A stretch of 64,000 bases of DNA from Candidatus Limnocylindrales bacterium (GCA_035604955.1 DATNHM010000056.1:22733-86732); one strand, 5' to 3'. Shown: positions 1-64,000, counted from the first letter of the stretch. Translations and numbers: made by a program. The notes: generated from the sequence alone by a model not told the origin.

Positions 1-967
1 GGTCCAGGAAAATTTCACAAACGCGGAAGAAATCGGCGGCCGTTTCTACACGGCGGATTTCAAACAGGAATTTTTCATTGATGCCTTCGCCAATGAAGTT
101 CATGAACTTCTTCATCCGCTGCACTTGCGCTGATTCTTTCACGTCAGGCGTGATCTCGCCTTCCCGGAGTTCGCGGATGTAAGCCAGCACATCGCGGCCG
201 GTGGGCAGTGTGATTTTTTCGCCGCGCAACCCGGCGCGAATTTGATCAAACAGCCATGGATTACGAATCGCGCCGCGTCCGATCATCAACCCGCGGGCGC
301 CGGTTTCCGCGAGCAATTGTTTCGCCTGCGCGGCGCCGTGGACGTTGCCGTTCGCCAGCACGGGGCATTTCAATTCCTGCACCGCCCGCGCAATCAAATC
401 ATAGCGCACGCCGGGCCGATACATCTGCTTTACAGTGCGGGCGTGGATGGTGAGCAAATCAATCGGATGCTTCGCAAACAGCGGCAGTAACGCGTCGAAT
501 TCGGCGGGCGATTCGAAGCCAATGCGGGTTTTGACGGTGAACGGAAGCGTCACGGCGTCGCGAAGCGCGCCGAGGATGGCATCAATCTTTTGCGGTTCGC
601 GCAACAGCCCGCCACCTGCGCATTTGCGATAAACCACCGGTGCGGGACAACCGAGATTCAATTCAATTGCGGCGACGGGATATTCTTGCAGCCCCTTTGC
701 GGTGCCAACCAGCGCCGGGACATCGTTGCCAATGAGCTGAGCCACAACAGGTTTTCCGGTGGGATTTTCGGTGATGGACTGGAGAATCCATTTATCGAGT
801 TGGGACTGGCTGTAAACCCGGAAGTATTCCGTCCAATAGACATCCGGCCCGCCATAACGCGCGATAACGCGCATGAAGCTGAGCGTCGTCACGTCCTGCA
901 TCGGCGCGAGCGCAAGCAATGGAGCTTCACTGCGGAGCAGTTTTGAAAATACTGCGGACGGAATCAC
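1..967 (-). CDS. dus: tRNA-dihydrouridine synthase (Dus family); C-terminal end runs off the window
   Basis: Not in the ORF track because there is no stop inside the window. Manual reverse-strand translation gives ...LAPMQDVTTLSFMRVIARYGGPDVYWTEY...ELNLGCPAPVVYRKCAGGGLLREP...TVKTRIGF...LTIHARTVKQMY...ANGNV...GLMIGRGAIRNPWLF, a Dus-type FMN barrel signature. Start is ambiguous: GTG at 967 or ATG at 901. Confidence 0.8.
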   Translation of the reverse strand, partial: MIPSAVFSKLLRSEAPLLALAPMQDVTTLSFMRVIARYGGPDVYWTEYFRVYSQSQLDKWILQSITENPTGKPVVAQLIGNDVPALVGTAKGLQEYPVAAIELNLGCPAPVVYRKCAGGGLLREPQKIDAILGALRDAVTLPFTVKTRIGFESPAEFDALLPLFAKHPIDLLTIHARTVKQMYRPGVRYDLIARAVQELKCPVLANGNVHGAAQAKQLLAETGARGLMIGRGAIRNPWLFDQIRAGLRGEKITLPTGRDVLAYIRELREGEITPDVKESAQVQRMKKFMNFIGEGINEKFLFEIRRVETAADFFRVCEIFLD

Positions 968-1048
968 ACGCGATGTTAAACGGGATAAACCGGGAAAGGC
1001 GAATAATTCTTGCCTTTGCCGACGGTGTCCGCAACTTGAGGGGCAGTC

Positions 1049-2089
1049 ATGCGTGGAAACATTTTCATCGGCACGGACAGCGGCGCGACCACCTCAAAAA
1101 TCGCCGCCGTCCGGGAAAACGGCGAGGCTATTACCACCCGGATTCTTCAGCGGCCGACCAATGCGCAGAGCGGGCGCGAGGCCGTCATCAGCGGCTGGAT
1201 TGCGGGTATCAACGAATTTCTCGCGCAGAATCGCCTGGAATGGCCGCAGGTCCAGGGCGTCGGTCTCGCCATCCCCGGCCCCTACGAACGTTACGGCGTG
1301 CTCGGCAAGTCCGCCAATTTCCCGGCGGGTTTTGCGGGCTGGAACGTCCATCAGGAATACAGCGCGGCGCTGGCCCGGCAGGCCGGGCGACCGGTGCAAC
1401 TGACCGTGAACAACGACGGCCATTGCGGCGGCGTGGCCGAGGCACGGATGGCGCGAGGCGACCGCAAGCGGTCGGTGCTGATGCTGATGCCCGGCTCCGG
1501 CCTGGGCAGCGCGTTTGTGGATGAAAACGGCCTGCCGCTCATCGGTCAGACGCTGACCGCCATGGAAACCGCCCACATGGCCGCGCCGCTGCATCTGTTC
1601 GGCCTCGACAGCCCGCCGTTCCCCTGCGGTTGCGGGAGAAATTGGGGCTGCGTTGAAGCCTATACCGCCATCTCCGGCCTGCCGCATCTGCTGGGGGAAA
1701 AATTGAAAAAATTTCCCGACCACGAGCTCGCCCGGTCTACCGCGCCGGTGAAGGAAAAAGTCTTGTCACTCCGCAGCCGCGCACAAAAGGGCGACGCGCT
1801 GGCGGAGGAGATTTTCGATTTCCAGGCGCGGGCGATGGGTTTCCACGTGGCGAACCTGGTGATTCTTCTCGATCCGGGCATCGTCATCATTGGCGGCGGG
1901 CTGATGGATCACGAAACAACCACGCCGGAATTCCGCGAGCGCTACCTGCGCATCGTTCGCGAGACCGCCATGCCTTATCTCTGGCCAGCCCAGCGTGACA
2001 CCCTCAAAATTGTCCCCGCGGTGCTGGGCGAATTATCACAGGCCATCGGCGCCGCGCTGGTGGCTTTTTATCAAAGCCGCGAAACTTGA
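1049..2089 (+). CDS. ROK-family sugar kinase (glucokinase/N-acetylhexosamine kinase-like)
   Basis: 346-aa ORF. N-terminal ATP-binding IGTDSGATTSK, and the ROK zinc motif PCGCGRNWGCVEAY followed by IIGGGL. Confidence 0.85.
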   Translation: MRGNIFIGTDSGATTSKIAAVRENGEAITTRILQRPTNAQSGREAVISGWIAGINEFLAQNRLEWPQVQGVGLAIPGPYERYGVLGKSANFPAGFAGWNVHQEYSAALARQAGRPVQLTVNNDGHCGGVAEARMARGDRKRSVLMLMPGSGLGSAFVDENGLPLIGQTLTAMETAHMAAPLHLFGLDSPPFPCGCGRNWGCVEAYTAISGLPHLLGEKLKKFPDHELARSTAPVKEKVLSLRSRAQKGDALAEEIFDFQARAMGFHVANLVILLDPGIVIIGGGLMDHETTTPEFRERYLRIVRETAMPYLWPAQRDTLKIVPAVLGELSQAIGAALVAFYQSRET

Positions 2090-2151
2090 CACGAATTTCA
2101 CGAATTGAATTGGGCTTGAGCACCCCGATAAGACGGTATCACATGTCTTGC

Positions 2152-2844
2152 TCAGGGCTTTGAATAATCTGTAACGTGATTAGTCGAGCCGTCCTTGTTA
2201 TACCAAACTCCAAATCCAACTCTGACATTATTGCTATATTGCACCTGATATTGAATCTGTCCGGAGGGAAAATATTGAGTGTATAAACCGTTCGCTTTCC
2301 AATTTTCATAGTGCCAGACCTGACTTTTTGAACCATTTGGATAGAAGGACGTAAATTCACCAGAACGGCTACCGTTGGTGTAATTGGCTTCTGAGGATTT
2401 TTGACCATTGGCATAATATGTGATCCAAACGCCGCTGAAATTGGTAGCCGGCAACATAAAATAATCGCGCCATCTCGATACAAGTTTCCATCCCGTGAGA
2501 GGTCTGGCGTGAATATCATTGTTGTTGAACTCGCAACCGAGAAGCCAATAATCGTCTAGCCGATATTCCCGATATTCACCTATACCTCCGAACCCAGTTT
2601 CAGGCTGAGCGCTTAACTTGTAAGAGCGCAACAACGCCAAGATATTCGTCTCATCTTCGCCGTTTCTAATGTGGCAGGTGAAGAAGAACCATTTGAGTTT
2701 GGATGGCGGCTTGGCAGTGGCTCGAAGAATTTTTGCAGTGGCATCTCTAGTTGCCTGGGACGGAGAAGCAAGGTCTGCCGTCGGAGCGGTAGCAGGTTTG
2801 CATCCTGAGATTAGAATCAGCAACACTGCAAAGAATCGTTTCAT
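2152..2844 (-). CDS. MORN-repeat-variant (YwqK-like) lipoprotein
   Basis: Internal start MKRFFAVLLILISGCKP (lipobox LISGC) chosen over the longer ORF-track start at 2934. The C-terminal half has repeats of the type YYANGQKSSEANYTNGSRSGEFTSFYPNGSKSQVWHYENWKANGLYTQYFPSGQIQYQVQY. The gene is visibly AT-richer than its neighbours. Confidence 0.6.
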   Translation of the reverse strand: MKRFFAVLLILISGCKPATAPTADLASPSQATRDATAKILRATAKPPSKLKWFFFTCHIRNGEDETNILALLRSYKLSAQPETGFGGIGEYREYRLDDYWLLGCEFNNNDIHARPLTGWKLVSRWRDYFMLPATNFSGVWITYYANGQKSSEANYTNGSRSGEFTSFYPNGSKSQVWHYENWKANGLYTQYFPSGQIQYQVQYSNNVRVGFGVWYNKDGSTNHVTDYSKP

Positions 2845-2981
2845 GAAATCTGCAATTGTCGGCGCCTGGTTCTGGCGCGCTGCATTACCAAACCACTTTC
2901 CCCAATTTCCATCAAGCCTTAACCGTTCACCCACTTTTGTTCAGTTGAACTTGGCCGCCGTATCGGCTATGGTGTGACCCT

Positions 2982-4358
2982 ATGACTTTGACGGAAAAAA
3001 TCCTCGCCCGGGCGGCCGGCAAGCCGCGCGTGCAGGCCGGCGACAATATCTGGGTGAACGCCGACGTGCTTATGACGCACGATGTATGCGGGCCGGGCAC
3101 CATCGGCGTGTTCAAACGCGAGTTCGGCCAGGACGCGAAGGTCTGGGACAAAACCCGGATCGTCATCATCCCCGACCACTACATTTTTACCGCCGATTCC
3201 AAGTCCAACCGCAACGTGGACATCCTGCGCGATTTCGTGAAGGAACAGGACATCGCGTATTTCTACGACGTGATTGACGACCCGAACGGCCACTGGCATT
3301 TCGACACGGGCAAGGGCCATCTAAAGAAGCAGTACGGCTCGCATTACGCGGGCGTCTGCCACACGGCCTTGCCGCAAAAGGGCCACACGCGGCCCGGCGA
3401 AATCCTGTTCGGCACGGACTCGCACACCTGTATGGCGGGCGCGTTCAACCAGTTCGCGACCGGCATCGGCAACACGGACGCGGGCTTCGTCATGGGCACG
3501 GGCAAGTTGCTCATCAAGGTGCCCGAGACGATGCATTTCCGGCTCGAAGGCAAATTGCAGCCGGGCGTGATGGCCAAGGACGTGATTCTCCATTGCATCG
3601 GCGAAATCGGCTTCGACGGCGCAACGTATCGCGCGATGCAATTCGACGGGCCGGGCGCGGCGTCACTCTCGATTGACGACCGCATGACCATCGCGAACAT
3701 GGCCATCGAGGCGGGTGGCAAGAACGGCATTTTTGAATTCGATTCGCGCACGCAGGAATACGTGGACGCGCGGGTAAAATTGAACGGCACGAAATCCACT
3801 TACAAGCCGGTCGAGCCGGACAAGGACCAGAAATTCGTGTACGAGCTGGTCGTGAACCTCGACCAGCTTGAACCAACGGTGGCGTGTCATCCCGATCCGG
3901 GCCAGCGCAAGAAAGCGAAAGAGATGGGACACATCAAGCTCGACCGCGCTTATGTCGGCTCCTGTACCGGCGGCAAGACGAGCGATTTTGTTGAGTTCGC
4001 CCGCGTGTTGCGCGGGCATCACGTGGCCATTGACACGTTCGGCGTGCCAGCGACGCCGGAGATTGTGCGTGATTTGCAGACGACTTACTGGGGCAAACAG
4101 ACCGTCTGGGACATCCTCGTGGACGCCGGCGTGCAGATGACCGAGAACGCCGGTTGCGCCGCGTGCCTCGGCGGGCCGGTGGACACATTTGGCCGCATCA
4201 ACAAGCCCGGCATCAAATGCATCAGCGCGACGAACCGGAATTTTCCCGGCCGCATGGGCGACAAGGAATCACAGGTGTTCCTCGCCTCACCGATGACGGT
4301 GGCCGCGAGCGCGATTGCGGGGAAAATTGTGGATCCGCGCGAGTATTTGGTGAATTAA
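2982..4358 (+). CDS. leuC: aconitase-family dehydratase large subunit (3-isopropylmalate / homoaconitate dehydratase LeuC/HacA type)
   Basis: 458-aa ORF. MTLTEKILARAAGK..VQAGDNIWVNADVLMTHDVCGPG, GTDSHTCMAGAF, and Fe-S cysteines in VGSCTGG and AGCAACLGG. No small subunit gene follows it. Confidence 0.75.
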   Translation: MTLTEKILARAAGKPRVQAGDNIWVNADVLMTHDVCGPGTIGVFKREFGQDAKVWDKTRIVIIPDHYIFTADSKSNRNVDILRDFVKEQDIAYFYDVIDDPNGHWHFDTGKGHLKKQYGSHYAGVCHTALPQKGHTRPGEILFGTDSHTCMAGAFNQFATGIGNTDAGFVMGTGKLLIKVPETMHFRLEGKLQPGVMAKDVILHCIGEIGFDGATYRAMQFDGPGAASLSIDDRMTIANMAIEAGGKNGIFEFDSRTQEYVDARVKLNGTKSTYKPVEPDKDQKFVYELVVNLDQLEPTVACHPDPGQRKKAKEMGHIKLDRAYVGSCTGGKTSDFVEFARVLRGHHVAIDTFGVPATPEIVRDLQTTYWGKQTVWDILVDAGVQMTENAGCAACLGGPVDTFGRINKPGIKCISATNRNFPGRMGDKESQVFLASPMTVAASAIAGKIVDPREYLVN

Positions 4359-4402
4359 ATCATTTCGCTTGTAACTTAAATCGTCCGCCGCATGATTTCA
4401 TC

Positions 4403-4966
4403 GTGCGAGCAAAGTGGTGGACAATTGTACTGTGGCTGCCGCTGCTGACAGGCGGATGCGCGACGGAAGCGCTTTGGAACAAAACCCAACTGGATGCCTG
4501 GAACGAACCTGCCGACAACTCCAGGCTGCAACTGTTCGACGCCAGCCGGCAAAAGGATTTTCTGGTTATTTATGAAGAATACTCGGAACGACACGATTCA
4601 ACCCGCACCCGAGCCTATTTTTTGAATCGAAACGCAAAACGCGTCGAGCAGGGGCGCAAGCCGCACTTTGTCAGCGCTCGTTGGTCACACAAACTGCCGC
4701 CGGTACCGGTATCCCAAACCCCGCCTGTATCCGGCACGAATTTCCCGCAAACCATTTTCGCCGTTATCTCAACCAACACACAGTCCTTCACAATTTATTC
4801 CAGCGAACACAGAACGAACCATGATTTGCCGGTGTATAACGATGGCTGGGGACGGATTGACCGGATGGCTTTGACGCCGGTGGCGGTCGTGGCGGATTTG
4901 ACCATCCTTGGTGGCTGCCTTGGTTACATCTGGTTGCAAAGCGGCGGGCCTGGTTACTCTCGTTGA
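4403..4966 (+). CDS. hypothetical lipoprotein with C-terminal TM segment
   Basis: In-frame GTG at 4403 gives VRAKWWTIVLWLPLLTGGCATE (signal plus lipobox). The ORF-track start at 4154 would overlap leuC by 200 nt. No recognisable family. Confidence 0.45.
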   Translation: MRAKWWTIVLWLPLLTGGCATEALWNKTQLDAWNEPADNSRLQLFDASRQKDFLVIYEEYSERHDSTRTRAYFLNRNAKRVEQGRKPHFVSARWSHKLPPVPVSQTPPVSGTNFPQTIFAVISTNTQSFTIYSSEHRTNHDLPVYNDGWGRIDRMALTPVAVVADLTILGGCLGYIWLQSGGPGYSR

Positions 4967-5110
4967 AGTTTCAAACCGGATTTTGCAGAAGAAGAATTTT
5001 TAAGGTTTCGCCGGCTTCGCAGCAATAAATAAATCGTGGAGGTCACGCCGTTGTCTGGAATTGCTGACCCGCGCGAGTATCCAGGAAATTAGCTGCGGAG
5101 GTTCAGCGTC

Positions 5111-5860
5111 TTACCGGCTGCTGAACTTTTCCAACTCCGCAATGAAGGCCCTCGGACCACCGGCGGCATAGCCCACCTGCCGTCCCAGCTCATTGCCCGC
5201 ATAGTCCACCAACACATAGGTTGGATAACCGGTGACATGGTATCGGTCCGCGAGCGCCCGATTGGCTTGTTTGAGCGCGTCATCCTGGGGCTTGGTGCGC
5301 GGAAAATCCACCAACACCAATTCCAGATGGTTTTGGGCATACGTGGCGAATTGGTCCGTTTCCAATACTTCATGGTCAAACTTGATGCACCACGGACACC
5401 AATCCGAACCGGTAAAGTCGAGTAGTACCATTTTACCGTCCGTCCTTGCCTGCGCCAGCGTCTGGGAAAAATCAGTGCTCCAGTTCAAGTCCGACGTGTG
5501 GGTGATGGCTGATGGTCGCGGCCGGCTTTCGCCGGACGGTGCAGGCGCGGCGGGAGCATAAATGACAACCCGTTGATATGCGGCGTTGGCCCGGGCTTGT
5601 TTTTGTTCCACCTGACCGGCATTTACCGGATTATAGTGAAAATATTTTTGCAGGTCAGGGCTGAGGCTCTTCAACTTCGCGTTGGCCATGCCTTTGCCAT
5701 TGTTGTAGGTGAAAAAAACATCGGTGGCGGTAACACTGAGCACGGTGATATTACTATAAATGTCAGTGCCGGACTGAAGCACCGGCAGTTTTTCATCAGC
5801 CCAAACCGACACCGCACCCAGCAAACCGAGAGCGGTAATTATGGTAAGACGCAGGTTCAT
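5111..5860 (-). CDS. secreted thioredoxin-fold protein (CPWC active site)
   Basis: Signal peptide MNLRLTIITALGLLGAVSVWA. C-terminal domain KMVLLDFTGSDWCPWCIKFDHEVL...VTGYPTYVLVD is typical of Thioredoxin_7/DsbD-gamma-like proteins. Confidence 0.75.
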   Translation of the reverse strand: MNLRLTIITALGLLGAVSVWADEKLPVLQSGTDIYSNITVLSVTATDVFFTYNNGKGMANAKLKSLSPDLQKYFHYNPVNAGQVEQKQARANAAYQRVVIYAPAAPAPSGESRPRPSAITHTSDLNWSTDFSQTLAQARTDGKMVLLDFTGSDWCPWCIKFDHEVLETDQFATYAQNHLELVLVDFPRTKPQDDALKQANRALADRYHVTGYPTYVLVDYAGNELGRQVGYAAGGPRAFIAELEKFSSR

Positions 5861-5977
5861 GCCGGCTGTTACAGCAAGCTACCTGCCAAATTTCTTCCCG
5901 TAAAAGCAATGTGAAAGGGCGAGCGCTAACGCCCCTCTAGTTCGGCAGATCGCCGGGAAACGTCTGCGGACGCTTCG

Positions 5978-7516
5978 TCAGGGCGAGGTCACCTGGTAGA
6001 AGCGCTGCGGGCTGTTCGGCGCCTGCGCATCGGTGAACTGGAACTGGCCTGAGGTGATTACAATCGGCGCGCCCAGCATGGTCCAACTGCTGAACGGCAG
6101 CGCGAGATTGGTGGTACTGAACACGGTGAAACTGGCGCCGGGCGTGTTGGTAAAGGTGTTGGTAAAGGAGAACTGGAACGAGCCGTTGCCACTCTCCGCA
6201 GGTCTGGTCAAACGCAGCGGATTGCCACCGAGGGGTTTCTGTGCCTCGAACGCGCCGATGTCGCTGCCGTCGCCGCCAAAGGCGTTGGGAATGCCGGGAA
6301 AATCAATGGGCCGCTGGAAGCCGCGCTGGTCGGTGTTGAGATGCAATCCCGGGGCGGCGTAGCGGTTGCCCTGATCTATGGCCGGGCTGCCCCACAACAG
6401 CGCGTGCGTAAAGGTCGGGCCGCCGTTGTTCTGCAACGGACCGAGCAGCGGATTCGTGTTGATCTGGTCAGCCGTACTGGTCAAGTAGCCGCCGCCGTCA
6501 TCACTGCTCAAGTTGTAACCGTCCGAGGTGACCGTGCCAGCGAGAGAGAAGATTGTTGCGCCCGACGTGCCGGCATTGAGGATGGTGTCCCCGATCTCTA
6601 GCGTCGCGCTGCCATCGAACCTGCCGTCGTTCTCGATCCCGCCGTCGCCGGCTGAATTGCCGCTGAAAGTGCCGGCGTTAATCGTCAGCGTCACACTGCT
6701 GCCACCCCACGCCCCACCGTTGATGATGGCCCCGCCGCCGCCGGCCGTGTTGGTGCTGAAGGTGCTGACGTTGATCGTCAGCGTCGCGTTGCCGTACCCG
6801 CCGTCGTTGAAGATGCCGCCGCCGTAGTTGGCCCAGTTGCCGCTAAGGGTGCTGGCGTTGACCGCCAGCATCGCGCTGCCGTACTCGCCGTCGTTGAAGA
6901 TGCCGCCGCCGACGGATGCGTTGTTGCCGCTGAGGGTGCTGGCGTTGACTGTCATTGTCGAATTGCTGTTGTAGATGCCGCCGCCTGAACCGCCCGGAGC
7001 GCCATTGCCGGAGATGGTGCAGTTACTGATTGTCACACTGGAGCTGTTGTAGATGCCGCCGCCGTCCAGCAAGGTGCTATTATTGGTAATGACACTGCCA
7101 GTCAAGGTAAACACACTTCCGGCGCCGCCCCCGGCGTAAATCCCCGCGCCGTTCAGGTTGGTAGTGTTGCCATTGGCAATCGTCAGCCCGCTGATGGTCA
7201 CATTGGTTCCAGTGACATTGAACACGCGGGAGGCGTTGTTGCCGCTCACCGTTAGCGCACTGGCGCCGGGACCGAGCATGGTCACGCTGTTGGGAACGTT
7301 CAGTTGGCCGTTGGTCAAAACGATTGTGCCGGTGACGCCGGTCATGTCAATGGTGTCGCCATTGGTTGCACTAGCGAGCGAGGCGCGCAGCGAACCGGAG
7401 CCGCTGTCATTGGTGCTGGTGACGGTGTAGGTTGTCGCCCGCAGACGGATGGGCGTGGCGCACAATAACGCCAACAAAGCGATGCGGAGGGTGAGTGAGG
7501 TGAGCTTGGTTTTCAT
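5978..7516 (-). CDS. secreted parallel beta-helix repeat protein (choice-of-anchor-Q-like) with a conserved C-terminal ~70-aa domain
   Basis: Signal peptide. Repeated coils NASTLSGN.A..GGGIFNDG.YG.A.L (about 87-nt DNA repeats around 6800-6960). The motif NPLLGPLQNNGGPTFTHALLWGSPAIDQG is typical of choice-of-anchor Q proteins. C-terminus FTVFSTTNLALPFSSWTMLG...GQFQFTD...PQRFYQVTSP resembles the terminal domains of the 3066-aa protein. Confidence 0.7.
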   Translation of the reverse strand: MKTKLTSLTLRIALLALLCATPIRLRATTYTVTSTNDSGSGSLRASLASATNGDTIDMTGVTGTIVLTNGQLNVPNSVTMLGPGASALTVSGNNASRVFNVTGTNVTISGLTIANGNTTNLNGAGIYAGGGAGSVFTLTGSVITNNSTLLDGGGIYNSSSVTISNCTISGNGAPGGSGGGIYNSNSTMTVNASTLSGNNASVGGGIFNDGEYGSAMLAVNASTLSGNWANYGGGIFNDGGYGNATLTINVSTFSTNTAGGGGAIINGGAWGGSSVTLTINAGTFSGNSAGDGGIENDGRFDGSATLEIGDTILNAGTSGATIFSLAGTVTSDGYNLSSDDGGGYLTSTADQINTNPLLGPLQNNGGPTFTHALLWGSPAIDQGNRYAAPGLHLNTDQRGFQRPIDFPGIPNAFGGDGSDIGAFEAQKPLGGNPLRLTRPAESGNGSFQFSFTNTFTNTPGASFTVFSTTNLALPFSSWTMLGAPIVITSGQFQFTDAQAPNSPQRFYQVTSP

Positions 7517-7758
7517 AGATTCGGGTTCCGGTTTTTTTTGTACGCGGGTCGTTGGTTGAAACAGACGCGGCTCAGCGGCTCGTGGTGGAACTTTTATAAT
7601 TCCTATTGCTTATCGTCAAAGCACAACTAAATAGCAAGATTAATGTTATTGAATTTTGACCTTGCCCGAGGCCGGCTAGCGGCCAGCCGGACTCAGCGCT
7701 CAGGGACATTACCCGAAATTCCGGGCACAGAAGCGAAAGAATGGCAGATGCTTGAGCT

Positions 7759-9579
7759 TTATTTCGCCACTTCGGATGCGCCAGGAAGAGGTGGCCTCGG
7801 CGGCTTCGTCGGTTTTTCCCCAGATTCAGGCTGGCCGGTGTCCGAACCGGCCGGCGCAGGCGGAAGTGCCTGCTCATCCAGCGGATGTTCGTGCTTCTGC
7901 CATTCCTCGGACACGCGGCCGTTCCAGCACGCCGTGTTCAGCGGATAGATGTCGGGATCAAAAATGACGTGATAGAAATGCCAGACCACAATGGCCAGGC
8001 AGGCCAGCACGGCCTCGTAGTAATGAATCGTCAGCGCCACGTCCACAATCCAGCGCGGCAGGAACCGGGTCACGTCCAGCTTGAACCAGATCATCAACCC
8101 GGTCGCGCCCATGATGATGGTGCCCCACAATACAGCCCAGTATTCCATTTTCTCCGCATAACCGAACCGGCCGACTTTTGGCTTTTCGTCGCTCAATCCG
8201 ACGAGAAAACGCGCCATACATCGCAGGTCGGTGAAGTCTTTCTTCACCGGCAGCAAATCCTTGACCAGTCGCCGACCTTCCCTGGTCATCACAATGTGGA
8301 TAAGGTGATAAAGCCCCGTCAGCAGCAGCACGATGCCGGCGATGCGATGAATCCAGCGGCGCACGGGTTCGCTCGAACCGAGCATCTGCGCCAGACCCGA
8401 ATCGGGAAATTTCAAGGCGAACCCCGTGATGGCCAGAGTGATGAAGCTCAACGCCAGTACGGCGTGTTGCCAGCGGTGCGACAATCCCATGCGGAGCACA
8501 GGCCGACCGCTGGCGCGCAGATGGGCCGCGACTTTTTTGTGGAACAACAGGACGTTGTGCACGAGCATCGCGCCGACCACGACGAAGATCAGCGCCAGAT
8601 AAATCCGCCGCACCCACCAGTTGATTTTGCCCGCCAAATCCCGCCGTTCGGGCGTCGCCGACAGGTCCGAGTGAATTTTGCCGCTCACGAACATTTTATC
8701 CGCGCCGGGATGGCAACTTCCGCACGTGGCGACGAGATTATTGGTGTTGATGCTCGAACGCGGGTCGGATGACGGAAGAATAAAATGGTAGCCGTGGCAA
8801 CTGGCGCAGTTGGCAACGACGGTTGAGCCGTTTTGCGCCGCCAATCCGTGATAACTTTCCAGATAAGTTTTTACCCGGTCGTCCGGGAGATTGTACTTTT
8901 GATCGAGATAGACCGAGGCGTGGCAACGGCTGCAAACTCCGGAAATTTCCAGCGGCGTTCCATCTTTCAGCGCTTCGATTTTATGTTCCGAATGGCAATC
9001 GGTGCAGGTGGGTGCGTCGCGCTGGCCGGTGGCCATGGCCTTGCCGTGAACGCTGCCCGCCACGTCGCGCGCTTCCTGCGCGTGACAACGGCCGCACGTC
9101 TGTGCCTGCTGCACAAAGTGGAGCGGAGACGCCGGCGATGTCGGCGGGAGAATGCCATGCGAACCGTGGCAATCCACGCAGGTGGCGGCATCCTCGTGGC
9201 CCGCCTTGCGCGCCAGGCCGTGAACGCTGGCGCCATAGCTTTCACCCTGCGGTTCATGGCACCGCGCACAATTCACCGGCGGCACAGGCCGGCTGTCAAC
9301 GGGATGCGCCGGCGTGATGTCGGTATGACAACTGACACAGGAATTTGTTTTGTGGACTGACGCCGCAAATTTGGCTTCGTCCACGAACAATGAGATCGCC
9401 CGACCGGCGGCATTGGTGGCCGTTAGTGTGTTGTCCGCATGGCAAACCAGGCAATCGTTGTTCGACATCGCCGGCGCCGCCGCGGCCCCGGCGGCGAGAA
9501 CCAGCCCGAACCCGGTCAAGGCGACTTTTAGCGTTCGTACAACATTGCCCACTCTATAAAAATCCGTGGGCCCGGGCAA
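7759..9579 (-). CDS. nine-haem c-type cytochrome fused to a membrane di-haem cytochrome b (FdnI/HydC-like) domain; CbcL-like
   Basis: Nine CxxCH motifs counted: CLVCH, CVSCH, CARCH, CVDCH, CGRCH, CTDCH, CSRCH, CASCH, CGSCH. These are followed by 4-5 TM helices with conserved His (HRWQH, HRIAG, HYYEA). Confidence 0.85.
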   Translation of the reverse strand: MPGPTDFYRVGNVVRTLKVALTGFGLVLAAGAAAAPAMSNNDCLVCHADNTLTATNAAGRAISLFVDEAKFAASVHKTNSCVSCHTDITPAHPVDSRPVPPVNCARCHEPQGESYGASVHGLARKAGHEDAATCVDCHGSHGILPPTSPASPLHFVQQAQTCGRCHAQEARDVAGSVHGKAMATGQRDAPTCTDCHSEHKIEALKDGTPLEISGVCSRCHASVYLDQKYNLPDDRVKTYLESYHGLAAQNGSTVVANCASCHGYHFILPSSDPRSSINTNNLVATCGSCHPGADKMFVSGKIHSDLSATPERRDLAGKINWWVRRIYLALIFVVVGAMLVHNVLLFHKKVAAHLRASGRPVLRMGLSHRWQHAVLALSFITLAITGFALKFPDSGLAQMLGSSEPVRRWIHRIAGIVLLLTGLYHLIHIVMTREGRRLVKDLLPVKKDFTDLRCMARFLVGLSDEKPKVGRFGYAEKMEYWAVLWGTIIMGATGLMIWFKLDVTRFLPRWIVDVALTIHYYEAVLACLAIVVWHFYHVIFDPDIYPLNTACWNGRVSEEWQKHEHPLDEQALPPAPAGSDTGQPESGEKPTKPPRPPLPGASEVAK

Positions 9580-9648
9580 AAACGCTCTACGCGGCTTGGC
9601 ATTTGTTGCGCCTTTTTTGGCGGTGACGGATGCGGATCCTCCACGCCA

Positions 9649-11892
9649 TCAATGCGTCAGACGCGTCGCCATGGCGTAGATGATCAGAATCAGCAGGATA
9701 ATGCCGAGGCCGAAGAAGAAATAGCCGAACGAGCGCGCGATGTTTTTCCAGCGTTCCCATTCATCCTTCACGCGGTGCTCGTCCAGTTTGCCTTCCGCCA
9801 CGAGACGGTCGTACCAGCGTTTGCGCTCGTGCAGCATTTCGGTTTTGGAAACGCGGCCGGAGAAGATGACCGTATCCATCGGGAATTTCTCGATGCGAAA
9901 ATGCGTGTTGAAGAAATGGATTGAGAAAATGAAGCCCGCCGCCAGCAATGCCTCGTCCGAGTGCAGGATGAGCGCGATGTTGATGATCCAGCCCGGCAGG
10001 AAGCGCGTGAAAAATGTCGGGAACCACATGATCAGTCCCGACGCGCCGATGATAGCTACACCCCAGAACACGGCAAAGTAATCGAATTTTTCCCAATACG
10101 TCCAGCGGTCGAACTCGGGTTTCGGGCCTTTGCCGAAGAACCACTTGTTGTGCGCCACGAAATCACGCCAGTCCTGCAGCGTGGGCACCATGGAGTCAGG
10201 ACCGAACAATGTTTTCCAAAGCCGGTTGAGTTGGAATCGGCCGCTGGCCGGGTCGCGCAGCGATTTCCGGCCTTTCCACGCCTTGCCCGCCAACGCGACG
10301 AGGTGAAGACCGAAGTAAAAAAAGGTGACGATGGCGCCGAGACGGTGCAACGTCCGCGCGGTTTCCGGGCCGCCAATGACGCTGAAGATCGTTTTGGCCC
10401 AGTCGGTGTAATAAAATTTGAGGGGCATGCCGGTGATGACCAGCAGGAGAAAACTCGTCACGACCAGGAAATGCAGGAAACGCTCAAACGGCGAGAAACG
10501 CGTGAACCATTCGCCGTCCACCTGCGTTTGAATTTTCGCTTCGCGGAATTTCTTCGAGTCGTGCAGGTAGAGATAAATCGCGCGCACCAGCCAGCCGAGG
10601 GTGTGCAGGCCAAAGAACGCGAACGTGCCGATGAGCAGGCCGGTCATGGCCAGAAACACCGCATGGAGCAGTGGATAATTTTTCCCGTCCATCGGATTGG
10701 CGTGGGGTTTGTATTCAGTGAATTTGGCCGTGGCACCGGGATGACATTGCTGGCAGGTGGCCAGAATGTTGGTTTTGGACAGATGCGACCGCGGATCAGA
10801 GGGCGGCAGCACGTCGTGATAGCCGTGGCAATCGTAACAGGCGGCGACCTGCGGGGCGGCGTTGGGTTTGCCCAACGCCACGGCCTTGCCATGGTAAGTA
10901 TCCCGGTAACCTGCCAGCCGGTCAGCGTGGCATTTGCCACAACGTTCGTCGCTGATGGCTTTGAAATTGTTGCCTTCCGGATTCACAATTTCGTGCGCGG
11001 TGTGGCAATCCGTACAGACCGGCCCGCGCGGATCGCCCCTGGCCAATAATTGGCCGTGAATGCTCCGGTTGTATGTTTCTTCGACGCCGAGATGACATTT
11101 ACCACAGGTCCGGGCGACGTTGGCGTGGTTGATGGGTGAATCGCGATCCACGGCGCGCTTGATGTCATGGACACCGTGGCAATCGTCGCACGACGGCGCG
11201 ACGATCAGGCCCATCTTGAGCAATGCCTGCCCGTGAATGCTGTCCATGTATTGCGCCGCCGCCTCGGGATGATTGATTTCGTATTCCTTCGTCAGTCCCC
11301 GATTGCTGTGGCATTTTGCGCATGTCAAGGGCAGGTTCATCTTGAATACGGGCGAAGCCGGGTCCTTGACCGGGAGAATGCCGTGTGAGCCGTGGCAATC
11401 CCAGCAATTCGCCGCGCCGGAGGCGCCAAGCATGTGGCTCACGCCGTGAATGCTTGTGGCATAATCCTTCGCTTCCTTTTCATGACAGTGCGCGCAGTCG
11501 GGCGGACCCAACGGGTCGTGAACAAGGTCTTTGACGCCAGTGTGACAATCCACACAGGCGAGGTTGGCATGGACTGATTTCTGAAAGACATTCGTCGGAA
11601 AAACCAGCGATTCGGTTTTGCCGTTGACCACGCGCGTGGTGTTGGGATCAAGATGGCAACCCAGGCAATCCGCGTTGGCAAATTTCGCCGGCGCGTTGGT
11701 CGGGGCGGTTTCCTGGGCCGTCGCAACGCTGACCACCAACCCGAAGCAGGCCAGCAGGCAAATCACTGCCGCTCCGACGGCCTGATGCCGGACCACACCC
11801 GGGCGCAAAATGAACACCGGGCAATCGCCGGTCACCGCCGCTACGGTTGTTTTATTTGCACTCATCGTGAATTTTTCTGCCCGCATCGGCAA
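9649..11892 (-). CDS. eleven-haem c-type cytochrome fused to a membrane cytochrome b domain (paralogue of the downstream gene)
   Basis: Eleven CxxCH motifs counted: CLGCH, CVDCH, CAHCH, CWDCH, CAKCH, CDDCH, CGKCH, CTDCH, CGKCH, CYDCH, CQQCH. A polytopic C-terminal half follows. An alternative start MSANK lies at 11865. Confidence 0.85.
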   Translation of the reverse strand: MPMRAEKFTMSANKTTVAAVTGDCPVFILRPGVVRHQAVGAAVICLLACFGLVVSVATAQETAPTNAPAKFANADCLGCHLDPNTTRVVNGKTESLVFPTNVFQKSVHANLACVDCHTGVKDLVHDPLGPPDCAHCHEKEAKDYATSIHGVSHMLGASGAANCWDCHGSHGILPVKDPASPVFKMNLPLTCAKCHSNRGLTKEYEINHPEAAAQYMDSIHGQALLKMGLIVAPSCDDCHGVHDIKRAVDRDSPINHANVARTCGKCHLGVEETYNRSIHGQLLARGDPRGPVCTDCHTAHEIVNPEGNNFKAISDERCGKCHADRLAGYRDTYHGKAVALGKPNAAPQVAACYDCHGYHDVLPPSDPRSHLSKTNILATCQQCHPGATAKFTEYKPHANPMDGKNYPLLHAVFLAMTGLLIGTFAFFGLHTLGWLVRAIYLYLHDSKKFREAKIQTQVDGEWFTRFSPFERFLHFLVVTSFLLLVITGMPLKFYYTDWAKTIFSVIGGPETARTLHRLGAIVTFFYFGLHLVALAGKAWKGRKSLRDPASGRFQLNRLWKTLFGPDSMVPTLQDWRDFVAHNKWFFGKGPKPEFDRWTYWEKFDYFAVFWGVAIIGASGLIMWFPTFFTRFLPGWIINIALILHSDEALLAAGFIFSIHFFNTHFRIEKFPMDTVIFSGRVSKTEMLHERKRWYDRLVAEGKLDEHRVKDEWERWKNIARSFGYFFFGLGIILLILIIYAMATRLTH

Positions 11893-11957
11893 CAGCCGGC
11901 CTTTTCGCGGTTTCTCTCCGCGCTCCTGTGCGCACGAATTACAGCCTTCCGGTGGTG

Positions 11958-12287
11958 CTACTTCTTGAAAGTCCGCATGTAAGCCACCAGACCCTTGATA
12001 TCTTCGTCGGACAGATTTGCGGCCGGCCTCATCACGTTCTTACCGTCACTGGTCTTGAAACCTTCCTTGATGGCCTTGTACGCGGCATCATCGGTCAGCG
12101 CGGCCTGAACACTGGCATCAGTGTAGTCTTTACAGTTGAGCCGCTTGCCCATGTTGGTCTGGCCCTTGCCATCAGCGCCATGGCAGCGGGCGCATGAGGC
12201 AGCCCAGTTATCCTTCGGGTCCGCGGCGGAAGCCGCCAGGGCGGCGGTAAAACCCATGACGCCGGCAAATAGAATTATCTTTTTCAT
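11958..12287 (-). CDS. small monohaem class-I c-type cytochrome
   Basis: MKKIILFAGVMGFTAALAASA signal peptide, a single CARCHGADGKG haem site, and a distal Met region (NVMRPA). The internal start at 12287 is preferred to the ORF-track start at 12341. Confidence 0.8.
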   Translation of the reverse strand: MKKIILFAGVMGFTAALAASAADPKDNWAASCARCHGADGKGQTNMGKRLNCKDYTDASVQAALTDDAAYKAIKEGFKTSDGKNVMRPAANLSDEDIKGLVAYMRTFKK

Positions 12288-12537
12288 CGTTGTTGGCTTG
12301 TTTTCGTGTTTTGGGGGCGCAGTTATTCGCGCCTTTTCCAATAATAGCGTCGTTGATGAGGTCAGTATTCACTACCCATGTTTTGGCCAACGCACGGCAT
12401 TTTTTGCGTTACAAAAGAAAACAACCGATTGGAATGCTGGCGAAGCACTGGCGGAAAACGGGTGACGGAGCCGCGGATAGCGGATCCGCGCTTCCGCAGC
12501 GGCGGGCATTCCTCCAAACCAACGCTGCCGGTTCCGG

Positions 12538-13833
12538 TTATTTCGGCAGATTCGACCCGGGCAGATAAATCGTGAAGGCGGTGCCTTCGCCGGATCGGGT
12601 GTGGACATGCAGCGCGCCGTGAGCTTCCTTGATCAGCCGCTGAACGATGCTGAGGCCCAGCCCGGTCCCCTGGCGCGCGCCCTTGGTGGTAAAGTAAGGT
12701 TGAAAAATCTTTGGCAATACCTCCGGTGGAATGCCCGGTCCGTTGTCGCGCACCCACAGTTTGACCACAGGCGAGGTGTTGTCCGCGCCTTCGACATTGA
12801 GCAACCGGTCATTCGGGGTGTCCTTGAACTTGGAGAGATCCAGCGGCGTGCGCAGAATCTCGCCGCCAATTTCCACACGATGCTTCTGCGGCACGCATTG
12901 AAAGGCGTTCACGGCCAGGTTGAGCAAAATCTGGATGAGGTCGGTGCCGTTGATTTTGACGCCCGTGTCCTCGGCCAAAGGCGTGATGCTGAATTCGTTC
13001 TCCTGCACGCTGGGGTGCACCCGCATGAGTTGCTCCAGGTCCTTGAGCAACTGATTGACACTGACGCGCGGAGCGTGTTCGTCCGACTGGCGGCGGAGAA
13101 AACCGAGATACCGCCGGGAAATTTCAATGCAATTGCCCACCTGCCGCGCGATGATGCGCAGGCGGTCCTTGATGAACTCCAAATCCTCCAGTTCCATTTG
13201 CGAAGTGCGGTTGAGCCGCTGGCTGAGCACCTGCACAAAGCCGGAAATGACCGTCAACGGGCCGTTGATGTCATGGATGATGCTGGCATAGATGTCGCCG
13301 CGCGTCTTGGCGATCTGTTCCTCGATGCGTTGGTTCTGCAATTCCGTCAGCAACTCCTGGACTTTTTCCGCACTATTGTGAATTTCGCCCTCGAGGACCC
13401 GGCGTTGCATGGCCTGCGCGACGGCGCTGCGAATGGTCGCAATGTCGAACGGCTTGTTGATGTAATCGCACGCGCGCAGCCGCAGCGCCTGCCGGATGGT
13501 GTCCGTCGTCTCGAACGCCGTGATCATGATCGCCTCGATTTCCGGGTTCACGAATTTGAGGCGTTCCAGCGCCTCGATGCCCGACATGCCCGCCATGCGG
13601 ATGTCCAGCACCGCCACGTCCACCGGATGCTTTTGCGCCAGCTCAATCGCCGTCGGCCCGTCCTCGGCCATCAGCAAATCGTATTCGTCCTTGAAAATGA
13701 CGCGCAACGACTGGCGCGGGCCGTCCTCATCATCCACAATCAACAATACACCACGCCGTTTGATTGGTACCGGCTCAATGACATCGGCAATGACAGGCTC
13801 CGTCTCTACTTCAGAATCAGCGGTCAAGATCAT
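12538..13833 (-). CDS. hybrid response-regulator receiver / histidine kinase
   Basis: N-terminal REC (LLIVDDEDGPRQSL...VAVLDIRMAGMSG), HisKA H-box IIHDINGPLTVISGF, and HATPase G-boxes VRDNGPGIPPE and GTGLGLSIV. Confidence 0.85.
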   Translation of the reverse strand: MILTADSEVETEPVIADVIEPVPIKRRGVLLIVDDEDGPRQSLRVIFKDEYDLLMAEDGPTAIELAQKHPVDVAVLDIRMAGMSGIEALERLKFVNPEIEAIMITAFETTDTIRQALRLRACDYINKPFDIATIRSAVAQAMQRRVLEGEIHNSAEKVQELLTELQNQRIEEQIAKTRGDIYASIIHDINGPLTVISGFVQVLSQRLNRTSQMELEDLEFIKDRLRIIARQVGNCIEISRRYLGFLRRQSDEHAPRVSVNQLLKDLEQLMRVHPSVQENEFSITPLAEDTGVKINGTDLIQILLNLAVNAFQCVPQKHRVEIGGEILRTPLDLSKFKDTPNDRLLNVEGADNTSPVVKLWVRDNGPGIPPEVLPKIFQPYFTTKGARQGTGLGLSIVQRLIKEAHGALHVHTRSGEGTAFTIYLPGSNLPK

Positions 13834-13904
13834 AGATTGAAATCAAGTTGCTCGGTTCAATTTCACTGAAAACATCTAATAGGCCCATTCTACGCAAAAT
13901 GGCC

Positions 13905-14468
13905 TCACTCACAAGCGCAAAGCGTGCCAGATTTTGACAATCCCGAATGCAACAGGGCCAGCGCCTGCCGGGCGGTGATTTCCTTGAATTTCCTGCGTTC
14001 ACAAGCGTTGAATCTGCGCTCCACCACGGTTCCGAATGCCCCGGCCAGGGCAATGAAAACCGTCCCCACCGGCTTGGTTTTTGTCCCGCCGCCCGGTCCG
14101 GCAATGCCGGTGATGCCCAGCGCAAAATCCGCGCCGAACTTTCTCCGCGCCCCTTCGGCCAACTCGCGCGCCACGGCTTCGCTCACCGCGCCGTGCGACG
14201 TGAGCGTTTCCCTCCGGACGCCAAGAAATTTTTGCTTGGCCGCGTTGCTATAGGCCACCACGCCGCCCAGCAATACCGCCGAGGCGCCGGGCACGTTCGT
14301 GAGCCGGTGCGCCAGGCAACCGCCCGTGCAGGATTCGGCCAGCGCGAGCGTCTGCTTTCGTCCCGCGAGCCGCCGGAGCAACTCCGCTTCAAGTCTGAAG
14401 TCCGTCCTGGAACCAACGTTCTTGCCGGCAACGGATTTGGGCATGGCGGGATTCCGGGCAGCCTTCAC
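13905..14468 (-). CDS. pncC: CinA-family C-terminal domain protein (nicotinamide-nucleotide amidohydrolase PncC-like)
   Basis: [44 protein letters not shown]...[12 protein letters not shown] is the CinA_C signature. Confidence 0.75.
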
Positions 14469-15292
14469 GGCGAGCGGCGCGGTCGAAAATTCTGGATTTC
14501 AGCGGTGAATGTTCCGACGACGTAACTTTTCATCTCGTCCGGCAGACAAAGATAAACCTTTCCCGGCAACCGATTGCTGGAAACCGTTCCGAATTCCAGC
14601 CTCATCGCATAACCATTGGTAAATGATTCTGTGACTCGCATATTGCCATCCCGCCAAACCAGTGCGACTGCCGGAATGGAACCGGTCTGATTGGCGCCGA
14701 CTTCAAAATTCCTGCCGCTCAGCACTTCCATTTCGTTCGAGGCATCGTCGCTGTGGACAAGAAAAATGTTCGCCGCCATCTCCGCCTGCCAGCCCGGGCC
14801 GGACCGCAACGTCAGGAAATCATGCAGCAAAACCGCCTCCCGATAGACGAAATCCCTGCCGTGAATTTTTCCCGCCGCGGCTTTTTTCGGGTAAACCGCA
14901 TTCTTCAAATCCAAAGTCCAAAGCGGGCTGATCGCCATCGGCACCGCATTGGTTTCCGCCATCGCCGTCCGCCCCGGCTGCGACTGGACAATCTTCTCGC
15001 GCACGAACAGCGCCGTGACAACGGCGCACGCCAGAATCAGCGCGAAGATCAACAACGCGGGTTTCCTTTGATGCACCACGGGCGAGGCTGCCTTCGTGGA
15101 GGGCGCGGGCGGGAGGATGACCGGCTTGAGATATTGCGTCGCGGACAGTTGATATTTTGAACCCACCGCCGGCGCCTTGGGCACGATGACGATTTGGAAA
15201 CAGGTCGGGCATTCCACTTGCGCGCCGCTGGCACTCGAATCCACCGCCATGCGTTGGCCGCAAACCGGGCAGGCAAATTTGAACTCGCTCAT
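14465..15292 (-). CDS. hypothetical zinc-ribbon membrane protein
   Basis: [18 protein letters not shown]...[13 protein letters not shown] (CxxC...CxxC), then one TM helix ([17 protein letters not shown]) and an uncharacterised domain. Start chosen at the internal Met. Confidence 0.45.
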
Positions 15293-15436
15293 GGCTGACC
15301 GGGAAAACATTTCACATCCACGCCCCAGCGGCAATGAGGATTTTAAGTAATTTTAATCCGTCTTTGGGATTGAATTTTGCCGCCGCATCTCAAAACCTGT
15401 GTTGATCCGCGTTCAGCGGCGATTTAACCAAAGCAC

Positions 15437-16852
15437 ATGAAAAAAATTTCTCCTGTCTCCCGCAGCGGACGGTTTGCCGGCGGCCCGGCGGCAGAGCTGG
15501 CTCAATTCACCCAATCCGTCTCGTTTGACCGGCGGCTCTGGCGGCACGACCTCCTCGGTTCACTCGTCCACGCCGACATGCTCCAAAAAATCGGCGTGCT
15601 CTCACGCGCCGAACGCAACAGCATCGTGCATGGCCTCAAAACCCTCGCCCGGGAAATCGAACAGGGAAGATTCCGGTGGAAGGCCGGGCTCGAAGACGTC
15701 CACATGAACATCGAGGCCGAATTGACCCGGCGCGTGCCTGCCGGCGCAAAACTGCATACCGCCCGGTCGCGTAACGACCAGGTTGCTCTCGACGTGCGGC
15801 TCTGGCTGCGCGATGAAATTGTCATGTTGCTCGGGGAAATCGCCGATTTGCAGCGGACCCTGGTTTCGCTCAGTGAAAAGAACGCCGACGTGCTCATTCC
15901 CGGCTACACGCACCTGCAACGCGCGCAGCCGGTCTATCTTGCCCACCACCTGCTCGCCTATGTTGAGATGCTCGAACGCGATTGCGAACGGCTTTGGGAT
16001 TGCCACTCGCGCGTGAACGTCTGTCCGCTCGGCAGCGGCGCGTTGGCCGGCTCCACCCTGCCGCTCGACCGTGAATTCGTCGCCCGGCTGCTCGGCTTCG
16101 TGGACGCCAGCGGCCGGCCACAGCTTACGCAAAATTCCATGGACGCTGTCAGCGACCGGGATTTCGCCGTCGAATTCTGCGCCGCCGCCGCGTTGCTGGC
16201 CGTTCATTTCTCCCGGCTGGCAGAGGATTTGATCCTTTGGACGAGCGCGGAATTCAACTTCATCAAAATCGCCGATGCCTACACGACCGGCTCCTCGCTG
16301 ATGCCGCAGAAGAAAAATCCCGACATTGCCGAACTGGCGCGCGGCAAATCCGGCCGCGTCATCGGCAACCTCGTTGCCCTGCTGACGTTGCTGAAAGGCT
16401 TGCCGATGACTTACAACCGCGATTTGCAGGAGGACAAGGAACGGCTGTTCGACACCACCGACACGGTTCGCGCCACCACGCGCCTCCTGACCGCAATGTT
16501 GCGGAATACAAAAATCAATCGCGCCGCGTGCGAAGTTGCCGCGAATGACCCGGCCTTGCTGGTAACCGACCTGGCAGATTATCTCGTGCGGAAAGGAATG
16601 CCGTTTCGGCAGGCGCATCATGTCGTCGGCGCGGTTGTCGCGCTGGCGGAAAAACTTGGCAAACCGCTGAACCGGCTGACGCTCGCCGAATTGCAGTCCG
16701 TGGACCCGGTGACCGGGACCAAATTTTTTGGCCGCGACGCGCTGGCGGTGTTCGATTTGAAACGCGCAATGGCAAAGCGCCATCTCACCGGCGCGCCGGG
16801 AACAAAGGAAGTCGCGAAGCAACTCACGCGCTGGCGGGAACAGCTTTCGTAG
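15437..16852 (+). CDS. argH: argininosuccinate lyase
   Basis: 471 aa. Motifs HTARSRNDQVALDVRLW, YTHLQRAQP, and the fumarate-lyase signature GSSLMPQKKNPD. Confidence 0.95.
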   Translation: MKKISPVSRSGRFAGGPAAELAQFTQSVSFDRRLWRHDLLGSLVHADMLQKIGVLSRAERNSIVHGLKTLAREIEQGRFRWKAGLEDVHMNIEAELTRRVPAGAKLHTARSRNDQVALDVRLWLRDEIVMLLGEIADLQRTLVSLSEKNADVLIPGYTHLQRAQPVYLAHHLLAYVEMLERDCERLWDCHSRVNVCPLGSGALAGSTLPLDREFVARLLGFVDASGRPQLTQNSMDAVSDRDFAVEFCAAAALLAVHFSRLAEDLILWTSAEFNFIKIADAYTTGSSLMPQKKNPDIAELARGKSGRVIGNLVALLTLLKGLPMTYNRDLQEDKERLFDTTDTVRATTRLLTAMLRNTKINRAACEVAANDPALLVTDLADYLVRKGMPFRQAHHVVGAVVALAEKLGKPLNRLTLAELQSVDPVTGTKFFGRDALAVFDLKRAMAKRHLTGAPGTKEVAKQLTRWREQLS

Positions 16853-17586
16853 TGAGTTCAAAAAAAGAAACGAGGCAATTTGTTCTTGGGTTTTTCAATC
16901 CGAGCTTATTCGGCATTTATGTTTTTATTGCTGTCCTGTCTGTGGTCATTTTTGGTGTTTATCTTTACGGATATGGTTGTTGGTTTCGAGCTGGTGACTT
17001 TGTTTTCATATTTATCATCCCGACAATTTGCATTCTGTTTCTGATTGTCGTTTCGGCAGGTTGGTCGCAGGCGCAAATTTGGAAGCGTCTGTTAAAGCAG
17101 CCAGAAACAAATCAAATGCCCTTGTCCGAATTGTTATACAGGGCCGCAATTGTGGCTTTTGTAATCTTTTTTTTGAGCGCTGGCGTTGGTGCAAAAACCC
17201 GTGAAACACGCACCCGGCGAATTTGCAGAGACTGCAACACCCTGATTGCCGATCTCGAAAAGGAAAAGAAATTGGACGGCATCTATCCGACTAATGCCGT
17301 GGTTTTGGTGAAAGGAAATACAGTTTTACACCGTAAATATTTTTTTTATTACGGTCAGCCTAGTACGAATGGAATTGAATGGTCTGCCGATAAAATTGCC
17401 GAAGCGAACATAAGCCTTTTTATCACAACAAACAGTTTTCAATTAGTGGTGCCAATTGAAAAAATGTCCCCGATTAGTTTTTCCAGCTTTTTTGTTTATT
17501 CCTATACTTCCGAGCATCCTTATTGGAACAAAACGAAACTTCACTGGTTCCTCGGCGGCGCTTTTATTGACGAACCAGAACATTGA
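16852..17586 (+). CDS. hypothetical membrane protein, AT-rich orphan
   Basis: GTG start overlaps the argH stop (TAGTG). Three or four predicted TM helices sit in the first 110 aa. Lines I counted are about 35-40% G+C, much lower than the flanks. No family recognised. Confidence 0.45.
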   Translation: MSSKKETRQFVLGFFNPSLFGIYVFIAVLSVVIFGVYLYGYGCWFRAGDFVFIFIIPTICILFLIVVSAGWSQAQIWKRLLKQPETNQMPLSELLYRAAIVAFVIFFLSAGVGAKTRETRTRRICRDCNTLIADLEKEKKLDGIYPTNAVVLVKGNTVLHRKYFFYYGQPSTNGIEWSADKIAEANISLFITTNSFQLVVPIEKMSPISFSSFFVYSYTSEHPYWNKTKLHWFLGGAFIDEPEH

Positions 17587-17668
17587 ATCCTGAAACTTTG
17601 GTTGATTCTGTCTCAATACCAATCGTCTTGCATGAATGGCGGCGCGGCATGTCGCGCTTGTTTCCCCT

Positions 17669-17940
17669 GTCCTTTCAGGACAAATTTTTTCACCTGTTTG
17701 TTCCAGACACTAACGTGTCTGGCTAATGTCCGCCGTCGCTCCGCAACAAACTTCGTGCCGTAGGCACAAGTGGATATTAGCCAGCCACAAGGTGGCTGGT
17801 AACGTTCCGCAAAAAAATCCTCCCCGTCCCGGCGGGACGGCGGAAACATCCGTGCTCAATCCATTTGCAAATTCGGCCGTCCTTTCAGGACGAATTCATT
17901 TGCACATCTTGACCAGACACGTTGTATCCGGCTAATGTCC
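17669..17940. repeat. cluster of REP-like hairpins upstream of the RAYT gene
   Basis: Hairpins read directly:
- GTCCTTTCAGGAC (17669-17681 and again 17879-17891)
- CCAGACAC-TAAC-GTGTCTGG followed by CTAATGTCC (17703-17731)
- GTGCC-GTA-GGCAC (17755-17767)
- GGATATTAG followed by CCAGCCAC-AAG-GTGGCTGG (17772-17799, inverted orientation)
- CCGTCCCGGCGGGACGG (17824-17840)
- degenerate CCAGACAC...CCGG followed by CTAATGTCC (17913-17940). Confidence 0.75.
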
Positions 17941-17966
17941 AATGTCGCTTCGCGATAATATGGCGT

Positions 17967-18413
17967 ATGCCATCAACTCATTTAAGCCTGCACTACCACA
18001 TCGTCTTCAGCACGAAAGACCGGCACCCGTTCGTTGCCGATGCGTGGCGTTCACGCTTGCACGAATATCTCGGTGGACTGGTCCGCGCAGCGGATGGAAT
18101 CCCCGAAGCCATCGGTGGCACGGCGGATCATGTTCATTTACTGGTTGGTTTGCGCGCAACCCATGCGCTCGCGGCGTTCGTGCAGGACGTCAAACAGTCT
18201 TCGTCGCGCTGGATACACGAAGTCATCGGCATAAAGAATTTCGCGTGGCAACCAGGTTATGGCGCATTTACGGTGAGTGTTTCAAACTGCGAGGCGGTCA
18301 AAGAATACATTGCCCATCAAGCAGAACATCACCGGACAAAATCATTTCAAGAGGAATATGTGACTTTTCTCCAAAAACACGGTGTGGAATACGATGAAAA
18401 ATATTTGTGGTGA
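17967..18413 (+). CDS. IS200/IS605-like Y1 transposase of the REP-associated (RAYT) type
   Basis: MPSTHLSLHYHIVFSTKDRHP...GGTADHVHLLVGL (HuH motif)...SSRWIH...QPGYGAFTVS...YIAHQAEHH. Start taken at the internal Met at 17967. Confidence 0.85.
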   Translation: MPSTHLSLHYHIVFSTKDRHPFVADAWRSRLHEYLGGLVRAADGIPEAIGGTADHVHLLVGLRATHALAAFVQDVKQSSSRWIHEVIGIKNFAWQPGYGAFTVSVSNCEAVKEYIAHQAEHHRTKSFQEEYVTFLQKHGVEYDEKYLW

Positions 18414-18424
18414 GCTTATCCGGC

Positions 18425-18504
18425 GTCCCTTGCGGGACACAATCCGGTTTGGTCTGGCTTTCCAGCCACTTCGTGGCTGGCTAATATCCAGTGTTCCTTT
18501 GGAA
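18425..18504. repeat. REP-like hairpins downstream of the RAYT gene
   Basis: GTCCC-TTGC-GGGAC (18425-18438). CCAGCCAC-TTC-GTGGCTGG followed by CTAATATCC (18462-18489), the same stem and tail as the upstream copies. GTTCC-TTT-GGAAC (18492-18504). Confidence 0.75.
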
Positions 18505-18506
18505 CA

Positions 18507-19544
18507 ATGAGAACGCAAATGTCAAAACTGTTGAAAGAGTTGCTCAAGGCAACCTCGCGCTCGTTTTACCTGACTTTGCGCGTGTTGCCGGCCCGGGTGC
18601 GCCCGCAAATCGGCCTCGCCTACCTGCTCGCGCGCACCACCGATACCATCGCCGACACGGAAATTGTCCTGCTGGCGCAACGGCTTGACGCGCTGCAACA
18701 ATTGCGTCAACGCATCCTGGGTAAATCCACCGCACCGCTGAATTTCGGCGGACTCGCCCAACAACAAGCCTTGCCCGCCGAGCGTCTCCTGCTGGAAAAG
18801 GTCGAAGCCAGTCTGGCACTATTGCAAAAACTTTCGCCTGCCGATCTGCAACGGGTCCGGGGCGTGCTGGACATCATCATCAGCGGCCAGCAACTGGATT
18901 TGGAGCGGTTCGCCGGGGCCTCCGCCGAAAACATCATCGCGCTCAAATCCGCCATTGAACTCGATGACTATACCTATCGGGTCGCCGGCTGTGTGGGCGA
19001 GTTCTGGACCCAAGTGTGCCGCGCGCATCTGTTCCCGCGCGCGGAACTGGAAGATGCGCAACTGTTCGGCGACAGCATCCGTTTCGGGAAAGGATTGCAA
19101 CTCGTCAACATTTTGCGCGATTTGCCGGCGGATTTGCACAAGGGCCGCTGTTACTTGCCGTCCCTGGAATTGGACCAGGCCGGCTTGATGCCGTCGGTCC
19201 TGTTGTCACCCGTGAACGAATCCCGGTTCCGCCCGCTTTACCACCGTTACCTCGATTTGGCGGAATTGCATCTGCAGGCGGGCTGGAATTACACCCGTTC
19301 ACTGCCACGCGGGCAGATGCGGGTGCGGCTGGCCTGCGCATGGCCGATTTTGATAGGCGCCAAAACGATTGAGCGACTGCGCTCCGCCAACGTGCTGGAA
19401 CTGCGGCAAGGCGTCAAAATTTCCCGGGGCGCAATCCGGGTAATTTTGCTGCGTTCGGCGCTGCTTTATCCGCTGCAAACCGCATGGCAAAAGCAGTTTG
19501 TCGCCAGCCCGAAAGCTGTTGCATCCAGCCCCAAATTAGGGTAA
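18507..19544 (+). CDS. squalene/phytoene synthase family protein
   Basis: SRSFYLTLRVLP, first Asp-rich motif ARTTDTIAD, YTYRVAGCVGEF, and LQLVNILRDLPADLHKGRCYLP. Confidence 0.8.
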   Translation: MRTQMSKLLKELLKATSRSFYLTLRVLPARVRPQIGLAYLLARTTDTIADTEIVLLAQRLDALQQLRQRILGKSTAPLNFGGLAQQQALPAERLLLEKVEASLALLQKLSPADLQRVRGVLDIIISGQQLDLERFAGASAENIIALKSAIELDDYTYRVAGCVGEFWTQVCRAHLFPRAELEDAQLFGDSIRFGKGLQLVNILRDLPADLHKGRCYLPSLELDQAGLMPSVLLSPVNESRFRPLYHRYLDLAELHLQAGWNYTRSLPRGQMRVRLACAWPILIGAKTIERLRSANVLELRQGVKISRGAIRVILLRSALLYPLQTAWQKQFVASPKAVASSPKLG

Positions 19545-19553
19545 GGAAACATC

Positions 19554-20378
19554 ATGCGAATTTCCAAGTTGTGCCTTGTGGTTTGCGCGGTGGCCCTCAG
19601 CGCCACTTCCCCGACTGTCCGCGCAGACGACAACCCCGCTCAAGCCGCCGCCCGAGCAGCGTTGGAGGAACAAATGCGCGCATTGGACATGCAACCGGCG
19701 CCGACGAATGCGCCAGTGCCCGCCCCCGTGACGCCGGCGCAACCGGCCCAGCCTGCGGTCAAAGCGCCGGCTCAACCCGCGGTGACAACCCCGCCGCCGG
19801 TGTCCAATCCGCCGGCGATGGAAACCAATCAATCCGCCGCGCCTGCGGCAACGATGCCAACAACGAACGTACCGCCGGCCCAGCCGCCACCGGTTGCCGT
19901 CACTCCCTCCGGGGCGACTGTGCAGCAGCCAACCAATCCGCCGGCGACAACAGCCCCGGCGATAACTCCCGCGCCCCGCGTTGCGCCGGTTCAAACGACC
20001 AAACCAGCGACGTCATCGGCTTCGAGTTCGGGGAATAGTTTATTTGCCCCGGTGCCGCCGCCCTCGGGCGGTACCCCCGCCGGGGCAATGCCGGAGGAAA
20101 GCATGCCGTCATCCACTGCGTCCGCGGTGCCAACGGCGGTTCAAGTCCCGGCACCCGCCCCCGTTCAATCCCTCCCCCTGGAGCCGTCACGAAAGAATAA
20201 CAGCGCGGCTATTCCGGGAGGAGAACTGGGTCTGAAACCAATCGTGGCGCCGCCGCTGCCGATTTCCGCCACTCAACAAGCGCAACTCCAGGCTTTGCTG
20301 GAGAAATACAATTCCGGCGCCATCACGCCGGTGCAATACCAGACCGAGCGCGCCAAAATTCTGAACCAATCCCGTTAA
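19554..20378 (+). CDS. secreted Pro/Ala-rich low-complexity protein with SHOCT-like C-terminus
   Basis: Signal peptide MRISKLCLVVCAVALSA, a long P/A/T-rich region, and the C-terminal LLEKYNSGAITPVQYQTERAKIL, which resembles the SHOCT short C-terminal domain. Confidence 0.55.
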   Translation: MRISKLCLVVCAVALSATSPTVRADDNPAQAAARAALEEQMRALDMQPAPTNAPVPAPVTPAQPAQPAVKAPAQPAVTTPPPVSNPPAMETNQSAAPAATMPTTNVPPAQPPPVAVTPSGATVQQPTNPPATTAPAITPAPRVAPVQTTKPATSSASSSGNSLFAPVPPPSGGTPAGAMPEESMPSSTASAVPTAVQVPAPAPVQSLPLEPSRKNNSAAIPGGELGLKPIVAPPLPISATQQAQLQALLEKYNSGAITPVQYQTERAKILNQSR

Positions 20379-20395
20379 GAACCGCCTGCTTTCCT

Positions 20396-20428
20396 GCCCG
20401 CCGGTTCTTATCGGCGGGCTTTTTCTTT
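20396..20428 (+). terminator. Rho-independent terminator
   Basis: GCCCGCCG-gttcttat-CGGCGGGC followed by TTTTTCTTT, 18 nt after the stop at 20378. Confidence 0.65.
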
Positions 20429-20465
20429 GCCACCCTCAGCCGCCAACTTTAAACTCTGACCGCAC

Positions 20466-21764
20466 ATGCACGATTTTCGTTACCTCGGCAAAAAATTGTT
20501 CTGCGAAGGCGTCGCCGTGGAGGCGCTCGCGCGCCGGTTCGGCACGCCGCTTTATGTTTATTCGCAGCACACGCTGACGGACCATTTTCGAAAACTCGAC
20601 CGCGCTATGTCGCCGGTGGAGCACCTGGTTTGTTTTTCGGTCAAATCCAATTCCAACCTGTCCCTGTTGTGCGCGCTCGCCAGGCTTGGCAGCGGTTTTG
20701 ACATTGTGAGCGGCGGTGAATTGCAACGTGTCCTCGCGGCCGGCGGCGATCCGCGCGGGTGTATTTTTGCCGGCGTCGGCAAAACGGAAAACGAAATTGA
20801 ATTTGCGCTGCGGCAGAACGTGTATTCGTTCAATGCGGAAAGCGAGGCGGAATTGCAGCGCATTCATCGCGTGGCCGCGCGGCTCAAGCGCATCGCGCCT
20901 GTCGCCGTGCGCGTGAATCCGAACGTCGCGGCGCACACGCACGCCAAAATCACCACCGGCACCTACGAGAACAAATTCGGCATCGCGTTCGAGCAAATCG
21001 AAGGCGTCTATGCCCGGGCGGCCCGGTTGAAAAACCTGCGCCTGCGCGGACTGCAAATGCACATCGGTTCGCAACTGACCAGCGTTGCGCCCTTCGAACA
21101 AGCCGTGCGCAAAGTCCTGCCGCTGGTGCGGCGGCTCGCGGAGAGATACGAACTGGAATTTCTGAGCATCGGTGGCGGACTGGGAATCGTTTACCAGCCT
21201 GCGCTGGCGAGCGGTTCACCCGGCTGGTGGAAAACCGCGGCCGCGAAAAACATTTTGACGCCGGCGAGTTATGCCGCGCGTCTGCTGCCGCTGTTGCAAC
21301 CGCTCGGCGTGAAAATTTTGCTGGAGCCGGGCCGCTTCATTTCCGGCAATGCGGGTATTCTGGTCACGCGCGTCGAATACGTGAAACGCACCGGCCAAAA
21401 GAATTTTGTGATCGTGGATGCCGCGATGAATGATTTGATTCGCCCGGCGTTCTACGATGCGTATCACGAAATCGTGCCGCTCGTCCGCAAAACCGGCGGA
21501 ATGATGAGAGCCGATGTCGTAGGCGGCATCTGTGAATCCGGCGATTATTTTTGCAAGGACCGCCCGCTGCCAGGGGTCGGTGAGGGTGATTATCTGGCGT
21601 TGTTGAGTGCCGGGGCCTACGGGTTTGTCATGGCGTCAAATTACAACACACGCCCCCTGGCTGCCGAGGTTCTGGTGAGCGGCCGCCGCGCCGCGGTGGC
21701 CCGCGAACGCCAGCCAGCCAAAGAAATTTGGTCGGGCGAGAAAGTTGTGGCATGGTTAAGGTAG
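20466..21764 (+). CDS. lysA: diaminopimelate decarboxylase
   Basis: 432 aa. TPLYVYS, the PLP-lysine region FSVKSNSN, GSGFDIVSGGEL, and CESGD near the C-terminus. Confidence 0.95.
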   Translation: MHDFRYLGKKLFCEGVAVEALARRFGTPLYVYSQHTLTDHFRKLDRAMSPVEHLVCFSVKSNSNLSLLCALARLGSGFDIVSGGELQRVLAAGGDPRGCIFAGVGKTENEIEFALRQNVYSFNAESEAELQRIHRVAARLKRIAPVAVRVNPNVAAHTHAKITTGTYENKFGIAFEQIEGVYARAARLKNLRLRGLQMHIGSQLTSVAPFEQAVRKVLPLVRRLAERYELEFLSIGGGLGIVYQPALASGSPGWWKTAAAKNILTPASYAARLLPLLQPLGVKILLEPGRFISGNAGILVTRVEYVKRTGQKNFVIVDAAMNDLIRPAFYDAYHEIVPLVRKTGGMMRADVVGGICESGDYFCKDRPLPGVGEGDYLALLSAGAYGFVMASNYNTRPLAAEVLVSGRRAAVARERQPAKEIWSGEKVVAWLR

Positions 21765-21768
21765 TACC

Positions 21769-22956
21769 GTGAACACCGAATTTTCCATCGCCGCGCACTG
21801 GCCGGACGGCTTTGATGAAAGCAGGCTCCGCCTGTGGGCAGAAAATCTGCGCGCACAGCTTCTGGCGCCCCAGGTTTCACTCGGCCTGGTTTTCATGTCG
21901 CCGAAATTCTTCGCGCATGCGCGGCCGACGCTGGAAATTTTGCGTGTCCATGCCCGGATTCCCCTGCTGGCGGGTTGTTCCAGCACCGGATTGATCGCCG
22001 GTTCAAACGAAATCGAAGGCGCGACGGGATTTGTGCTGGCGCTCTATTCCCTGCCGGGAGCGGAATTGCAGGGGTTTCGTTTTACGCAGAAACAGGTGGA
22101 AGAGGCCAATGGCCGGGCCTACTGGCATTTGGAAACCGGCCTCGAGCCGAAGCGCACGAATGGCTGGCTCGTGTTCATTGACCCGTTTCATCTCGATGCG
22201 GAAAGCTGGCTCCGTTCGTGGAACGAAGCTTACGCGCCGCTACCGGCGCTCGGCGGCCTGGCCAGTGGGGTTTTCTCCGATCAAACCACGCAGATCTATT
22301 TGAACGGCGACGTGTTTGAGGACGGCGGCGTCGCCGTTTCCGTCGGCGGCGACGTAAAACTGGCGAGCGTCATTTCCCAGGGTTGCACGCCCATTGGTGA
22401 GACGTGGACGCTCACGCGCGTCGAACATAATTTAATCCGCCAAATTGCGAATCGCCCCGCTTATGCGGTGCTGGCAGAGACGTTTCAGAAACTTCCGCCC
22501 GCCGAACAACAAAAGGCACGCGGCAACCTGTTCATCGGCCTGGTCGTCAACGAATACCTTGAGGATTTTCACCGGGGCGATTTCCTCGTGCGCAATCTCA
22601 TCGGCGGCGACCCGAACTCCGGCGTGCTGTCCGTCGGCGCGATGCCGCGTGCGGGGCAAACCATGCAATTCCAACGGCGCGACGCGGCGGCGGCAAACGA
22701 GGACATGAACGAGTTGCTCTCCCGCGCCAAAAAACAGCTTGCCGCAACGACGATTTACGGCGGCTGCCTCTGCTCCTGCAACGGCCGCGGCCAGAATCTG
22801 TTTGGCCGGCCAAATCATGATGCCGAAATGGTACAGCAACGGCTCGGCCCGCTGGGCCTGACCGGGTTTTTCTGCAATGGTGAAATCGGACCGGTTGGTG
22901 AAAAGAACTTCCTCCACGGTTATACTGCTTCGCTGGCGCTGTTTGTGAAAAAGTAA
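21769..22956 (+). CDS. FIST-domain signal-sensing protein
   Basis: 395 aa with FIST_N/FIST_C organisation. The C-terminal GFFCNGEIGPVGEKNFLHGYTASLALF is the typical FIST_C ending. Confidence 0.8.
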   Translation: MNTEFSIAAHWPDGFDESRLRLWAENLRAQLLAPQVSLGLVFMSPKFFAHARPTLEILRVHARIPLLAGCSSTGLIAGSNEIEGATGFVLALYSLPGAELQGFRFTQKQVEEANGRAYWHLETGLEPKRTNGWLVFIDPFHLDAESWLRSWNEAYAPLPALGGLASGVFSDQTTQIYLNGDVFEDGGVAVSVGGDVKLASVISQGCTPIGETWTLTRVEHNLIRQIANRPAYAVLAETFQKLPPAEQQKARGNLFIGLVVNEYLEDFHRGDFLVRNLIGGDPNSGVLSVGAMPRAGQTMQFQRRDAAAANEDMNELLSRAKKQLAATTIYGGCLCSCNGRGQNLFGRPNHDAEMVQQRLGPLGLTGFFCNGEIGPVGEKNFLHGYTASLALFVKK

Positions 22957-22976
22957 CCCCGAACACTTTCGGGGTT
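22955..22976 (+). terminator. stem-loop overlapping the FIST stop codon (weak terminator candidate)
   Basis: AACCCCGAA-cact-TTCGGGGTT followed only by GCATTTGCC, a poor U-tract. Confidence 0.3.
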
Positions 22977-23011
22977 GCATTTGCCCGCCGACCCGCCATG
23001 CTCGCGGGAAA

Positions 23012-23461
23012 ATGGTTTCTCCGGAAGAACACCCGACGGAATCGAATCCCGCCGCACCCCCGCGAAGTCCGGGTGGCGAACGGCGACGCGGCCGGCGCGG
23101 CGGGCGCGGGCGTGGCCGCGGGCGTGGTCCACGCCCGGCCACGCAAATCGCGCCAGGCGATCAGCCCGCGGGCGCGCCTGCCGAAGAAACCACGGCGCCG
23201 CCCCCACCAGGGCTTTCAAATGTTGCCCCGGCTGGAAAAGATTCTTCCGCCATCAGCCGGGCGATTGACGAAGTACGGCAAATCGTCGAATCACTCGAAC
23301 AGGCTTTGGAGCAAATGGAAGAAGTGCAGGAACTGGTTGAAATGGCGGACCGCCAGAAATCCGCCGACGAACGTGAAATTGAATCATTGCGCCGGGCACT
23401 CCGAAGAATGCAGTCGCCGCGCGGCCACAAAGACACGCCGCACGAACAGGGCGGCGGTTAG
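23012..23461 (+). CDS. hypothetical protein (RG-rich N-terminus, acidic coiled-coil C-terminus)
   Basis: 149-aa ORF with GERRRGRRGGRGRGRGRG, then IDEVRQIVESLEQALEQMEEVQELVEMADRQ. No family recognised, and the high-GC context makes ORF calls less reliable. Confidence 0.4.
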   Translation: MVSPEEHPTESNPAAPPRSPGGERRRGRRGGRGRGRGRGPRPATQIAPGDQPAGAPAEETTAPPPPGLSNVAPAGKDSSAISRAIDEVRQIVESLEQALEQMEEVQELVEMADRQKSADEREIESLRRALRRMQSPRGHKDTPHEQGGG

Positions 23462-23733
23462 AATCCCTCAAACACCCGGGCCAGGCGGTGGTTCACGTAG
23501 AGAACATTGCGGGAGCCGAACAGAGGTTTGCGCCGCTTTTCAATCCGCACCGGCCATTGTTCGGCATCGCCAACCATAAAGTCAAAAACTTCATGGATCG
23601 GCTCGTTTAACAGGCGGACGGCGCGGCGGACGGGTTTGTTGTCCACGCGAATGAGCAAGGTGCCGCACAGTTGGTTGAAATTAAATTCGACGTGGTGCTT
23701 TTCCACGTCGCCGACCTCAAAAGAGAACTTCAT
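23458..23733 (-). CDS. hypothetical small protein
   Basis: 91-aa ORF with balanced composition (MKFSFEVGDVEKHHVEFNFNQLCGTLLIRVDNKP...). It converges on the previous ORF with a 4-nt overlap. No family recognised. Confidence 0.4.
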   Translation of the reverse strand: MKFSFEVGDVEKHHVEFNFNQLCGTLLIRVDNKPVRRAVRLLNEPIHEVFDFMVGDAEQWPVRIEKRRKPLFGSRNVLYVNHRLARVFEGF

Positions 23734-23910
23734 AGATATACGTCTTGTGACGCCGCCCTCTGCGCAAATTCCATGCCGCTCCCCCCAAAAAAAATGCGAA
23801 CGGAATTTTCAACGATAATTTGTGGACTAATCAAAAATTCGGACCTGACCGGCGCGGCCACAGGCTGAAAAACTGTCTCAAAACCGTTCAGCGGCAATTC
23901 CATTCTGGCA

Positions 23911-26148
<2,238 letters not shown>

Positions 26149-26207
26149 AATGAAAGCGCAGCCAATTTTGCGTCGTCAGTAACGCGCGGTTGCGTTAGTT
26201 TGGCGGC

Positions 26208-26948
26208 ATGTTATCGGCCAAACCCTGGCGGGTGGAAGTGGTGGTCTGGTTTTGCGCGGCGCAATTGGTCAGTCTTTGTGTGGGACTGACCCTCATCGGC
26301 GTGCTGCAAAAAGCCGGGTTCGCCGCGTTTCAACCGCCCGCCGGCGCCGGCGCGGTGTTGCTCAGCACGCTGGCTTTTCAAGGCGCATCGTGGGTTCTGA
26401 TTTTCATTTTCCTGCGGCTGCATCAGGTGAACTGGCGCGACGCGTTTGGTCTGCACCGGACGGCCTTGAACCGCGCCTGGTTCCCGGCCGTGCCGGTCGT
26501 CATCCTGTTTTTGCCGCCGGGGGTGTTGTTCCTGCATTCCGCGTTCGTTTACCTGTTCACCAGGATCGGCTGGCAACCTCAAGCGGAGACCGCGGTAACC
26601 GTGGTGATGAATGCGAAGGCCTGGTGGCTGCGTATTTATTTGGGTGTGTTCACCGTGGCGATCGCGCCGGTCGCCGAGGAATTCATTTTCCGCGGCATGT
26701 TGTATCCATTCATTAAACAATCCGGCTGGCCGCGGATGGCGTGGCTGGGCGTCAGTTTTCTGTTCGCCCTGATTCACTGGGATGCGACGGCGTTTGTGCC
26801 GCTGTTCCTGCTGGCGCTGATGCTCACGTGGCTTTACGAAAAGACCGACAGCCTGCTCGTGCCCGTCACGGCGCATGCCCTGTTCAACGGGGTGAGCCTC
26901 GCCCTGCTCTGTGTCTTTCAAAATGAAATCGGCTCAGGTTCGTCATGA
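26208..26948 (+). CDS. CPBP-family intramembrane glutamic endopeptidase (CAAX protease-like)
   Basis: Polytopic protein with the motifs APVAEEFIFRGMLY, LFALIHW and VTAHALFNG. Confidence 0.85.
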   Translation: MLSAKPWRVEVVVWFCAAQLVSLCVGLTLIGVLQKAGFAAFQPPAGAGAVLLSTLAFQGASWVLIFIFLRLHQVNWRDAFGLHRTALNRAWFPAVPVVILFLPPGVLFLHSAFVYLFTRIGWQPQAETAVTVVMNAKAWWLRIYLGVFTVAIAPVAEEFIFRGMLYPFIKQSGWPRMAWLGVSFLFALIHWDATAFVPLFLLALMLTWLYEKTDSLLVPVTAHALFNGVSLALLCVFQNEIGSGSS

Positions 26949-27877
26949 ATGAATTTGAACTCATCGCCCAATTGACGAAGACGCTGCCCGCCAATCCAAC
27001 GGTGGTGACCGGCGCGGGTGACGATTGCGCCGTGCTGGATTTCGGCCTGCCGGACAAATTGTTTCTGTTCAAAACCGACGCGGTGGTGGAAGGCGTTCAT
27101 TTTGAAAAGGACACGCCGCCGGAAAAAATCGGGCGCAAGGCGCTCGCGCGCTGCCTGAGTGACATCGCGGCCATGGCCGGAACGCCGACCGCGGCGGTGG
27201 TGACTCTCGGCTTGCCGGAACTTTTCAAACCGGCGACGGTCGTCAAAATTTATGACGGCCTGAACGCTCTCGCCCAAAAGCATGGCGTGGCCGTGGTCGG
27301 CGGGGAAACGACGGCCAACCCCGGGCGCATTTTTATTTCCGTCGCCTTGCTGGGAACCGTCCGCCGGGGGAGGCAAATCCTCCGTTCGACCGCCAGGGCC
27401 GGCGATGCGATTTTTGTGACTGGTGAACTCGGCGGTTCAGCCGCCGGCCGGCATCTTGATTTTGAACCACGGCTGGCCGAGGCACGCTGGCTGATGGAAC
27501 ATTTTCCGGTCCACGCGATGATTGATGTGAGCGACGGACTGGCCGGCGATTTGCGCCACCTTTTGAAGGCCAGCGGTGTCGGCGCCGAGCTTTTGAAAAC
27601 CGCCGTTCCCGTCAGCCGGGCGGCGAGGGAAAGCGCCCGCAAAAATCCGTTCGGGAAAACGCCGCTGGCGGCCGCCTTGTCCGAGGGCGAGGATTTTGAA
27701 TTATTGTTCACGGTGGCCGCCGGCGACGCGGTGAAATTGAGCGACGCCTGGAAAAAACATTTTCCGAAACTGAAATTAAGCTGCATCGGGAAAACGGTTG
27801 CCGGCGAAGGCATCACCCTCCGCGACAAGTCCGGCGCGCAAAAACTGAACGCCCATGGCTACGTTCATTTCGCATAG
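26945..27877 (+). CDS. thiL: thiamine-monophosphate kinase
   Basis: MNEFELIAQL...GAGDDCAVLD...FKTDAVVEGVHF...GGETT, the AIR-synthase-related fold signature. Overlaps the upstream gene by 4 nt. Confidence 0.9.
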   Translation: MNEFELIAQLTKTLPANPTVVTGAGDDCAVLDFGLPDKLFLFKTDAVVEGVHFEKDTPPEKIGRKALARCLSDIAAMAGTPTAAVVTLGLPELFKPATVVKIYDGLNALAQKHGVAVVGGETTANPGRIFISVALLGTVRRGRQILRSTARAGDAIFVTGELGGSAAGRHLDFEPRLAEARWLMEHFPVHAMIDVSDGLAGDLRHLLKASGVGAELLKTAVPVSRAARESARKNPFGKTPLAAALSEGEDFELLFTVAAGDAVKLSDAWKKHFPKLKLSCIGKTVAGEGITLRDKSGAQKLNAHGYVHFA

Positions 27878-28286
27878 TCCGGCGGAGACCCGATCCCTCG
27901 GCGAATCGTGGGGGCGCACGGCGGAGCGCGGACTGGTGATTGCGCTGTCCGGCGGCCTGGGCGCGGGCAAAACGGAACTGGTGAAGGGCCTTGCGCGCGG
28001 GCTGGGCGCCACGGCGCGGGTGCATTCACCGACGTTCACTTTGGTGAATGAATACGACGGCGGACGATGGCGGTTGTTTCATTTGGACCTCTACCGGCTG
28101 GAGACACCGGGACAAATCATCGCGGCGGGGCTGGAGGAGTTTTTTCAACCGGACGGCGTGACGGTCATTGAATGGGCCGAGCGAATTTACGATTTACGAT
28201 TTGCGATTGACGATTTGAAAAAGGTGCAAATCGAAATTTTGAACGAATCGGAACGAAGAATATTTTATGACGGTTTTGGCGCTTGA
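27855..28286 (+). CDS. tsaE: tRNA t6A37 biosynthesis protein TsaE
   Basis: Walker A LSGGLGAGKTELVKG, SPTFTLVNEY, and LFHLDLYRL. Confidence 0.9.
   Translation: MATFISHSPAETRSLGESWGRTAERGLVIALSGGLGAGKTELVKGLARGLGATARVHSPTFTLVNEYDGGRWRLFHLDLYRLETPGQIIAAGLEEFFQPDGVTVIEWAERIYDLRFAIDDLKKVQIEILNESERRIFYDGFGA
28181..28215. repeat. heptanucleotide tandem repeat inside the 3' part of tsaE (GCGAATT TACGATT TACGATT TGCGATT GACGATT)
   Basis: Read directly. Translated as ...ERIYDLRFAIDDL... It is followed by a partner CAAATCG that can pair with CGATTTG. Confidence 0.85.
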
Positions 28287-28977
28287 ATTTTCGTCGGCCC
28301 AACGCAGTGTGGCGGTGCTTGACCTGGAGGCGGGCGGCGCTTCGTCATTGCCCAAAAAAGACGGGGCCAGGACCAGGCCACGCCCTCCAGCTAAAATGGC
28401 GGAGGCCATCGAAGCCGGCGCCGGCGGAACCAACGTGTTCAGCCTGATGGAAAAGGCCCTGGCCGGGGCGGGTCTGGCGCGCGAACAAATCGAGGTCATC
28501 GTGGTCGGGCTCGGGCCCGGCTCCTACACCGGCATCCGCGTGGCCATCTCGATAGCGCAAGGTTGGCAACTGGCGCGCGGGGTAAAATTGCTGGGTGTCA
28601 GCAGCGCCACATGCCTGGCGGCGCAGGCGCAGGCGCAGAAAATTTTCGGCCGGGTAAACGTGGTGGTGGATGCGCAGCGAAACGAATTTTATCTGGCCTC
28701 GTATGAAACCTCGTCGCGCGGTTGGCAGGAAACCAGGCCGTTGCGGATTGTGTCCCTGGCCGAAATGCAAACCCAGGCCGACGCCGGCGAAATCTGGGTT
28801 GGCCCGGAAGTGACCCGGTGGCTGGCACGGGGAAAAATCCTGTTTCCGTCGGCGGTGACCTTAGGACGGCTCGCTTTTGGACGAAATGATTGTGTGAGCG
28901 GCGACAAATTGGCGCCGATTTACCTGCGGGAAACAGGTTTCATCAAAGCGCCGCCTCTCAATCCAGCCGCGTTTTGA
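28267..28977 (+). CDS. tsaB: tRNA t6A37 biosynthesis protein TsaB
   Basis: MTVLALEFSS...VVGLGPGSYTGIRVAISIAQGW. It has an unusual ~35-aa G/A/P-rich insertion after the first strand. Confidence 0.85.
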   Translation: MTVLALEFSSAQRSVAVLDLEAGGASSLPKKDGARTRPRPPAKMAEAIEAGAGGTNVFSLMEKALAGAGLAREQIEVIVVGLGPGSYTGIRVAISIAQGWQLARGVKLLGVSSATCLAAQAQAQKIFGRVNVVVDAQRNEFYLASYETSSRGWQETRPLRIVSLAEMQTQADAGEIWVGPEVTRWLARGKILFPSAVTLGRLAFGRNDCVSGDKLAPIYLRETGFIKAPPLNPAAF

Positions 28978-29164
28978 ATGGGGCAAATCGCGGTATCCTG
29001 CCGAAGCCGCCGCGTGAGGACAAATGTCGAAATACGGGACAGGTTGCCGTTCATTGGCTTCACCCTCTCAACCATTTCCGGCCTGAAATACCGCAAAAAA
29101 ATGGTATATGCTTTGCTACAATCAACCGATGGCAGGCAGGTGCCTCGTTATATCTACATGTTGT

Positions 29165-29629
29165 ATGGCCCGTATTGAACGAACCGACAAGCGGAAGGCA
29201 AGCACGGCATTCACCCTGGTGGAGGTGGTAATGTCCATCGGCATTTTGTCCCTGGTGATGGGAGGGATGATTTTCGGCTATGTTCAAACCAACCACCGGA
29301 CGGAATGGAGTTCCATGTCGCTGGATGCCCAGTCTTTTGCCACCGAGGCCATCGAACAAGCCCGGGCGGCACAATTGGCTCTGGGGGGAGGAACGGTTAT
29401 CAATCAATATTCGCAACCGCCATTTAGTAATGGCACTTACACCCGAACCAACACCATGCTGATTCCCTCCACCGGCCGATTAACGAACGTTGTAACCACC
29501 GTCAGCATCACCAACCTTTCTTCCAACCCGACCCTGTACCAGTTCCGGGCGGACTGCGTCTGGTATTTCCCCGGCCGAACAAACAAGTTCACCAACACCA
29601 TAATCACCTGGCGTGCACCGGACCGATAA
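29165..29629 (+). CDS. prepilin-type N-terminal cleavage/methylation domain protein (GspI/PilV-like minor pseudopilin)
   Basis: MARIERTDKRKASTA|FTLVEVVMSIGILSLVMGG, with Glu at +5. Internal Met chosen as start. Confidence 0.7.
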   Translation: MARIERTDKRKASTAFTLVEVVMSIGILSLVMGGMIFGYVQTNHRTEWSSMSLDAQSFATEAIEQARAAQLALGGGTVINQYSQPPFSNGTYTRTNTMLIPSTGRLTNVVTTVSITNLSSNPTLYQFRADCVWYFPGRTNKFTNTIITWRAPDR

Positions 29630-29633
29630 ACGA

Positions 29634-30242
29634 ATGAAACTGATGCCAAATGATCCGCCGTGCCGGCCGCCGGTTTGGTTCGCCACGGTTCGTGCCTTTA
29701 CCTTGACGGAAATCATGGTCACCATGGCCGTTTTTGCCCTGGTGGTAATTGCGATGGTTTCTTTGCAAATCTTTGGGTTCAAGTTAAACTCACTCACCTC
29801 CAACAAACTGGTGACCACGGGCAACAGCCTTAAAGCCCTGGATCAAATGCAGAACCAAATCCGCGGAACACCCAATCCGGTGTTTATCGGAAACTTCAAT
29901 ACCGGCAACAACAAATTTACGGCCGTTGCCAATGGCCAGCCGGCCATCGGTAACGCCATGCAAGTTTCCAACAGTGCAACCAGCGTCCTTACCTTTTATT
30001 TGAACACCAACACCCATATTCTTTATGAATCGGGAAGTGTCACCAACACTCTCGCCCACGCGGTGACCAATTCACAGCCTTTCCAGGCCGAGGACTGTTT
30101 TGGCAGCAACTTCATCGCGGGCAGCTCAGGGCATTACACCGTTAAAATGACGTTGCAGTACAGCAACTGGCTTTATTCGATACCGACCAATGTCTATGAC
30201 ACCTATCGCCTGGAAGCCCGCGCCACCCCTCGTTCGCAATAA
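29634..30242 (+). CDS. prepilin-type N-terminal domain protein (GspJ/PilW-like minor pseudopilin)
   Basis: MKLMPNDPPCRPPVWFATVRA|FTLTEIMVTMAVFALVVIAMVSL. Confidence 0.7.
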   Translation: MKLMPNDPPCRPPVWFATVRAFTLTEIMVTMAVFALVVIAMVSLQIFGFKLNSLTSNKLVTTGNSLKALDQMQNQIRGTPNPVFIGNFNTGNNKFTAVANGQPAIGNAMQVSNSATSVLTFYLNTNTHILYESGSVTNTLAHAVTNSQPFQAEDCFGSNFIAGSSGHYTVKMTLQYSNWLYSIPTNVYDTYRLEARATPRSQ

Positions 30243-30273
30243 ATGAAAACACCCCAGGACGGAGACAGCCGCT

Positions 30274-32070
30274 ATGAAAAGAACACACAAACCATCCGCT
30301 CGCCGTAACCAGGGCTACGCCCTCCTGATTACGATCGTATTCATCGGCATCGCACTGCTGCTGCTGGGCAGCGTGATGAATTGGACCAACAGCAGCGCCC
30401 GACAGACCGAGCGGAATAATTTGTTCAGCCTGGGCACCGGCGCAGCGGAGGCAGCGGATGAAAGTGTCATCGCCACGGTGGCGCGCGATTTTGCTTATGG
30501 ATCCGCCAAAGCGGCGACCAACTACACCGGCGCCAGTTTTATTCCCAGTCAAGCCGGTTGGCCGGTCAGTTTTTCGTTCAGCAACACTCCCACGTTGATC
30601 TTCCCCAGCATGTACGGCAGCAACTTGCCAACCCAGGTCTTTGCCGTATTGGGCTGGCAATTCCAGGGTTCCTTCGGCATGGTGACCACCGGCATCGTCA
30701 CCTCCACCGCCACGGCCCTCAACCAGCCTTACAATGTTTCGGCCACGGTGAAGGAAACCTTTCAACTGGCTACCATTCCCCTTGCCCAAAAAGCCATCTT
30801 TTACAACATGAACATGGAAATCTGCCCGGGCGCCAACATGACGGTGAACGGGCCGACCTATGTGAACGGACAGATTTACGCCGACCCGGGAGCGAGTTTA
30901 ACCTTTGCCGGAACGGTGAACACAACCATGCCGACGGTGATCTACACTCGCAGCCCCAACGATCAGCAATCCAGCACCGCCAATCCGACCGTCGTCTATA
31001 CGGTCACAAACTCTCCGATGACAAACTCCGCGCCATTGGTGCTGCCGGTGGGGACCAATGGTTATTCAGCCACCACCAATACATCCAGCGCGGCCGCCAT
31101 TCTCGATCTGCCGCCGGCGGGCACGGACGCCAATTCGGCCGTGGGCCAGGAATACGCCTACAACGCGGCTGATGTTATCATTTCAAATTCCTCCAGTGGC
31201 TTGATTTCGGCGTTTTATCAGAACAGCAATAATGTGAATCAATTCACTGCCATCCCTTATAATGCGACGAATGTCGTGGGCAGTGTAACGAACAAGTACT
31301 ACTCATTCGCCACCAACGCGTCGTTCTACGATTATCGTGAAGGCAAAACGGTCAAGGCCGTTCAGCTTAACGTTGGCGCTTTCAACTCCTGGCTCACCGG
31401 CGCCGGAGCAACCTATAACAACCAAAACAGCAGCGGCAGCACCAGCAAGGGGCACGGTATCAATTCCGTTTATATTTACAACAACGCCCCCTCCAGCAGC
31501 ACACAGCTGCCCGCGGTGCGGGCGTCCAATGGGGGCACTCTCGCCACCCAAGGTCTTACGATCGCCACGCCGGATCCCATTTATGTGCTGGGCAATTACA
31601 ACGCCAGCGGCGTATCACTGAATAACGGCACCAACGTGGTTAATGCCGCGCCCGCCGGCTTCATGGGAGATTCCATCACGATTCTATCCACAGGCTGGAG
31701 TGACAGCTACACCTCGAGCACCGCGCTCAGCTCGCGAAACCCCGGCAACACCACCGTCAACGCGGCAACCCTCGAAGGCATTGTGCAATCAGTCACCGTC
31801 AGTGGCACCAAACATTACAGCGGCGGCGTGGAAAATTTCCTCCGCTTGCTGGAGAACTGGTCTTCTTCCACAACCCTGACCTACAACGGTTCCATCATTG
31901 TTTTGTTCCAAAGCCGCTTTGCCACGAATTACTGGCAGACTCCCGGCAATTATTACAATGTCCCGACTCGTGCCTGGGCCTTTGATGTCAATTTCGAAAC
32001 CCAGGGCGGACTCCCGCCAATATTCCCCAGTGCCAAGGCCATGATCCGCCAGAATTGGGCCGCTTATTGA
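30274..32070 (+). CDS. large PilX_N/GspK-like pseudopilin-associated protein (598 aa)
   Basis: MKRTHKPSARRNQGYALLITIVFIGIALLLLGS is the non-cleavable PilX/GspK-type N-terminus. The rest is a T/S/N-rich beta-type sequence. Confidence 0.6.
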   Translation: MKRTHKPSARRNQGYALLITIVFIGIALLLLGSVMNWTNSSARQTERNNLFSLGTGAAEAADESVIATVARDFAYGSAKAATNYTGASFIPSQAGWPVSFSFSNTPTLIFPSMYGSNLPTQVFAVLGWQFQGSFGMVTTGIVTSTATALNQPYNVSATVKETFQLATIPLAQKAIFYNMNMEICPGANMTVNGPTYVNGQIYADPGASLTFAGTVNTTMPTVIYTRSPNDQQSSTANPTVVYTVTNSPMTNSAPLVLPVGTNGYSATTNTSSAAAILDLPPAGTDANSAVGQEYAYNAADVIISNSSSGLISAFYQNSNNVNQFTAIPYNATNVVGSVTNKYYSFATNASFYDYREGKTVKAVQLNVGAFNSWLTGAGATYNNQNSSGSTSKGHGINSVYIYNNAPSSSTQLPAVRASNGGTLATQGLTIATPDPIYVLGNYNASGVSLNNGTNVVNAAPAGFMGDSITILSTGWSDSYTSSTALSSRNPGNTTVNAATLEGIVQSVTVSGTKHYSGGVENFLRLLENWSSSTTLTYNGSIIVLFQSRFATNYWQTPGNYYNVPTRAWAFDVNFETQGGLPPIFPSAKAMIRQNWAAY

Positions 32071-32194
32071 TTTGTGATTGACGAATAGGGTCATTCAATC
32101 AGTGTCAATCAGTGCAAAAATCGCTCTTTCCCCACGGTCCGATCCGTCCGGGCCAGGCCAGCCATGAATTCAGAATCGTGGAGAACCCGGGTTT

Positions 32195-32728
32195 ATGGCG
32201 ATTGCTGGTACAACCCCTGCTCGCAGCATTGGTGTGAAATTTAAAATTCCGTTTTTCGCCGAACCAACGCAAGCAGGGCAAAAGCCCGGCAGGCGCTTCC
32301 ATGCGCCCGGCCCGCCGGCCGGCCCGCCCGCGAAAATTCTGGTGGTGGATGACAACACCCTGTTTGCGAAAGCGATCAGCCTCAAACTGGCAGCGTGGGG
32401 GTATCAAGTGGTAACGGCCCTGGACAGCGCGGAAGCCATATCGGTGGCGCGTTTGGGAAAACCGGATTTGATTCTGCTGGACATTGGTTTTCCCCCTGAC
32501 GTCGGCGGAGTATTGTCGGATGGGTTCCGCATTATGGAATGGCTTCATCACCTGGATGAATCCTCGAAAATTCCCTTTATCATCATCACCGGCAGCGACG
32601 ACGCGAGAAACAAGGAGCGCGCTTTGGCCAACGGAGCGGTGGCCTTTTTCCAGAAACCGGTCAATCACGATGAGCTGCTCAAGGCGATTCGCGCCAGCTT
32701 GAGCGCCAACGCTCCTAAATCGGCCTGA
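32195..32728 (+). CDS. single-domain response regulator (REC)
   Basis: KILVVDDNTLFAKAI...PDLILLDIGFP...PFIIITGSDD...GAVAFFQKPV. Confidence 0.8.
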   Translation: MAIAGTTPARSIGVKFKIPFFAEPTQAGQKPGRRFHAPGPPAGPPAKILVVDDNTLFAKAISLKLAAWGYQVVTALDSAEAISVARLGKPDLILLDIGFPPDVGGVLSDGFRIMEWLHHLDESSKIPFIIITGSDDARNKERALANGAVAFFQKPVNHDELLKAIRASLSANAPKSA

Positions 32729-33974
32729 AGCCGGATTTTTCGGTTAATGCCTGTTCCCGTTCCAGCAAGGTGGGATGCGAATAGAAAAATCCGCTGTACC
32801 AGGGATGCGGGGTCAGGTTGCTCAAATTCTTCTCGTTCAGCTTGCGCAACGCGCCAACCAAAGATTGTGCCTCGTTCATCACGCGCGCGGCGAAGGCGTC
32901 GGCCTGATATTCGTAACGGCGCGACCACCAGTAAATGAGCGGAGAGAACCAGAACGTGACCGTGCCCGCCAGCAATCCAAACAACAACAGCGCCGGCGCG
33001 ACGTTCCCCGGCGCAAAACCAAAAGCGCGGTAAAACCATTCCTGCCGGGCCAGAACGGCAATGAAATAAAAACCGGCCAGTGAGCTGATGGCCGAAAAGG
33101 CCAGCATTTTCGGGATGTGTTTCTTCTGATAATGGCCGATTTCGTGCGCGAGCACCGCCTCCAGTTCCGGCTCGGCCAATTGCTGGACCAGCGTGTCGAA
33201 CAGCACGATTTTCCGGAACCGCCCGAACCCGGTGAAGAACGCGTTCGAATGCCGCGAACGTTTGCTGCCGTCCATCAACTGGATGCTCCGGGCACGGAAT
33301 CGGGTCCGCTGTGCCAGCGCCAGCAGCCGCTCGCGCAGGCTGCCTTCCGGCAGTGGCGTAAATTTGTTGAACAGCGGCAGAATCAAAACCGGCGCCAGCA
33401 CCAGCATCAGGCATTGAAACGCGAGCAACGCGGCCCACGCCCACAGCCACCACCACGCGCCCGTCCATTCGACTATTTTCAGCACAAACGCCAGCAGCGG
33501 GTAACCGAGCGCAACCGCCAGCAGCAACCCTTTCAATCGGTCCGCCCACCAGATTTTTGGCGTGGTGGTGTTGAACCCGAATTGCTCCTCCAGTCGGAAC
33601 TGCGAGAACCAATCGAAGGGCAAACCGGGCAACGACAGGGCCAAACCGACTGTAAACAGAAATGCCGCCATCGCCCATGCCGACTGGCCCAAGCCGTTGG
33701 AAAACAACTCCAACGCCCGCGGCAGAACACCGCTGAATAAAAAAACCAGCAGGACCATCGTGGACCAGGCATCTTCCAGGTTTCCTAATCGTCCCTTGGC
33801 CAGCGTGTAGGCAATGGATTTTTTGTAGGTTGGTTCGTCAATGGTTTCACGGAAGGCCGGAGGAATTTCGCCGGCGTGCGCGAGCACGTGGCGGCGGTTC
33901 AGAGCGGCCAGCCAGAGTTCCGCCGCCAGCCGGGCGAGAATCAATCCCAAAGTTAACAAGACAACGACGCTCAC
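32715..33974 (-). CDS. M48-family zinc metallopeptidase (Ste24/CAAX prenyl protease-like)
   Basis: Polytopic N-terminal half, the HExxH site VLAHEIGHYQKKH, and a downstream E in YEYQADAFA. Confidence 0.85.
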   Translation of the reverse strand: MSVVVLLTLGLILARLAAELWLAALNRRHVLAHAGEIPPAFRETIDEPTYKKSIAYTLAKGRLGNLEDAWSTMVLLVFLFSGVLPRALELFSNGLGQSAWAMAAFLFTVGLALSLPGLPFDWFSQFRLEEQFGFNTTTPKIWWADRLKGLLLAVALGYPLLAFVLKIVEWTGAWWWLWAWAALLAFQCLMLVLAPVLILPLFNKFTPLPEGSLRERLLALAQRTRFRARSIQLMDGSKRSRHSNAFFTGFGRFRKIVLFDTLVQQLAEPELEAVLAHEIGHYQKKHIPKMLAFSAISSLAGFYFIAVLARQEWFYRAFGFAPGNVAPALLLFGLLAGTVTFWFSPLIYWWSRRYEYQADAFAARVMNEAQSLVGALRKLNEKNLSNLTPHPWYSGFFYSHPTLLEREQALTEKSGFRPI

Positions 33975-33993
33975 AAATCATTCCGGCGGGCAG

Positions 33994-34214
33994 AATCCCA
34001 AAGGGATTCCATCGTTCAGCCCAAGGCTGATCTCGCTCCGCGAGGTTACCTTGGGTCAATCGCCCCATCAGTCACAACCCTGACAGGGTTGTACCGCCCT
34101 TCACCACGATTGATTCAACCTCGATGGGGTTGATGCAATTTTGATCCGCCACCCGGCGTAGCCGCAACTTCATCGCGTCAACGCCGGGCTGATGGATGAA
34201 ATCCCTTTGGGATT
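33994..34214. mobile_element. 221-bp MITE-like element bounded by 29-bp terminal inverted repeats
   Basis: Left end AATCCCAAAGGGATTCCATCGTTCAGCCC (33994-34022). Reverse complement of the right end (34186-34214) is AATCCCAAAGGGATTTCATCCATCAGCCC, giving 26/29 identity. The interior is rich in hairpins (CAGCC-CAA-GGCTG, ACAACCCTG/CAGGGTTGT, TCAACC..GGTTGA). No coding capacity. Confidence 0.65.
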
Positions 34215-34245
34215 TTCCCCAGGCACGGCTGTGGACCAAACAAAC

Positions 34246-35484
34246 TCACCACTTCAACTCCGGCAACCGGCGGGCGACTTCCCCGGCATTGGCGCGGCTG
34301 TTGAAGGCGCTGATGCGAAAATAACCTTCGCCTTTGGAGCCGAAACCGCTGCCGGGCGTGATGACCACGTTGGCTTCGTTCAATATTTTGTCGAACGCCT
34401 GCCAGCTCGTGACGCCTTTCGGCGCCCGCACCCAGAGATAAGGCGCGTTCAAGCCGCCGAAAACTTTCAGCCCGGCCTGCTTCGCGCCTTCGCGCAAGAC
34501 CTTCGCGTTGCCCAGATAATGCTCGATGAGCGCCCGCACCTGCGCCTTGCCCTCCGGCGAGTAAAGCGCTTCCGCGCCGCGCTGGACAATGTAACTCACA
34601 CCGTTGAATTTTGTCGTCATGCGCCGCAGCCAGAGCGGATGCAGCGGCGTTAATTCGCCGGCCGCGGTCTGCGCGTTGAGCGACTTGGGGACGACGGTGA
34701 ACGCGCAACGGACGCCGGTGAATCCGCCGTTCTTCGAACAACTGCGAAATTCGATGGCGCAGTCGCGCGCGCCGGGAATTTCGTAAATCGAATGCGGCAA
34801 CGCCGGGTCGCTGATGTAGGCCTCGTAGGCCGCGTCGAACAGGATGACGGCCTTGTGTTCGAGCGCGTATTTCACCCACGCCTCAAGCTGTGGCCGGTTC
34901 GCCGCCGCCCCGGTCGGATTGTTCGGCGAGCAAAGATAGATGATGTCCACGTGCCGTTTGGGCGGTTCGGGAATGAACCCGTTGCCGGGCTTGCACGGCA
35001 GATAAACCAGCCGGGCATAAGCGCCCGCCTCGTTGGCCTCACCGGTGTGGCCGGCCATCACGTTCGTGTCCACGTAAACCGGATAGACCGGGTCGCTGAT
35101 GGCGATTTTGTTTTTGTGGCCGAAGATGTCGAGGATGTTGCCCGTGTCGCATTTAGTGCCGTCGCTGACGAAGATTTCGTCGTCAGCCACGTCGCAACCG
35201 CGGGCGCGGAAATCGTTTTGCGCGATGGCCGCGCGCAGCCATTCGTAGCCCTGTTCCGGGCCGTAGCCGTGGAACGTCTCGCGCACGGCCATTTCATCCA
35301 CCGCCCGGTGCAGGGCGGCAATGGCGGCGGGCGGCAACGGCTCGGTCACGTCGCCGATGCCGCACCGGATAAGGCGTTTGGCCGCTTCGGGGTTGGCGTC
35401 GCCAAACGCCTTCACCCGCCGGCCGATTTCCGGAAACAGATAACCGGCTTTGAGCTTGAGATAATTGTCGTTTAACCGGGCCAT
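34246..35484 (-). CDS. dapL: LL-diaminopimelate aminotransferase
   Basis: [27 protein letters not shown]... with PLP-lysine context [13 protein letters not shown]. This is the DapL type known from Chlamydiae, Verrucomicrobia and plants. Confidence 0.9.
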
Positions 35485-35575
35485 GAACGTCGCTGGGTGG
35501 GAAAACCCAGGACTCGGAATTTACGGCAACGAACCCGTCGAGGCAAGCCGGGGTAGTGGGCCATTTTGAGGGTAG

Positions 35576-35617
35576 GGACGGCTCGCTGAGCCGTCCGGAC
35601 GCGTCGGCGACGCGTCC
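35576..35617. repeat. twin GC-rich REP-like hairpins
   Basis: GGACGGCTC-gct-GAGCCGTCC immediately followed by GGACGCGTC-ggc-GACGCGTCC. Confidence 0.8.
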
Positions 35618-35669
35618 CTGCCAGATTTATTGGGCTCGCGAGGACGTTCGGCCCTCCGAAAGCTCGCCG

Positions 35670-35882
35670 CTAATGCTCGAGCAGCCGGAAGAATTTCGGG
35701 CTGGTGGCCGGGCCGGTCTGGTTGGTGTCGGTGAACGTGAACACACCACCACTCTAGGTAAGCGTCGGGCTGGCCAAATTGCCGATGACATTCCAACTGA
35801 GCGGCTGCAGCGTCAGATTGGTCGTTCAGTCTACGTCATAGACATAGTTCGTCGAATCGTCCTGCTGGATTCGCACGCCGCC
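35670..35882 (-). pseudogene. relic of a C-terminal domain paralogous to the end of the 3066-aa protein
   Basis: Reverse translation gives GGVRIQQDDSTNYVYDVD*TTNLTLQPLSWNVIGNLASPTLT*SGGVFTFTDTNQTGPATSPKFFRLLEH*. This aligns with ...WVAPTNYQYSVLWTTNLGLPLSNWFVLSNPVLGLSNGVYTFTDTNQTGPATSPKFFRLLER*. In-frame stops lie at 35826-35828 (TGA where Trp is expected) and 35754-35756 (TAG). A 49-nt stretch is identical to 37440-37488. Confidence 0.75.
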
Positions 35883-35905
35883 AAGCGCTCTGCACTATTT
35901 GCCGG

Positions 35906-36658
35906 TTATGATCTGGTGACAGAAATGACATCCTGATAAAGCTTTGGCATGGATGCATTCGACACCCCCGACCAAGATCCGTACTCAATACGATCAACAC
36001 GAAGCCCCACCTTGGCTATCATCTGTGAGATGAATTTCTCCTCGTACGCCACCACACCTTCGCGGCAAATATGTTTGCGCAAGGTGCGATAACCCTCCCA
36101 CACGTACGGAAATCGGTTGGCTGTTTTCCCTTGAGCGAGGCGTCTGAGAATTTCCTCTGTGAGCAAAAAGAAAGTCAGGTAGGTCCGGAGTCCGGGCTTG
36201 GCGGTCCGCTTGATTTCCGTCAAATACCTCTCCACGCCTTCTGGAAGCATGTGAGTGAAGACGCTATTGGCGATGAAGAATGAGAACTTTTCTGCTGGGT
36301 AAGGGAAGGCTAGTTCACTGTCTTTTATCTTGCCAAGCGGATTGTAGAGCAAATTGTAGCAATCCAGGTGGTCGAAGTGAGGACCGATGTTGCGGTTTGC
36401 CCACTCAATCCCTATGGGCACAATATCAAATCCACGGTACGATCCCTGGGTCAAGAACTTCAGCAAGGGTGGCGCAAGCCGACCACTTGAGCAACCAATG
36501 TCCAGGACATCATCCGTCGGCTTGATGCCGAGCCGCTGGATGAGGCTGAACGTCTCCTCGCCCGAAGGATCGCTCAGTGATCCACAGTAAGACAGGGGTT
36601 TTCCGCGCAGCTTCGCCCTCAAAGGCGCGCTTGGGTATAATGCTCTCAGGATGTTCAT
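35906..36658 (-). CDS. class I SAM-dependent methyltransferase
   Basis: Motif I VLDIGCSSGRL, then FDIV...ANSVFTHM. G+C is lower than the surrounding DNA (about 52% in the one 60-nt line I counted). Confidence 0.7.
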   Translation of the reverse strand: MNILRALYPSAPLRAKLRGKPLSYCGSLSDPSGEETFSLIQRLGIKPTDDVLDIGCSSGRLAPPLLKFLTQGSYRGFDIVPIGIEWANRNIGPHFDHLDCYNLLYNPLGKIKDSELAFPYPAEKFSFFIANSVFTHMLPEGVERYLTEIKRTAKPGLRTYLTFFLLTEEILRRLAQGKTANRFPYVWEGYRTLRKHICREGVVAYEEKFISQMIAKVGLRVDRIEYGSWSGVSNASMPKLYQDVISVTRS

Positions 36659-37434
36659 GGTGGGAATGTGTGCTCAGATCAAAATGTCACCTCGCCTGGC
36701 GATGTGGCAATACGAGTTATTCGGCTCAAGCAAACCCGGCTTCAAATCCGAATTCCCGGCGCAATGGAATTGGAATACGGCTTTCTTGAGTGATCGCTTT
36801 GTGATTCGCTGTTGCACAAAATTAAAGGGGTTTTATAATAGAAATGTCCGGTAGGACGAACAAGACAATATTTTTCTTCCAAAAAAGTTCGCGGGCGGAA
36901 ACATTTTGAAGCAGGGCTAGAACCGACGCCGACAAGGCATTCAAACCGGTCGTCTGTCCCATGGCATTGTCATCCTGAACCTGGCCCGCACCGGTATTGG
37001 CCTCGGCGTGCAGGTCCAACGAGGAGCTGACGGGATAAATGACGGCCTCGGTCCGGTCACTCCAGCTTCCGGTTGGGGGAAGCGGACGACCAGGATTTTG
37101 GCAGCGAAACTTCGTGAATTTTTCATGGGTTTGCCTTTTTTGAATGGTCCCCGGCATCGCGAGTGTCCGATTCGTTCTCGAATTCAAGATTACGTTCAAA
37201 ACACCAATCAGAGAGCTACGCCCGCCCGGAGGCGAAATGGCCCGCAGGGTTTTCTCCTGCGGGTTTGACAACGCCGACAGCATCGGGATACCTGTCGTTT
37301 TTCATTCATGCCATCATACTTCAGCTGATTTTTCGCGCTCCGGCCCCACCGCTCATCGGGCATACGGAGGGCATTGCTCCGTCACTGCCCTGGACAGGAA
37401 AGTGGCGAAGCATTTCCCTCCAAATCTGCGCCGG

Positions 37435-40400
37435 TTAACGCTCGAGCAGCCGGAAGAATTTCGGGCTGGTGGCCGGGCCGGTCTGGTTAGTGTCCGTAAA
37501 GGTGTACACGCCGTTGCTCAAGCCCAGCACGGGATTGGACAGGACGAACCAGTTCGATAACGGCAATCCGAGGTTCGTCGTCCAGAGCACCGAATACTGG
37601 TAATTCGTCGGCGCCACCCACTGGAACCAGACGGCGTTGCCGATCATCGCGGTGTTGATGATGGTCAGCGACTGCGGGATGGGCGTTGAATAGGGATATT
37701 CAACGAGCCGGTAGAATTTCAGCGGCCCCCAGCCGCCCGTCAGCGAGCCGTCATCCAGGAACTGGAAGAGGCCGTATGCCGCGTTGGTGGGCGACAGGGC
37801 CACCGGCCACTTCAGAACCACATTGGAGATGGTATGCCACGCAATCGCCGGCGCGAGGTTGGTCGCCCATTCCACCTGGAACTGGTAATTCGTCGGCTCG
37901 GTCCATTGCAGCAGGATCTCATTGGTCCCGCCGACATTGGTAACCGTGATGCTGGAGATGGACGGCGGGTTGGTCGGCGGCGAGCCGTAGGCAAAATTCA
38001 CCTGAAAAGAGAATATCACGTTGCTGGTGCCGAGGCTTTGGATGCCGAGATAATAATTCGCGCCCGGCACGAGCGGCGGCGTGGAACTGCCCGTGAGCAC
38101 GAACGTGCCGCTGGTGTTGGTGGACACCAACAGCACATCACCGGCGCCGGTGTTGCCGGTGGGGGGAGTGTTCTGGTTGAACCACACGTCCACCGGGCCG
38201 CTGGCAGAGACCAACACATTGGTCGCTGCAATGGCGTTGGTCGGCACGGTCACCGTCAACGGCGTGATAGTCCCGGACACCACGATATTGGTCACGGGCG
38301 TCGAGTTCGTAATCGGTCCGGAAAGCAGATTGGCCACCAGCCGGTAAAACTTTTCGGGCGGCCATCCGCCGGTCAGCGAGCCGTCGTCAAACCAGGAATA
38401 ATCCCCGTTGGTGGGCGTGTAGGTGACGTTGATGACCGGGTTCGAGACCGTGTTCCAGGGAATCACCGGCGCGAGATTGGTCTTCCACTGGATGGTATAT
38501 TGATCATTGGTCGGCCCAGTCCACTGGAGCAGAAAGCCATTTGTTCCGTTGACGTTCGTCTGCGTGAGGGTGGGACCGGTGATGGGAATGGGAATCACGA
38601 GATGGAAATCCACCTCCAACCCGAAGTTCACGGGCACATTGTTGGTGTTTTGCACACCCAGGTAATAAGTCGCGCCGGGCACGAGCGGCGGCGTGCTGCC
38701 CGCGCTCAAAATGGAAATGCCGCTAGTCGCATTGGGAATCAGGAGATAATCCGGCGGATTGGTGCCCGTGGGCAATCCAGTCTGATTAAACCAGACATTG
38801 ACCGGCAGGCTGGCAAAGAGCAGCAGATTGGTGGCGTAATCGGCATTCGTCGGCAGCGTCACCGAATAATAGACAAAGCTGTTCGTCGGAACGGAATTGG
38901 TGGTGGGCACGCCGTTGGTCAGGGAAGAGGCGATATGGTGGAAATTCACCACCAGCGCGTAAGTGGCATTGCCGGCATTCGTGTTTTGGACAGCCAAATA
39001 ATAAGTCAAGCCGGGCAGCAGCGGCGGCACCGAGTTCGTGCTCAGTACATTGGTTCCGCTGAGCGCGTTGGCAATCAGGAGATAGTCCGGCGGTGTCAAG
39101 CACACCGGCGGCCTGCTTTGATTGAACCACATGTTCACCGGCACGGTGGAAGAGAGCAGCAGATTCGTGGCATAATCGGCGTCCGGCGGCACCTTCACCG
39201 AATAATAGTCCACGCCATCTCCTGAAATGGCTCCAGCAACGGTGTTCGTTACCGGCACGCCGGGGGTCACCGGCGTTGTCTGGAAGTAATGGAAATTCAC
39301 CTGGAACCCGCTCGTTACGGGGAAGGCATTGGGATTTTGCAGGCCGATGTAGTAAATGCCGCCGGGCACGATGTTCGTGGGCACGCTGAAGGTGCTCAAT
39401 ACCGATGTGCCATTGATCACGCCGCTCAACAGCAAATTATTGCCCGGCGGTGGAGGGGTGGCGGAATTAAACCATACGTTCAACGGGCCGGTGGCAAAGA
39501 CCAGAATGTTCGTGGCGACATCCGCGTTGGCCGGCACATTGATCAGGTAATTGGTCCAGCCGCCGGCGGGAATCACATTGGTCGCCGTGGTGCCGGGCGG
39601 AATCGCGTTGGCATTGGTGCCGAAGGTCACATAATTGAACCGCAACTGCCAGCTCAGCAGTTCCGGTATGGGATTGGTGGCGCCCACACGGTCATCCTGG
39701 ATTTCCAGCGTCCAATTACCCTGCGCATTCAGCCCGTCATACGTGTCCAGCGACTGTTCGGGCAGATAGTAAAGGTTATTGACGGACGGTGATAAGCTGA
39801 AGGAATCCAGTAACATGCCTGGTTCCACACTAGCAATCTGCAGCGGCGTTGCGTTCTGGGTGGCCGTGAAAACGATCGTTTTCGTCTGCCACGCGGAGTC
39901 GTTGCCCAAGAGTGTAGTGGGCGTGCCGCCGTTGATGCTGACCTGAGCCTCGGCCAGCGATTGGGGATTGGGCTCGCCAGAATCGAACTTGCCGGCGGAG
40001 CCGTTCTGGTAAATCGCCTTGATCTCAGAAGCGGACAGGGCGCGGTTGTAAATACTGATTTCATCCATCAATCCCGCGTAACGGGTGCCATTGAGAGCCT
40101 CCGCGTTGTTCCGCCATCCCAAATTCACGGGCTCTCCGATACTCGGCGGAATATCAGGTGTTGCAACGTTTACCTGCACCTGTCCGCCATTGTAGTACAG
40201 ATATTCGGTGGCGGTTGCGAGGTTATAGGTAAACGCGATATGGCTCCACGCGTTGGCAGGGACGATTCCGCCGGAACTGGTGATGGCCACGTTGGCGTTA
40301 GGACGAAGATTGGCATAGATAGCACCCGGAATGGTGCTCAGTCCGGAACCATTGATCCACAAGTGCGCCGCCGAACCTTGACCGGGACCTCCGTAGTCAA

Positions 40401-43400
40401 TAATCGGCTCATATTGGCTTGTGGTGGGATAAATCCAGCCTTCAAAGGTCAGATTGCTCACTGCCAGACTCGCGGAAGGTCCGATGGTTACCGAACTGGA
40501 ACTGCCATTGAAATTGAAGGCCTGCCCAACTTTACCTGCCTGGTAGGTGATGTTCGGCGCGCTGACGGCGTTATTGCCAAAGCCGCTGCTGTCATTGGTG
40601 TTATTTTCGGCGCGCCACCATCCGACAATGCCCGGCCCGCGATAGCGGAAGGTCAGGACATAAGTCTGGCCAGCCACGGTGGGCAGGGTGCTGGAAACCG
40701 TGCCATTGGCCAGCGCCAGGAATTGGTTTCCGGCGTCGGCATTGGCAGGATCATTCACCACACTCACCTGATTGCCGAGTACGTTCCACACATTCGTTCC
40801 GTCATTGAAAGTGGTTGTGTAATCCCCTGGCGTAGCGGAATCAAAACCACTGGCAGCAAGGTTGGTTGAAGATGTGTTCGGCAAAAACGGCGGTACCGCA
40901 AACTTGATGGGTGTGGTCGTCAGGTTCGTGTTCTCGGTGAAGACCAGATAATTGTAATTGGTGATGACGGCAGTCACGCTCGCGGCGTCCAGCAACATCC
41001 CCGGTTCAAGGCCTTGAATCTGCAATGCGGTGGTGCCGCTGGTGGCTGTAAAAGTAATGGTTTGGGGCTGCCAGGTGGTGTTGTTGCCAAAGAAGGTGTT
41101 GGTGGTGACGCCGTTAATGCTGACTTGCGCTTCAGCCAGGGCCCCTGGAATAGACTTGTTGGGATTAAAATCGCCGTTTGTACCGTCGGCGTAAATGGCC
41201 TGGATTTCAGACGCGGACAAACTTCTGCCATAGAAACCGAGCTCGTCAATCGAACCGTCGAAGTAATCCTGGGTAACACCGGGCGCTCGCAGCCACGCGC
41301 CAATCGTCACCGGCGTGGTGGACGCGTACACCGGTACCGGGGCATTGATGTGCACGCCAACCGGCGCCCCGTTCACATAAAGGCGCCGAGTTCCCGTCGC
41401 GCTGTCGTAAGTCGCGGCGACATGATTCCATTGATTCAAAGTCAGCACATTTGCGACAACGAACGCCTGAAACACAGCATTGCCCTGATTCGCCAAATCG
41501 CTGATCGAAAAGCCAAGACCCTTCCCCACGTCGGTTTGAAAACTGTAACTCCGTTCGTTGCTATAAGTCCCTTGGTCTCCCCATTTCACCAAAATCTTTG
41601 CTTCTTTATCAACCAGCGGATAAATCCATCCTTCAATCGAGAAGGCCCCCGTAGGATTGAGGGAAGGCGCGTTGAGAATCCCGACATCGTTGTTCGCCCC
41701 GTTAAAGCTAAAGGCCGAACCAACTTCGCCCAAACCATAAGCGCCGGTGCCGTTCCAAGTGCCGTCATTTCCACCACCCGCGCTGTCAAGCGGGTTGTTC
41801 TCGCCGCGCCACATGCTGACGATGTCCGGCCCACGATACTGGAACGTCAGAGTATAGGTGGCGCCCGGTACCGTAGCCAGGGTCGTGTACAGCGTGCCAT
41901 TGGCCAGCGCCAGCAGGTTGCTATTGCCTGTATAGGCATTGACCGGGTCGGTTTGAACGCTGACTTGATTGCCGGCCACAATCCAACCGCCCACGGGCTG
42001 GCCGGCGGCATAGTCTCCCGGCGCCACCGTATCAAAGTCGCTGGCCAGCGCATTATTGGTGGTAACGGTGGCGACCCCGCCTGCGCCGTTGGGATCGGTG
42101 CCGCCGCGGTTTTCCATCAGCAACTCGCGCGTGCCGTCGGGACTGATCAAGTGGAACACCAGATCCGAAATGCGCGGATGCTGCACCGCAATGGCCACGT
42201 CCATTGACGAAATGATTTGGTTGTCCGGCACGTTGATCTGATCGGTCGTCACGGCGTCATCCAGAATCGGGATGGGCGTGTCGGTGGAACTGTAAATCGT
42301 CTGGGCCGGCACAAACGGCAGGTCAATGGTCGCAAAAAGGGTCACCTCTTGTACCGCCGACTTGGGGTTGGGATTAAACAGGCCGATAAAATAGCGGCCC
42401 GAAACCAATGGCGGGCCGAGGGATATAACGCCATTCGGAGTGAGCGGCACCACCGCATCATAATTATTTGTGGTCGGCTCCGAGCCGAATTTGACAAAAA
42501 GTTCGACCGGCGGAGTGGCCGTGTCGGTAAGGTTTGTGGCATAAACCGTCAGGTCGGTCGCCCCGGGCGGCACGTCAACGAAAGTGTAAACCCAACTGCC
42601 GCCTGGAACGTAATTCGTTATGACGCCAACCGTGGGATCCAGGTGCGGGTAAATCGTTGTGGTGAAACCGTTCACCGCTCCGGTTTGCGTCAGTGAATCA
42701 TCCACTTCATTCAACATCCACACGCCGAGGCCTTGTTGGCCGAAATAGCCGATCAAACTACCCGGCCCATCCGACGGGCGCGAACCGGGAATGCCGCCGC
42801 CCGCGCTGTCGTCATAGGTCAGGAAATACGGTCCGGGCGGACCGCCCAGGGAATCGTGATTATTCAGCACATCGGCGTGAGCGCCATTGAGCGTGAGCGT
42901 GCCGATCAGGTCGCCGAAATTCTGATGCGTAATCTCGTTGGCAACCGTGACCGTTCCCACCGTCTCCGGATAGATCGCCAGGCCGAAGACGTAGCCTTTG
43001 CCCGGAACGGTCGGGCTCCCGTCGGGGATATTCATTGGCACCGGCACGCCATACACCGTCTGAACTCCGTTGTTCATTGTGCTGAACGGTGCCGCGCTGA
43101 AGATGGCAATGAAGCCGTACTCGGCCGATTGCTGATCCTCCGACTTCACGCCGACATAATAAACGTTCGGAGCAGGTCTTGACCACGAATTGGTGTCCAC
43201 GACAAATTCCGTGGTTCCTCGCCCCAACGATGCGCCGGCGAATGGGCCGCCGGGCGGCGCGCCAATCTGCGTGCCGACGACGGCGTTGGAAATCGCCGCG
43301 GGGTTCAGATTGGTGATTGACGGATCGGTGGTCACGTACATGTCAATGTCCGCTTCGCGCGTGGCATTGCCGACCGAGGTTTGATAAACACCCAGGCGAG

Positions 43401-46400
43401 GAATGGAGAGCGTGTCTGGGTCAGGCGCGTTCGGGTTAAATGTGATAAACGCCGCGTTGGAAAGACTGGACGGGTTGAGGTTGGTGACGACATAGAATTG
43501 CCACTGGTTGGTCTGGCCGACGGTCACCTGCCAGTTGTTCGGCCCGAAACCCTCCGGAGCGCTGGCGGTGAACGGAATCGTATTCGTGCCCAGCAATGGG
43601 CTGTTCGCGCCGGCAAACTGGTTCAGCAATTCTGCAAAGCTGGTGGCCGTAGGCCCGCTTCCTGCAGAAGTTTGGGAGGGATAAGTGATTTGCTGGTCGC
43701 CCGTGGCGTTGTACACCGACGAAGTGGTGTTGGAGGTCACCATCATCACATTAGTCAGCCCGCTGTTGCCGGTGGAAATCACCAGCGCATAATCCTGAAC
43801 GACATTGTTGGTCTGCGCGGTGACGGCGTTGACGTTGACGCGGTAGCCCAGGACGGTGACGGAAAAATTCGTGCCCGCCCCCGGCTGCAAATAAACGTTT
43901 TGCACGTTGTTGATGGAGTCAAAGACCGGCGGCGTGTTGGTGGCGTGCGGGTTGTTAACCGTCGAAGAGCCAATGTCGTTGCCGTAATAGACAATCGGAT
44001 TGGTCGGGTTGCTGAGGTTGGTCACGACCAAAACCAGGTTGTTCACGAGTTTGATGGCGGCGGCGGGGTCGCCGGGCGGATCGGTCCACGCCAGCGTCAC
44101 GCGCAACGGCGCCCCATTGGTGGCAAAGGTGACTTGATAGGTCTGGCTGCCTCCGGTCGCCAAGGCATTGGCCGGGCTTTGGTCCTGAATGTAAGCGGAA
44201 CAAGCCACGCTGAGCTGGTTGGTGACGCCCGGCGGCAGCGAATCCGGCAGGTTTACCAATCCCCAGCCTTCGTAATTGAGCGTGTTTTGGACCAGGAAAT
44301 TGTAGAGGCCTGTCGCCTGCCCGCCGTTGATGATCATCGCCTTGAGCATCGCCGGGCTGGGCAGAACGTTGTAGGCATTGAAGTAAAATTGCTGCATCAA
44401 CGCCAGCACGCCCGACACGTCCGCCGCCGCCATGCTGGTGCCGGTTTCATAGCGGTAATACGGCCCCTGCCCGGTGCTGAGGGAATTAGGCGTCCCAATG
44501 GAATTGTCCAGATTGCTCAACGCCAGAAAATAATTCCCGCTGCCGTTGGTCGTGATGACATCCGTCCGCAAATCGAAAATCACCTGATTGGGCGTGTTGT
44601 TGCTGATGGCAAAATTGAAACCGAAAAAGCTTTGCGAATTGTAAATCGCTGTGAGGCTTGGAGTCCCGGTAGTGCCGGGAATCAACACTGGATAATTGGT
44701 GAAGGGACCGTACACAGTCGGCGAACCGAACAAAGTAATTCTCAGGGGAAGATCGGCAAAACTGAACGGCGAGTTGGCATTCGGAAAAGTCCAGATCTGG
44801 CATTCCACCGTATTGGTCGGAATCGTCGGAAACGGCCGGGAAACAATTGAACCCGGCTGGACCGTGAAACCGGTGTAATATTTTGACTGGTCGTTGGTCG
44901 GGTTTTGATAAAAATACGTTCCGATGTCCCATTGTTCGGAGCGGGTGGACAGGGTGAACGTGCCCGGCGCGCAGACATCCGGTTTGTAACGGCCAACCGA
45001 GCCTTCGATGCCGACGCCTACGTTGCCCCGGCTCGAAAATCCGGCGACGCGATAGCGGGTGGAAGTCTCATCCGCCCACGACGTGTTGGGTGAACCGTCG
45101 GCATTGGTCACCGTGACCGAGATGTTGCGGTCTTCCTGAATCGCGCCGACCGTGATGACGTCCTTGGCCGTGGCGGGCGACTCAATCGAGTCGGCTACGC
45201 CGCCGCCGAGGTCCTCGCTGTCGCTGCCGTTGCCGGCGTTGCCGGCGGCGAAGACAAACAACACCGGTTGCGAACCTGTGACAAAGGGAAGTGCGTCGCG
45301 CGTGGCCGCGTCGTAGCTGGCCGCCGCCAGGTCATAAACGCTGTCGCCTTCATAGACCCAACTGTTGTTGGAAATGAGCGCGTTGGTCAGCGCCGGAACC
45401 GTCTGAAAATAATAGTCGGAAATGAAATTTGAAGTCGCCTCCGCGCCGCCGAAAATGCCACCCACCGAATACAACGTCGCTCCCGGCGCCATGCCGCGAA
45501 ATTCGTAATTGGTGCCCGTGCCGCCGGGCAGAGTTGAACCCGGCGCGTTGGTCACGGTCGTGGATTTCGCGCCGTCACCGGCGATGATGCCCGCCACGTG
45601 CGTGCCGTGGCCGTTGGTGTCCACCAGGCTTTGCGGCGCGTCCCCAATGACGCCGGGGGTAATTTTGTTATAGTTGCCGCCGCCGGATAAATCGGGATGC
45701 TGAGCGTCAATGCCGGTATCGTTCACCTCCACCGTCACACCCGCGCCCGTCAACCCCAGATAATTGGTCGCCGTAAGACTGTCGGCGGCCACGCCATTGG
45801 CGGCGCGCGACAAATCATTCGCCACGGCGCGCCGATGGAATGGCTCCACGATTTGGACCCCGGGCAGAGTGGCCAGGGCCGTCCAATTTTTCGGCGGAAT
45901 GACGCGCACGACGGGACCGAACGGCGACTGGTCATCGCCCACGACCTGGCCGCCGAGTTTTTCAATTTGCTGGACCGTCGCCGGCGCGTTGTCGGCAAAC
46001 AATCCGAGTTTCAACGCCTGGCCGTCCGCCAACTGATTTTGGTTGACCGCCGGATAAAGGAGCGATGACTGTATCTTGTAATACGGTTCGTAGGGAACAA
46101 CCGTCTGCGTCTGCGGATTGGCGCTCAAAACTCCGGCCACGCTGGCGGAGGCGCGCACCAGATAGGCGTCGTTCGGAATATAGGCAACCATCGTCGCGCC
46201 CGCCTGCGCGAGCATGGCCCGGAAGGCATTGTCAATCGGGCCGCGCGCCTGGACGATGTATGCGCCGGGGTCGCCCGGCGATTGCAGGTTTTTGGGGAAG
46301 ACAAAATTGAGCGGCAGGCTCGTATCCATCAACGCGTTCGCCAATAAAATCGCATGGCGGTCGCCGACCAACTGGCCGATGGATTTGGTGGTGTTGCTCA

Positions 46401-46635
46401 GACGCCCGGCAAACCTGTTGGTGTTCCACTCCGCCAGGCTGATTTGCGTCACGTTTGTGTTGATTACCCCCTGGCTTGAAACCACCGGCGCGGTTGAAGC
46501 GGGATGGGTGGCGACCGTCGTCGGGACGATGTTGCTTATCTGCCCCGGCGAATGGTTGCCGTGGTGCCAAAGCAGCCAGGCCCCGGTCCCACACAACAGG
46601 CACAACAGCCCCCAGATCAATGATCGCGCACGCAT
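37435..46635 (-). CDS. giant (3066 aa) secreted multidomain subtilisin-like S8 serine peptidase with P-domain-like, LamG-like and repeated beta-sandwich modules
   Basis: N-terminal signal/anchor MRARSLIWGLLCLLCGTGAWLL. Catalytic triad contexts VNDTGID (Asp ~306), GHGTHVAGIIAG (His ~343) and GTSMAAADVSGVLALM (Ser ~734). Post-catalytic LRVTLAWTDPPGD. Proprotein-convertase P-domain-like segments (HQNFGDLIGTLTLNG; VQHPRISDLVFHLISPDGT; NWTLEIQDD). Two LamG-like modules (GWIYP...DELGFYGRSLSASEIQAIY; GWIYP...MDEISIYNRALSASEIKAIY). About five copies of a ~105-aa PPC-like module (..NVWFNQ...PPLVPGATYYLGVQN..). Three copies of a terminal QW..PTN.QY...W.TNL...W......F.D......KFYRL domain. Confidence 0.9.
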   Translation of the reverse strand: MRARSLIWGLLCLLCGTGAWLLWHHGNHSPGQISNIVPTTVATHPASTAPVVSSQGVINTNVTQISLAEWNTNRFAGRLSNTTKSIGQLVGDRHAILLANALMDTSLPLNFVFPKNLQSPGDPGAYIVQARGPIDNAFRAMLAQAGATMVAYIPNDAYLVRASASVAGVLSANPQTQTVVPYEPYYKIQSSLLYPAVNQNQLADGQALKLGLFADNAPATVQQIEKLGGQVVGDDQSPFGPVVRVIPPKNWTALATLPGVQIVEPFHRRAVANDLSRAANGVAADSLTATNYLGLTGAGVTVEVNDTGIDAQHPDLSGGGNYNKITPGVIGDAPQSLVDTNGHGTHVAGIIAGDGAKSTTVTNAPGSTLPGGTGTNYEFRGMAPGATLYSVGGIFGGAEATSNFISDYYFQTVPALTNALISNNSWVYEGDSVYDLAAASYDAATRDALPFVTGSQPVLFVFAAGNAGNGSDSEDLGGGVADSIESPATAKDVITVGAIQEDRNISVTVTNADGSPNTSWADETSTRYRVAGFSSRGNVGVGIEGSVGRYKPDVCAPGTFTLSTRSEQWDIGTYFYQNPTNDQSKYYTGFTVQPGSIVSRPFPTIPTNTVECQIWTFPNANSPFSFADLPLRITLFGSPTVYGPFTNYPVLIPGTTGTPSLTAIYNSQSFFGFNFAISNNTPNQVIFDLRTDVITTNGSGNYFLALSNLDNSIGTPNSLSTGQGPYYRYETGTSMAAADVSGVLALMQQFYFNAYNVLPSPAMLKAMIINGGQATGLYNFLVQNTLNYEGWGLVNLPDSLPPGVTNQLSVACSAYIQDQSPANALATGGSQTYQVTFATNGAPLRVTLAWTDPPGDPAAAIKLVNNLVLVVTNLSNPTNPIVYYGNDIGSSTVNNPHATNTPPVFDSINNVQNVYLQPGAGTNFSVTVLGYRVNVNAVTAQTNNVVQDYALVISTGNSGLTNVMMVTSNTTSSVYNATGDQQITYPSQTSAGSGPTATSFAELLNQFAGANSPLLGTNTIPFTASAPEGFGPNNWQVTVGQTNQWQFYVVTNLNPSSLSNAAFITFNPNAPDPDTLSIPRLGVYQTSVGNATREADIDMYVTTDPSITNLNPAAISNAVVGTQIGAPPGGPFAGASLGRGTTEFVVDTNSWSRPAPNVYYVGVKSEDQQSAEYGFIAIFSAAPFSTMNNGVQTVYGVPVPMNIPDGSPTVPGKGYVFGLAIYPETVGTVTVANEITHQNFGDLIGTLTLNGAHADVLNNHDSLGGPPGPYFLTYDDSAGGGIPGSRPSDGPGSLIGYFGQQGLGVWMLNEVDDSLTQTGAVNGFTTTIYPHLDPTVGVITNYVPGGSWVYTFVDVPPGATDLTVYATNLTDTATPPVELFVKFGSEPTTNNYDAVVPLTPNGVISLGPPLVSGRYFIGLFNPNPKSAVQEVTLFATIDLPFVPAQTIYSSTDTPIPILDDAVTTDQINVPDNQIISSMDVAIAVQHPRISDLVFHLISPDGTRELLMENRGGTDPNGAGGVATVTTNNALASDFDTVAPGDYAAGQPVGGWIVAGNQVSVQTDPVNAYTGNSNLLALANGTLYTTLATVPGATYTLTFQYRGPDIVSMWRGENNPLDSAGGGNDGTWNGTGAYGLGEVGSAFSFNGANNDVGILNAPSLNPTGAFSIEGWIYPLVDKEAKILVKWGDQGTYSNERSYSFQTDVGKGLGFSISDLANQGNAVFQAFVVANVLTLNQWNHVAATYDSATGTRRLYVNGAPVGVHINAPVPVYASTTPVTIGAWLRAPGVTQDYFDGSIDELGFYGRSLSASEIQAIYADGTNGDFNPNKSIPGALAEAQVSINGVTTNTFFGNNTTWQPQTITFTATSGTTALQIQGLEPGMLLDAASVTAVITNYNYLVFTENTNLTTTPIKFAVPPFLPNTSSTNLAASGFDSATPGDYTTTFNDGTNVWNVLGNQVSVVNDPANADAGNQFLALANGTVSSTLPTVAGQTYVLTFRYRGPGIVGWWRAENNTNDSSGFGNNAVSAPNITYQAGKVGQAFNFNGSSSSVTIGPSASLAVSNLTFEGWIYPTTSQYEPIIDYGGPGQGSAAHLWINGSGLSTIPGAIYANLRPNANVAITSSGGIVPANAWSHIAFTYNLATATEYLYYNGGQVQVNVATPDIPPSIGEPVNLGWRNNAEALNGTRYAGLMDEISIYNRALSASEIKAIYQNGSAGKFDSGEPNPQSLAEAQVSINGGTPTTLLGNDSAWQTKTIVFTATQNATPLQIASVEPGMLLDSFSLSPSVNNLYYLPEQSLDTYDGLNAQGNWTLEIQDDRVGATNPIPELLSWQLRFNYVTFGTNANAIPPGTTATNVIPAGGWTNYLINVPANADVATNILVFATGPLNVWFNSATPPPPGNNLLLSGVINGTSVLSTFSVPTNIVPGGIYYIGLQNPNAFPVTSGFQVNFHYFQTTPVTPGVPVTNTVAGAISGDGVDYYSVKVPPDADYATNLLLSSTVPVNMWFNQSRPPVCLTPPDYLLIANALSGTNVLSTNSVPPLLPGLTYYLAVQNTNAGNATYALVVNFHHIASSLTNGVPTTNSVPTNSFVYYSVTLPTNADYATNLLLFASLPVNVWFNQTGLPTGTNPPDYLLIPNATSGISILSAGSTPPLVPGATYYLGVQNTNNVPVNFGLEVDFHLVIPIPITGPTLTQTNVNGTNGFLLQWTGPTNDQYTIQWKTNLAPVIPWNTVSNPVINVTYTPTNGDYSWFDDGSLTGGWPPEKFYRLVANLLSGPITNSTPVTNIVVSGTITPLTVTVPTNAIAATNVLVSASGPVDVWFNQNTPPTGNTGAGDVLLVSTNTSGTFVLTGSSTPPLVPGANYYLGIQSLGTSNVIFSFQVNFAYGSPPTNPPSISSITVTNVGGTNEILLQWTEPTNYQFQVEWATNLAPAIAWHTISNVVLKWPVALSPTNAAYGLFQFLDDGSLTGGWGPLKFYRLVEYPYSTPIPQSLTIINTAMIGNAVWFQWVAPTNYQYSVLWTTNLGLPLSNWFVLSNPVLGLSNGVYTFTDTNQTGPATSPKFFRLLER

Positions 46636-46707
46636 AAACTACCTCATCGTTGTTTAGTATTTCACAAGATTTTCTTTAAAGCGAGAAAAGAATCCGAAAG
46701 TTTCAAC

Positions 46708-46737
46708 CACGGATAGACACGGATAAACACGGATTGA
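46708..46737. repeat. 3 x 10-bp direct repeat upstream of the giant gene
   Basis: CACGGATAGA CACGGATAAA CACGGATTGA, 73-102 nt upstream of the ATG at 46635. Confidence 0.85.
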
Positions 46738-46743
46738 TTGGTA

Positions 46744-46766
46744 GGGCGGGCAGTCCCCTGCCCGCC
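46744..46766. repeat. GC-rich REP-like hairpin
   Basis: GGGCGGGCAG-tccc-CTGCCCGCC. It is followed by further small hairpins (CGTC..GACG, GCGCA..TGCGC). Confidence 0.7.
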
Positions 46767-46950
46767 GCCCGTCTGAACGCAAAAGACGGCGCGCACGGAG
46801 TGATGCGCCCTGCCTGCGAACGTTTTTGTTCTATCCGCGTGCATCTGTATCCATTTGTGGTTCAATTTGCTTTCTTCATTCGGCCCCAATCGGCTCGCGG
46901 GTACGCTCGCCCCACCAACCCTGCCAGATTGTCTTCTTTATTCTTCATTC

Positions 46951-46978
46951 AGCCTTCAGCCTTTAGCCTTTAGCCTTT
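46951..46978. repeat. heptamer array AGCCTTC AGCCTTT AGCCTTT AGCCTTT
   Basis: Read directly, 3 nt downstream (in gene orientation) of the stop of the 1454-aa gene. A weaker 7-nt periodicity (TCTTTAT TCTTCAT) continues to about 46933. Confidence 0.9.
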
Positions 46979-46981
46979 ACT

Positions 46982-49900
46982 TCAGTCGGCCGGCAAAACG
47001 TTAAACTGTTCAATCACCGCCGTGTTGTTGGTCACCGACGGTACCGTAATCCAATAGTACACGTTCGGAGCGGGATTGGTCAGAACAACACTGTTAACCC
47101 GCGTGCCATTAAAGCGCACCACGGCGCGGGTGGCCGCCTCCGCCACCACCTGATAATTCGTGACCATGCCGAAAAACGGCCCGCTGCCGGTGTAGATGCC
47201 GTTCGGCGCAGGCTTCAAGGTCTGGCCATAGCTGTAAATGACGTAGCGCGGCGTATCGCTGACGTGCAACAGCGACATCACCTGCTCCGGCAGCCACTCG
47301 TACATCTCGTCGCTGACGCCATTTACCTGTTGGACGGTATCGTTCCAGTTCAGGAACGGCGATTGCCAGGTCAATTGCGGAACGGCCAGAATATCGCCGA
47401 CATGCTCAAACGAGCCGACCAGGCCGTCCGGATTGACGAAATTGGTGCGGGTTTGATTGATGCCCGCCACCAGTTGCCCCAGAGCCGAATTCAATCCCGG
47501 CGGGCCGGCGGGATTAATCGCAAACGGGGTAAAATTCCCCAATGAGCCATTGTGTTGGTCGGGCGGGGTCAAGGACCATACAGGCTGAGCCGCCCCTTTA
47601 ATGGTCGCGTCAATTGCATTATTGGAAAGCACGATGACACCACTGAACAAAGCCGACCACGCCGCAAGTCCGGCCTGCGGCGAAGGGTTCCCGGCATCCA
47701 CATTCACCGATAATTGGCCCAGCGTGGCGTTGTTGTTGGGCGCCGCAGTGAAAATATCAAACAACAGCCGGTCCTGTGCTGGCGCAGCGTTGGCCGCGTC
47801 ATAGTATTGGCCGTTGACGGACGAGGTGAGCAGCGTGTCCCCAGTCCACTGTGCCCAAGTGTTGGTTCCGATGTAGTTCGTGGTGCTACCGCTCACCAGG
47901 GTTTGCTGAAGAATGTCCGGCGACTTGAGATAAACCGTCTGCCACGGCGTGCCGCGATGGACCCGGCCCAGCCAGCCGACCGACGGGAATTTATAACTCG
48001 GAAAATCCCAGTCATCCGACTGCCACACCAGCGGATCCTTGAGGGCCAAATTGGAGGGATTCTGGTCTTCGTTTGGCAGCCTCCAATTGCCGCCCCATGG
48101 CCGGTAACTCTGGTTCAACTGGCCAAGATTGCCGTTTGGACTGTTGGTCATCAGGCTGTCCACGTACCTATCGTACACAATGGCGCTTTCTCCGTTCAGA
48201 CCCCAATTCAAATCGCCGGCCAGGTAATGAACCAAGGGATCGTTCGCCTGCCAGGAAACGTGTTGGACGACCGCGGCCGTGGGCGTATAGGGCGCTTGGT
48301 TGGAAAGGCTCGTCTGACCGATAGCAATGGCCGTCGCTTCACCAGCGCCGTAAGGCGGAGGCGGCGTGTAACCCATAAAGGCGCTGAATCCCGCGATTTC
48401 ATTGGCAAGCTGGGTGGGAGAGGTCGTATTCCAAATACCGCTGGATGAACTGGCTGTATAAAGGCCCATGGATACACCCACTTGACTGAGAATCCCGACG
48501 GGCACCCCACTTTGATCGAAGTTCGTATTCCACAGCTCGCTTCCGCTGGCTTGAGCAGTATTGATCGGAGCGTTATAGTTGGTGATGATTTCGGAGGTCA
48601 AATCGCGGTAACTGTCCGGCCCGCTCAACTGCACGTAGTCAATCACCCGATTCGGATTAACGGTGGTATCCAACATAAACACCTGAAATTCGTTGGACGT
48701 GGTCAAAAACCAATGCGGTTGAGGATAGAGGTTGCCGTTGATGTTCACGCCCGTTTCAAAAGGCAACGCCTGATTGGTCGTCAACGAACGCGGGGGATAA
48801 GTGATCCCATTGTACGTCAGCCCATTGATGAGGTATGTCGAGTTGGTGATGACGGTGACGTTCGTATAGAGTGGAATCTGGAATGAGAGCTGGGAACCAA
48901 GCGGATCCGTCACCGGATTGTAACCGGGCCAGACATATCCAGCGGTAATTTGAAGGTTGCTGGCAATCGGGAAAGCCGGATAGTCGGCGGAGAAGCCTTC
49001 ATCGTTCGTCAGGGCCGCATGCCTTAAATTATCCCTCACATAAATGACCATGCTGTCGTTAAATGAATTGGTGTACGAATTCCAGCATTCCACGCCAAAC
49101 TGATTGGAAATGTTGAGGTTGAACATTTGATTAAAATGGTAGTCGCCGGGATTGTTGGCGTAAGTGTCATTGGTGCTCAGACGCGTGACCTGCAACTTGC
49201 GGGTCAGTTGAAAGGCGCTTTCCATGTCGAATTTGTTGAAATGCGGGAAACCTTTCTTCGCGCCAATAATCCACGGCACGCCATAGACGTTCACATTCGT
49301 GTAAACAAAAGCGGGGCCATAACCGACAGGGTTAGGCGGATCAGGAATGGGACTTATCAAATCGGTGACCTCCACCGGCAGAGCCAGTTGAGGATCGCCT
49401 GGACCCGTGACAGTCCCAAGCTCAATTTGCCCGTTGGCATCGTAGTAGGAGCCGACCGGTTCATAACCGGCGATATAAACATTGGTGAAGCCGTTCTCAT
49501 TGGTGACCCAAAACGTCGGGCGGAAAACAGACGGGAAATTAGCACCAAGTGCGAACGTATTATTTGTGGTGGCATCATAAATATTGGCGGCGAGCTGGAG
49601 GACGCGCTGAACGGCGGGGGTATAGACAAATTGGTTATCCACAAACACCGGAACGTGTGAAATGCCAAAGGGCAAGGGAATGTTCGTGGGGTTCAGCACG
49701 GGATTGGCCGCCGTACTGATGTTGGTGAAACTGCCGTAAGTCGCCACGTAGTTTGATGGGTTTGCCACCATCCATTCCTGCGAATAATCGCGCAGCATCC
49801 GGTCGGCGGCGTTGGTGAAAAATTGCAGCGGCGTCCACGGAATGAGATTCGTTTCCATGTCGGGAACGACGTTGCCGTTGGCATCCACGTTCACGTAATT

Positions 49901-51346
49901 AATGTTGAGCTTGTTCTGCTCCGGCGCGGATGCCACGCCCATCTGCGAGAGCAGCCGGTAATAGGTGTAGCGGTTATAGGTGGAAGGCCCACCGTCAGCC
50001 AAAGTCAAATGATTGGTGAAGGAGATGGAAGATTCACTCGGGTTAAACAACTCCTGCAAATCAAAAAATTGATTGGTGTTGGGAGCGCCGGCCCATGGCA
50101 GCGTGGGGTCATCCCGATTACGTCGATTACCCGCTTCGTTGATGGGCGCTGGCGTGGTTTGCAGCGGCCCGTCGCTGTATTCATCAATGTTGTCAAATGG
50201 GACAGTGCCAGACACCGGAAAATTGGGAGGCTGGTTGGCAAACAACAAATTGGCGCGCTTCAAACTCAGATAGTTGTTCTGGTAGCGATAAGCCAGCAGC
50301 GCCCGCGCGTCGTTAAAAGCCACTCCTTGGTTTTCGTAATTCGGGTAAGGTTGATTTTGATACCAATAGTATGTCACGTTGGGTGGCATGGTCGGAAGCC
50401 ATTGGTTGGTGTTCAAATCCGCAAGAAACGCGGCCAGATTGATTTCCCATGAGCCAACACCCTGATTACGCAAAAAGGAGTCGATCCCAGGTCCAAACGG
50501 AGAGGGATTCACACGAATCCGCCCATTTTGGGCCGGTTGTCCTTCGTCGCGAACCTGATTGTAAATGGCATTCAAATCCAGCGCGTTGCCGATGGGCACG
50601 GCAATAAAGGCGTAACGCGCCACAAACGGATTGTTGGGCCCGTACGGCTGGTCCGGATGTTGCAACACACCCACCCATTCCGGGTCGCCCGTTTCGGACA
50701 CGTAATTGGTCACGGGCAAGCCATCAATAATATTGACGATGGGGGAACCATTATTGCCAATTTCCGGCACCCAGCCGTTCGCGTCGTTCGTGCCATTGCG
50801 GTTCAAGTCGAGGTAGAAACGGAAATCGAGCGGGGCGTTCGGATTGGCATTGGTCTGGATGAACACCGGCGGGCGCGGGAGGTAATACAAGTTGCCCAGG
50901 TTCAATAGAAAATCGTTCAACGTCAGCGGATTTCCATTCGCATGTTCATATTGATAATTGACGTTGGTAAAGGCGGCGACGCCAGTCCAAAATCCGCTGG
51001 AATTGATGTAATTGGTCGAGACCAGGAGGCCGAAATTGTAGGGATTGGTGGTGGCGAGCGCATTGGCTACGATTTGTCCCTCGGCAGCGGCCAATGCGTC
51101 ATCGGCGGCCAATTTTGCCGAGGCGGTGTCGGTCGCGGTGGTCACCGCGCCGCGTTCACGCCGGCTGATGGCGAGGAACGTAAGGGCCATGAACGTCACC
51201 ACCGCCAGCAAAATCAGCGTGATGATCAAGGCAACGCCGTGTTGGGAGTGACGAGTGACGGGTGACGAGTGACACGAATGCGTCACGCGTGGCGCGCTGT
51301 TTTTCTCGTCACTTGTCACTCGCCACATGTCACATTTTAGTTTCAT
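46982..51346 (-). CDS. 1454-aa GspK/PilX-like protein, last gene of a four-gene minor-pseudopilin cassette
   Basis: N-terminus ...SQHGVALIITLILLAVVTFMALTFLAISRRERG is the GspK/PilX_N type hydrophobic helix without the G|F cleavage site and Glu5. A large N/T/P-rich extracellular region follows. The 4-nt overlap with the upstream gene suggests translational coupling. Confidence 0.75.
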   Translation of the reverse strand: MKLKCDMWRVTSDEKNSAPRVTHSCHSSPVTRHSQHGVALIITLILLAVVTFMALTFLAISRRERGAVTTATDTASAKLAADDALAAAEGQIVANALATTNPYNFGLLVSTNYINSSGFWTGVAAFTNVNYQYEHANGNPLTLNDFLLNLGNLYYLPRPPVFIQTNANPNAPLDFRFYLDLNRNGTNDANGWVPEIGNNGSPIVNIIDGLPVTNYVSETGDPEWVGVLQHPDQPYGPNNPFVARYAFIAVPIGNALDLNAIYNQVRDEGQPAQNGRIRVNPSPFGPGIDSFLRNQGVGSWEINLAAFLADLNTNQWLPTMPPNVTYYWYQNQPYPNYENQGVAFNDARALLAYRYQNNYLSLKRANLLFANQPPNFPVSGTVPFDNIDEYSDGPLQTTPAPINEAGNRRNRDDPTLPWAGAPNTNQFFDLQELFNPSESSISFTNHLTLADGGPSTYNRYTYYRLLSQMGVASAPEQNKLNINYVNVDANGNVVPDMETNLIPWTPLQFFTNAADRMLRDYSQEWMVANPSNYVATYGSFTNISTAANPVLNPTNIPLPFGISHVPVFVDNQFVYTPAVQRVLQLAANIYDATTNNTFALGANFPSVFRPTFWVTNENGFTNVYIAGYEPVGSYYDANGQIELGTVTGPGDPQLALPVEVTDLISPIPDPPNPVGYGPAFVYTNVNVYGVPWIIGAKKGFPHFNKFDMESAFQLTRKLQVTRLSTNDTYANNPGDYHFNQMFNLNISNQFGVECWNSYTNSFNDSMVIYVRDNLRHAALTNDEGFSADYPAFPIASNLQITAGYVWPGYNPVTDPLGSQLSFQIPLYTNVTVITNSTYLINGLTYNGITYPPRSLTTNQALPFETGVNINGNLYPQPHWFLTTSNEFQVFMLDTTVNPNRVIDYVQLSGPDSYRDLTSEIITNYNAPINTAQASGSELWNTNFDQSGVPVGILSQVGVSMGLYTASSSSGIWNTTSPTQLANEIAGFSAFMGYTPPPPYGAGEATAIAIGQTSLSNQAPYTPTAAVVQHVSWQANDPLVHYLAGDLNWGLNGESAIVYDRYVDSLMTNSPNGNLGQLNQSYRPWGGNWRLPNEDQNPSNLALKDPLVWQSDDWDFPSYKFPSVGWLGRVHRGTPWQTVYLKSPDILQQTLVSGSTTNYIGTNTWAQWTGDTLLTSSVNGQYYDAANAAPAQDRLLFDIFTAAPNNNATLGQLSVNVDAGNPSPQAGLAAWSALFSGVIVLSNNAIDATIKGAAQPVWSLTPPDQHNGSLGNFTPFAINPAGPPGLNSALGQLVAGINQTRTNFVNPDGLVGSFEHVGDILAVPQLTWQSPFLNWNDTVQQVNGVSDEMYEWLPEQVMSLLHVSDTPRYVIYSYGQTLKPAPNGIYTGSGPFFGMVTNYQVVAEAATRAVVRFNGTRVNSVVLTNPAPNVYYWITVPSVTNNTAVIEQFNVLPAD
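51246..51333. repeat. inverted heptamer arrays (GRGTGAC x4 / NNGYCAC x4)
   Basis: 51246-51273 is GAGTGAC GAGTGAC GGGTGAC GAGTGAC. 51306-51333 is TCGTCAC TTGTCAC TCGCCAC ATGTCAC. They lie in the first 100 nt of the 1454-aa ORF. Confidence 0.9.
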
Positions 51347-52371
51347 TGGTACGCCGTCTGGTCAACGTTGCGGATCACCACGCGCTGGCGGAACAGATGC
51401 ACCTGCCCGACGTGGTTCGACAAATAAGCCGTCTGCGCGTAGGCCGGCGCCACGTTGGGCAAACCTTCGGCGCGCTGGAGCGTGCTGTCTTCCAGCACCC
51501 CCAGCTCCACCTGCACCGACGCGGGCACGGTGTTGCTGTACATGTAAAAGCCAAACACACCGGGGACGGATTGCAGGAAAAAAAGCGTGTTTTGGTTGGT
51601 AAATGTATTATTTCCCCCGCTGTAATAATACTCGGCGGTGTTCGTCATTTCCAAACCATTGGGATCGTAAGGGCGCACTGTCAAATCCACCACGCCATCC
51701 ACCAAATGGCTCCAATACGCGGAATTGGTCGGTTGCGTTAAAGTTGACATAAAGGCGTTGTACAGCGAAGCGGGCAGCGCGGCTTGCACATTCGTGGTCG
51801 CATAGAAACGGTAGAGGGCATAGATGTCGTTCGTATCCGGTGGCGGCCTGTTCGCGACCACCGTATAACCCGTGCCCACCCAGGTCGGGCTGCCGCCGAT
51901 ATTTTGACGGCTCAGGCTGAAAAAGCTTTCCAGCAGGTTGGTGCGCAACTGGCTGCTGGCCGTCAACGACTGCATCAACGGCGGCGGAGCAGTAAGATAG
52001 TTTGCCAGCACAGTGTAAAAATTGAAGTTATTGTTCGTGTTGAGATTGTCCGCGTAATTCCCGTATTTCCAAAGGCTATTAGTGTTAACCGGGCTTGAAG
52101 ATGGCGTCATGGCTTCGAGATCGCTGGTGATCAGGCCCATGGCCAGGCGGCCGGATTCGAGAATATCGGTCTGGGTGAGGCTGGCGCGAAAGGCCTTCTG
52201 GGTGCTGTTGAAGACCGTCATCAGCGCCAGCACGATAAGCGACAGCAAGGCCAGCGTCACCAGCATCTCGACCAGAGTGAAGCCAGCGCAAGTAAAGGCC
52301 AAAGGCTGAAGGCTGAAGGCTGAAACCTCCTTTCGCTCCTGACGCATTATTTTTATTTTAGACTTTAGCAT
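51343..52371 (-). CDS. prepilin-type protein (GspJ/PilW-like minor pseudopilin), 342 aa
   Basis: ...SAFSLQPLAFTCAG|FTLVEMLVTLALLSLIVLALMTVF. An alternative start MRQERKEV lies at 52347. Confidence 0.75.
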   Translation of the reverse strand: MLKSKIKIMRQERKEVSAFSLQPLAFTCAGFTLVEMLVTLALLSLIVLALMTVFNSTQKAFRASLTQTDILESGRLAMGLITSDLEAMTPSSSPVNTNSLWKYGNYADNLNTNNNFNFYTVLANYLTAPPPLMQSLTASSQLRTNLLESFFSLSRQNIGGSPTWVGTGYTVVANRPPPDTNDIYALYRFYATTNVQAALPASLYNAFMSTLTQPTNSAYWSHLVDGVVDLTVRPYDPNGLEMTNTAEYYYSGGNNTFTNQNTLFFLQSVPGVFGFYMYSNTVPASVQVELGVLEDSTLQRAEGLPNVAPAYAQTAYLSNHVGQVHLFRQRVVIRNVDQTAYQ

Positions 52372-52384
52372 TTAGCCTTTAGCT
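52295..52384. repeat. inverted heptamer arrays (AAGGCYG x4 / TTTAGNN x4)
   Basis: 52295-52322 is AAGGCCA AAGGCTG AAGGCTG AAGGCTG. 52357-52384 is TTTAGAC TTTAGCA TTTAGCC TTTAGCT. Confidence 0.9.
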
Positions 52385-52390
52385 TTTTCT

Positions 52391-53383
52391 TCATGGCGCG
52401 CTGGTGAACGTTTGCGGCTGGAAAAAATACAACCACTCTTTGTTATTGTAATCGCCGGTTTGAACCATTTGACCGGCGACCGATGTCCGGAATGTCTGGC
52501 GGCCATTGCCCGGGGCGCCGTTGGGCAGCAACGGCCAGAGGAACGTGAACCGCAGTTCACGCAGGTTGGAGGTGAGTTGCTGAGCTGGGGAACCCAGCAC
52601 CACCCATGGAGCAGAAGGCTGCCTTGGATTTTTACCGGTATTGGCAGCAGTTGCCCGCCAGGTAAGCCCAGCCCAGTAAACCTCGTCTCCAGCCTTGTAC
52701 TGCGTGGCCACTTGCCAAATCGGCGGGATGTAAACCGCCACCGGCACATTCTGACAAATCATCTTGTAGCTGAAGGAGTCACTGCGAATAATATCATTGT
52801 CCTGTGGCGGTTTTTCCACTGCCGGCCCGCTGAGAGAACGAACGTAAACGACCACGTAATTGCTGATGCCGCCTTCGACCAGATTGAGAATGGGCGCGCC
52901 GTTGCCCTGGTTGATATATTCCGGTGTGCTGAGCAACCCGATGATGTTCATGCCGTTGGTAAGGGGCGCGCCGGGCGGCGTACCGGCGGTCGGATACTTT
53001 GGAGCGATAGTGAAATTGGTGTAAGTATAACTGTTCACTCCGGGTTGAGGCAAAGCACCGATGGTCGGGTAGTACGCCCAGTAATTCGTGATCGCCAGAA
53101 CGTAATTGGTCAGGTCATCCAGGCCGCGTGCGCCGTTGCGGATGTTTTCGATGAACACGGTGGCGTCCTGGCCAATCAAGGTCTCCTCGCGATTGTCCTT
53201 CTGGACGTTGAGGCCGGCGGGCAGCACGCCGATGATGGCCACCAGCGCAATGCCGATGATGGCCAGGCAAATGGCAATCTCCACCATGGTAAAGCCGGCA
53301 CAGGCAAAGGCTGAAGGCTGAAGGCCGAAGGCTAAAACCTTTTCCCGCGCCCAGCGCGCATCCATTGTTTTAGAATTTAGCAT
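52391..53383 (-). CDS. prepilin-type protein (GspI/PilV-like minor pseudopilin), 330 aa
   Basis: ...LAFGLQPSAFACAG|FTMVEIAICLAIIGIALVAIIGVLP. An alternative start MDARWAREK lies at 53365. Confidence 0.75.
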   Translation of the reverse strand: MLNSKTMDARWAREKVLAFGLQPSAFACAGFTMVEIAICLAIIGIALVAIIGVLPAGLNVQKDNREETLIGQDATVFIENIRNGARGLDDLTNYVLAITNYWAYYPTIGALPQPGVNSYTYTNFTIAPKYPTAGTPPGAPLTNGMNIIGLLSTPEYINQGNGAPILNLVEGGISNYVVVYVRSLSGPAVEKPPQDNDIIRSDSFSYKMICQNVPVAVYIPPIWQVATQYKAGDEVYWAGLTWRATAANTGKNPRQPSAPWVVLGSPAQQLTSNLRELRFTFLWPLLPNGAPGNGRQTFRTSVAGQMVQTGDYNNKEWLYFFQPQTFTSAP

Positions 53384-53403
53384 TTAGACTTTATCCTTTT
53401 AGT
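53307..53403. repeat. inverted heptamer arrays (AAGGCNN x4 / TTTANNN x5)
   Basis: 53307-53334 is AAGGCTG AAGGCTG AAGGCCG AAGGCTA. 53369-53403 is TTTAGAA TTTAGCA TTTAGAC TTTATCC TTTTAGT. Confidence 0.9.
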
Positions 53404-53404
53404 G

Positions 53405-54301
53405 TCATTGCAATTTCGGTTCTCTCAGCGTCGCGCGGCCGGTCAGCGGGTCAATGTCAATGAGGTTGTAGGCGTTCGTGCTGTTGCCCAGCGGAGCTTC
53501 ATAAACCTGCGGCGACCGGAGCTGAAACGTCTTGGTGGCCGGGTCCACCGCCGGCAACAGGCTGCCACGCGCCAGCGGGATGTATTCATGTTGGGAGGCC
53601 ACGGTCTGCCCGTCATCCGTCAACTGGCCGAGGTAGTTGAAGGCGATGTAAGGCAGATAAAAAGGGGAGCCAAAGGCGGGAGTGTTCGTTTCCGCGGGAA
53701 ACGGAATGGTGTTGGTGTAAGCAAAGGGATAAATCGAGAAAAATTTTGTGGGATCAATTGGATCTTTGAATTGGTAAGGCTGGGTGGGCTGATAAAATTT
53801 CCATTGGGCGATAAACGTGCCGTCGGGCAGCGACTGCCAGGGGGCGAGATAGTGCCATTGGTGGTTTCCGGGCTGATCGCCCACCGCGCCGAGAGCGGCA
53901 AACGTGTAACCGGTCAGTTGCTTGTCGCACAGATTGGTCGTGGCGGGCAGGGCCTGTAGCGCCGCGGACAGGTTGTTGTTCCAAAAATTCGCCGGGACGA
54001 AAACCATATAAACCGTGGTGCGCTGGCTGATGGCCAGTTGGCGGGCACGCGCGACGTCGTTGAGCATCTGCTGGTCGGCGGCGGTCATGGCGTCCGCGTG
54101 GCCGAAGTTTTTGAGCGCCGGCACGGCCAACGCCGCCAGCAGGGCCATGATGCTCAACACAATCAGCATCTCGACCAGGGTAAAAGCCCGGCGGGTGACG
54201 GGTGACGGGTGACGGGTGACAAGACACGGGACGCGGGCACACACAGCACTGGCTGCCCGGCTCTCGACACTCGACACTCGACACTCGACACTCATAATCA
54301 T
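53405..54301 (-). CDS. prepilin-type protein (GspH/FimT-like minor pseudopilin), 298 aa
   Basis: MIMSVECRVSSVESRAASAVCARVPCLVTRHPSPVTRRA|FTLVEMLIVLSIMALLAALAVPAL...DVARARQLAISQRTTVYMVF. Confidence 0.75.
   Translation of the reverse strand: MIMSVECRVSSVESRAASAVCARVPCLVTRHPSPVTRRAFTLVEMLIVLSIMALLAALAVPALKNFGHADAMTAADQQMLNDVARARQLAISQRTTVYMVFVPANFWNNNLSAALQALPATTNLCDKQLTGYTFAALGAVGDQPGNHQWHYLAPWQSLPDGTFIAQWKFYQPTQPYQFKDPIDPTKFFSIYPFAYTNTIPFPAETNTPAFGSPFYLPYIAFNYLGQLTDDGQTVASQHEYIPLARGSLLPAVDPATKTFQLRSPQVYEAPLGNSTNAYNLIDIDPLTGRATLREPKLQ
54193..54297. repeat. paired heptamer arrays (GGGTGAC x4 / CTCGACA x4-5)
   Basis: 54193-54220 is four perfect GGGTGAC units. 54263-54297 is CTCGACA x4 plus CTCATAA. 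The arms are only partly complementary (about 5 of 7 positions). Confidence 0.9.
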
Positions 54302-55164
54302 TGCCAGCTCAGAATGTTGTCTTTGTTGGCGCCCGTGTTGGCACTGGCATTGGGATCCACCTTCCCATCCGGCCCGGCCGACCAGACCATTACGTTGCCG
54401 TGGAACCGGAAATTGTCGGCGGTGCCATCGGGATCAATCAAACCGTTTAGTCCCGGATTCGAATTTCCACTCGGACCTGACACGGCTGACAAGCTGTAAA
54501 AGGCGTCCTTTGCCTGATTGTCCGCATTCACGTCCAGGGTGATGACGTAGGGATTTTTCCACGGATCGCGATAAACCAGATCCGGCCCCACGCCCGGCAG
54601 ATTCGGAGCACTGACCATTTTGGCGTTCAGGAAAACGGTTTGCTGGGGGTTCTTTTGGTGGTTTTGGTTGACCGCAGTCACCGTGGTGTTGGTGATGTCC
54701 ATCAAAATGGCGATGACTTCCGAATTGTTGGTATTATAGGTGACTGCCGGAGGATTCAGCAGGTTGAATTTGGCATTCGCCACGCCATTGGTCCCGTAGG
54801 TGAAACTCCCGCCATTTGCTGACGCCGCGTTCTGCGCCAGGCTGGAAACCGGCATGCGGCTGTAGGTCGAATCATAATTCTGAATGGCCGTGACGAGGTC
54901 GCTGATTTGCAACTGCGCCTGCCTCTTCTGCGCTTGCAGTTTGGCTGCCGACAGGGCCGGCAACAGCATGGCCGCCAGAATGGCGATGATCGCGATGACC
55001 GTCAGCAATTCCACAATGGTAAAAGCCCGCCTTCGTTCCACTCCGGCGCGGCAAGCGTGACGGGTGACGGGTGACGCGTGGCACGAAAAGTCGGCGCGCG
55101 CTTCGTGTTTAATCTCGCCACTCGTCACCTGCCACCCGTCACGTTTTATCATTTTGGTTTTCAT
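54298..55164 (-). CDS. GspG/PulG-like major (pseudo)pilin, 289 aa
   Basis: MKTKMIKRDGWQVTSGEIKHEARADFSCHASPVTRHACRAGVERRRA|FTIVELLTVIAIIAILAAMLLPALSAAKLQAQKRQAQLQISDLVTAIQNYDSTYSRMP. The start at 55164 is preferred to the ORF-track 55389, whose extra 75 aa cover repeat-filled intergenic DNA. Confidence 0.75.
   Translation of the reverse strand: MKTKMIKRDGWQVTSGEIKHEARADFSCHASPVTRHACRAGVERRRAFTIVELLTVIAIIAILAAMLLPALSAAKLQAQKRQAQLQISDLVTAIQNYDSTYSRMPVSSLAQNAASANGGSFTYGTNGVANAKFNLLNPPAVTYNTNNSEVIAILMDITNTTVTAVNQNHQKNPQQTVFLNAKMVSAPNLPGVGPDLVYRDPWKNPYVITLDVNADNQAKDAFYSLSAVSGPSGNSNPGLNGLIDPDGTADNFRFHGNVMVWSAGPDGKVDPNASANTGANKDNILSWQ
55055..55142. repeat. inverted heptamer arrays (GNGTGRC x4 / NNGYCAC x4)
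   Basis: 55055-55082 is GCGTGAC GGGTGAC GGGTGAC GCGTGGC. 55115-55142 is TCGCCAC TCGTCAC CTGCCAC CCGTCAC. Confidence 0.9.
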
Positions 55165-55201
55165 AGGTTTGAAAAAGTGTTGTGCCGGGAATGTTGAAGC
55201 C

Positions 55202-55288
55202 GGAAGGGAGAAGGAGGAAACACTCCGCGAACGATTGAACCCGGCCAAATCGTTTCTGTCTTCTGCCTTCCGCCTTCCGCCTTCCGTT
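55202..55288. repeat. purine run GGAAGGGAGAAGGAGGAAACA facing heptamer array TTCTGCC TTCCGCC TTCCGCC TTCCGTT
   Basis: 55202-55222 and 55261-55288, read directly. GGAAGG and CCTTCC cores are complementary. It is intergenic, between the two GspG-like genes. Confidence 0.8.
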
Positions 55289-55467
55289 CCAACCGCACCA
55301 CCAGGCGCGGACGCCACGCGCGGTCGTGCCATTGAACCGGAATCGGAAGGGAGCGGAGCGCGGGCGGCCCGCCCGCGAGTTCCGGGCACGGCTTCGCGCG
55401 GACGAGCCGTCCGCGCTCCTGCGGCGGCGGGGTCAACCGGATGTTGTCGGCGTTGCGCATAAAAAAC

Positions 55468-56226
55468 TCAGGGCACCGAGTTGTTGTTGAGCTGCACCGA
55501 TTTGGTCCAGTTGCAGATGAGGTTGGTATTCCCGGCAATTTCGAGTTGAATCCACAAGTCATACGAGCCGGGATTGTTGGTTCCGGGATAGGCGTAACGC
55601 CAGGGGTTCACGCCGGAGTTGGCATTTCCCAGCGGATTGTAGCTGTTATCCGGTCCGCCGGAAGGAGTGACCAGGAGGTTGACCGGTGTGCCGCCGACCG
55701 TTACCTTGGAAATTTGATTGGTGTTCAGGTCCGGCAGAAAATTTCGGGCCGGTTGCGCGGATTCGTCGCCGCCGGGTTTGGCGCAATTCATGAAGCCACC
55801 CACCCCCGACCCAAACACGGTACCCAACGAGGCTGCGGGAATCGTGGCGGTGTGGTCCAGGGTCATGTAGTTGCCATTGGTCGGAATGGTCCCTGCCAGT
55901 TCATAATACAATTGGTTGGTCAAGGGACCATTGGGACAGGCCGGCGGATAAAAACCGTAGGCGGATTTGTACTGTTCCAGCGCGGTCTGCAACTGCGACA
56001 TCTGGGCCTGGGCGTTGTGAATAAACGCCTGCCGCCGCACCGCGCTGCCCACCGGCAGAATGAGCGCGGCAATCACGGCAATGACAGCAATGACCGTCAG
56101 CAGTTCAATCAGGGTAAAAGCCAACGGGTGACGGGTGACGGGTGACGGGTGACGAGCATACCCAGAACCCGCCACGTTTGTCTCGTCACGCGTCACTCGC
56201 CACTTGTCACAGTTGTTCGTTTTCAT
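55468..56226 (-). CDS. GspG/PulG-like major (pseudo)pilin, 252 aa
   Basis: MKTNNCDKWRVTRDETNVAGSGYARHPSPVTRHPLA|FTLIELLTVIAVIAVIAALILP...QMSQLQTALEQYKSAYGFYP. Confidence 0.8.
   Translation of the reverse strand: MKTNNCDKWRVTRDETNVAGSGYARHPSPVTRHPLAFTLIELLTVIAVIAVIAALILPVGSAVRRQAFIHNAQAQMSQLQTALEQYKSAYGFYPPACPNGPLTNQLYYELAGTIPTNGNYMTLDHTATIPAASLGTVFGSGVGGFMNCAKPGGDESAQPARNFLPDLNTNQISKVTVGGTPVNLLVTPSGGPDNSYNPLGNANSGVNPWRYAYPGTNNPGSYDLWIQLEIAGNTNLICNWTKSVQLNNNSVP
56126..56210. repeat. inverted heptamer arrays (GGGTGAC x4 / NNGYCAC x4)
   Basis: 56126-56153 is four perfect GGGTGAC units. 56183-56210 is TCGTCAC GCGTCAC TCGCCAC TTGTCAC. Confidence 0.9.
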
Positions 56227-56498
56227 CGTTCACGCACTTCGTGTTCCATTCGTTCGCTGAGCCACTGCTTGATCATGCTCTGGTAATTCAAGTAACGCGA
56301 CCGCGCCAGGCGTTTGATGCGCGCCAGCATCCGCGGGTCCATGCGCAACGTGATGGTCACGGACTCGGCGGATTCGGCGCTGCTGGCCACGGCCGCGTCC
56401 ATCAGGCGCAGGTCCGGCCGGTTCTCCGCCCAAAAGTCCGCCTCGGCGTCTTCGGTGTCGAAGAGCGGGACTTCTTCCCATCTGGCAAATGTTCGCAT
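56223..56498 (-). CDS. brnA: BrnA-like (CopG/RHH-type) antitoxin
   Basis: MRTFARWEEVPLFDTEDAEADFW...SVTITLRMDPRMLARIKRLARSRYLNYQSMIKQWLSERM. Start taken at the Met after the heptamer array. The stop overlaps the ATG of the next pilin gene (ATGA). Confidence 0.6.
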   Translation of the reverse strand: MRTFARWEEVPLFDTEDAEADFWAENRPDLRLMDAAVASSAESAESVTITLRMDPRMLARIKRLARSRYLNYQSMIKQWLSERMEHEVRER

Positions 56499-56500
56499 AA

Positions 56501-56589
56501 CTGTGACCTGTGACCTGTGACGAGTGACGTGATTTTCACGCCCGCGATTCGCCAACCATTCGCGTCACTCGTCACCCGTCACTTTTCAC
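56501..56589. repeat. inverted heptamer arrays (CTGTGAC x3 + GAGTGAC / NYGTCAC x3 + TTTTCAC)
   Basis: Arrays at 56501-56528 and 56562-56589. They span the brnT stop and the brnA 5' region. Confidence 0.9.
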
Positions 56590-56875
56590 CCGCGCTCAGT
56601 GTCTGGTCCATTTTCCGCTGGTAAAAGAACCGTTCTTCCGGCTCGAACGGGCGCGCCAACAAGACGCGCACCAGCCGCCCATTGGCCCGGTACACGCTGA
56701 AAATGCCGATGCCACCCGCCGACATGCCCAGGTTGAAAAAGCGCGCCTGCACGCCAAATCGCGGCGAGTCCGGCAGCAGCCGGATGGCAAACGGGTCTTC
56801 AAAGGACTCTTCAATTTCCAACGGAGTCAAAGAACCATCCGTTGCAAACGGCGGATTATTCCAATCAAACTCCAT
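56579..56875 (-). CDS. brnT: BrnT-like (DUF497) toxin
   Basis: MEFDWNNPP...LTPLEIEESFEDPFAI...FSVYRANGRLVRVLLARPFEPEERFFY matches the BrnT pattern (F.WD...FEE...F.DP......R.ISAR.A...ER..Y). It lies directly upstream of a BrnA-like gene. Confidence 0.6.
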   Translation of the reverse strand: MEFDWNNPPFATDGSLTPLEIEESFEDPFAIRLLPDSPRFGVQARFFNLGMSAGGIGIFSVYRANGRLVRVLLARPFEPEERFFYQRKMDQTLSAGEK

Positions 56876-56921
56876 AACGAGCTAACTGTAAATAACACGC
56901 CCATGCAATGTGTTTACAATG

Positions 56922-56951
56922 TATTTACGCATGGATGCTGTTCTTTGTCAA
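56922..56951 (-). promoter_or_regulatory. candidate sigma70-type promoter for brnTA
   Basis: On the minus strand: TTGACA (56951-56946), an 18-nt spacer, then TAAATA (56927-56922), about 47 nt upstream of the brnT ATG. The surrounding DNA has GTAAATA/TATTTAC and CATGC/GCATG inverted repeats that could be an operator. Confidence 0.3.
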
Positions 56952-56997
56952 CGGTTTTTTTCGAACCGGAGCGAAATGGCTTTGGACCAGTCAATTA

Positions 56998-58308
56998 TCA
57001 GTCCCCGCCGCTGCCGCCGCTGCCGGACAGGTTGCTGATCATGGCAATCAACGGCAGGAACATGGCGATGACGATGCTGCCCACAATGACGGCCAGAAAG
57101 ATGATCATGATGGGCTCCAGCAGGGAAGTCATGGCCGACACGGCATTGTCCACTTCTTCATCGTAGTTGTCGGCAATGCGCAGCAGCATTTCCGGCAGGG
57201 CGCCGGTCTGTTCACCGACGTCCACCATGCTGACGACCATGGGCGGAAAGACCCCGGAACCTTCCAACGGCGCGGTGATGGTCTCGCCTTCCTTGACGGC
57301 CTCATGGACCGCGCCGACGGCGTTGGCGATGATGACGTTCCCGGCGGTTTCCTTGACAATGGTCAGCGCCTGCAAAATCGGAACGCCGCTGCTGACGAGC
57401 GTGCCGAGGGTGCGGGTGAAGCGGGCGATGGCCACCTTGTTGATGACCGGGCCCAGGACCGGAACTTTCAATTTGAACTTGTCCCAGACGTGCCGGCCGA
57501 TTTTGGTCCGGATGATCAGCATAAACACCACCACGAAGGCCGCGACACAGATGGAGGTTACGAAGAAGTGATCCTTGACGGCGGAACTGACCGCCAGCAC
57601 AAAGAGGGTGAATTTCGGCATCTTGACATTCATGCCTTCAAAGACCCCCTGAAACCTCGGGATCACAAACGTCAGCAGCAGGATCATGATGCCCGTCGCC
57701 ACGATGAGCACGGCGATCGGATAAAACATCGCCGCCTTGACCTTGCCCTTGATCTTCTGCGCCTTTTCGGAAAATTCCGCCAGGCGTTTCAGCACCACTT
57801 CCAGCACGCCGCCCAGTTCGCCGGCCTTGACCATGTTGACGAAGAGGCGGTTGAAAACCCTGGGATGCTGCGCGAGCGCCTCGGAAAACGTGCTGCCGCC
57901 TTCGATCGCGAGCGCCAGCTCGCCGAGAATGCCCCGGAGGGTGGCGTTGCGCTCCTGTTTTTCGAGCACGCGCAAACCGCGCAGGAGCGGCAAACCCGCG
58001 TCCACCAGCGTGGCCAACTGGCGCGTGAACGTCGTCAACACCTTCGGCTTTACCCGGCCGCTCAGTCCGGGAATTTTGATCTGGATATCGAGCGCGCCCC
58101 CCCGCTTTTTGCCGCCGCCGGCCCGGGGCGCTGCCTTGCTCTTCTTCCGCGTGATTTTTTCCTGCGGTTTTTCGGCCTCGACAATTTTGGTCGGGAAGAA
58201 ACCCATTTCCTTGACGCGGCCAATGGCCTCGTTCTGGCTGGCGACTTCGATCGTGCCTTTGGTTTCTTTGCCGTGCGCATCCAGCGCCACGTAACTATAT
58301 TTCGGCAT
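56998..58308 (-). CDS. pilC: type IV pilus / T2SS platform protein (PilC/GspF family)
   Basis: 436 aa. MPKYSYVALDAHGKETKGTIEVASQNEAIGRVKEMGFFP, two T2SSF repeats, and three TM segments. Confidence 0.9.
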   Translation of the reverse strand: MPKYSYVALDAHGKETKGTIEVASQNEAIGRVKEMGFFPTKIVEAEKPQEKITRKKSKAAPRAGGGKKRGGALDIQIKIPGLSGRVKPKVLTTFTRQLATLVDAGLPLLRGLRVLEKQERNATLRGILGELALAIEGGSTFSEALAQHPRVFNRLFVNMVKAGELGGVLEVVLKRLAEFSEKAQKIKGKVKAAMFYPIAVLIVATGIMILLLTFVIPRFQGVFEGMNVKMPKFTLFVLAVSSAVKDHFFVTSICVAAFVVVFMLIIRTKIGRHVWDKFKLKVPVLGPVINKVAIARFTRTLGTLVSSGVPILQALTIVKETAGNVIIANAVGAVHEAVKEGETITAPLEGSGVFPPMVVSMVDVGEQTGALPEMLLRIADNYDEEVDNAVSAMTSLLEPIMIIFLAVIVGSIVIAMFLPLIAMISNLSGSGGSGGD

Positions 58309-58319
58309 AAACTAAAACA

Positions 58320-58409
58320 GTCCCCGGTCCCCGGTCTCCAGTCCCCCGTCAAAGGACCGCGAACGCTGCGGACTCGACTGTGGACTGCGGACTGTGGACT
58401 GCGGACTCA
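58320..58409. repeat. inverted heptamer arrays (GTCCCCG-type x4 / GGACTGY x6)
   Basis: 58320-58347 is GTCCCCG GTCCCCG GTCTCCA GTCCCCC. 58368-58409 is GCGGACT CGACTGT GGACTGC GGACTGT GGACTGC GGACTCA in 7-nt register. The region is intergenic, between the second ATPase gene and pilC, with the last 3 nt overlapping the ATPase stop codon (58407-58409). Confidence 0.9.
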
Positions 58410-60110
58410 TGTATATTTGACGATTTCCTCAATAGTGGTATCACCTTCAAAAATACCGCGCAAGCCGTCTTCGCGCAAGGTCACCATCCCCAGCTCGACG
58501 GCTTTCTGGCGCACCACCACCGTCGGCGCGCGTTCATTGATCAGGGTCCGAATCGCCTCGCTGATGATGAGCAATTCGAAGATGCCCTTCCGGCCCTTGT
58601 AACCGGTGTCGTTACAGGTGGAACAGCCGCGGCCATAATGAAAAACCTTGTCGCCCAGGTCGTGCGGCGAAAGATTCAACAGGCCCAGTTGTTCCTCCGT
58701 CGGTTCGAACGGCGTCCGGCAATTCGAGCAGATGGTCCGGACCAGCCGCTGGGCCAGCACCGCCATCAAGGTCGAGGAAATCAGAAACGGCTCGACCCCC
58801 ATGTCCAGCAGGCGCGTCACCGCGCCCGGCGCGTCATTGGTGTGCAACGTGCTCAAGACCAGGTGGCCGGTCAGCGACGCCTGGATGGAAATCTGCGCCG
58901 TTTCCAGGTCGCGCATTTCCCCCACCATGATAATGTCCGGGTCCTGGCGCAAGAACGACCGCAACGCCTTGCCGAACGTCATGCCCGCCGCCTCGTTGAT
59001 GGCCACTTGCATAATGCCCTCGATGTCATATTCCACCGGGTCTTCGGCGGTGAGCAGTTTGGAATCAAGGGTATTGATGCGCCGCAGACAGGAATAGAGC
59101 GTCGTGGTTTTGCCGGAACCGGTCGGGCCGGTCACAATCATGATGCCGTTGGGACGTTGAATCGCCTCGGTGACATAATCGTGCACGTATTTGGGGAAGC
59201 CGAGTGTTTCAATGTCCAGGTTGACCGCCGCGCGGTCGAGCACGCGCAACACGACCGATTCGCCGAACTGGGTCGGCAGCGTGGAGACGCGCAAATCAAT
59301 CTGCCGGTTGGCCATGGGGAAATTGATGCGCCCGTCCTGCGGCAGCCGCTTTTCGGAAATATTCAGGCCGGACATGACCTTGATGCGCGAAATCACCGGC
59401 AGGGCGAGGTGTTTCGGCGGGGGCGACATTTCATAGAGGGCGCCGTCCACGCGGTAACGGATGCGGAACTCGGTTTCAAACGGCTCGAAATGAATGTCAC
59501 TGGCGCGGTCCTGGATGGCCTGGAACAGGACCAGATTCACAAATTTCACGATGGGCGCCTGGTTGGCCAGGTCTTCGGCCAGCTTCGCGTCATCGGCGGC
59601 TTCGCTCGCTTCGCGGGCGATTTCGGCATCCTCACCCAGTTCCTTGAGAATCGCGGAGACGTCCCCCGTTTCCTCCTGGCCGTAATGCTGGTCAATCGCC
59701 TTTTGAATGTCGGCGGGGTCGGCCACCACCACCTGCACGTCCTTTTTGACCGCGAAATGGATTTCGTCCGGCCGCCCCGGGTCGAGCGGGTCGGCCAGCG
59801 CCACCTGCACCGTGCCGTCGTGGGCGGCGACCGGCAGGCACTGATACATGCGCGCGACATTGGCCGGAATCGTCTGTAACAACTCGGGCGTAAATTGGAC
59901 ATCGCGCAGGGAGATGACCCTGGTGCCCAGATAATTCGCCATCACCTGCAGGATGTCGTCGAGCTGCATGATCCCGAAATCCTGGAGCAGATGAATGACC
60001 GGCGTGCCGCTGCGTTTGAATTCGGCGGCGACCTCCTCGTACTGCAGGTCGTCAATCAACCCCAGTTCTTTGACGAGGGACAGCAACGGATTGGAAACTT
60101 CTTCGGCCAT
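58407..60110 (-). CDS. pilB: GspE/PilB-family secretion/assembly ATPase (copy 2)
   Basis: 567 aa. N-terminal T2SSE_N-like domain, Walker [11 protein letters not shown], Asp/His boxes ([17 protein letters not shown]), and the tetracysteine CSNC...CSTC. Confidence 0.9.
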
Positions 60111-60122
60111 TTTATCAAAATA

Positions 60123-61241
60123 TCATTTTGCCCCGGATTTGGACGGGGCGGGTTCGCCCAGGGACTGGGCCAGCTCCAGTTCCTGCAATTTTTGCTGGAT
60201 CGTCGTCGGGTCCTGCGCCTTGGTGATGACTTCCTCGCGCGCAATCATGCCCTGCAGGTACTTGTCCATCAGGAACGAGTCGAGCGTCACCATGCCGTAT
60301 TTCGCGCCGGTCTGGATGTCCGAGTTGATGCGGAACGTCTTGTTGTCGCGGATCAGGGCGGCGATGGACGGCGTGTTGACCATGACTTCAAAAACCGCCA
60401 CGCGGCCCGGCTTGTCAATCCGCGGAATCAGCAACTGCGAAATCACCGCCTGCATGACGGTGGAAAGCTGAATGCGCACCATTTCCTGCTGGTTGGTCGG
60501 AAACGCGTTGGTGATGCGGTCAATCGTCTTGGCCGCGCCCGTGGTGTGCAGCGTGCCGAAAACCAGGTGCCCCGTTTCCGCCGCCGTGATGGCCGCTTCC
60601 ATGGTTTCCAGGTCGCGCATTTCACCGACGAGAATCACATCGGGGTCCTGGCGCAACGCGCGGCGCAGCCCCTCGGCAAAATTCGGCACGTCCACCCCGA
60701 TCTCGCGCTGCGTGACCAGCGACTTTTTATGGTGATGGTAATACTCAATCGGGTCTTCGATGGTGATGATATGCACCTCGTCGCGCTGCTCATTAATGAC
60801 GTTGAGCATGGAGGCCAGCGTGGTGGTTTTGCCGGAACCGGTCGGCCCGGTCACCAGCACCATGCCGCGCGGCTTGTACAGCAATTCCGTGGTGCTGGGG
60901 GGAACGCCGATTTGCTCCAGGGTCAGCAACTTGTTGGGAATCTGCCGGAGTACCAGGCCAAAGTTGCCCTTCTCCTTGAAGACGCTGACGCGGAACCGCG
61001 CCACGTCACCGAAGGCAAAGCCAAAGTCCGCGCCGCCGTGTTCGCGGGTGCTCTGAATATGTTCCTCGGACGTGATGCTGCGCATCAATTCCTCGGCATC
61101 CTCCGGTTTGAGCGCCGGGCCTTCCACGCGGTGCAGAATGCCGTGTACCCGGATGGTCGGCGGCGTGCCCACGCGGATGTGCAGGTCGGACGCGCCTTCC
61201 GACACCACCAACTGCAACAGATCGGACATGGAGTAGGACAT
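60123..61241 (-). CDS. pilT: twitching-motility retraction ATPase PilT
   Basis: 372 aa. [38 protein letters not shown], and [20 protein letters not shown]. No N-terminal extension. Confidence 0.9.
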
Positions 61242-61250
61242 AAAATTTCA

Positions 61251-61369
61251 AAGGCTGAAGGCGGAAGGCGGAAGGCTGAAACCCCGGGCAGCCGCCCGGA
61301 AGTTTACGGCGGGCATCGGTTCCGGGTTTGATTTTTCGTTCTTCATTCTGCCTTCTGCCTTCTTCATTA
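61251..61369. repeat. inverted heptamer arrays (AAGGCKG x4 / TKCNTTC x5)
   Basis: 61251-61278 is AAGGCTG AAGGCGG AAGGCGG AAGGCTG. 61335-61369 is TTCGTTC TTCATTC TGCCTTC TGCCTTC TTCATTA. The loop contains the hairpin CCGGGC-agcc-GCCCGG. Confidence 0.9.
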
Positions 61370-61371
61370 AA

Positions 61372-63075
61372 TTATGACTCGTCGCCGATGGTCGCCCGGA
61401 TGACTTCCTCGGGCGTCGTCAGGCCGGCGAGCACCTTGCGAATGCCGTCTTCGCGCAAGGTGCGCATGCCCATTTCGCGGGCGCGGGCGCGCAAAACGGA
61501 CGAGGCCGCCTTGTCGTAAATCAATTTGCGCGCCTCATCATCAATGGTGAAAATTTCGAAAATGCCCATGCGCCCGCGGAAGCCCGTGTTCGAACAGTCG
61601 CTGCAGCCACGGCCCTTTTGGATCGTCGCCCCCTGCAGATTGTCGGCCGTCAGGTTTAAGGCGCGCAACTCCTGCTCGGTCGCCTGATACGGTTGCACGC
61701 AGCGGCGGCAGACCTTGCGCACGAGGCGTTGCGCCATGAGACAGCGCGTGGACGAGGCGACCAGAAACGGTTTCACGCCGATGTCCACCAGACGGGTGAC
61801 CGCGCTCGGCGCGTCATTGGTGTGCAGCGTGGAGAAAACCAGATGGCCGGTCAGGGACGCGTTGATGGCAATGGACGCGGTCTCGAGGTCGCGAATTTCA
61901 CCAATCATCACCACGTTCGGCGCCTGGCGCAGAATCGAGCGCAACGCGGCGGCAAACGTGAGGCCGACGGGTTCATTGACCTGCACCTGGTTGATGCCGG
62001 ACAGAATATATTCCACCGGGTCCTCGACCGTGATGATTTTGCGGTCGGGCCGGTTGATGAAGTGCAGGCAGGAATACAGGGTGGTGGTCTTGCCGGAACC
62101 GGTCGGCCCGGTCACCAGCAGAATGCCGTCCGGCAGGCCGATCAGGCGCTCGAAGGTCTGCTGGTCGTCCGTGAAAAATCCCAGTTCGGCCAGGCCGAGC
62201 CGCAAGCCTTCCTTGTCAAGGATACGCATGACGATGCTTTCGCCGTGATACGTTGGCAGGCACGACACGCGCAAGTCAATGAGCTTGTTCCCCACCTTGC
62301 TCTGGATGCGCCCGTCCTGCGGAATGCGATGCTCGGAAATGGACATGTTCGACTGGATCTTCAGCCGGGTGATGATGGACGCCTGCAACCGTTTGGGCGG
62401 GGCCTTCATCTCGTGCAGCACACCGTCAATGCGGTACCGCAGCCGGAAACGCTTGCTCAAGGGTTCCAGGTGGATGTCCGAGGCGCGCATCTTGAAAGCG
62501 TCCACGATCATCTGGTTGACCAGCCGGATGAGCGGCGCGTCCGCGTCCACGATCGCGTTGTCGTCGTCAAGTCCGCCCTGCGGCACTTCGACCTCGCTTT
62601 CGGTGAGCTCCTGGATCGCCTTGTCCACCACCGTCTGGCCCGTGCCGCCATAATACTTGTTCAGCGCGTTCTCGATGTCCGGTTCCGACGCCACGCGCAA
62701 CTCGATCTCCGCGTTGAGCAGATGCGTGAGCGTGTCAATGGTGTTCAGGTCCGACGGGTCGGCGATGGCCACGGCGACCTTGCCGTCGGTTTTGAAAACG
62801 GGGACGACGCGGTATTTTTTGGCGATGTGGCGCGGGATGACGGAAATGACGTCGTCGGGAATTTTCAAGCCGCCCAGTTGAATGACTTCCGCGCCGAATT
62901 GGGCGGCCTTGGCCTGGGTGACATCCGCCGGGCGGACGAGCTTGTTGGCCAGCAACAAGTCCACCACGCCCACGCCGGAAGTTTCGGCTTCCCGGCGCGT
63001 TTGCGCAACCTGGTCGGCATTGACAATGCCCAGGTCCACCAGCACGTCTGCCAGATAATCGTCTTTTTCAGCCAC
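61372..63075 (-). CDS. pilB: GspE/PilB-family secretion/assembly ATPase (copy 1)
   Basis: 567 aa. T2SSE_N-like N-terminus (YLADVLVDLGIVNADQV..., VVDLLLANKLVRPADV...), [27 protein letters not shown], and the tetracysteine CRRC...CSDC. Confidence 0.9.
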   Translation of the reverse strand: MAEKDDYLADVLVDLGIVNADQVAQTRREAETSGVGVVDLLLANKLVRPADVTQAKAAQFGAEVIQLGGLKIPDDVISVIPRHIAKKYRVVPVFKTDGKVAVAIADPSDLNTIDTLTHLLNAEIELRVASEPDIENALNKYYGGTGQTVVDKAIQELTESEVEVPQGGLDDDNAIVDADAPLIRLVNQMIVDAFKMRASDIHLEPLSKRFRLRYRIDGVLHEMKAPPKRLQASIITRLKIQSNMSISEHRIPQDGRIQSKVGNKLIDLRVSCLPTYHGESIVMRILDKEGLRLGLAELGFFTDDQQTFERLIGLPDGILLVTGPTGSGKTTTLYSCLHFINRPDRKIITVEDPVEYILSGINQVQVNEPVGLTFAAALRSILRQAPNVVMIGEIRDLETASIAINASLTGHLVFSTLHTNDAPSAVTRLVDIGVKPFLVASSTRCLMAQRLVRKVCRRCVQPYQATEQELRALNLTADNLQGATIQKGRGCSDCSNTGFRGRMGIFEIFTIDDEARKLIYDKAASSVLRARAREMGMRTLREDGIRKVLAGLTTPEEVIRATIGDES

Positions 63076-63281
63076 GGCTCAAATATACACGGACTATATG
63101 TGTGGAAAGCAAAAAAGACTACGCTTGAAAATCGCGATGTCAATGCGGAGCAAAGAATTTCCGGTGGAAGGGCGAGACGCCCCGGCCGGGAATTCTCCAC
63201 CCGCCACCGGGTCCAAACAGGATTGCGCAGCAGTGCACCCCTCGAATAGCCTTGGGTAAAACCAAAAGCCCCTTAACCAGC

Positions 63282-64000
63282 ATGGCCCTGAACCTGCGAA
63301 TCCGGCCCGGGAAAGCCTTTCCCGCCGCCAGGGAATGTTATGCCACCCTCGGCGTGAATGTTGACCACGCCCTGCAAACGCTGGCGCGCATGCCCATTTC
63401 CCTCCATTGCTGGCAGGGCGATGACGTCGGCGGGTTTGAAAATTTCGGCACGGCGCTGGGAGGCGGGCTGGTCGCCACCGGCCATTATCCGGGCAAGGCC
63501 CGCACCCCGGATGAACTTCGCGCCGACCTCGAGAAGGCCTTTTCCCTCATTCCCGGCAAACACCGCCTGAACTTGCACTCGTGCTACGGCGAATTCGGCG
63601 GCAAAACGGTGGACCGCGACGAGATCACACCGGTCCATTTCCACAACTGGATCGCCTGGGCGAAGCAAAATGGCATCGGCCTGGACTTCAATCCGACCTG
63701 TTTTTCCCATCCGCAGGCCGCCGATGGTTTCACGTTATCGCATCAGGACCAGGCGGTCCGGCGCTTTTGGATCGAGCATTGCCTCCGTTGCCGCGAAATC
63801 GGCGCCGCCTTCGGCCGGGAGCTCGGCACAACGTGCATCACCAACGTCTGGATTCCTGACGGCATGAAGGACACACCGGCCGACCGCAACGCACCCCGGG
63901 CGCGCCTGGCTGAATCGCTTGACGTCATTTTCAAGAAACCGATTTCGCCGAAACTGAACCTGGATGCCCTCGAACCCAAACTGTTCGGCATCGGCTCCGA
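63282..64000 (+). CDS. rhaA: L-rhamnose isomerase, N-terminal ~239 aa (runs off the window)
   Basis: Not in the ORF track because there is no stop in the window. Manual translation gives [56 protein letters not shown]...[29 protein letters not shown]...[12 protein letters not shown]. The [13 protein letters not shown] block is characteristic of RhaA. Confidence 0.8.

Follow-up and report, generated by a model that had tools for sequence, protein, structure and literature searches.

Inverted heptanucleotide arrays in the long prepilin leaders of a secretion/pilus-like gene cluster: a probable junction hairpin in a permissive leader

In the 64,000-nt stretch of DNA analysed here (the window, or W), whose host is probably one of the Verrucomicrobia subdivision 3 / Limisphaerales-like soil and peat bacteria, we found six pilin-like proteins with leaders that are unusually long because each contains two 7-base tandem repeats in palindromic arrangement, set within the reading frame. 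The reading we favor, at a probability of roughly 60%, is that the leader is a permissive, cleaved-off host of a junction hairpin element. To judge from their reading frames, the long leaders are real, translated sequence.

Results

The six proteins are encoded on the minus strand, from 56226 to 46982, in a type II secretion / type IV pilus-like cluster comprising five prepilin-type genes and a GspK-like gene. Leaders are measured between the first in-frame ATG and the Phe codon.

55468-56226, minus strand: 252-aa GspG-like prepilin gene (ORF, motif, Pfam N_methyl); leader 36 aa, Phe codon 56116-56118
54298-55167, minus strand: 289-aa prepilin gene, the 289-aa form of this ORF (ORF, Pfam); leader 47 aa, Phe codon 55024-55026
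53405-54301, minus strand: 298-aa prepilin gene (ORF, Pfam); leader 39 aa, Phe codon 54182-54184
52391-53383, minus strand: 330-aa prepilin gene (ORF); leader 30 aa, Phe codon 53291-53293
51343-52371, minus strand: 342-aa prepilin gene (ORF, Pfam); leader 30 aa, Phe codon 52279-52281
46982-51346, minus strand: 1454-aa GspK-like gene, its ATG overlapping the preceding stop (ATGA); hairpin-encoded N-terminus of 37 aa before G/VALIITL

All six leaders (30-47 aa) consist of two heptamer arrays and a loop, and almost nothing else. Pfam N_methyl matches all five prepilins; the score of the 252-aa protein equals the curated cut-off, and that of the 330-aa protein falls short of it. Leader lengths, motifs and ORFs of the five prepilin genes are as the initial annotation described them, as are the periodic peptides HPSPVTRHP, SAFSLQPLAF and LAFGLQPSAF and, on the plus strand, the two pilins at 29165 and 29634, which have leaders of 15 and 21 aa and lack arrays. 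The ATG of the 252-aa gene (56224-56226) overlaps the CopG gene stop (ATGA), and its leader ends in ...RHPLA; that of the 298-aa gene (54299-54301) likewise overlaps the preceding stop (CAATGA), and that of the 289-aa gene (55165-55167) is marked by the conserved context TTCAAACCTATGAAAAC. The 342-aa gene starts within the 5' arm (ATG 52369-52371). Start codons had been proposed in the hairpin loops, but these are not conserved: in L015 (labels of this kind denote sequences of relatives) the 330-aa gene has ACG in place of its loop ATG, and it is instead the ATG at 53381-53383, within the 5'-arm unit CTAAATG, that is conserved (W, L015, L016, L007). The ATG at 51328, placed in or at the edge of the loop of the 1454-aa gene, actually lies inside the 5' arm.

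The elements within or overlapping the leaders are as follows, with fold z-scores for the whole region.

56124-56212, minus strand: leader hairpin, 252-aa gene; fold z -3.5, arms z -6.7
55053-55146, minus strand: leader hairpin, 289-aa gene; fold z -5.1, arms z -7.6
54192-54293, minus strand: leader hairpin, 298-aa gene; fold z -2.7, arms z -2.6
53307-53402, minus strand: junction element, 330-aa gene; fold z +0.4, arms z -2.2
52302-52387, minus strand: junction element, 342-aa gene; fold z -1.7, arms z -4.8
51246-51333, minus strand: leader hairpin, 1454-aa gene; fold z -4.7, arms z -5.8

In the 252-aa gene, a 5' arm of GTGACAA GTGGCGA GTGACGC GTGACGA (56182-56210), with TGG where TGA would stand in frame, faces four copies of GTCACCC (56124-56156) across a 25-nt loop. 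The GTGAC/GTCAC-type arms of the 289-aa gene are 30 nt each and 87% complementary; those of the 1454-aa gene are of the same type, with an in-frame TGG at ATG TGG CGA. The 298-aa gene pairs 4.4 copies of GAGTGTC, a variant of GGGTGAC without the stop, with 4.1 copies of GTCACCC, at about 5 of 7 positions per unit. In the 330-aa gene, the 5' arm consists of CTAAAGN units with TAA stops directly after the preceding stop and is mostly untranslated, while the 3' arm (AGCCTTC x3.9) is translated, and the two pair weakly; the units of the 342-aa gene are GCTAAAG / CAGCCTT x3.3.

Period-7 arrays are far beyond chance: strict runs in the window number 10 at period 7 and 0-2 at each other period from 4 to 12, and in the window plus relatives (358 kb) 84 at period 7 and at most 19 at others. 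Arrays range from 2.6 to 6.9 units, mostly 3-5. Compared with shuffled arms, each of the nine arm pairs in the cluster shows stronger pairing (z -2.2 to -7.6), by the smallest margin in the 330-aa (z -2.2) and 298-aa (z -2.6) genes. Among ten GTGAC-type hairpins, four 5-bp helices are common to all and a sixth pair covaries (AU in 5, GC in 3, GU in 2). At least eight unit families have complementary arms; only the 7-nt units recur among hairpins, and the loops are unrelated.

The same kind of repeat pair also occurs at most gene junctions of the secretion/pilus cluster, so that the elements are not specific to pilins.

56499-56592, minus strand: untranslated junction hairpin, toxin/CopG; fold z -4.4 (whole region)
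58318-58408, minus strand: untranslated junction hairpin, GspE/GspF; units GTCCGCA / GGGGACY
61249-61368, minus strand: untranslated junction hairpin, GspE2/PilT-like; units GAAGGCA / CGCCTTC
55195-55290, minus strand: untranslated array in the 240-nt gap following the 252-aa gene; CGGAAGG x4.7 (55254-55286) and a CCTTC-rich partner that is complementary in part
46948-46979, minus strand: lone array AAAGGCT x4.6, beginning 2 nt past the 1454-aa gene stop; a partner arm was sought and none found

The common layout of a gap is a stop, 0-12 nt, an arm, a loop, the other arm, 2-12 nt and an ATG, the last spacer being 9-12 AU-rich nt at most junctions. At toxin/CopG, the 98-aa gene ends within the first GTGAC unit (stop 56579-56581), and the 3' arm ends 2 nt upstream of the CopG antitoxin ATG (56496-56498). 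The GspE/GspF hairpin spans the gap from the GspE stop (58407-58409) to the GspF ATG (58306-58308), leaving an AU-rich 9-nt spacer upstream of the latter, and the third hairpin is flanked by the stop codon (61372-61374) of the second GspE-like ATPase and by the ATG (61239-61241) of the PilT-like gene.

As the initial annotation proposed, the arrays are, by the evidence of their frames, translated in the pilin frame as part of the long leaders. Of about 35 array-bearing leaders, 34 keep the frame open across the arrays despite differing unit sequences, and in GTGRC units the TGR is TGG in 9/9 cases when in frame, as against 6/26 (with TGA in 20/26) when out of frame (Fisher p = 7e-5). An ATGA/GTGA stop-start overlap is in frame with the Phe codon in 16 of 24 array-bearing genes (p = 9e-4), and the start codon (MKT..., often overlapping the preceding stop as ATGA) is conserved also in array-free relatives; where arrays are present, it lies upstream of or within the distal arm. 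Alternatively, the arrays could be 5' UTR, the true start being a GTG, TTG or non-canonical codon near the motif and the leaders ordinarily short. Candidate codons lie 2 (TTG, 252-aa), 6 (GTG, 289-aa) and 7 (TTG, 342-aa) codons before the Phe, and in L024 gene calling cut several of these genes short. Both TTGs had been recognized before; the accompanying claim that four of the five genes lack a GTG after the proximal array holds except for the 289-aa gene, whose in-frame GTG (M-ERRRA/F) was overlooked. However, the 298-aa and 330-aa genes have no such codon, ATG, GTG and TTG are all absent between the proximal array and the Phe codon in about 30 of 36 array-bearing leaders, the avoidance of in-frame stops in the distal arm is significant, and the MKT start is held in frame with its upstream context. 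We consider an annotation artefact very improbable.

Comparison with relatives shows that the position and architecture of the elements are conserved while their sequence turns over. Array-free relatives (L001, L002, L009 and L011) have the same operon with leaders of 13-21 aa, MKT...RRA followed by FT(L/I)(I/V)E; array-bearing relatives share this start context and carry differing heptamer units inserted in frame. The GspE/GspF junction has an array hairpin in W, L028, L009 and L014, with differing units, and the GspE2/PilT-like hairpin is wholly replaced in L028, where the flanking genes are 93-95% identical. GC-rich palindromes unrelated to the arrays lie in frame in the leaders of L018, L009, L004, L016 and L015.

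Among the 120 best homologues, the leader exceeds 26 aa in 112 (median 37 aa, interquartile range 36-41, maximum 68) and ends in Ala in 110, with an MKT-type start called upstream of both arms in nearly all. The narrow length range, and a W-x-V-T...H-x-S-x-V-T pattern recurring in many orthologues, might be taken to mean that the leader is selected as a peptide, such as a regulatory pro-piece for pilin processing or targeting. This too seems highly unlikely: the conserved positions track the 7-nt DNA period rather than codon positions, the nucleotide core TCAC being retained in every codon phase; the residues between them change radically (P/V/A, R/C/F), giving peptides such as HPSPVTRH, HVSRVTCH and HVSRFTFH; three unrelated peptide types interchange among orthologues 72-77% identical; and the same DNA elements also occur untranslated.

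The initial annotation suggested that gain or loss of one 7-nt unit frameshifts the pilin, making the arrays contingency loci for stochastic ON/OFF expression of pilus subunits. The unit length is not a multiple of three, the arrays lie inside translated sequence, and unit number differs between species (GTCACCC, 4 in W vs about 6 in L019); the CTCTT repeats in the opa signal peptide are a precedent, as are the neuO heptanucleotide repeats. Nevertheless, unit number is unchanged in four independent near-identical metagenome contigs (JGI 3300010379, 3300000567 and 3300009700; SRR6193119), so that five assemblies from different samples, the window included, have identical arrays with 0 indels in 17 kb, and no out-of-frame allele was found among the short-read assemblies examined. 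Frames are broken only in L028, where GspF is split too, making assembly error likely. The arrays are short, and identical ones lie in untranslated gaps, where frame is irrelevant. We regard contingency loci as improbable, and conclude that the element is probably not primarily a phase-variation device.

Discussion

In the reading we favor, this lineage carries hairpin elements consisting of two inverted arrays, each of 3-5 heptanucleotide units, that flank a loop of 25-45 nt; in this cluster, most stop codons are followed by one. Where an intergenic gap is present, the element fills it exactly; at pilin genes, the stop/start overlap (ATGA) places it within the ORF that follows, as part of its class III leader peptide. 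Because that leader stays cytoplasmic and is cut off by prepilin peptidase, its sequence would be nearly free; its shortening is harmless in some systems (PMC4471445). Selection would then act only to purge stops from the units, by putting TGG for TGA or by changing the unit throughout an array, as with GAGTGTC for GGGTGAC, and to hold the net length at a multiple of three.

At about even odds, we infer that the element works as nucleic acid, in the form of a junction hairpin, which would hold the upstream stop beside the downstream start and occlude the start region, thereby making each cistron's translation depend on that of the preceding one, and/or would stabilize segments of the mRNA. A functionless, tolerated passenger is nearly as likely as such a function. 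The same operon functions array-free in L001, L002 and L011, which counts against function, and the weak arm pairing in the 330-aa and 298-aa genes counts against a hairpin function.

One could tentatively regard the arrays as passengers through and through, arising and spreading by polymerase slippage and by template switching that corrects palindromes, or else by some mobile mechanism, and surviving where harmless, in intercistronic gaps and cleavable leaders. Consistent with this, some relatives lack them in the same operon, unit families turn over fast, lone arrays and GC-rich palindromes occur in frame in unrelated enzymes, and heptamer over-representation elsewhere in bacteria has been ascribed to slippage (PMC4692102). 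Sense RNA folds no better than antisense, which folds better in 23 of 35 leaders (p = 0.03); nothing therefore marks the mRNA as the strand under selection, and an origin at the DNA level, or through mutation alone, would fit just as well. However, 11 of the 13 array clusters in the window, and all four inverted pairs found by repeat scan, fall in the 14.5-kb gene cluster; arrays are concentrated 18-fold there, while about 20 other same-strand junctions carry only one. Corresponding junctions in divergent genomes are occupied by different units, most of the 120 orthologues, down to 50% identity, retain the pilin-1 leader hairpin, and the arms of that hairpin are identical in W and L028 despite a 7% difference in the genes around it. 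On balance, we think passengers possible but not probable.

The closest known repeats are start-codon heptamers, namely TAACTGA in Beggiatoaceae, cyanobacteria and Bacteroidetes, GGGAATC in Xanthomonas, and those of Nostoc/Calothrix, usually present in 2-6 copies (about 4 in Xanthomonas), with translational regulation proposed as their function (PMC4679880, PMC4692102, bioRxiv 10.1101/2022.06.06.494920). They share the 7-nt unit and a concentration in intergenic DNA, within a few nt of starts. They are only occasionally inverted pairs and belong to one family per genome, whereas the arrays described here have many unit families, regular inverted arms forming a hairpin, and in-frame positions within translated prepilin leaders. 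Literature searches found no report of such arrays in Verrucomicrobia. Rickettsia palindromic elements are likewise palindromic, in frame and translated, leaving the host protein intact, but are families of conserved sequence of about 150 bp whose conserved peptide stays in the mature protein (PMC10969869). Here, in contrast, the arrays vary in sequence and the peptide is removed by prepilin peptidase.

The opa CTCTT and E. coli K1 neuO repeats resemble these arrays in having a unit not divisible by 3 in the 5' coding or leader region. Such loci have long, visibly polymorphic tracts, with OFF alleles common, unlike the 3-5 units here, which do not vary among near-identical strains, are always in frame and occur in non-coding sequence too. 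REP/BIME/REPIN elements are hairpin repeats between co-transcribed genes that in some E. coli operons have an established part in stabilizing the mRNA or in differential expression, and they share the intercistronic position. REPs are many near-identical copies of one sequence linked to RAYT transposases, in contrast to the recurrence of 7-nt units only.

The leaders otherwise resemble class III prepilin signal peptides, with a hydrophilic leader, F-T-L-[IV]-E with Glu5, a hydrophobic helix and Pfam N_methyl. Published leaders are 6-26 aa (about 15-30 aa in type IVb) and in bacteria invariably end in Gly (PMC4471445), unlike the 30-47 aa and predominant terminal Ala found here. Lone in-frame arrays also lie inside a DUF255 enzyme and the TsaE C-terminus, a pattern suggestive of a mutational process that acts across the genome, and unrelated enzymes contain in-frame GC-rich palindromes as well.

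Results

The minus strand from 56226 down to 46982 carries five genes with the prepilin motif [GA]|F-T-[LM]-[IV]-E (the 252-, 289-, 298-, 330- and 342-aa genes, the first being pilin 1), followed by a 1454-aa GspK-like gene. Each of the five prepilin proteins has a Pfam N_methyl match (E 5e-6 to 6e-4), three scoring above the cut-off, one exactly at it and the 330-aa protein below it, and all five contain FT[LM][IV]E, in keeping with class III / type IV pilin-like proteins, in which the cleavage/methylation motif leads into some 21 hydrophobic residues with Glu at +5. Further upstream, this strand also encodes two GspE-type ATPases (the second here GspE2), a PilT-like ATPase and a GspF-type platform protein, as well as a small toxin-like gene with a CopG-type antitoxin as its partner. 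This 98-aa gene and its partner head the pilin operon (56223-56875), with a sigma-70-like TTGACA-N17-TAAAT upstream at about 56925-56953 (by eye) and the CopG stop overlapping the ATG of the first pilin; the pair occupies equivalent positions in six relatives (L002, L003, L007, L009, L014 and L028). A total of 14 genomes and 9 metagenome contigs yielded orthologous operons. The metagenome-assembled genomes that encode the nearest relatives of the 1454-aa protein are labelled Verrucomicrobiia or Verrucomicrobia subdivision 3, and homologues of the first pilin carry the label Limisphaerales. Further along, a 10-nt tandem repeat (CACGGATAAA, 2.7 copies, 46708-46734) sits in the 350-nt gap upstream of a 3066-aa subtilisin/LamG-like gene.

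The leader lengths in the initial annotation are exact: 36, 47, 39, 30 and 30 aa in the 252-, 289-, 298-, 330- and 342-aa genes, and two plus-strand pilins have leaders of 15 and 21 aa without arrays, as it had claimed. The five long leaders, ending in Ala in three genes and Gly in two, thus depart from the hydrophilic, Gly-ended leader of 6-26 aa that has been described for prepilins (PMC4471445). In the best 120 of 2622 homologues of the 252-aa pilin (E<=1e-10), the median leader is 37 aa, with 112 leaders longer than 26 aa and 110 ending in Ala.

The window contains 10 strict period-7 runs versus 0-2 at any other period between 4 and 12, and 358 kb of the window and related loci contain 84 versus at most 19 at any other period, the over-representation of tandem units in at least about three copies that marks a heptanucleotide simple sequence repeat. 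Copy number ranges from 2.6 to 6.9, mostly 3-5 units. The arrays occur as inverted pairs, forming hairpins with a 5' (distal) arm, a loop and a 3' (proximal) arm, and all nine arm pairs in the cluster pair better than shuffled arms (z -2.2 to -7.6); whole-region folds of the GTGAC/GTCAC hairpins reach z -3.5 to -5.1, and those of the 330- and 342-aa genes are weak. Ten GTGAC hairpins have four 5-bp helices in common, with a covarying sixth pair, and arms are complementary in at least eight unit families. The 43 canonical units can be grouped into some 4-5 super-families (AAATCG-, GTCAC-, AAGGC- and TCGAG-like) that recur across genomes; instead of one dominant unit per genome, in the style of TAACTGA or GGGAATC, several are present in the window alone. 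With respect to mobile palindromes of the REP, REPIN or MITE kind, which come as many near-identical full-length copies with target-site duplications and a transposase, arms recur here and loops are unrelated, 64 kb of this genome being covered. An Rfam scan of 46-62 kb gave no family match, only sub-threshold chance matches to eukaryotic miRNA hairpins. Sense RNA has no folding advantage over antisense, which folds slightly better, and we accordingly dropped G-U pairs as a general proof of RNA-level function; that argument holds only where TGA has been replaced by TGG. An automated measure of start-codon-to-stem distance was also abandoned as too noisy, because it included outer flanking pairs.

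The architecture is not a pilin feature, for untranslated gaps between neighbouring genes are filled in the same way:

58407 (GspE stop) to 58308 (GspF ATG), minus strand, untranslated hairpin gap
61372 (GspE2 stop) to 61241 (PilT-like ATG), minus strand, untranslated hairpin gap
56579 (98-aa gene stop) to 56498 (CopG ATG), minus strand, untranslated hairpin gap

They share one layout: stop, 0-12 nt, arm, loop, arm, 2-12 nt, ATG, the last spacer being AU-rich and 9-12 nt long at GspE/GspF and GspE2/PilT-like and 2 nt long at toxin/CopG. No Shine-Dalgarno motif is visible by eye at these junctions. Nearly all of 63 array clusters fall after the stop of one gene and no further than the first ~100 nt of the gene that follows, between genes and close to start codons as is usual for such repeats. 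In the window, 11 of 13 clusters and all four inverted pairs from the repeat scan lie within the 14.5-kb gene cluster, and among about 20 other same-strand junctions there is a single array only, at TsaE/TsaB. It lies at 28185-28260, within the sequence that encodes the C-terminus of TsaE and shortly ahead of the TsaB-like gene that overlaps it, where ATTTACG units with a partial AAATCG partner are read as IYDLRFAIDDL. A lone array of AATCGGC (4.7 copies, 24578-24610), for which no partner arm was found, encodes 11 residues in frame within a 745-aa protein:

23911-26148, minus strand, DUF255/thioredoxin-like ORF

Position outlasts sequence at these junctions. The GspE/GspF junction holds an array hairpin in the window and in L028, L009 and L014, with different units in each. 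Contig L028 is 93-95% identical to the window in nucleotides over the genes from the ATPases to pilin 1, and within that stretch its GspE2/PilT-like hairpin has been wholly replaced (CAACATC/GTTCGAT versus GAAGGCA/CGCCTTC), its GspE/GspF hairpin has drifted with four units kept, its toxin/CopG hairpin has a shifted paired core and a shorter loop, and its pilin-1 leader hairpin is unchanged except for two SNPs in the loop. Over 46000-64000 the contig is a mosaic, 93-95% identical across the ATPases, GspF, toxin/antitoxin and pilin 1 and only 72-76% identical across pilins 2-5 and the 1454-aa gene, which suggests recombination or fast evolution of the minor pilins. The pilin-1 leader is 100% identical between the two and the whole protein 82%.

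In the pilin genes, comparison of orthologues shows that the arrays are translated as leader sequence, with predicted peptides such as DETNVAGSGYAR. Array-free genomes (L001, L002, L009 and L011) have leaders of 13-21 aa, for example MKTILPSAGRRRA|FTIVE; array-bearing relatives retain this start along with the nucleotides around it (for example TTCAAACCYATGAAAAC), and between this start and the cleavage site their leaders are repeat-encoded, by in-frame heptamer arrays of very different sequence. The alignment that the initial annotation had called for bears out its reading of the leaders as array-encoded. The pilin frame is open across the arrays in 34 of ~35 of the 36 array-bearing leaders, and about 30 of the 36 lack ATG, GTG or TTG from the last array to the Phe codon that follows the cleavage site. 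Counts of open frames have little discriminating power by themselves, since array units lack stops whichever way they are read (the +1 frame is open in 19 and the +2 frame in 23 of ~35 leaders), and two other tests were used in their place. The first is non-circular: three or more GTGACNN units must show TGA once per frame. Over the 160 nt that precede the Phe codon, 9 of 9 units have TGG as their in-frame TGR, and TGA is kept in 20 of 26 out-of-frame units (Fisher p=7e-5), so the distal arm is read in the pilin frame; TGG retains a G-U pair with GUCAC. The entire distal array of the 298-aa gene is now GAGTGTC, without stops in any frame. The second test concerns array-bearing genes in which an ATG or GTG overlaps the upstream stop (ATGA, GTGA): in 16 of 24, this start shares the frame of the Phe codon (p=9e-4), and most of the rest start a few nt away.

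What is conserved in these leaders is nucleotides rather than peptide, because in homologues of the 252-aa pilin conserved positions track the 7-nt DNA period, with the core TCAC kept in all codon phases, and the residues between them vary radically (HPSPVTRH, HVSRVTCH, HASRVTRH, HVSRFTFH).

The loop ATG and GTG codons proposed as starts are not conserved, that of the 330-aa gene being ACG in L015. The 330- and 342-aa genes keep instead an ATG within the 5'-arm unit CTAAATG, in the window and in L015, L016 and L007; the remainder of that arm contains TAA stops and is untranslated. The four other genes (252-, 289-, 298- and 1454-aa) start upstream of both arms, the start overlapping the upstream stop in all but the 289-aa gene. 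GTG had been reported absent between array and motif in four of the five prepilin genes; an in-frame GTG six codons before the Phe codon of the 289-aa gene had been missed, and there the long form is still favoured by conservation around the upstream ATG and by a TGG in frame in the distal arm. Automatic gene calling shortens several of these genes or misses the N_methyl domain. On contig L024, the called start lies past the cleavage motif in the 298-aa gene (giving 254 aa), on the loop ATG in each of the 330- and 342-aa genes and past the hairpin in the 1454-aa gene, so that public annotations of this pilin family are inconsistent at the N-terminus:

51229, 52347, 53365 and 54169 (window coordinates), starts called in L024

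A 7-nt unit, not a multiple of three, within translated sequence is the configuration of a contingency locus, and a slipped-strand ON/OFF switch had been proposed on that ground. In Neisseria opa genes, repeats in the signal-peptide coding region switch expression, and phase-variable heptanucleotide repeats are described for neuO. The proposed switch finds no counterpart in the near-identical contigs, which have neither repeat-number polymorphism nor OFF alleles and are 99.9-100% identical to the window without indels:

L024, JGI 3300010379, 17,003 nt, 9 SNPs and 0 indels versus the window
L025, JGI 3300000567, 2,944 nt, 100% identical to the window
L026, SRR6193119, 952 nt, no indels versus the window
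L027, JGI 3300009700, 952 nt, no indels versus the window

With the window these make five assemblies from different samples with identical arrays, and no out-of-frame allele was found among the short-read assemblies examined. Broken pilin frames occur in L028 only, which we rejected as evidence of OFF alleles: GspF is also split on that contig, and indel errors are likely. Unit numbers do vary between species, always with the frame restored, which points to slippage over evolutionary time with frameshifted variants purged; a low-rate phase switch, though improbable, may operate. An A-to-T SNP at 49234 (L024 position 19075) changes AAA (Lys in ...HFNKFDME...) to TAA in L024, splitting the 1454-aa gene into calls of 665 aa and more than 747 aa; it is either a natural nonsense polymorphism or a sequencing error.

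Discussion

Taken comparatively, these observations define a junction hairpin element by its conserved place and shape, its sequence turnover and its complementary arms across at least eight unit families. Because pilin stops and starts overlap, the leader is the only room for it. That the hairpin acts is something we infer, and we regard a cis-acting role as evenly poised. In its favour are the persistent occupancy of the same junctions, the enrichment in this gene cluster and the identity of the pilin-1 arms between L028 and the window despite 7% flanking divergence. One could envision the base of the hairpin drawing stop and start together and masking either the surroundings of the start codon or the stretch directly after it, such that each cistron would depend on translation of the preceding one; the hairpin could also protect upstream mRNA segments.

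Alternatively, the arrays may be passenger repeats, a somewhat less likely reading with several points behind it: array-free relatives run the same operon, sense RNA folds no better than antisense, and lone arrays sit in frame in the DUF255 enzyme and TsaE. A more far-reaching reading, to which we give a probability of roughly 0.35, is that inverted heptamer-array hairpins may constitute a previously undescribed class of junction element in Limisphaerales-like Verrucomicrobia, conserved in position and architecture and not in sequence, which would enforce translational coupling and/or segmental mRNA stability across the pilus/secretion operon and would be dual-coded as prepilin leaders, RNA elements first and peptides second.

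Heptamer repeats have been reported as over-represented in some bacteria and as clustering beside initiation codons (TAACTGA in Beggiatoaceae, cyanobacteria and Bacteroidetes, GGGAATC in Xanthomonas, several in Nostoc), typically in 2-6 copies, occasionally inverted and without established function (PMC4679880, PMC4692102, bioRxiv 10.1101/2022.06.06.494920). Our literature search found no report of heptamer repeats or long prepilin leaders in Verrucomicrobia. What is new is a combination of traits, of which the same search found no description: throughout a large uncultured lineage, the arrays are regularly paired as inverted arms, draw on many unit families, keep a fixed stop/start geometry and reside in frame in prepilin leaders. 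Repeats long noticed and never explained thereby gain a system with a strong comparative signal, in which arms are paired, the geometry of the junction is fixed and sequence turns over while position stays constant.

For prepilins, the accepted leader (6-26 aa, Gly at -1) would widen to 30-68 aa and Ala-ended in an apparently large family of uncultured soil Verrucomicrobia. The prepilin leader is cytoplasmic and is cut off, and certain systems tolerate its shortening (PMC4471445); Rickettsia offers a precedent for palindromes inserted in frame (PMC10969869). The present leaders, predicted to be cleaved by a prepilin peptidase, show that such a leader can be a safe harbour for nucleic-acid elements. 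Unrelated GC-rich palindromes at the same leader positions in L018, L009, L004, L016 and L015 confirm that the leader is a permissive host. Palindromes of ~130 nt (-87 to -103 kcal/mol) lie in frame in pilin leaders of 63-80 aa in L018 (8118 and 10166) and L004 (8224), the two L018 copies being nearly identical within one operon. The window itself holds two GC-rich REP-like palindromes, one at 25175-25246 (GGAGGGACGAG...CTCGTCCCTCC, 27-nt arms, 89% complementary) in frame inside the DUF255 ORF and one intergenic at 35571-35622 (GTAGGGACG...CGTCCCTGCC); similar palindromes were seen by eye inside pilin leaders of L014, L021 and L009.
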